Shown here: positions 1 through 13,544 of the stretch, one piece after another
Position numbering within the stretch: the stretch's first letter is position 1
Layout of the letters: every line of letters begins with the position of its first letter
Source of the DNA: Clostridia bacterium
GTDB taxonomy: Bacteria; Bacillota; Clostridia; TANB77; CAG-465
DNA length: 13,544 nt
NCBI GenBank assembly: GCA_045536565.1
Contig: JAZSNU010000001.1
Coordinates: 1 to 13,544, forward strand
Reading direction: 5' to 3'
The notes under the pieces: generated by a model
Seen by the model: the letters and a program-made list of their open reading frames with translations, nothing else
What the model was told of the DNA's origin: nothing
The model's database searches: none
Translations under genes and position numbers: made by a program

Positions 1-53
1 TGATGCCGAAAATACTTGAGCATAAAAGCTTCGGGAAGATAGGGGGTCGCCAA
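1..53 (+). rRNA. rrf: 5S rRNA, 3' part (truncated by window start)
   Basis: GCCGAAAATACTTG...CGGGAAGATAGG...GTCGCCAA matches the helix V/loop E/helix IV and 3' helix I pattern of clostridial 5S rRNAs. It lies 10 nt before tRNA-Asn, a common rrn-distal arrangement in Firmicutes. Confidence 0.75.
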
Positions 54-63
54 TTTTAAATAT

Positions 64-139
64 TCCTCAATAGCTCAGTCGGTAGAGCGCTCGGCTGTTA
101 ACCGATAGGTCGTTGGTTCGAGTCCAACTTGAGGAGCCA
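64..139 (+). tRNA. tRNA-Asn (anticodon GTT)
   Basis: 76 nt cloverleaf: acceptor stem TCCTCAA/TTGAGGA, D-arm GCTC-AGTCGGTA-GAGC, anticodon loop CTGTTAA (GTT at 97-99), T-arm GTTGG-TTCGAGT-CCAAC, discriminator G and encoded CCA (137-139). Confidence 0.98.
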
Positions 140-141
140 AA
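128..141 (+). repeat. att core copy 1 (attL, within tRNA 3' end)
   Basis: CTTGAGGAGCCAAA, identical to 1306-1319. Confidence 0.9.
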
Positions 142-143
142 AT

Positions 144-170
144 AGCGGGTCGCAAGGCCTGCTTTTTGTT
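144..170 (+). terminator. Intrinsic terminator supplied by the element after tRNA-Asn
   Basis: Stem AGCGGGTC/GGCCTGCT (two G-U pairs), GCAA tetraloop, followed by TTTTGTT. Confidence 0.8.
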
Positions 171-260
171 ATATGTGTAACCCTGAAATGTGTATTTTAA
201 AGCATTTTTGGGTTTTTACAATTTTTTTAAGTTGTACAGAGTATGTATAAAGTTGTTGGC

Positions 261-283
261 ATTGCAGTACTTATTGCAGTACT
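261..283 (+). repeat. Tandem ATTGCAGTACT x2, putative integrase arm-type sites (left arm)
   Basis: ATTGCAGTACT at 261-271 and 273-283 (12-bp period). The same core recurs as a pair at 1216-1233. Confidence 0.7.
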
Positions 284-351
284 TTTTATATAGATAATGC
301 AACAGAAATTAAGGCTGTTACTTTTAATTTTAACAAGAACATAGTATAATA

Positions 352-366
352 CAAATAGTAATTTGA
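352..366 (+). other. Dyad site CAAAT-AGTA-ATTTG(A), putative upstream cassette boundary
   Basis: 5-bp inverted arms around a 4-bp spacer, 11/14 identical to 1088-1101, and immediately after TATAAT (345-350). Confidence 0.4.
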
Positions 367-381
367 CATTCAATTTTCACT

Positions 382-431
382 CTACTAATGGTTGATTACT
401 CCTCATTCAACCATCATTCAACCATTAGTTC
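382..431. promoter_or_regulatory. Putative autoregulatory operators of the XRE gene
   Basis: 12-bp inverted repeat ACTAATGGTTGA (384-395)/TCAACCATTAGT (418-429). Each half has the form C(A/T)AC-N5-GTT(G/C). There is an 11-bp tandem duplication CATTCAACCAT (404-414, 415-425), and TACAAT at 455-460 just downstream. Confidence 0.55.
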
Positions 432-480
432 GTGTTATTTTTCTTAAAATGTACTACAATTAAAGAAAGGGAGGTGTCTT

Positions 481-1089
481 ATGGACCAAATAAAAATAGG
501 AAGGTTTATTGCCGAGTGCAGAAAAAAGAAAAATCTTACACAAGCACAATTGGCAGAAAAATTGAATGTAACCGACAGAGCCATATCAAAATGGGAGACG
601 GGCAAAGCAATGCCTGATTCCAATATTATGCTTGAACTTTGTTATATGCTTGGAATAAATGTAAATGAATTATTATGTGGGGAGATGATTGATATGGAAC
701 AAAAGGATGAACAATTAAATGAACTGGTTTTTCAGATGGCAACAAATGAGGAAAGATATCATAAACGACTACTGCATTCCGCTTATGTGATTGTCTCAAT
801 CAGCGTGATAGCACTTATTTGTCTGATTACTTTAATATCACTCCTTATTCCCGAATGTGGATTTCAAGACTTTTTGATAATAGTGTCTGTTATACTATTT
901 ACAATTCCTTGTATTATTGCTCTTAAATTTAAGGTAGAAACAGGTTATTATGAATGTAAGAACTGTCAACATATGTTTGTTCCTAACTATAAAGAGATTG
1001 CCTTGTTGATGCGAACACCAGCTAGAAGATTGTTGAAGTGTTCTAAATGTGGAAAATGGACTTGGTGCAAAAAACTAACTAAGAGATAA
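481..1089 (+). CDS. XRE-family HTH regulator with two transmembrane helices and C-terminal zinc ribbon
   Basis: N-terminal IGRFIAECRKKKNLTQAQLAEKLNVTDRAISKWETGKAMPD (HTH_3), two hydrophobic segments, and CKNC...CSKC at the C-terminus. RBS GGGAGGT upstream. Confidence 0.93.
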   Translation: MDQIKIGRFIAECRKKKNLTQAQLAEKLNVTDRAISKWETGKAMPDSNIMLELCYMLGINVNELLCGEMIDMEQKDEQLNELVFQMATNEERYHKRLLHSAYVIVSISVIALICLITLISLLIPECGFQDFLIIVSVILFTIPCIIALKFKVETGYYECKNCQHMFVPNYKEIALLMRTPARRLLKCSKCGKWTWCKKLTKR

Positions 1090-1101
1090 ATTACAATTTG
1101 A
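1087..1101 (+). other. Dyad site TAAAT-TACA-ATTTG(A) overlapping XRE stop codon, putative downstream cassette boundary
   Basis: Begins with the TAA stop (1087-1089) and is a degenerate direct repeat of 352-366. Confidence 0.4.
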
Positions 1102-1213
1102 TTTTGATTTAGTAAAGGATAAGTAATAAGGACTAGTAATATATTTGTGATTATCGTAATGTAGTTAGTGCAAATTATGGATATAGTATAATATACGTTA
1201 AATTATTTTGCCG

Positions 1214-1233
1214 TTGCAGTACTACGGCAGTAC
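1214..1233 (+). repeat. TTGCAGTACT-ACG-GCAGTAC, putative integrase arm-type sites (right arm)
   Basis: GCAGTAC at 1216-1222 and 1227-1233 (11-bp period), about 72 bp before the second att core, in the same orientation as the left pair. Confidence 0.7.
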
Positions 1234-1305
1234 AAAAGAAACAGCAAAAACATAAAATATAGTTATATCATGGGCTACAAGGCATATTTTTTAGTACGTG
1301 CATCG

Positions 1306-1319
1306 CTTGAGGAGCCAAA
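1306..1319 (+). repeat. att core copy 2 (attR; displaced tRNA 3' fragment)
   Basis: CTTGAGGAGCCAAA, identical to 128-141. Confidence 0.9.
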
Positions 1320-1322
1320 TAT

Positions 1323-1348
1323 ATCCAGGAGTATTTCCTGGATTTTTT
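1323..1348 (+). terminator. Intrinsic terminator, probably the original rrn/tRNA-Asn terminator
   Basis: Stem ATCCAGGA/TCCTGGAT, loop GTATT, then a T run. It starts 5 nt after the CCA of the duplicated tRNA end. Confidence 0.85.
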
Positions 1349-1411
1349 GCTTTTTATATGGTTTTGTGATATTATGGTAAAATGTTATTATAAATTCTGA
1401 ATATATTTCGA

Positions 1412-1440
1412 TTGAAAAGTTAACATAAATATGATATAAT
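1412..1440 (+). promoter_or_regulatory. SigA-type promoter for GNAT gene
   Basis: TTGAAA (1412-1417), 17 bp, TATAAT (1435-1440) with extended -10 TG. Confidence 0.8.
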
Positions 1441-1488
1441 GATATGGTATTAAATAATAAACAACAAAGGATTAAGGAGTTGAACAAT

Positions 1489-2436
1489 ATGATAAATATT
1501 AAGAAATTTGAAATGGCAAAAGACTATGACAGGGTAATTAAATTTTTAGGTGATAGATATAAAGAAAATAAAAATATGGAATGCTGGTTACCAGCAAGAT
1601 TTGATGATTTAGTTTATCGAATTGATACATTGTATAAAGATGAGAGAGGCTTAAAGGCATCAAAAGACTATATTTATATTTTTCAAGAGAATGATGCAAT
1701 TGTTGGAATAATACTTCCGGATGGAGATTCTTTTAATAGCTCTATTAAAAGAGGATATGAACACATTTTTACACAAATGTTAAATATGGCTGAAAAAGAG
1801 TTATTACCATTATTTAAGCCTGATGAAAATGGAATAGTAAATTTTTTAGTTGTATCTCATGATAGTCTTAATTACCAAGCAGAAGAGCTTCTAAGAAGAG
1901 GATATGTTAGAGATGATGCAGGAGATTATGATAATGTTGCATTACCACAAGAAACTAATTATACTATTGAGTTACCAGTAGGTTTTAAGCAAGTGTTTGG
2001 AGAAAACTATCCAGATATAGTGAAAATGAGAACCTGTCACTATGGATTTCACCCTCAGGATGACGACAACAATTTGTACAAAGAGTATGCAGAGGGTGGG
2101 CTTTCATACCAAGCAAGAAAGAAGTCTCAATTTTATCCAGATAGTTTTGAAAGTTTGATTGTAACTGATGATGGAGATATGTGTGCTTATTCTTTTTGCT
2201 ATGTAGATAAAAATACAAATACGGCATTCATAGAGCCTGTATCTACAAGAGAAAAGTATAGAAAAAGAGGATTGTGTAAGCAAATGCTACATGGAACTAT
2301 AATTAGGCTAAAAGAAATGGGAATAGAAAGAGCATATATAAATTCTTTTGATTGGCGAAAAAAAGTATATAATAGTGCGGGTTTTGAAACAGAAGATTCA
2401 ATTAGTTTTTGGTATAAAAATATTAATACTAAATAA
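1489..2436 (+). CDS. GNAT-family N-acetyltransferase (two-domain length)
   Basis: C-terminal FIEPVSTREKYRKRGLCK (motif A) and KKVYNSAGF (motif B). Start moved from 1444 to ATG 1489 because AAGGAG lies at 1474-1479 and the -10 ends at 1440. Confidence 0.88.
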   Translation: MINIKKFEMAKDYDRVIKFLGDRYKENKNMECWLPARFDDLVYRIDTLYKDERGLKASKDYIYIFQENDAIVGIILPDGDSFNSSIKRGYEHIFTQMLNMAEKELLPLFKPDENGIVNFLVVSHDSLNYQAEELLRRGYVRDDAGDYDNVALPQETNYTIELPVGFKQVFGENYPDIVKMRTCHYGFHPQDDDNNLYKEYAEGGLSYQARKKSQFYPDSFESLIVTDDGDMCAYSFCYVDKNTNTAFIEPVSTREKYRKRGLCKQMLHGTIIRLKEMGIERAYINSFDWRKKVYNSAGFETEDSISFWYKNINTK

Positions 2437-2442
2437 TAAAAG

Positions 2443-2472
2443 ATGGAGGGATATATGATCCCTTCATTTTTT
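2443..2472 (+). terminator. Intrinsic terminator after GNAT
   Basis: ATGGAGGGAT/ATCCCTTCAT stem followed by a T run. Confidence 0.8.
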
Positions 2473-2527
2473 ATTATTTAAGAGTAGGTTAATGATAATA
2501 TAACAGAATAGTAAAATATGAATTTAA

Positions 2528-2556
2528 TTGAAAAAAACTAATTAGTACTATATAAT
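2528..2556 (+). promoter_or_regulatory. SigA-type promoter for transglycosylase
   Basis: TTGAAA (2528-2533), 17 bp, TATAAT (2551-2556). Confidence 0.75.
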
Positions 2557-2578
2557 ATGTATATAAGTGAGGTATGGT

Positions 2579-3277
2579 ATGAAATTTATAAAAAGGATAT
2601 TTTTAATTACAGTTTTAATAGTAGTTACTATTTTATCATTAATAATATATAAAGGATATGAAATGTATAAAGATGGTATTTCTGAAATAAATTTAGATAC
2701 AAAAATAATTCAGTTAAGGCAAGTAAGAAACTATGTTATATATGACGACTTACCAGATGATTACATTAATGCAGTTATAGCAGTAGAAGATCGTAGTTTT
2801 TTTAAACATAATGGAATAAACCTTATTTCTATATTTAGAGCAATAATTAATAATATAAAAGCAAAAGATATTGTTGAGGGCGGAAGTACTATAACTCAAC
2901 AAGTTGCTAAAAATCTATATTTTACACAAGAGAAGAGATTAACTAGAAAAGTTGCGGAAATATTCTTAGTATATGATTTAGAGAAAAATTATGAAAAAGA
3001 AGATATTTTTGAATTGTATGTGAATATAAGTTACTTTGGAGATGGGTATTATGGTATAAAAGAGGCTTGTAAGGGGTATTTAAACAAAGAACCAAAGGAT
3101 ATGACTCTTTTAGAATGTACACTTCTTGCCGGAATTCCTAATGCACCTAGTGTATATGCTCCAACTAAAAATCCAGACCTAGCAGTTCAAAGGCAAAAAA
3201 GAGTTATAGAGTGTATGGCAGAAACCGGTCATCTTGAAAAGGAAGAAGAAACAGAATTATTACAAAAATTGAATTAA
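2579..3277 (+). CDS. Monofunctional peptidoglycan transglycosylase (GT51)
   Basis: GT51 motifs EDRSFFKHNG, GGSTITQQVAKN, RKVAE, KEDIFELYVN and LLAGIPNAPS. N-terminal membrane anchor and no transpeptidase domain. ATG 2579 follows GAGGT. Confidence 0.93.
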   Translation: MKFIKRIFLITVLIVVTILSLIIYKGYEMYKDGISEINLDTKIIQLRQVRNYVIYDDLPDDYINAVIAVEDRSFFKHNGINLISIFRAIINNIKAKDIVEGGSTITQQVAKNLYFTQEKRLTRKVAEIFLVYDLEKNYEKEDIFELYVNISYFGDGYYGIKEACKGYLNKEPKDMTLLECTLLAGIPNAPSVYAPTKNPDLAVQRQKRVIECMAETGHLEKEEETELLQKLN

Positions 3278-3282
3278 TGTAT

Positions 3283-3312
3283 AAACACGATAGTGATACT
3301 ATCGTGTTTTGT
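3283..3312 (+). terminator. Intrinsic terminator after transglycosylase
   Basis: Perfect 12-bp stem AAACACGATAGT/ACTATCGTGTTT with a 3-nt loop. Confidence 0.8.
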
Positions 3313-3313
3313 G

Positions 3314-3342
3314 TTTACAAAGTATACATAATGTGATATAAT
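3314..3342 (+). promoter_or_regulatory. SigA-type promoter for orphan/phosphatase operon
   Basis: TTTACA (3314-3319), 17 bp, TATAAT (3337-3342) with extended TG. Confidence 0.8.
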
Positions 3343-3396
3343 TTAAAAAGTTATATAAGTTTTATCAATTAATTAATATTAATGGAGGTAATAATT

Positions 3397-3837
3397 ATGA
3401 GTAGAATTACAGAAAGAATACTTTGTCCAACATGTCCATATTTAAAAAATGGAATAAAAGAAGAAGGTAAAAAGTTTGGTGTTGAGTATGTTGTACTTAA
3501 TTCAAAAGAAAAATTTATTATCATTGATAATCCTAATGTTTCATGGGATAAAATAATGGGTGAAATTAAATGTTTTGAGACAACATATGTACCTAAATTT
3601 GGAAAATATGAAGTTGAAGAGTTTGTCGGTCACTTTATGAAGGAAGCACTTGTAATGTCAAAAGATATAACTGACTTATTTAATATGGAACTTTTATGTG
3701 ATGATTTTCCATATAACACAACAAGAGTAAATGTTGATACAATACGAGAGCGTTTATTAAAATGTTTTGATATTGTTAAGGTGGAAAATGATACTACACA
3801 CTTAATGTTCAAATGGGAAAGGTACGATAAATTATGA
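3397..3837 (+). CDS. Hypothetical protein with N-terminal CPTC motif
   Basis: GGAGG at 3384-3388 then ATG 3397. The stop overlaps the next start (ATGA). No family recognised. Confidence 0.8.
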   Translation: MSRITERILCPTCPYLKNGIKEEGKKFGVEYVVLNSKEKFIIIDNPNVSWDKIMGEIKCFETTYVPKFGKYEVEEFVGHFMKEALVMSKDITDLFNMELLCDDFPYNTTRVNVDTIRERLLKCFDIVKVENDTTHLMFKWERYDKL

Positions 3838-4487
3838 TGAAAGATATTTATATTGTTCGTCATGGTGAAAGTCAGGGAAATGCCAGAATGGTAGAGGAAG
3901 GCAACTATGTTATAGATAGTAATATATCTTTAAACAAAACTGGTATAGAGCAAGCAAAACAAGCAGGAAAAATACTAAATGAGCAGATTAATTCTAACTA
4001 TGGTGGTATATTTTGGGTAAGTCCATTTAAAAGAACACGAGAGACATATAAAAATATGCTCGATACTGTAAATGGATATATAAAAAATTACGACTATATT
4101 GAAGACCCGAGACTTGTTGAACAGGATTTTGGTGATTTTGATTTTCAGTTCTATGAAAAGTGGAAAGAGATATCACCGCATTCATACTTCATAAATCAGG
4201 CAAGATATAACGATGAAAGTGGAAGATTTTTTGCAAGACTTGAAAATGGTGAAAATATGCTTGATGTGTATAACAGGGTATCATTATTTGTTAAGACAAG
4301 ACTTGAAACAAGTATTTGGCATAACAATATAATAGTAACACATGGATATGCAAGTATTGCACTTACAATGTTTTTACTTAACTTACCAATTGAACAATTT
4401 TATCATACAGAAACACCACCGAATGGATCAATAAGACACATTGTATATGCAGATGGAATTTATATTGATAAAGGCTTTATAACTTAA
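3834..4487 (+). CDS. Histidine phosphatase superfamily (phosphoglycerate mutase-like, Det1-like)
   Basis: IYIVRHGES catalytic motif, VSPFKRTRET, EDPRLVEQDFG, GENMLDVYNRV and IIVTHG. Confidence 0.92.
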   Translation: MMKDIYIVRHGESQGNARMVEEGNYVIDSNISLNKTGIEQAKQAGKILNEQINSNYGGIFWVSPFKRTRETYKNMLDTVNGYIKNYDYIEDPRLVEQDFGDFDFQFYEKWKEISPHSYFINQARYNDESGRFFARLENGENMLDVYNRVSLFVKTRLETSIWHNNIIVTHGYASIALTMFLLNLPIEQFYHTETPPNGSIRHIVYADGIYIDKGFIT

Positions 4488-4528
4488 AAATAGAAAACTC
4501 TTAGTTTTATTAAACTAAGAGTTTTTCT
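4488..4528. terminator. Bidirectional terminator between convergent genes
   Basis: 14-bp perfect stem AAAACTCTTAGTTT/AAACTAAGAGTTTT (4494-4525) with A-rich and T-rich flanks. Confidence 0.85.
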
Positions 4529-4533
4529 TATGC

Positions 4534-5934
4534 TTATTTTTGATATAAATGTCTTGCAACATGTACACCACTTGCACTTGCGTGTGACAACGAATGTGTT
4601 ACACCTGAGCCATCACCTATAATGTATAGACCAGGGATTGAAGTTTCAAGATTTCCATTTACCTTAACCTCTGAGTTATAGAACTTAACTTCTACACCAT
4701 AGAGCAGAGTATCTGGATTTGCAGTACCAGGTGCAATTTTATCTAGGGCATATATCATTTCTATGATATCGTCAAGTTGTCTTTTTGGAAGAACTAAACT
4801 TAAATCACCAGGAGTAGCATCAAGAGTAGGTTTTACAAAACCTTTTTCAAGTCTTTTCTTAGTACTTCTTTGTCCTTTTATTAAATCTCCAAATTGTTGA
4901 ACTAAAAGACCTCCACCTAGCATATTTGAAAGCCTTGCAATTGATTCACCATATTCATTACTATTCTCAAAAGGTTCTGTAAAGCGGTTAGAAACAAGTA
5001 AAGCAAAATTTGTGTTTTTTGTTTTTTTACTTCTACAGCTATAACTATGACCATTTGCAGTAATTATACCTCTTGTGTTTTCTGTTACTACCATACCATT
5101 TGGATTCATACAAAATGTTCTAACTAAATCACTGTACTTTTTAGTTTTATATACAAGTTTACTTTCATAAACATCGTCAGTAATATGCTCAAATATTTCT
5201 GCGGGGAGTTCAACCCTTACACCGATATCAACTTTGTTACTAGTTGTTTTTATGCCTAGTTTTGAACACATATCACCAATCCATTTTGAACCAGAACGCC
5301 CAGCAGCGATTACAAGCTTTTTGCATATTTCAGTGTAGTAATAATCATCTATTCCATCATCGCCTGTAATTTGTAATCTAAATTTATTATCTTTTTTAAC
5401 AATATCTGTTACTTCTGAATTAAAGAACATCTTAACACCGTGTTCTTCTAAAAACTGATATATATTTTCAAGTACGGTGTAGTTCACATCAGTTCCTAAA
5501 TGACGAACCCTTGCATCAAGCAAATTTAGTCCATGTTGGAGGGCAAGTTTCTTTATTTTAGAATTTGAGGTGGAATACATTTTTGAAAGGCTTGCACCAA
5601 AGGTACTATTAATTTCGTCAACATATTCCATCAAATCGATTGCTTCTTTTTCTCCAATATGTTCGTAGAGTTTTCCACCGAAATTGTTTGTAATATTGTA
5701 CTTTCCATCTGAAAAAGCACCAGCGCCACCGAAGCCATGCATTATGCTGCAACAGGAACATTTAACACACTTTTTTGCCCTTCCAGTAGTAATAGGACAT
5801 TTTCTGTATTTTAAATAGTTTCCTTTTTCAATAATACAAATTTTAATTTTTGGATTAAGTTTTATTGCTTCAAAAGCAGTAAAAATACCAGCAGGTCCTG
5901 CACCTACTATAATTAAATCATATAAAGTAGCCAT
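4534..5934 (-). CDS. FAD-dependent oxidoreductase (COG2509-type) with N-terminal Cys cluster
   Basis: IIVGAGPAG Rossmann motif, CP...CVKCSCC, GFGGAGAFSDGK, VRTFCMNP, LLYGVEVKFY and ETSIPGLYIIGDG. RBS AAGGAGGT at 5942-5949 (minus strand). Confidence 0.92.
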   Translation of the reverse strand: MATLYDLIIVGAGPAGIFTAFEAIKLNPKIKICIIEKGNYLKYRKCPITTGRAKKCVKCSCCSIMHGFGGAGAFSDGKYNITNNFGGKLYEHIGEKEAIDLMEYVDEINSTFGASLSKMYSTSNSKIKKLALQHGLNLLDARVRHLGTDVNYTVLENIYQFLEEHGVKMFFNSEVTDIVKKDNKFRLQITGDDGIDDYYYTEICKKLVIAAGRSGSKWIGDMCSKLGIKTTSNKVDIGVRVELPAEIFEHITDDVYESKLVYKTKKYSDLVRTFCMNPNGMVVTENTRGIITANGHSYSCRSKKTKNTNFALLVSNRFTEPFENSNEYGESIARLSNMLGGGLLVQQFGDLIKGQRSTKKRLEKGFVKPTLDATPGDLSLVLPKRQLDDIIEMIYALDKIAPGTANPDTLLYGVEVKFYNSEVKVNGNLETSIPGLYIIGDGSGVTHSLSHASASGVHVARHLYQK

Positions 5935-5975
5935 TTATTATACCTCCTTAAAATATTAAAATTATTTATATAAAC

Positions 5976-5995
5976 AGTTAATAAATTTATTAACT
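5976..5995. promoter_or_regulatory. Perfect 20-bp palindrome, candidate operator
   Basis: AGTTAATAAATTTATTAACT lies between the predicted promoter and RBS of the oxidoreductase. Confidence 0.45.
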
Positions 5996-6018
5996 AGTGA
6001 AACAAAAATTACATATAT

Positions 6019-6046
6019 ATTATACATAAATGTGGATAAAAGTCAA
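6019..6046 (-). promoter_or_regulatory. SigA-type promoter for oxidoreductase with a perfect DnaA box in its spacer
   Basis: Minus strand reads TTGACT, 16 bp, TATAAT. TTATCCACA (6031-6039, minus strand) lies inside the spacer. Confidence 0.6.
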
Positions 6047-6126
6047 TTTATATAAATACATAATTTACATAAGTGTAGGAAAATTAAATAAAAAATATAT
6101 AAATTGAGAGATATGTGTTAAAAATG

Positions 6127-6155
6127 TGGAAAAATGTAGCAAGAAATGATATAAT
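6127..6155 (+). promoter_or_regulatory. SigA-type promoter for aminopeptidase-rodA operon
   Basis: TGGAAA (6127-6132), 17 bp, TATAAT (6150-6155) with extended TG. Confidence 0.6.
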
Positions 6156-6256
6156 ATTTAATAGATTGTAAACATAATTAAAAAGGAACAAAAGTAGCAT
6201 AAGAGTAGTAAATTTGCAGATAATATTTAATATCAATGTATAAAGGTGGTAGTATT

Positions 6257-7651
6257 ATGGATTTAAAATATGAAAAGAAAAGTGTTTATGAAAAATTAAA
6301 TAAAGTTCAAGAAGAAGCTATGTTTGAATATGCAGATGATTACATTAGCTTTATAAACTACGCAAAAACAGAATATAGATGTGTAGAATATTTTAAAATG
6401 GCATTAGAAGAAGCAGGGTTTAAAGATATAAATAGTGTAGAGGGTGTACTCTCTTGTGGGGATAAAGTATACTTTATAAACAAAGATAGAAGTATTTATG
6501 CTGCAATAATCGGAGAGGATAAAGTATCTTCTGGAATGAATATTATTGGAGCACACATAGATAGTCCAAGACTAGATACAAAACCAATGCCTATGTTTGA
6601 AAGTCAAAATATGGCTATGCTAAAAACACAATATTATGGTGGGGTAAAAAAATATCAATGGCTTGCAATTCCTCTTTCTATGTACGGTATAGTATATAAC
6701 GAAAAAGGTGAAAGAATCGAAATAGTTATTGGAGATAAAAAGGACGATCCATGTTTTACTATAACGGATTTACTTCCACATCTTGCAAAGGGACAAATGG
6801 AGCTCACAGCAGATAAATTTATTGATCCAGAAAATATGGCTGTAATCATTGGCTCAATACCAAGTAAAGATGAAAAAGATAATAAAATAAAGATGAACAT
6901 ATTAAAAATATTAAATAAAAAGTACGGGATTAAAGAAATAGATTTTGCAAGAAGCGATATTCGTTTCGTACCAAGTTTTAAAGCAAAATATGTAGGTTTT
7001 GACAGAGGATTAATTGCAGGATATGGTCAAGATGATAGAGTTTGTTCATATGCTACTGTTAAGGCTATGGTAGATATTGCAAATGAAAACAAGACTTTAA
7101 AGAAAACATGTGTGGCTTTAATTGTGGATAAAGAGGAAATAGGAAGTGTTGGAAATACTTCAATGAGTTCAGAAGCTTTTGAACTTTTTGTTGCAACTAT
7201 GCTTGATAAAGTAGAAGAAAACAGCTGTAACTTAGCATTATATAACGCGATGAATAATTCTAAAATGTTGTCTGCCGATGTTGCAAATGCAGTAGATCCT
7301 ATGTATCAAGAAGTTAGTGACATACAAAATTCTAATATTATAGGATGTGGTGTTGCAATTGAGAAATATACAGGCTCTGGCGGTAAATATTCTGCAAGTG
7401 AGGCTAGTGCAAAATATACAGCATATGTAACTAATTTGTTTGAAAATAATGATATTCCTTATCAAATGGGTACACTTGGTAAAATAGGAAAAGGTGGAGG
7501 AGGAACAATTGCATACATCTTAGCAAATAAAGGTATGGATGTAATAGATTGTGGAACAGCAGTGCTTTCAATGCATTCACCTTATGAACTTACATCAACA
7601 GCTGATGTATATATGACATATAAAGCATATAAAACATTTTACTTAAATTAA
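6257..7651 (+). CDS. apeA: M18-family aminopeptidase (aminopeptidase 1 type)
   Basis: Metal-ligand motifs GAHIDSPRL, GQDDRVC, DKEEIGS, SADV and SMHSPYE. ATG 6257 follows AAAGGTGG (the ORF track starts at 6236). Confidence 0.92.
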   Translation: MDLKYEKKSVYEKLNKVQEEAMFEYADDYISFINYAKTEYRCVEYFKMALEEAGFKDINSVEGVLSCGDKVYFINKDRSIYAAIIGEDKVSSGMNIIGAHIDSPRLDTKPMPMFESQNMAMLKTQYYGGVKKYQWLAIPLSMYGIVYNEKGERIEIVIGDKKDDPCFTITDLLPHLAKGQMELTADKFIDPENMAVIIGSIPSKDEKDNKIKMNILKILNKKYGIKEIDFARSDIRFVPSFKAKYVGFDRGLIAGYGQDDRVCSYATVKAMVDIANENKTLKKTCVALIVDKEEIGSVGNTSMSSEAFELFVATMLDKVEENSCNLALYNAMNNSKMLSADVANAVDPMYQEVSDIQNSNIIGCGVAIEKYTGSGGKYSASEASAKYTAYVTNLFENNDIPYQMGTLGKIGKGGGGTIAYILANKGMDVIDCGTAVLSMHSPYELTSTADVYMTYKAYKTFYLN

Positions 7652-7666
7652 TAAAGGGGAAGGATA

Positions 7667-8779
7667 ATGTTTAAAACATTACTTAAAAATACAGATTTAG
7701 TAATACTTATATCAGTAATCCTCCTAGTTATAATTGGAATAGTAGGAATATATAGTGCAGGATATAACGATAGTGATTTAAAATCGGACTATGTTAAACA
7801 GTTTGTTTGGCTTATAGTATCCTTAGTTGTACTTACTATTGTTTGGCTACTTGATTATAATATGTTTGGAATTTTAAGCATACCATTTTATGTTATATGT
7901 TTAGGATTACTGGTTGCAGTTTTATTTACTGACAAAATATATGGGGCATCGAGTTGGTTTAATGTTGGCCCTATAAGTATTCAGCCATCTGAAATAACAA
8001 AAATAGTATATATATTGCTTTCTGCTAAGTTCATTACATATATAACTTCTAAGGATAAGAAAGCAATAAATAAATGGTATAATATAGCAGCTGTGTTTGG
8101 TATAATGCTTGTGCCAGTTCTATTAATACTTATGCAACCTGACTTTGGTACGGCAGCAGTATTTTTATCGATAACAATATTTATGCTATATAAAGCTGGT
8201 ATAAATTATAAATATATATTAGGTGGAATATTACTTTTGGTAATATTAGTACCTTTGGTATATTTTTTTGTGCTAAATGATATACAAAAAGATAGAATAC
8301 TTGTATTCTTAAACCCTGAACTTGATCCACTAGGAAGTGGATATAATGCTATACAATCTAAAATTGCAGTAGGTGCAGGGCAGATTTTTGGGACAGGCTT
8401 ACTTAAAGGGACACAAACACAATATGGATATCTACCGGTAAAAACATCCGATTTTATATTTTCTGTTATATCTGAGGAATTGGGCTTTATTATTTCAACA
8501 CTTCTTGTTATAATATATACAGTATTATTAATTAGAATTGTAAATATTTCAAAAACTGCTAAGGACATGTATGGCTCTTTGGTTGCTATTGGAATATTTG
8601 GAATGATATTCTTCCATTTCTTAGAAAATGTAGGAATGACAATGGGACTTTTACCTATAACGGGTATACCACTTCCGTTTGTAAGTTATGGTGGTAGTAA
8701 TTTGCTTACAAACTTTATAGCAATAGGTATAGTTCTAAGTATTAGTGCAAGAAGACAAAGAACGCTATTTATAGATTAA
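7667..8779 (+). CDS. rodA: SEDS peptidoglycan polymerase, rod shape-determining protein RodA
   Basis: About 10 TM segments with IQPSEITK, QPDFGTA, DPLGSGYN, TSDFIFSVISEELGF and PITGIPLPFVSYGGS. RBS AAGGGGAAGG. Confidence 0.9.
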   Translation: MFKTLLKNTDLVILISVILLVIIGIVGIYSAGYNDSDLKSDYVKQFVWLIVSLVVLTIVWLLDYNMFGILSIPFYVICLGLLVAVLFTDKIYGASSWFNVGPISIQPSEITKIVYILLSAKFITYITSKDKKAINKWYNIAAVFGIMLVPVLLILMQPDFGTAAVFLSITIFMLYKAGINYKYILGGILLLVILVPLVYFFVLNDIQKDRILVFLNPELDPLGSGYNAIQSKIAVGAGQIFGTGLLKGTQTQYGYLPVKTSDFIFSVISEELGFIISTLLVIIYTVLLIRIVNISKTAKDMYGSLVAIGIFGMIFFHFLENVGMTMGLLPITGIPLPFVSYGGSNLLTNFIAIGIVLSISARRQRTLFID

Positions 8780-8802
8780 AAAATATAAGGGGGAAAAAAT
8801 AT

Positions 8803-9243
8803 ATGAATAAGAGAAGAGGTGTTACAACAGCAGTAATTGTTCTTGCCGTTGTTATTATGTTTATAATACTTACAACAGCAACAATAGTAGGAAGTAGAAA
8901 TATTAATACTGTAAATTATGAAGAATATATGAGTCAATTAAATAGGGTATCAGATTGTGTAAATGCATATATCCTAGCAAATGATGAGCTGCCAGTAAGA
9001 GATTCATATGAGATAGTTGCAAATGCTGGTTTTACACAAGATTTCAAAAATGAATTAATTGAAAATGGGGATATGAATAATAATCTATTTGTAATAGACA
9101 TGAATAAATTAGATGTAAATAATGTAAGTAAAGGAAAAGGGACAGTTCAAGATAGAGATGTATTCCTAGTTGCAGAAAACTCAAACAATATCTATTATTA
9201 TAAAGGGTACTTATTCAGAGGAACTGTATATTATGGGGTGTAA
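8803..9243 (+). CDS. Type IV pilin-like protein (prepilin-type N-terminus)
   Basis: Basic leader MNKRRG followed by a ~22-aa hydrophobic helix and then an amphipathic helix. Lacks the canonical Glu+5. Confidence 0.6.
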   Translation: MNKRRGVTTAVIVLAVVIMFIILTTATIVGSRNINTVNYEEYMSQLNRVSDCVNAYILANDELPVRDSYEIVANAGFTQDFKNELIENGDMNNNLFVIDMNKLDVNNVSKGKGTVQDRDVFLVAENSNNIYYYKGYLFRGTVYYGV

Positions 9244-9253
9244 TTATTAATTT

Positions 9254-10225
9254 ATGAATAAATATGTAAAAAGTATAAAAGTTGGAGATGTAGAACTTAA
9301 AAACAATATATTTTTAGCACCTATGGCAGGTATAACAGACCTGCCTTTTAGGCATATTTGTTTGAAATATAATCCGGGATTAATGTGTACTGAAATGGTA
9401 AGTGCAAAAGGATTAGTTTATGAAGGTATAAAGACAAATAAAATGCTTACGCTTTTAAAAGGTGAAAGACCAGCGGCTGTGCAGATATTTGGAAGTGAAA
9501 AAGAAGATATAAAAGGAGCAATAGAAAAATTAAATGAAATAGATGAAATATCAATTATAGATATAAATATGGGATGTCCTGCTCCGAAAGTTACTAAAAA
9601 TGGTGATGGTTCAGCGTTATTAAAAGATTTAAACAAAATAGAAGAAATATTAAAAGTTGCAGTTACAACTTCTAAAAAGCCTATTACAGTAAAGATGAGA
9701 ATTGGTTATGGCAGACAAGATAATATTGCGGTTAAGCTTGCTAAAATTTGTGAAAAAACAGGTGTTAAGGCTATTACTGTACATGGAAGAACAAAAGAGC
9801 AAATGTATACAGGAAAAGCAGATTTAGATACAATAAAGAAGGTTAAAGAGGCTGTAAGCATTCCAGTTATAGGAAACGGGGATATAGTAGATTTAGAATC
9901 TGCAAAATATATGTTTGAGTATACTGGTGTAGATGGGATAATGATTGGTAGAGGCGCTATGGGAAATCCTTGGATATTTAAAGAAATATTAGAGAATAAA
10001 AAGCCAGAAATACCAAATAAAGAAAGACTAGATATTATGCTAGAACATATAAATGTAGCAGTAGAGTATTACGGAGAAAAAAGAGCAATACCAGAGATGA
10101 GAAAACATATAGCATGTTATCTTAAAGGATTAAAAAATAGTTCATATGTAAAAGACTTAATAAATAGGGAAACTTCAAAACAAAAGGTAGAAGATTTTTT
10201 AAAAGAATATTTTGAAAGTATATAA
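9254..10225 (+). CDS. dusB: tRNA-dihydrouridine synthase B
   Basis: LAPMAGITD, TEMVSAKG, VQIFGS, IDINMGCPAPKV, TVHGRT, VIGNGDI and MIGRGAMGNPWIF. Confidence 0.96.
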   Translation: MNKYVKSIKVGDVELKNNIFLAPMAGITDLPFRHICLKYNPGLMCTEMVSAKGLVYEGIKTNKMLTLLKGERPAAVQIFGSEKEDIKGAIEKLNEIDEISIIDINMGCPAPKVTKNGDGSALLKDLNKIEEILKVAVTTSKKPITVKMRIGYGRQDNIAVKLAKICEKTGVKAITVHGRTKEQMYTGKADLDTIKKVKEAVSIPVIGNGDIVDLESAKYMFEYTGVDGIMIGRGAMGNPWIFKEILENKKPEIPNKERLDIMLEHINVAVEYYGEKRAIPEMRKHIACYLKGLKNSSYVKDLINRETSKQKVEDFLKEYFESI

Positions 10226-10232
10226 ATATATG

Positions 10233-10288
10233 AAGACTCACTTACATATAATCTAATATAATTTAGATATGTGTAAAGGAGTTTTTTT
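10233..10288 (+). terminator. Imperfect long hairpin plus T7 after dusB, covering the next RBS
   Basis: GACTC..TTACATAT..ATCTAA pairs with TTAGAT-ATGTGTAA..GAGTT. T run at 10282-10288. The 3' arm includes AAAGGAG (10275-10281). Confidence 0.5.
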
Positions 10289-11020
10289 ATGCTTGTATTA
10301 AATATTAAGAATATATTAAGGAATAAATTAACATTAGTATTGTTTGGATTAATATCTATACTTGTAATACTTACAATAATTGTATATACACTAGCCATGA
10401 AATCAAATATTTTAAGAGGAACTAAAATAGGAGATATTATTGGTAGAATAGGAAGTGATAATAATATAATTAATATGACAAGTTATAGTGCAGAGTTTGA
10501 AATTACGGTAAAAAGTAATAAAAATACAAATACATACACTATGAAGGAATGGTATAAAAAAGGAATTGGAACAAAACAGGAGTATTTGGATAGCAGTAAT
10601 AATAAAGTTACAATACTTACATTAAATAACAAAACTATAATACAAAACGAAAATCAAAAAAATGTTATGGTACTTAATGAATATATAACTAAATATACAA
10701 ATTTACTTAGTATAAATACCTTTATAGACATATACCAAAAATATAAAGAAAAAGATTGTTGTTTTGATGCAAATAGTTATGAAAAAGTAAATAATATATA
10801 CATGATATTAGACAATAGTTGTAAAATGGGAGAAAATTGTAATTGTGATGTAAGTGAAATAGTTAAAAATGTTAGTAAAATAGAATTAAAAGTAGATAAA
10901 AATACAGGAAAACCTATTACATATATAGTATATGACAATGACAAAAAGGAGTGTATAAGCATAGTATATAACAAGTTTGATATTAATGCAGAAATAAAAG
11001 AGAAAGAGTTTAAGGAATAA
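10289..11020 (+). CDS. GerS/YdcC-like (LolA-fold) membrane-anchored sporulation/germination protein
   Basis: N-terminal TM helix, then SYSAEFEITVKSNKNTNTYTMKEWYK and C-terminal KIELKVDKNTGKPITYIVYD...IVYNKF, which resemble GerS-type proteins. Its position before mazF matches the ydcC/gerS-alr-mazE-mazF locus. Confidence 0.6.
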   Translation: MLVLNIKNILRNKLTLVLFGLISILVILTIIVYTLAMKSNILRGTKIGDIIGRIGSDNNIINMTSYSAEFEITVKSNKNTNTYTMKEWYKKGIGTKQEYLDSSNNKVTILTLNNKTIIQNENQKNVMVLNEYITKYTNLLSINTFIDIYQKYKEKDCCFDANSYEKVNNIYMILDNSCKMGENCNCDVSEIVKNVSKIELKVDKNTGKPITYIVYDNDKKECISIVYNKFDINAEIKEKEFKE

Positions 11021-11085
11021 TATAAAAATAGTACATATATCATATCTGCATAATATCAAACAAATAGCAAGATGGGAAGTGTGAT

Positions 11086-11472
11086 ATGAAAGTAAAAAGA
11101 GGAGATATATATTATGCTGATTTAAGTCCGGTAATAGGTAGTGAACAAGCAGGAGTAAGACCAATACTTGTTGTACAAAATGATATAGGTAATAAATTTA
11201 GTCCTACAATAATAGGGATAGCAATAACATCAAAACAAAAGGCTAAACTACCTACACATATAGAAATAGAGGGAACAAAATATGGGCTTGATAAAGATTC
11301 AGTTATATTAGCAGAGCAAATTAGAACACTAGATAAAAGAAGACTTAAAGAAAAGGTAGGAAGATTAGATAAAGAAACTATGGAGAAAGTAAAGAGGGCA
11401 ATAGAGATAAGCTTTGGGATAAGAGGAGAGCTAAATCTTGAAGAGATGTATTTAAGAGGATTGTTTGAGTGA
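11086..11472 (+). CDS. mazF: MazF/PemK-family endoribonuclease (EndoA type)
   Basis: [45 protein letters not shown] and [17 protein letters not shown] closely follow B. subtilis NdoA. Catalytic Arg (GVRP) and Thr (AITS) are retained. Confidence 0.96.
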
Positions 11473-11484
11473 AAAAATTATATA

Positions 11485-11512
11485 TTGAATATAACAAAAA
11501 GTGTGGTATAAT
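11485..11512 (+). promoter_or_regulatory. SigA-type promoter
   Basis: TTGAAT (11485-11490), 16 bp, TATAAT (11507-11512) with extended TG. Confidence 0.65.
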
Positions 11513-11561
11513 AAGTAAAACAAAAAATAAACTAAAATCTAATTAGAAAAGGGGAATAGAT

Positions 11562-11963
11562 ATGAATAAAAAAGATTTTAAGAAATACATCGAGGAAAAT
11601 GTAAGTGGTATGAGTTTATCTCGGCAGATAAAAGAATTACGAAAAATCGAAAATGTGTATCTTCCAGAAATTATAAACGCAAAGAAGAAAAAAGAAGGAA
11701 CATGGGTGCCTAAAAAGGATATGGATAAATATATATTTTGCGAGAAATGCCAAAAGTATCATTTAAAAAAGAAATGGAAAGAAGAGTTAGTAAGAGAAGT
11801 TAGAACAGTAACAACATATATAGATGCAGGGTACGGAGATGATGATAAAATGGGAGATGTAGAATATATGGTTTCATATCATACATGTCCGTGTTGTGGT
11901 GAGAAACAGGAAACAAAAAAACTGTATATTAAAACTTTAAGGGAATGGTATAGAAGAGGATAA
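11562..11963 (+). CDS. Hypothetical basic protein with CxxC...CxxC zinc ribbon
   Basis: CEKC and CPCC separated by ~45 aa. It has an RBS AAAGGGG, its own promoter and a terminator. Confidence 0.82.
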   Translation: MNKKDFKKYIEENVSGMSLSRQIKELRKIENVYLPEIINAKKKKEGTWVPKKDMDKYIFCEKCQKYHLKKKWKEELVREVRTVTTYIDAGYGDDDKMGDVEYMVSYHTCPCCGEKQETKKLYIKTLREWYRRG

Positions 11964-11969
11964 AGTAGA

Positions 11970-12002
11970 TAGAAGGGTTCAGATTGAACCCTTCTAATTT
12001 TA
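11970..12002 (+). terminator. Intrinsic terminator
   Basis: Perfect 11-bp stem TAGAAGGGTTC/GAACCCTTCTA followed by ATTTT. Confidence 0.85.
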
Positions 12003-12167
12003 TGGCATAAGAGGTGAGTTAAGCTCGTAAGAAATATATCAAAAATGATTCTTTGAATAAAATATTGGAAAAAGTTAAAAAAACTTAGCATAGGGAGATA
12101 TACAAGTTGACAATTTGTATGTTTTGTGTAAAAATAAAACTATAAAATATGTATGGAGGAAGATGTT

Positions 12168-12791
12168 ATGGAAGAAAAATTAGTATATGATGAAGATGGT
12201 TATGATCAATATGGCTACAATGAAGATGGATTTGATAGAGAAGGCATTCATAAAGATACAGGAACAGTATATGATACATATGGCTATAAAAAAGATGGCT
12301 TTGATGATAATGGTTTTGATATAAATGGCTATGACAAAGATGGCTATGATGAAAACGATTTTCATGTTTCAGGAATCCATAAGCGTACAGGAACAATATA
12401 TGATGAAGAAGGATATAACTTTCTTGGTTTTAATGAAGAAGGTTATAATAGAGAAGGCTACGATAGAGAAGGCTATGACAAAGATGGTTTTGATGAAGAT
12501 GGCTATGATATGTATGGTTATGATAAAAAAGGTTTTGATAAACAGGGCTATAACAAAGAAGGCGAACACAGAATGGCATTAGAAGCAGAAGAATATTACA
12601 AAGATGAATTTGAAGATTTTGGTGAATTTGAGGATTTTGATGATTTTGATGATTTTGATTTTGATACAAGAGATGAAATTATTGAAGAAATAAATGGTAA
12701 AAGAGAAAAATTAAAAGAGAAAAGATTAGAATTAGAATCTTTGGAAGAAAAAAATAGAGATGAACAAGGGGAAAATGTGTATGGGGAATAA
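12168..12791 (+). CDS. Acidic G[YF][DN]xx pentapeptide-repeat protein with C-terminal coiled coil
   Basis: GGAGG at 12155-12159 then ATG 12168. Roughly 20 G[YF][DN]xx units, two GIHKxTGTxYD modules, a D/E-F tract and a charged helical tail. Confidence 0.85.
   Translation: MEEKLVYDEDGYDQYGYNEDGFDREGIHKDTGTVYDTYGYKKDGFDDNGFDINGYDKDGYDENDFHVSGIHKRTGTIYDEEGYNFLGFNEEGYNREGYDREGYDKDGFDEDGYDMYGYDKKGFDKQGYNKEGEHRMALEAEEYYKDEFEDFGEFEDFDDFDDFDFDTRDEIIEEINGKREKLKEKRLELESLEEKNRDEQGENVYGE
12603..12665 (+). repeat. Degenerate 9-nt repeat (GATTTTGAT) encoding an acidic DF/EF tract
   Basis: ...GATTTTGAT GATTTTGAT GATTTTGAT TTTGAT..., translated DEFEDFGEFEDFDDFDDFDFD. Confidence 0.8.
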
Positions 12792-13122
12792 TTCTTTGTC
12801 AGTAAAAGAAAATAATATTTTTTCTAAAATAAAATGTTTTTTTAAATCATTATTTTATAAAGAACAAAAAAATGAAGAAAAAGTAGTAGAAAATGAAATA
12901 AAAATAGAAAACAATAATTCATTTTTAGAAGAAATAAAAGGTCAAACTAATGTTGAAGATGCAGGAAAAGAAGATGCAATAAAAGATATTGTAAATACAG
13001 TAGAAAAAAATCCTGAAACTCTTAATAAATTATCAATGAAACAATTAAAATATGTTAATAAATATTATGATAAAGAACTAGAAGAAGTAGATAAAAAAAT
13101 AAATAAATTAAAGAAAAATTAA
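12781..13122 (+). CDS. Hypothetical protein with N-terminal amphipathic helix and coiled-coil tail
   Basis: AAGGGG RBS then ATG 12781, overlapping the upstream stop by 11 nt. Contains NIFSKIKCFFKSLF. Confidence 0.78.
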   Translation: MGNNSLSVKENNIFSKIKCFFKSLFYKEQKNEEKVVENEIKIENNNSFLEEIKGQTNVEDAGKEDAIKDIVNTVEKNPETLNKLSMKQLKYVNKYYDKELEEVDKKINKLKKN

Positions 13123-13172
13123 TCAAATGCAGTAGAACTTTTGAGTATGGTTGTTATGAGAGGGGTAACTTA

Positions 13173-13544
13173 ATGTCGTATGCAGAGAAAATAAAGAAAA
13201 ATAATACTATTATAAATGGTATGATTGAAGATGTTATACAATATATGAAGCAAAACAATATATCTGCAATAGAAGAAGAAAATGGTGAATTTAAATTAAA
13301 TGAAATGGCTTCACAAATAATGAAATATGAGCTTAATAAAATACTATTAATTTATGATAGAGAATTTTATTATTTAAAGGACAGAGAAAAATATAATACA
13401 AATATTACTATAAGAAAGCATAATGATATAGATGCTTTTGGACACAGTGGTGGTATGGAACTTGCATCAGGAACAGCAGAGGCTATAAAAAAATTAAGTT
13501 CTGAATTAACATATTCAAAAGACAAAAATGGAAGAATTAGATTT
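13173..13544 (+). CDS. Hypothetical protein, N-terminal part (truncated by window end)
   Basis: GAGGGG RBS then ATG 13173. Open for 124 codons to the window end (MSYAEKIKKNNTIINGMIEDVIQYMKQ...). It is not in the supplied ORF track. Confidence 0.8.
   Translation, partial: MSYAEKIKKNNTIINGMIEDVIQYMKQNNISAIEEENGEFKLNEMASQIMKYELNKILLIYDREFYYLKDREKYNTNITIRKHNDIDAFGHSGGMELASGTAEAIKKLSSELTYSKDKNGRIRF

Follow-up and report, generated by a model that had tools for sequence, protein, structure and literature searches.

A CIME-like integrative element without an integrase in a tRNA-Asn gene of an uncultured Clostridia bacterium, probably brought in by a tyrosine integrase from elsewhere

Introduction

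CIMEs are integrated elements that keep both attL and attR and carry no genes for integration or transfer, and they are reported to be very common (PMC5704250, PMC7563491). 'Classical' CIMEs are 1.2-13 kb long with adaptive cargo, and they often lie in tandem arrays that grow through site-specific accretion at a target gene's 3' end, tRNA genes included (PMC5704250, PMC7563491). The same papers present the streptococcal CIMEs, for example ICESt1/ICESt3-type derivatives and those of the S. agalactiae tRNA-Lys(CTT) locus, as decay products of an ICE or IME that are moved by conjugation together with a neighbour (PMC5704250, PMC7563491).

The element described here lies in a window of 13,544 bp (the whole stretch of DNA that was analysed) from an uncultured Clostridia bacterium. 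It is probably a CIME-like non-autonomous integrative element, moved in by a lambda/Tn916-type tyrosine integrase from elsewhere. Like a CIME, it has both att sites and is devoid of genes for integration, excision or transfer. It differs in that the tRNA-Asn site shows neither a parent element nor conjugation genes, and every member of the family found at tRNA-Asn is integrase-less. Its arms match those of phage-type integrases, many of them on IMG/VR viral contigs, and the tRNA-Asn elements as a group have a uniform arm length, a portable promoter module and hosts among the uncultured Clostridia. As for mobilisation in cis, the window element stands alone, its relatives are stacked with other integrase-less elements, and one mini element (L130) lies behind an integrase-bearing one.

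Other systems are similar in part. As with lambda Int and the Int proteins of Tn916/Tn1549, a short core overlaps the tRNA 3' end, the long arms that flank it bear tandem direct repeats about one helical turn apart, and the associated integrases are about 380-400 aa long with an extra N-terminal domain; the window element, however, has no integrase or excisionase gene, and its 8-mers are putative sites. Integron cassettes are likewise promoter-poor or single-gene units without a recombinase of their own, which form arrays at one site by means of a tyrosine recombinase acting in trans. In contrast to these, the tRNA-Asn elements have neither an attC-type folded single-strand site nor an adjacent intI/attI, their junctions are double-arm att sites of about 260 bp around the tRNA 3' end, and they bring their own promoter. 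MITEs, too, are short non-autonomous derivatives that outnumber their autonomous parents and whose enzyme is encoded elsewhere, but the window element has no terminal inverted repeats (an inverted-repeat scan gave no terminal pair linking 142-300 with 1150-1305) and no transposase-made target-site duplication; its flanking repeat is the tRNA core from conservative site-specific recombination. Phage satellites of the PICI/P4-like kind carry integrase, replication and capsid-hijacking genes, whereas the window element has one HTH gene.

An insertion between tRNA-Asn and its terminator

At positions 142-1319 of the window, an insertion of 1,178 bp separates tRNA-Asn (64-139) from its native terminator (1323-1343), and the limits can equally be drawn at 128-1305 (Table 1). 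An earlier note, made from the letters of the window, had reported an exact 14-bp duplication of the tRNA end, and this was confirmed: the 14-mer CTTGAGGAGCCAAA has two perfect copies in the window, and none of 200 dinucleotide shuffles contained two or more matches to it, even with up to two mismatches allowed. The direct repeat is the 3' end of the target tRNA, and the gene has been restored, bases 1-141 being 100% identical to C6:1-141, a contig of the same genome. C6 also provides an empty paralogous site, in which tRNA-Asn is followed at once by a native-type terminator (GAGGAGCCAAATATATCCAGGA). The terminator displaced in the window is 92% identical to the one directly behind the C6 tRNA, and the same type also stands behind the core in a genome of the same genus (G003). 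The replacement terminator and the displaced one are therefore placed as insertion between a tRNA and its terminator predicts.

The terminator at the left end is of the type found behind empty tRNA-Asn sites of the sister genus g5, and the type of the host genus differs. Eight empty g5 sites match the window at 88-94% identity, from position 2, 32 or 39 up to position 170, and the terminator stems of the aligned left arms differ by paired changes, as read from the alignment. The terminator type thus points to an origin outside the host genus. Arm identity was also considered as a transfer clock and gave no signal, since the arms are 58-77% identical to those of relatives and the housekeeping genes of the two genera are 67-70% identical to each other; the case for a foreign origin is therefore made on the terminator type instead. 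Because the arms are no more alike than the housekeeping genes, the arrival was not recent, and no near-identical copy of the element was found elsewhere.

An Rfam scan of positions 1-1500 (E up to 1) recovered the tRNA and no RNA family in the arms; one sub-threshold match lies on the opposite strand of the tRNA. All genomes used are metagenome-assembled, and the tRNA-Asn locus abuts a repeat at the contig start.

Table 1. Features of the insertion locus in the window, and fully bounded related elements in other assemblies
Feature	Position or locus	Strand	Basis or size
tRNA-Asn(GTT), intact target gene	64..139	+	ARAGORN; Rfam RF00005, 70.3 bits
attL core CTTGAGGAGCCAAA, 14-bp 3' end of tRNA-Asn plus 2 nt	128..141	+	exact repeat
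Left arm (P'-type), 142 nt, stopping just past the second 8-mer	142..283	+	homologous arms at 11 other loci
Element-borne intrinsic terminator that replaces the tRNA's own	144..168	+	stem 144-163 and T run; -13.9 kcal/mol, z -3.7
Two putative arm-type sites, TTGCAGTACT twice	262..283	+	12 bp start to start
Portable terminator/promoter module 5' of cargo	288..365	+	GTAACAG-type inverted repeat, T-rich run, TATAAT box
Perfect 12-bp inverted repeat in 5' leader of cargo gene	384..429	+	-14.5 kcal/mol, z -6.1
Cargo gene, 202-aa XRE-HTH protein	481..1089	+	PF01381, E 1.9e-13, N-terminus
Right-hand carrier segment with second ATAGTATAATA box (1183-1193)	1090..1200	+	common to an element with different cargo
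Right arm (P-type)	1201..1305	+	7 right arms aligned; conserved block some 30-50 nt ahead of core
Two putative arm-type sites, TTGCAGTAC and GGCAGTAC, 11 bp apart	1214..1233	+	second with one change from consensus
attR core, second copy of the 14-mer, preceded by non-tRNA sequence	1306..1319	+	
Host's native tRNA-Asn terminator, moved downstream by the insertion	1323..1349	+	stem 1323-1343 and T run, just past second repeat
Fully bounded element	G017:C6		1.07 kb
Fully bounded element	G017:C4		2.09 kb
Fully bounded element	G035:C29 E4b		1.7 kb
Fully bounded element	G100:C5		2.8 kb
Fully bounded element	G020:C63		1.15 kb
Fully bounded element	metagenome contig L077		1.9 kb

Cargo, carrier and arms

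The earlier note had also claimed a single cargo gene, no recombinase remnant and matched repeat pairs near both ends, and each of these observations was reproduced. The XRE-HTH gene is the sole substantial ORF inside the element. A tblastn search of window positions 1-1500 with six tyrosine integrases gave nothing better than E 2.2, leaving no recombinase remnant, and no tyrosine integrase of the element's own stands beside an att arm, as one would in an autonomous tRNA-targeting element. Two tblastn matches from a serine-recombinase ORF are an artefact, because that query ORF runs into a tRNA. As for the repeats, TTGCAGTACT is found at 262, 274 and 1214, its one-base variant GGCAGTAC at 1226, and ATAGTATAATA at 341 and 1183. 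With up to one mismatch, TTGCAGTAC has 9 matches against 2.7 expected, a number reached in 1 of 200 shuffles. One exact copy of the 8-mer lies outside the element, at 4719, probably by chance.

Read by eye, the cargo protein has two hydrophobic stretches and a four-cysteine C-terminus, and the element appears to consist of its own promoter module and a single gene for a membrane-anchored XRE regulator. Full-length homologues of the protein (42-55% identity) occur in 7 related genomes, and the 6 homologues checked lie away from tRNAs and 8-mer pairs; the matching atlas clusters are Bacillota HTH_3 proteins of about 200 aa. Copies of the promoter module that are 84-88% identical lie 5' of unrelated genes at 5 loci in g5 genomes, and the module is also present in a relative with ABC cargo (L076). 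In the window the first arm of its inverted repeat is degenerate and the hairpin weak (z 0.15). The 12-bp inverted repeat in the leader may be an operator or attenuator. On the other side of the cargo, positions 1111-1319 of the window are 82% identical to G035:C29 3171-3380, directly 3' of a histidine-kinase gene, and positions 1088-1319 are 78% identical to L078.

From left to right, the order of parts is core, replacement terminator, spacer, a pair of TGCAGTAC 8-mers (12 bp), cargo, a second 8-mer pair (11 bp), about 72-75 nt, and core. The left pair lies about 120 nt to the right of the core; 6 other left arms have it with the same spacing, as do IMG/VR integrase loci. Measured from the core to the end of the second 8-mer, left arms are 135-144 nt long (141 nt in 8 of 12), and those of relatives are 62-77% identical to the left arm of the window. 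For the right arm the corresponding identity is 58-72%, and the 11-bp spacing is common to the right arms of 5 other elements and to the integrase-proximal pairs of IMG/VR loci. Both cores and both arms are thus kept at the ends of the window element, and the arms are homologous to those of 6 other bounded elements. The paired 8-mers are putative arm-type sites, which might be bound by the extra N-terminal domain of the integrases or by an excisionase.

A family of elements at tRNA-Asn

The same arms surround nine other sets of cargo at tRNA-Asn, singly or in tandem, in the sister genus and on four short public contigs. The cargo includes a restriction-modification pair, an Ltp lipoprotein, a GH10 enzyme, a GNAT protein and an ABC/two-component module, and none of 21 cargo ORFs of the tRNA-Asn elements matched a recombinase family. 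The host genomes, from uncultured Clostridia, are about 1.1-1.4 Mb in size. Besides the fully bounded elements of Table 1 there are partial ones, as well as decayed one-armed relatives (G023:C9, L074 and a remnant in G017:C4). Tandem stacks are present in G035:C29, L078 and G017:C4, with an intact core at each junction.

Orthologous sites in the sister genus are empty in G026:C4 and filled in G017:C6 and G020:C63, with the same downstream gene at all three. In G100:C5 the attL and attR have only 10 bp (AGGAGCCAAA) in common, against 14 bp in the window, because the host tRNA has a compensatory variant in the acceptor stem; this comparison suggests that insertion is site-specific rather than homologous. 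The element was not found in 5 genomes of its own genus. Within the stretches analysed, same-genus genomes other than G003 do not keep the synteny of the site.

Arm-site classes and the integrases associated with them

In all 7 two-armed elements the left and right arms have 8-mers of one class (TGCAGTAC, TGCATTAC or TACTGTAC-like), and this class differs between neighbours within a stack. An exact TGCAGTAC-N3-4-TGCAGTAC pair is present in 12 of 401 genomes of the order, against 0 for a reversed control, and in 3 genomes it adjoins PF00589 integrases of 382-393 aa. One match, in G092, sits inside a TraG/VirD4-like gene and so is not an arm. At a tRNA-Pro in G021, an arm 76.5% like window positions 180-275 adjoins a truncated integrase. 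Among 80 IMG/VR loci of the related integrase family, 8-mer pairs follow int in 22, and at least 14 have the full layout of an 11-spaced pair, a tRNA-end-like core, a terminator and a 12-spaced pair. At L130, one of the IMG/VR loci, an integrase-less mini element of 2.1 kb lies in tandem behind an integrase-bearing element. The 8-mer pairs and their phasing thus recur beside phage-type tyrosine integrases of 380-400 aa, at other tRNAs as well as in IMG/VR, and the related arms adjoin phage-type integrases and not conjugation genes. At the level of sequence, the repeats on both arms appear to match this integrase family.

In the four full-length integrases of this group, about 60 conserved N-terminal residues precede the core-binding and catalytic domains, and the catalytic R, H-x-x-R, H and Y are kept in all 5 integrases aligned. 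No Pfam family was recognised in the N-terminal domain, and its presumed role in arm binding is accordingly suggested by the architecture. The closest solved chains are 6emy, 6en0 and 6emz ('Int protein', E about 6e-33), which we take to be Tn1549 Int.

The search for a parent or helper

The earlier note had expected three things of a mobilisable element: the same arms around different cargo, an empty site, and a larger relative with a tyrosine integrase at tRNA-Asn. The first is seen in other genomes, sometimes in tandem, and the second exists both as the C6 paralogue in the same genome and as an orthologue in the sister genus. The third did not appear. No integrase-bearing element with these arms was found at tRNA-Asn in 79 genomes of the family, nor any integrase-bearing relative at tRNA-Asn across 401 genomes of the order. 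In species-representative genomes the exact left-arm pattern is found at 3 loci, two of which are the G017 elements again, and in the metagenome collection the arm pattern is found on 3 short contigs; all of these are integrase-less. In the viral collection, the left-arm and right-arm patterns that include the tRNA-Asn core both went unmatched, and a search with an integrase profile gave no integrase-bearing relative at tRNA-Asn. A blastn search of phage and plasmid collections with window positions 100-480 matched the tRNA part alone (query 1-45).

There is no plausible helper in the host genome. Its recombinases are one XerD-like protein, one XerC-like protein and one integrase with in-frame stops beside tRNA-Met, and none of the host's three PF00589 matches reaches the NCBIfam integron-integrase cut-off. 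The XerC/D-like genes were dropped as candidates because they are the ordinary conserved pair present in all these genomes, and XerC/D act at dif and are not known to act at tRNA genes. G100, which carries an element of the family, likewise has no intact integrase beyond two Xer-type genes. In G017 the only integrase of the right family (C12, 381 aa) is an unconvincing helper, lying in the middle of an 18.8-kb tRNA-Gly island with a different core. The arm repeats of that island are TTTACTGCA pairs; they overlap in sequence with the mini-element sites, over the TACTGCAGT part, and this integrase may be able to bind the mini-element arms.

The earlier proposal of an integrative element that borrows its integrase is thus upheld as regards a recombinase-less insertion at a tRNA 3' end whose arm repeats recur beside phage-type integrases, and it lacks a plausible lender in the present host. 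The comparison with MITEs made in the same note is a loose one because there are no inverted terminal repeats; CIME is the fitting published category.

Proposed mechanism and present state

The circular ancestor would have had an attP composed of the right arm, the 14-bp 3' end of tRNA-Asn and the left arm. We infer that a lambda/Tn916-type tyrosine integrase, supplied from elsewhere, integrated it in one of the two host tRNA-Asn genes, strand exchange presumably taking place inside AGGAGCCAAA (132-141). Integration would have rebuilt the tRNA, provided it with the element-borne terminator and moved the native terminator 1.18 kb downstream. The element would not be self-mobile, and Int, probably with Xis, would be needed in trans; alternatively, an integrase-bearing relative could integrate alongside, and the pair would be excised together in cis. 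No helper is visible in the host, and so the element is probably stranded there. That it could still be mobilised we regard as possible, though somewhat doubtful.

We give even chances to the reading that the element arose as proposed and is now a dead scar, eroded, fixed in the lineage and unable to recombine even with a helper. This reading concerns present activity only and does not conflict with the identity of the element. It would fit a host without a helper integrase, an identity to any relative of only 58-77%, and the existence of the decayed one-armed relatives. One right-arm site is also altered, the second site there having one change from consensus, which is arm-site decay. No excision joint (141 to 1320) or circle joint (1305 back to 142) is seen in the public Logan contigs, which drop rare forms and so cannot show them; those of the best run contained 0.27 of the sampled words. 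A 432-nt Logan contig of run X1 spans positions 1091-1522, across attR. On the other hand, both cores are exact, the left arm has the length common to most relatives with both of its 8-mers intact, and the consensus is kept at 3 of the 4 arm sites. Matching arm classes have also been retained in 6-7 bounded elements of other genomes, which points to selection still acting on the arms.

It is improbable that the locus behind tRNA-Asn is instead a hypervariable spot in the chromosome where homologous recombination exchanges the contents, with the arms as homology flanks and the cores as relics. The arms and carrier segments (142-365 and 1088-1305) are common to elements with quite different cargo, and this would allow cargo to be replaced in such a way; in addition, the genome, metagenome and viral collections yielded no integrase for the tRNA-Asn site. 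However, the site in the host genus has only 14 bp in common with the element, the tRNA of G100 has only 10 bp, and exact cores are found at every stack junction. The 8-mers of one element agree with each other and are unlike those of its neighbours in a stack, and the same arm layout is found next to integrases at other tRNAs. Cargo may well pass from element to element by homologous recombination, but such exchange leaves the insertions themselves unexplained.

Still less probable is insertion by a large serine recombinase in place of a tyrosine integrase. G003:C46, from the same genus, does have at the orthologous site a 4.36-kb element that encodes a protein with Resolvase and Recombinase domains, split into two ORFs, and its bounding repeat of 16 bp includes the same core. 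The arms of that element are unrelated to those of the window, the core and native terminator alone being matched. Serine recombinases are known to use short att sites without arm repeats. The arms of the window are homologous to arms beside tyrosine integrases. Finally, the notion that there was no insertion, the second 14-mer having arisen by chance or local duplication within ordinary intergenic DNA (142-1305) with a resident gene, has nothing in its favour except the shortness of the repeat and is negligible in view of the shuffles, the direct junction of tRNA and native terminator in C6, and the homologous bounded elements elsewhere.

Implications

Non-autonomous integrative elements are missed by island finders that start from an integrase, and the S. 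salivarius survey says of its own method that single CIMEs escaped it (PMC7563491). The locus described here is a clean minimal example, and it comes with a family that has sharply defined arms, three arm-site classes and tandem stacks, so that such elements can be traced in metagenomes by their arms alone. The co-varying 8-mers, together with integrases that have the same 8-mers beside them, provide a direct route to arm-site specificity. The CIME concept is already established, and the gain is one of scope and detail rather than principle, with a whole CIME-like family of varied cargo in uncultured gut Clostridia. The family shows how these very small genomes can acquire accessory genes and line them up at a tRNA gene even though the recombination machinery is not retained. 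Among the genes concerned are those for a restriction-modification pair, an Ltp-type exclusion lipoprotein, an ABC/two-component module that resembles peptide-resistance systems, an enzyme of the xylanase family, and regulators.

A more speculative and, at present, rather unlikely reading is that the tRNA-Asn elements did not arise by random decay and are, in gut Clostridia with small genomes, a class of integrase-less gene cassettes that sustains itself and is moved in trans between genera by integrases of the temperate-phage type. If this were so, each unit would have a standard carrier that runs from a replacement tRNA terminator through a fixed-length arm and a portable promoter to the right arm, and defence, resistance, surface or regulatory genes would be slotted into it as cargo. 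Such units would stack behind both tRNA-Asn genes and be served by helper integrases with matching arm-site classes. The result would be an integron-like cassette economy that runs on double-stranded att sites of the lambda type, in which the parasites outnumber and outlive their helpers.

Structure of the insertion

The 3' end of the window's tRNA-Asn gene, with two further bases, forms a 14-bp core, CTTGAGGAGCCAAA, that recurs exactly at the far end of the insertion and nowhere else in the window; two copies, even when two mismatches were allowed, appeared in none of 200 dinucleotide shuffles. A single real ORF lies between the cores, and a tblastn search of window 1-1500 with six tyrosine integrases revealed no integrase remnant (best E 2.2). 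The short sequences TTGCAGTACT and ATAGTATAATA each recur near the two ends (see table). The earlier note had claimed an exact duplication of the tRNA 3' end, one cargo gene, matched repeat pairs and the lack of a recombinase or remnant thereof, and all of these hold. The two copies of the core are each followed by an intrinsic terminator, which is the arrangement expected from insertion.

The cargo gene has a leader with a perfect 12-bp inverted repeat (384-395/418-429; fold -14.5 kcal/mol, z -6.1), which may be an operator for the encoded helix-turn-helix protein or an attenuator. Upstream of it, a module of about 78 nt combines a GTAACAG-N9-CTGTTAC inverted repeat, a T-rich run, a TATAAT box and a ribosome-binding site. 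In several genomes of the sister genus g5 the module precedes unrelated small genes, at 84-88% conservation; it is also present in the short contig L076, and from its sequence looks like a portable terminator-promoter unit with several copies per genome. The second ATAGTATAATA box (1183-1193), inside a conserved right-hand carrier segment (1100-1200), is oriented toward attR and would read over the junction into the left arm if the element were circular.

Cargo-like sequences (at least 88%; window 500-1100) in contigs of animal-gut runs reach summed depths of about 35-660 in the three runs that give real cover. In these three runs the arms and right flank (200-300, 1100-1500) have depths of 0-42, and the loose ends start at the cargo start codon; the gene thus seems to have further hosts or contexts of higher abundance.

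Features of the window, members of the family and copies of the promoter module
Feature	Location	Size	Description
tRNA-Asn(GTT)	window 64-139		only tRNA of the window (ARAGORN)
Core copies, CTTGAGGAGCCAAA	window 128-141, 1306-1319	14 bp	last 12 bases of tRNA-Asn and 2 more
Intrinsic terminator, element-borne	window 144-163		directly 3' of tRNA-Asn, within element
TTGCAGTACT	window 262, 274, 1214, 1226		copy at 1226 differs by one base
ATAGTATAATA	window 341, 1183
Promoter module	window 288-365	~78 nt
Cargo gene	window 481-1089	202 aa	XRE-type helix-turn-helix at N-terminus
Intrinsic terminator	window 1323-1343		directly 3' of second core copy
ORF before toxin gene	window 10289-11020	243 aa	no Pfam match
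PemK/MazF-type toxin gene	window 11086-11472		E 1.3e-37
Module copies in g5	L034:5772-5847, L035:5858-5934, L038:5943-6020, L039:5929-6009, L040:5734-5811
Family member	G017:C6 (L032)	1.07 kb	one lipoprotein-like gene
Family member	G017:C4 (L033)	2.09 kb	three small membrane or zinc-ribbon genes, then lone left arm
Family member, inner unit	G035:C29 (L036)	1.7 kb	two genes
Family member, outer unit	G035:C29 (L036)	cut by contig end	FtsX-type permease, response regulator, histidine kinase
Family member	G100:C5 (L042)	2.8 kb	Dam-type methyltransferase and DUF6996/6997/7226 protein
Family member	G020:C63 (L041)	1.15 kb	Ltp-type lipoprotein
Family member	G023:C9 (L037)	left arm only	APH-like kinase and others
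Family member	L074	short contig	GNAT cargo
Family member	L076	short contig	ABC ATPase
Family member	L077	short contig	GH10-family enzyme; bounded both sides
Family member	L078	short contig	stack junction

Empty and filled sites

The window opens contig C7 of the host genome, which has 1.13 Mb in 22 contigs. Contig C6 begins with the same 141 bases, followed by a terminator 92% identical to window 1306-1355 and then by unrelated genes. Hence one tRNA-Asn locus of the host is filled and a second one is empty, and the empty junction predicted in the earlier note is found letter for letter in the same genome. One of the two loci is empty in genome G026 and filled in G017 and G020, with the same downstream gene in all three. 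At the orthologous site of G003, from the host's genus, resides a different element of 4.36 kb with a 16-bp bounding repeat (L087, G003:C46:7500-12138); its large serine recombinase gene is split into two ORFs, and it further encodes a 197-aa protein, a RepA_N protein and a ParE toxin preceded by a small ORF. Recombinases of more than one class thus share the tRNA-Asn site as a hotspot.

The left end of the element, including its terminator, matches eight empty g5 tRNA-Asn sites at 88-94% (window 2/32/39-170), whereas the terminator of the host genus is of another type (C6, window 1323-1343 and G003), from which a g5-like origin of the element follows. The site that it entered shares just the 14-bp core with it. 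In the G100 member, attL and attR have only AGGAGCCAAA in common, as the host tRNA there differs by a compensatory acceptor-stem variant; this places strand exchange within window 132-141, barring later mutation. The arrival was old, since arm identity to relatives (58-77%) is not above that of housekeeping genes between the genera (67-70%).

The same arms around other cargo

Neither the element nor either arm, used as query, matched five genomes of the same genus; clear matches came from g5, where the left-end query matches 10 of 13 genomes, largely via its terminator part. Pattern scans of large collections added four short contigs. The prediction that the same arms would surround different cargo is borne out in both the g5 genomes and the short public contigs, and all 21 cargo ORFs lack a match to recombinase families. 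The element carrying ABC and two-component genes shares window 142-365 and 1088-1305, so that carrier DNA stays conserved while the cargo is unrelated. Members of the window element's family have interchangeable cargo and stack in tandem.

L074, a 5.2-kb contig from a MAG labelled 'Candidatus Nanosyncoccus sp.', carries tRNA-Ala, tRNA-Asn, the mini element and then a sugar-transferase gene, as in g5 genomes, plus a frame-poor stretch that we take to be rRNA. Its filing under that name is probably a binning error.

Alignment of the left arms gives the order core, terminator hairpin, about 100 nt, and two 8-mers 12 bp apart; the hairpin stem varies by paired substitutions, and the second 8-mer ends 135-144 nt from the core, at exactly 141 nt in 8 of 12 arms. 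Right arms consist of two 8-mers 11 bp apart (just one clear copy in L077), about 75 nt with a conserved block, and the core. The 8-mers fall into three classes, TGCAGTAC, TGCATTAC and TACTGTAC-like; the class is identical left and right in all seven elements having both arms, and differs between stack neighbours. The fixed length, phasing and co-variation within elements point to the paired 8-mers being putative protein-binding sites under selection.

Relationship to phage-type integrases

Of 401 genomes of the order, 12 contain the exact double 8-mer, versus none for a reversed control. Outside tRNA-Asn elements this double 8-mer adjoins PF00589 integrases of 382-393 aa in three genomes, at two of these loci beside tRNA-Pro and tRNA-Leu, and in G021 a stretch 76.5% identical to window 180-275 adjoins a truncated integrase beside tRNA-Pro. 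The four full-length integrases show 29-42% mutual identity, and their N-termini have a conserved stretch of about 60 residues in common, a part for which Pfam has no name; catalytic residues are kept in all five aligned proteins, including the truncated one. The solved chains most similar to them are 6emy/6en0/6emz ('Int protein'), presumably the Tn1549 Int.

A profile search of IMG/VR yielded 398 relatives. Among the best 80, 22 have TGCAGTAC pairs 3' of the integrase gene, and at least 14 show the full layout of 11-spaced pair, tRNA-3'-end-like core, terminator and 12-spaced pair. In L130, an integrase-less 2.1-kb unit lies in tandem behind an integrase-bearing one. The same pairs and layout beside integrases argue that the window arms are att arms, as judged from sequence, of a phage-type tyrosine integrase family.

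Between the right-arm and left-arm pairs of the IMG/VR loci L131, L134 and L130 (~3900-4400) lie one, two or three tandem copies of a unit of about 160 nt, which may be micro-elements or junction tRNA-fragment repeats. G017 carries an 18.8-kb island behind tRNA-Gly(TCC) (G017:C12:74291-93074; L034 and L066), with a 14-bp bounding repeat. Both of its arms have TTTACTGCA pairs, a repeat that overlaps the TACTGCAGT part of that genome's tRNA-Asn mini-element sites, and the middle of the island holds a 381-aa integrase of the family described here.

The earlier note had anticipated larger relatives with a tyrosine integrase at tRNA-Asn. No integrase-bearing member with these arms was found at tRNA-Asn in 79 family genomes; a scan of species representatives gave three loci, all integrase-less, a viral collection matched neither the left-arm nor the right-arm pattern, and a metagenome scan gave three short contigs. 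The host's recombinases are two Xer-type genes, one XerD-like and one XerC-like, and an integrase gene interrupted by in-frame stops; G100 has no helper either. The broken integrase (host contig C10, ~6720-8150; L011) adjoins tRNA-Met(CAT) and is probably a remnant of another integrative element. The public runs, represented by contigs only, include one contig across attR and list neither an excision joint nor a circle joint; this has no bearing on excision.

Relationship to known element classes

By membership tests, the element is not an integron cassette, a phage satellite or a MITE, the class to which the earlier note likened it. Two papers put 'classical' CIMEs (cis-mobilizable elements) at 1.2-13 kb and report 215 CIMEs at the tRNA-Lys locus of S. 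agalactiae (PMC5704250, PMC7563491). The window element agrees with CIMEs in two structural criteria; CIMEs are described as descending from an ICE or IME, and the arms here point instead to phage-type elements.

The window element is real and well bounded: an integrase-less integrative element whose two arms are essentially intact. The earlier reading is largely right, with its integrase in trans putative and its present mobility hypothetical. In its present host the element is probably stranded. It is of a CIME-like kind already known, in a previously unstudied host lineage. That the family is a persistent class of cassettes serviced by phage integrases, rather than mere decay products, is conceivable though unlikely.

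Follow-up and report, generated by a model that had tools for sequence, protein, structure and literature searches.

Do two short dyads enclosing a single regulator gene mark the ends of a unit that travels between genomes? The question is raised by the window analysed here, a 13,544-nt stretch of DNA from a Clostridia bacterium, whose features are all given below on the + strand. The left dyad, CAAATAGTAATTTGA (352-366, CAAAT-AGTA-ATTTG(A)), stands one base beyond a TATAAT at 345-350, and the right dyad, TAAATTACAATTTGA (1087-1101, TAAAT-TACA-ATTTG(A)), overlaps the stop codon of an XRE-type gene, the TAA at 1087-1089 forming its first three bases. Read directly, 353-366 and 1088-1101 agree at 11 of 14 positions. 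The first-pass annotation had reported both dyads, this identity value, the start at the stop codon and the 1-nt gap to the TATAAT, and our recomputation returned each of them as described. The best fit for the pair is the inverted reading (352-365 against the reverse complement of 1087-1100), in which the dyads match at 12 of 14 positions as inverted repeats versus 10 of 14 as direct repeats. Their general form is YAAAT-N4-ATTTR, with near-symmetric arms around a 4-nt spacer; the arms span 5 nt in low-GC hosts, the window included, and up to 9-11 nt in others. The pattern YAAATN4ATTTGA has two matches in the window, both of them the dyads, and at least two matches arise in 6 of 200 dinucleotide-preserving shuffles, a weak test because the pattern was taken from the data. 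In a host genome of 28% G+C, the case that the dyads exceed chance is comparative: they coincide with the starts and stops of homology at many loci.

The enclosed unit consists of a leader and a cargo gene, and from its sequence and its distribution we lean towards reading 353-1100 as a discrete, horizontally travelling single-gene cassette of ~750 bases that carries a gene for an XRE-type membrane regulator. Within the leader (367-480), two 12-nt arms (384-395 / 418-429) form a perfect inverted repeat, which is conserved ahead of the XRE homologues of five other loci, and an 11-nt unit is duplicated in tandem (403-424), with one unit missing from some metagenome contigs. The cargo gene (481-1089) encodes a 202-aa protein with an XRE/Cro-type HTH (Pfam HTH_3 at 1.9e-13), a hydrophobic middle and a C-terminal CxxC...CxxC; the translation suggests a transmembrane protein with a zinc ribbon. 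NCBIfam and PDB sequence searches gave generic HTH matches only, all of the NCBIfam matches being sub-threshold; those to RstR and to a Xer activation factor (24 bits against a cut-off of 70) were set aside. Searched against a plasmid collection, the cassette gave no useful match (one of 106 nt at 74%), and against a phage collection none.

Close homologues of the XRE gene occupy 68 loci of diverse gut metagenome-assembled genomes (MAGs), labelled Bacilli, Clostridia, Erysipelotrichales, Christensenellaceae and others, and the cassette interiors found elsewhere are 81-94% (~90%) identical to the window at the DNA level. To map breakpoints, window positions 1-1600 were compared by blastn with 80 loci holding XRE homologues, of which those with further DNA beyond the cassette were informative (63 on the left, 75 on the right). 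Alignments start at 346-360 in 47 of the 63 left-informative loci, with 44 starting at exactly 351, 353 or 360, and end at 1089-1101 in 66 of the 75 right-informative loci, with 51 stopping at 1099-1101, inside the right dyad. Homology thus breaks at both dyads, as the first-pass annotation had anticipated for a cassette. Beyond the breakpoints lie ordinary chromosomal genes. The 51 left flanks sort into 32 families and the 64 right flanks into 50; among the 48 loci with both flanks, 41 left-right combinations occur. One XRE cassette therefore occupies at least 41 flank combinations. All loci come from assemblies, mostly MAGs, and the combinations could in part be assembly chimeras; the single junctions could not. 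Metagenome contigs give a similar outline, with a summed depth of 29-544 over 436-1131, loose ends at 353, and a depth of 0-12 over 175-348 and 1132-1305, the uncovered parts carrying no weight. The largest share of the whole stretch in any one sequencing run is 0.28. No circular or excised form appeared; as the metagenome data are contigs in all four runs, rare excised or inverted forms could not show up in them.

The sequences on either side of the cassette are themselves reused. Upstream lies a module (288-351; module B) made up of a terminator-like hairpin (299-321), a T-run and the predicted -10 TATAAT; at the left dyad its homology stops, and the homology of XRE cassettes elsewhere begins. 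Copies of module B that are 84-88% identical, through the left dyad, precede unrelated genes in four sister-genus loci (G017:C12, G013:C9, G092:C13, G091:C53), and a further copy at G017:C11 (93% over 56 nt) ends in a diverged dyad. In two copies, 82 nt agree completely, next to polA genes that are 93% identical. Downstream of the cassette lies module D (1102-1141, ending ...TAATAAGGACTAGTAATA), which is rare, with three clear copies in 79 family genomes; it follows other cargo at G017:C12 and G090:C29 and a bare dyad at G089:C31. The right dyad and module D also recur downstream of other cargo in L023, where BLAST homology to the window begins at 1084, and in L035, where it begins at 1111, past a diverged stretch. 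We call such a framing pair an expression socket. The same sockets carry other cargo: at G017:C12, modules B and D enclose two unrelated genes, of 92 and 161 aa, and in a pair of loci whose upstream 804 nt are 97% identical as far as the left dyad, L113 continues into XRE and L226 into a CAT-family (chloramphenicol-acetyltransferase) gene. Furthermore, a second promoter module, P2, unrelated to module B, ends in the same dyad; its cargo comprises patatin-like, P-loop, DUF3784 and beta-helix genes, with YAAATTCCAATTTR after every one, and eight further copies or partial copies of it have different sequences downstream. The first-pass annotation had taken the upstream -10 to be resident rather than part of the cassette, and its position in a reusable terminator-promoter module bears this out. 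As in integrons, a predicted resident promoter of the socket stands ahead of the inserted cassettes.

Sockets also exist empty and doubly filled. Five of them (L043, L284, L285, L286, L287) hold a single dyad between promoter and terminator, which in four cases is an extended 22-nt palindrome; in GC-richer hosts this dyad takes the form TCGAYAAAT-N4-ATTTRTCGA. L284 and L285 are the sole matches to a 25-position pattern in a metagenome collection, and L286 and L287 were the matches in two of 201 genomes, against none for the reversed control; the right flank of L287 resembles, by eye, those of the occupied sockets L171, L128 and L150. In the two-gene socket L023 a third dyad lies between the genes, and in L192 one dyad separates a 52-aa gene from XRE. 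Neighbouring cassettes thus have one dyad in common, and empty sockets retain one, so that carriers with no gene (L043, L284-L287), one (the window) and two (L023), foreseen in the first-pass annotation, all exist. Two further candidates were rejected: L025, which at first resembled a cleanly emptied socket, has an internal deletion ~20 nt inside each dyad, and an apparent cassette array near G317:C11 consists of dyads scattered among ordinary genes.

The breakpoints, the variety of flanks, the shared sockets and the zero-, one- and two-gene states support the cassette reading, and on these comparisons we think it somewhat probable that the cassette has been exchanged between expression sockets, with B on the left, D on the right and the dyads as joints. 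Exchange would then occur by recombination within the dyads, most plausibly through a recombinase acting in trans, the host's own or one encoded elsewhere, since a short spacer between inverted arms is how recombinase core sites are built. In every occupied socket, both dyads would retain their good arm facing outwards, and the socket promoter would drive expression, with the left dyad as the first bases of the transcript. The 4-nt cores consistently differ between left and right in one cassette (AGTA versus TACA; AAGA or TTGA versus TCCA), a difference that a simple integrase reaction using the core as its overlap region would not produce, and L138 and L140 have near-identical interiors and a different left half of the dyad, which indicates that the exchange point inside the dyad is not fixed. 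L110 and L118, with the right core in the opposite sense, are exceptions to the inverse orientation. No inverted cassettes were seen by eye among ~50 junction pairs.

The proposed enzyme is not encoded beside the cassettes. None of the 16 ORFs of the window has a recombinase or transposase domain, and a Pfam survey of 96 flank ORFs (from 113 non-redundant ORFs of at least 140 aa in the 68 loci) contained no integrase; one flank ORF type is IS1595-like and lies upstream of the cassette in seven loci that share its left flank. The host genome has three tyrosine-recombinase ORFs of Xer size (308, 337 and 325 aa, one of them interrupted by a stop codon), none of which is linked to the dyads, and no serine recombinase, and a search for host dif with an arm motif gave hundreds of matches, uninformative in so AT-rich a genome. 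The first-pass annotation had proposed a second recombination layer that swaps cassettes into the carrier; the breakpoints, sockets and exchanged cargo support the swapping, and no recombinase was found beside the cassettes.

Is a dedicated enzyme needed at all? Shuffling through short shared sequence is the classical 'linker' model for phage modules, and the dyads could be expression signals, 13-14 nt kept at gene borders that let short-homology recombination shuffle modules without any dedicated enzyme; candidate roles are a 5' leader element by the Shine-Dalgarno sequence, a 3'-end element, paired mRNA ends or an operator. The positions suit such roles: the -10 of modules B and P2 stands 2-13 nt upstream of the left dyad, which places the dyad at or near the transcript start, the dyad abuts the Shine-Dalgarno sequence in most module B copies (TTTG-GAGG, TTTGTAAGGAG), and the right dyad lies 0-36 nt past the stop codon and ahead of a terminator (a fold of -10 kcal/mol or better together with TTTT is present in 52 of 64 right flanks). 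The varying exchange points, the ordinary deletion in L025 and the absence of an enzyme from the window and the 96 flank ORFs also fit. We nevertheless consider this explanation unlikely. Dozens of independent junctions land within 13-14 nt, a length that is short for RecA-type exchange; in empty sockets, where the promoter reads into the terminator over one palindromic dyad, no expression role is evident; and the outer arms extend the dyad to a 22-nt palindrome with non-transcribed or flank bases. Nor is the motif a general leader feature of the host genome: in the 60 nt ahead of 1,070 roughly predicted gene starts it occurs 15 times, versus 10 for the reversed control (at most two mismatches), and we rejected a general 5'-leader motif on this count. 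The bare motif of 13-14 nt is likewise not enriched across five genomes (AAATTNCAATTTR, a 13-mer; 27 matches versus 19 for the control, summed), so that, of the checks proposed in the first-pass annotation, general enrichment went unsupported, as did the link to a recombinase. The extended motif is enriched, with 113 matches versus 40 for the control in 41 genomes, or 105 versus 40 once one genome's unrelated palindrome is removed.

A different division of the same sequence would make the spacer between genes the mobile unit, a MITE-like element consisting of right-type dyad, terminator, promoter and left-type dyad, moved by a transposase, with genes merely caught between its copies. Taken outward from the genes, inverted repeats of ~19 nt bound such spacers (CAAATTCCAATTTGTCGAAC against the reverse complement of ...TCGACAAATAAGAATTTG), with the termini best conserved; compact cases of 83-150 nt occur in L141 and in the EamA-XRE spacer of L113, the latter folding with its dyads as the closing stem (z = -2.15; 4 of 200 shuffles did as well), and several sequence-unrelated spacer families have the same ends. 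The L141 spacer, however, lacks the closing-stem fold, and it is the XRE gene that travels, with breakpoints at the dyads, while the spacers change. Outside the dyads, 51 left and 64 right junctions show no consistent target-site duplication, no matching autonomous element was identified among the flank ORFs of the cassette loci, and the dyad of empty sockets lies between promoter and terminator parts, the reverse of what such an element predicts. We therefore hold a mobile spacer to be decidedly improbable.

Far less credible still is that the dyads are operators of the enclosed XRE protein, one over the transcription start for autorepression and the second at the 3' end. Dimers of the Cro/CI type classically have operators of this size immediately past the -10, where the 14-bp, 5-4-5 palindrome lies, and the dyad accompanies XRE homologues in several lineages (L032, L012 and, in a variant form, L011). 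The same dyads, however, flank many non-XRE genes; G017 and G091 have module B with its dyad and only distant HTH paralogues (35-39% over the HTH); and the element kept with all XRE homologues examined, the dyad-less L014 and L018 included, is the longer repeat at 384-395 / 418-429. The remaining reading, two AT-rich near-palindromes paired by chance at 28% G+C, could draw on the shortness of the motif, on the 6 of 200 shuffles with at least two matches to an after-the-fact pattern and on the missing genome-wide enrichment; it is already refuted by the breakpoints of dozens of loci at both dyads and by the recurrence of the dyads bordering other cargo, within unrelated sockets and in further bacterial classes.

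Returning to cassettes exchanged at the dyads, the socket and its cassette sit, in the window, within an integrase-less islet of 1.18 kb that occupies the 3' end of a tRNA-Asn gene. The tRNA-Asn (GTT; 64-139; ARAGORN, Rfam tRNA at 70 bits) was the only Rfam match in positions 1-1600. Its 3' end forms the left copy (128-141, an attL-like junction) of an exact 14-nt direct repeat, and the right copy (1306-1319) together with the native tRNA terminator (1323-1343) forms an attR-like junction (1306-1343); none of 200 shuffles equalled this repeat. A terminator-like hairpin brought by the islet (144-163) follows the left repeat. In four sister-genus genomes (G017, there twice, G020, G023 and G088), tRNA-Asn is followed by sequence that matches the left arm of the islet (142-287, with ATTGCAGTACTT twice in tandem at 261-284) at 77-84% identity. 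The right arm (1142-1305, with a second ATAGTATAATA at 1183-1193 and TTGCAGTAC / CGGCAGTAC at 1214-1232) shares 78-82% identity with the right-hand ends of the tRNA-Asn islets of G017, G088 and G090. Directly after a second tRNA-Asn of the host, on contig C6, comes sequence like 1306-1355 (92% over 50 nt), the unoccupied state of the islet site. The islet thus has tRNA 3'-end repeats at both borders and an unoccupied site elsewhere. Cis-mobilisable elements of streptococci are integrase-less islets at tRNA genes, and the carrier, as distinct from the cassette, resembles them in its tRNA 3'-end direct repeats, its lack of an integrase, the short direct repeats near both ends and the tandem accretion seen in relatives (L027, L028, L035). 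It differs in being very small and in framing a socket.

How does the cassette system compare with known ones? The likeness to integrons is one of layout, not of membership. Shared with them are mostly one-gene cassettes that lack a promoter of their own and stand behind a resident one, arrays with one site per cassette border, empty platforms, and varied accessory cargo that includes a resistance-family gene. The first-pass annotation's description of an integron-like layout therefore holds as to layout and fails as to membership, there being no adjacent integrase and no attC. Integron attC sites are folded and 57-141 nt long, whereas the dyad at the border here measures 14 nt, each arm 5 nt (22-26 nt if outer arms are counted), and no longer conserved, attC-like repeat was found at 64 right junctions, in agreement with the earlier remark that attC hairpins are lacking. 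The platform has no integrase gene of the IntI kind next to it, and the sockets, which bring a terminator, occur scattered, alone or in pairs, rather than gathered in one array. Their hosts are Firmicutes-type gut bacteria.

The dif modules of Acinetobacter Rep_3 plasmids offer a closer parallel in some respects. There, pdif modules are described as accessory-gene units shuffled between backbones (PMC13141974; PMC6449649; PMC7399989), and the pdif site as 28 bp, a XerC arm, a 6-bp spacer and a XerD arm (PMC13141974). Both systems place one or a few accessory genes between inversely oriented short sites with no recombinase in the module; in both, the backbone is bounded by the same sites, gene and backbone modules alternate, and spacers vary between sites. 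In contrast, the sites here have a 4-nt spacer and near-symmetric arms rather than the 28-bp form, and the loci are chromosomal and Firmicutes-type, not plasmid-borne, with no inversions in ~50 loci; a likeness of the dyads to chromosomal dif is not established. MIC231 of Bacillus cereus is reportedly a mobile insertion cassette with a passenger gene, and such MIC or MITE elements share with ours the small non-autonomous unit, the passenger gene, the short inverted-repeat ends and, as proposed here, movement in trans. They differ in that we found neither a target-site duplication nor, at the cassette loci, a matching insertion sequence, and in that a complete dyad stays behind at empty sites here, unlike after cut-and-paste transposition. 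For reused ('mobile') promoters of prokaryotes, the pattern is described without a defined joint (PMC3575422). Modules B and P2 match that pattern: near-identical copies precede non-homologous genes, both inside one genome and across genomes, and those copies of module B that end in the dyad have different genes in four sister-genus loci and the window; in contrast to it, the promoter here ends in a specific dyad and has a terminator and a matching 3' partner. Within full-text literature outside subscription journals, a search for the dyad strings returned only unrelated primers and viral sequences, and a keyword search for cassette systems in Firmicutes nothing on such dyad-bounded cassettes.

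Tentatively, these comparisons may point to a third kind of gene cassette besides integrons and the dif modules of Acinetobacter, one with dispersed terminator-promoter sockets, palindromic joints of 14-26 nt and an enzyme encoded outside cassette and socket. We would suggest, with similar reserve, that it operates in several classes of Firmicutes-type gut bacteria, in their chromosomes and in small islets. Its cargo might take in the CAT-family gene, VanZ-like genes and a sensor-kinase operon, and its enzyme could be a host Xer-type one; we rate the chance of this reading as a whole at somewhat less than even. With sites this short and with both the empty and the occupied state known, the system lends itself to direct testing. 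The sockets, each combining terminator, promoter and landing site, are natural insulated expression units, and one of them holds a resistance-family gene. Should the cassettes truly move between sockets at the dyads, single genes pass between gut commensals by a route that current mobile-element finders miss, given its tiny sites and its lack of integrase, attC or transposase.

The two dyads of the window, short AT-rich near-palindromes, lie where the first-pass annotation had placed them: the left one (CAAATAGTAATTTGA, 352-366) one base 3' of a TATAAT hexamer (345-350), and the right one (TAAATTACAATTTGA, 1087-1101) with the stop codon of the XRE gene (481-1089, 202 aa) as its first three bases. 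The reported 11/14 match of the dyads as direct copies (353-366 versus 1088-1101) holds as well; as inverted copies they match at 12/14 (352-365 versus the reverse complement of 1087-1100). A pattern derived from the dyads matches nowhere else in the window, which is a weak test alone (6 of 200 shuffles equal it). The XRE leader also contains a 12-nt perfect inverted repeat (ACTAATGGTTGA / TCAACCATTAGT, 384-429), found upstream of every XRE homologue examined and probably an operator for the regulator itself or else a hairpin in the RNA, as well as a duplicated 11-nt unit (TCATTCAACCA), one copy of which is absent from some metagenome contigs.

Positions 353-1100 form a discrete cassette with the two dyads as its borders. 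Homology had been predicted to break precisely there, and a blastn comparison of window 1-1600 with 80 loci that hold XRE homologues agrees: alignments start at 346-360 in 47 of the 63 loci with at least 30 nt of further DNA on the left (14 at 351, 12 at 353, 18 at 360), and end at 1089-1101 in 66 of the 75 with further DNA on the right (51 at 1099-1101, 15 at 1089-1097). The other starts fall at 369-378 (5 loci) and at 414-481 (11, mostly distant homologues), and the other nine ends, at 699-768, are distant homologues. Outside the cassette, 51 left flanks (80 nt each, the window's among them) form 32 clusters and 64 right flanks form 50, with 41 combinations among the 48 loci having both sides; such combinations could partly be assembly chimeras, whereas single junctions could not. 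The cassettes' neighbours are chromosomal genes of varied, ordinary kinds; the one mobile-element gene among them is an IS1595-like ORF, in a left flank common to seven loci. At one locus (L190, G301:C46), a direct repeat of about 24 nt, comprising a right-type dyad and flank (oriented 536-560 and 3308-3332), surrounds 2.8 kb of DNA in which a small ORF in reverse orientation and an IS1595-like transposase gene accompany the XRE cassette and a promoter. In contig-only data from four gut metagenome runs, moreover, summed depth is 29-544 across 436-1131 and 0-12 across both 175-348 and 1132-1305, with loose ends at 353.

The joints are longer in GC-richer hosts, where the left consensus is an extended -10, 9-14 nt, then (T)CGAY, AAAYWWGAATTTGA and CGTTCAATTTTCACTC in succession, and the right consensus is TAAATTCCAATTTR followed by TCGAAC and diverse hairpins (52 of 64 right flanks have TTTT and a fold of -10 kcal/mol or better). 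Because bases are conserved outside the dyad on both sides, outer arms lengthen it, and the two socket halves, if joined, would give TCGAYAAAT-N4-ATTTRTCGA. Over 41 genomes, this extended motif (at most two mismatches) occurs 113 times against 40 for the reversed control (summed figures), or 105 against 40 when eight copies of one genome's unrelated palindrome are omitted. Genome G322 has at least eight copies, over eight contigs, of a 20-nt palindrome (CGAAAAATCWWGATTTTTCG) unrelated to the dyads.

The sites that receive cargo, here called sockets, are reusable and hold zero, one or two genes each, much as the annotation had expected of its carriers. In the window, the socket begins with module B (288-351), a terminator-like hairpin and T-run followed by a -10, which continues into the left dyad so that homology of its copies extends to 365-366. 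Copies 84-88% identical through the dyad precede unrelated genes on four contigs (G017:C12, G013:C9, G092:C13, G091:C53), in another (G017:C11, 93% over 56 nt) the dyad has diverged, and matches at E <= 0.01 occur in 11 of 13 sister-genus genomes; in the copies that keep the dyad, the Shine-Dalgarno directly adjoins it. The window's socket holds a single gene; at L023 (G017:C12), module B precedes two, of 92 and 161 aa, which a third dyad-like string (GCAAATTACAATTAG) separates, and GATAAATTACAATTTG plus the 3' module D (window 1102-1141) stands after the second. On G090:C29, an ABC-permease/response-regulator/histidine-kinase operon ends 36 nt 5' of CAAATTACGATTTG, which is followed by module D, the islet right arm and the tRNA repeat, and on G089:C31 the B hairpin, a single dyad and D stand in succession with no gene between. 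Module D is rare: among 79 family genomes it has three clear copies, the remaining matches being about as frequent as those of a control pattern.

The polA locus of six close sister-genus species bears five different inserts, which in three of the six comprise module B, the left dyad, variable cargo and, ahead of the polA leader, AAATTACAATTTA (truncated in one); two species share module B at 100% over 82 nt, against 93% for polA. In seven species at greater distance, polA is immediately preceded by a radical-SAM-type gene or the 3' part of one, and the inspected stretch upstream of polA contains no dyad; one chance dyad motif lies inside the radical-SAM-type gene of G088. Locus L025 was ruled out as a cleanly emptied polA socket, since a two-gene cargo there has lost its interior, with deletion ends about 20 nt inward of each dyad.

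A second promoter module, unrelated to B, was seen at locus L113 (hairpin, TTGCTT, 17 nt, TGATATAAT, ...TCGA, then CAAATAAGAATTTG) and again in relatives, 5' of other sequences. Four complete sockets of this type each end in YAAATTCCAATTTR, with TCGAAC directly after in three of them; their cargo is a patatin-like gene at L238, a gene for a P-loop protein at L239 and, in two separate examples at L237, genes for a DUF3784 protein and an 879-aa beta-helix protein. The cleanest case of one socket with different cargo is L226. As far as the left dyad, 804 nt of it (EamA gene, spacer, promoter) match L113 at 97% identity; past the dyad, L226 has a chloramphenicol acetyltransferase family gene (PF00302, 3.7e-29) and L113 the XRE gene. 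A resident promoter module ahead of varied cargo, as the annotation had proposed, is seen in both module B and the L113-type module. Beyond the acetyltransferase-family gene (817-1458, G308:C6) come a left-type dyad, 135 nt of non-coding sequence in which a long inverted repeat is visible by eye, and a right-type dyad. A third socket family was seen 3' of rplM-rpsI in a Bacilli MAG (L192, L224), where the units are set apart by GTAGCATAC repeats and by recurring copies of the 3' region of rpsI with its terminator: promoter, AAATAGTAATTTG, 52-aa gene, AAATAGTAATTTGA, XRE, TAAATTGTAATTTA; promoter, AAATAGCAATTTG, VanZ, AAATTACAATTTA; and promoter, AAATAGTAGTTTA, ICMT-like gene. The GTAGCATAC-type short direct repeats fall at about 140-175, 1150-1185 and 2270-2300 of L192.

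Empty sockets were also found. A strict pattern (-10, full palindrome and TCGAAC; 25 specified positions, reversed control not applicable) has two matches in the metagenome collection, L284 and L285, each with a promoter, a single near-perfect 22-nt palindrome, a terminator and no gene. A looser pattern matches two genomes among 201 relatives (L286, L287), against none for the reversed control, and the right flank of L287, judged by eye, matches those of the occupied XRE sockets L171, L128 and L150.

The cassette of the window is itself carried by an insert of about 1.18 kb without integrase (142-1305), in the 3' end of tRNA-Asn (64-139), as indicated by an exact repeat of the tRNA end at both borders and an unoccupied tRNA-Asn elsewhere in the genome. 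The last bases of the tRNA (CTTGAGGAGCCAAA, 128-141, 14 nt) recur at 1306-1319, which 0 of 200 shuffles reach, and both copies precede terminator-like hairpins (144-163, 1323-1343). A second tRNA-Asn, on contig C6, has a counterpart of 1306-1355 directly 3' (92% identity) and represents the unoccupied state. Window 1-141 is identical to the start of C6; both contigs begin within one repeated stretch ending in tRNA-Asn, and hence the assembly breaks at the repeat. Short direct repeats of TTGCAGTAC type near both islet ends (261-284, 1214-1232), and likewise those of GTAGCATAC type near the ends of the small islets in the rpsI array, look like arm-type binding sites of an integrase that the islets do not encode. 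Related islets, some tandem, occur 3' of tRNA-Asn in the sister genus (L027, L028, L035, L036), with left and right arms in common with the window, CTGCAGTAC-type short repeats included, and different genes; in a species of the same genus (L029), tRNA-Asn bears a 4.3-kb element with serine recombinase, RepA_N and ParE. From 1444 to 13544 the window consists of housekeeping genes (GNAT, transglycosylase, M18 peptidase, FtsW/RodA, Dus, MazF), with the MazF/PemK-type toxin gene at 11086-11472 preceded by a 243-aa ORF (10289-11020) without Pfam match.

Chances are roughly equal that cassettes are, or are not, exchanged by recombination within the dyads; the agent of such an exchange would most likely be an enzyme acting in trans. 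Three tyrosine recombinase ORFs of Xer size, but no serine recombinase, are present in the window's own genome, and no recombinase tied to the cassettes was found among ORFs of the window and of cassette-locus flanks. Within one cassette, left and right dyad cores differ consistently, and a tree built from 49 cassette interiors places the AGTA-type dyads in a single clade. Despite near-identical interiors, however, loci L138 and L140 have unlike promoter families and unlike left halves of the dyad, and L156 has a distant interior under the promoter family of L111; given these mismatches of interior and joint, exchange points are not fixed. The consistent core difference, the variable exchange points and the lack of a linked recombinase speak against a classical site-specific reaction. 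So does the bare motif, whose enrichment the annotation had proposed checking: it shows none, either 5' of genes or across whole genomes. The dyad is also independent of the XRE protein, since G017 and G091 have module B with dyad and no XRE orthologue. The main rival holds that the dyads are expression signals, merely providing short homology. A second rival is that the terminator-promoter spacer is itself a MITE-like element; in the fold of the L113 spacer the dyads do form the closing stem (z = -2.15), whereas the L141 spacer lacks such a fold.

The layout resembles two known systems. The integron-like layout without attC that had been suggested stands as far as the platform promoter and one site per cassette border; IntI is absent, as is attC, and the system is therefore no integron. 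As in Acinetobacter dif modules (PMC13141974), inversely oriented short sites bound both a module without recombinase and the backbone; the dyad is not of their 11-6-11 Xer type, which excludes membership. Module B and the L113 module fit what PMC3575422 describes as reused promoters. Searches with dyad strings and cassette-system keywords found no description in the open literature covered; one may exist elsewhere. Of the 80 XRE loci, 68 are 78-94% identical at the protein level and come from MAGs titled Bacilli, Clostridia, Acutalibacteraceae, Oscillospiraceae, Erysipelotrichales, Christensenellaceae, Anaerovoracaceae and, once, Gastranaerophilaceae: the XRE cassette has spread widely by horizontal transfer.
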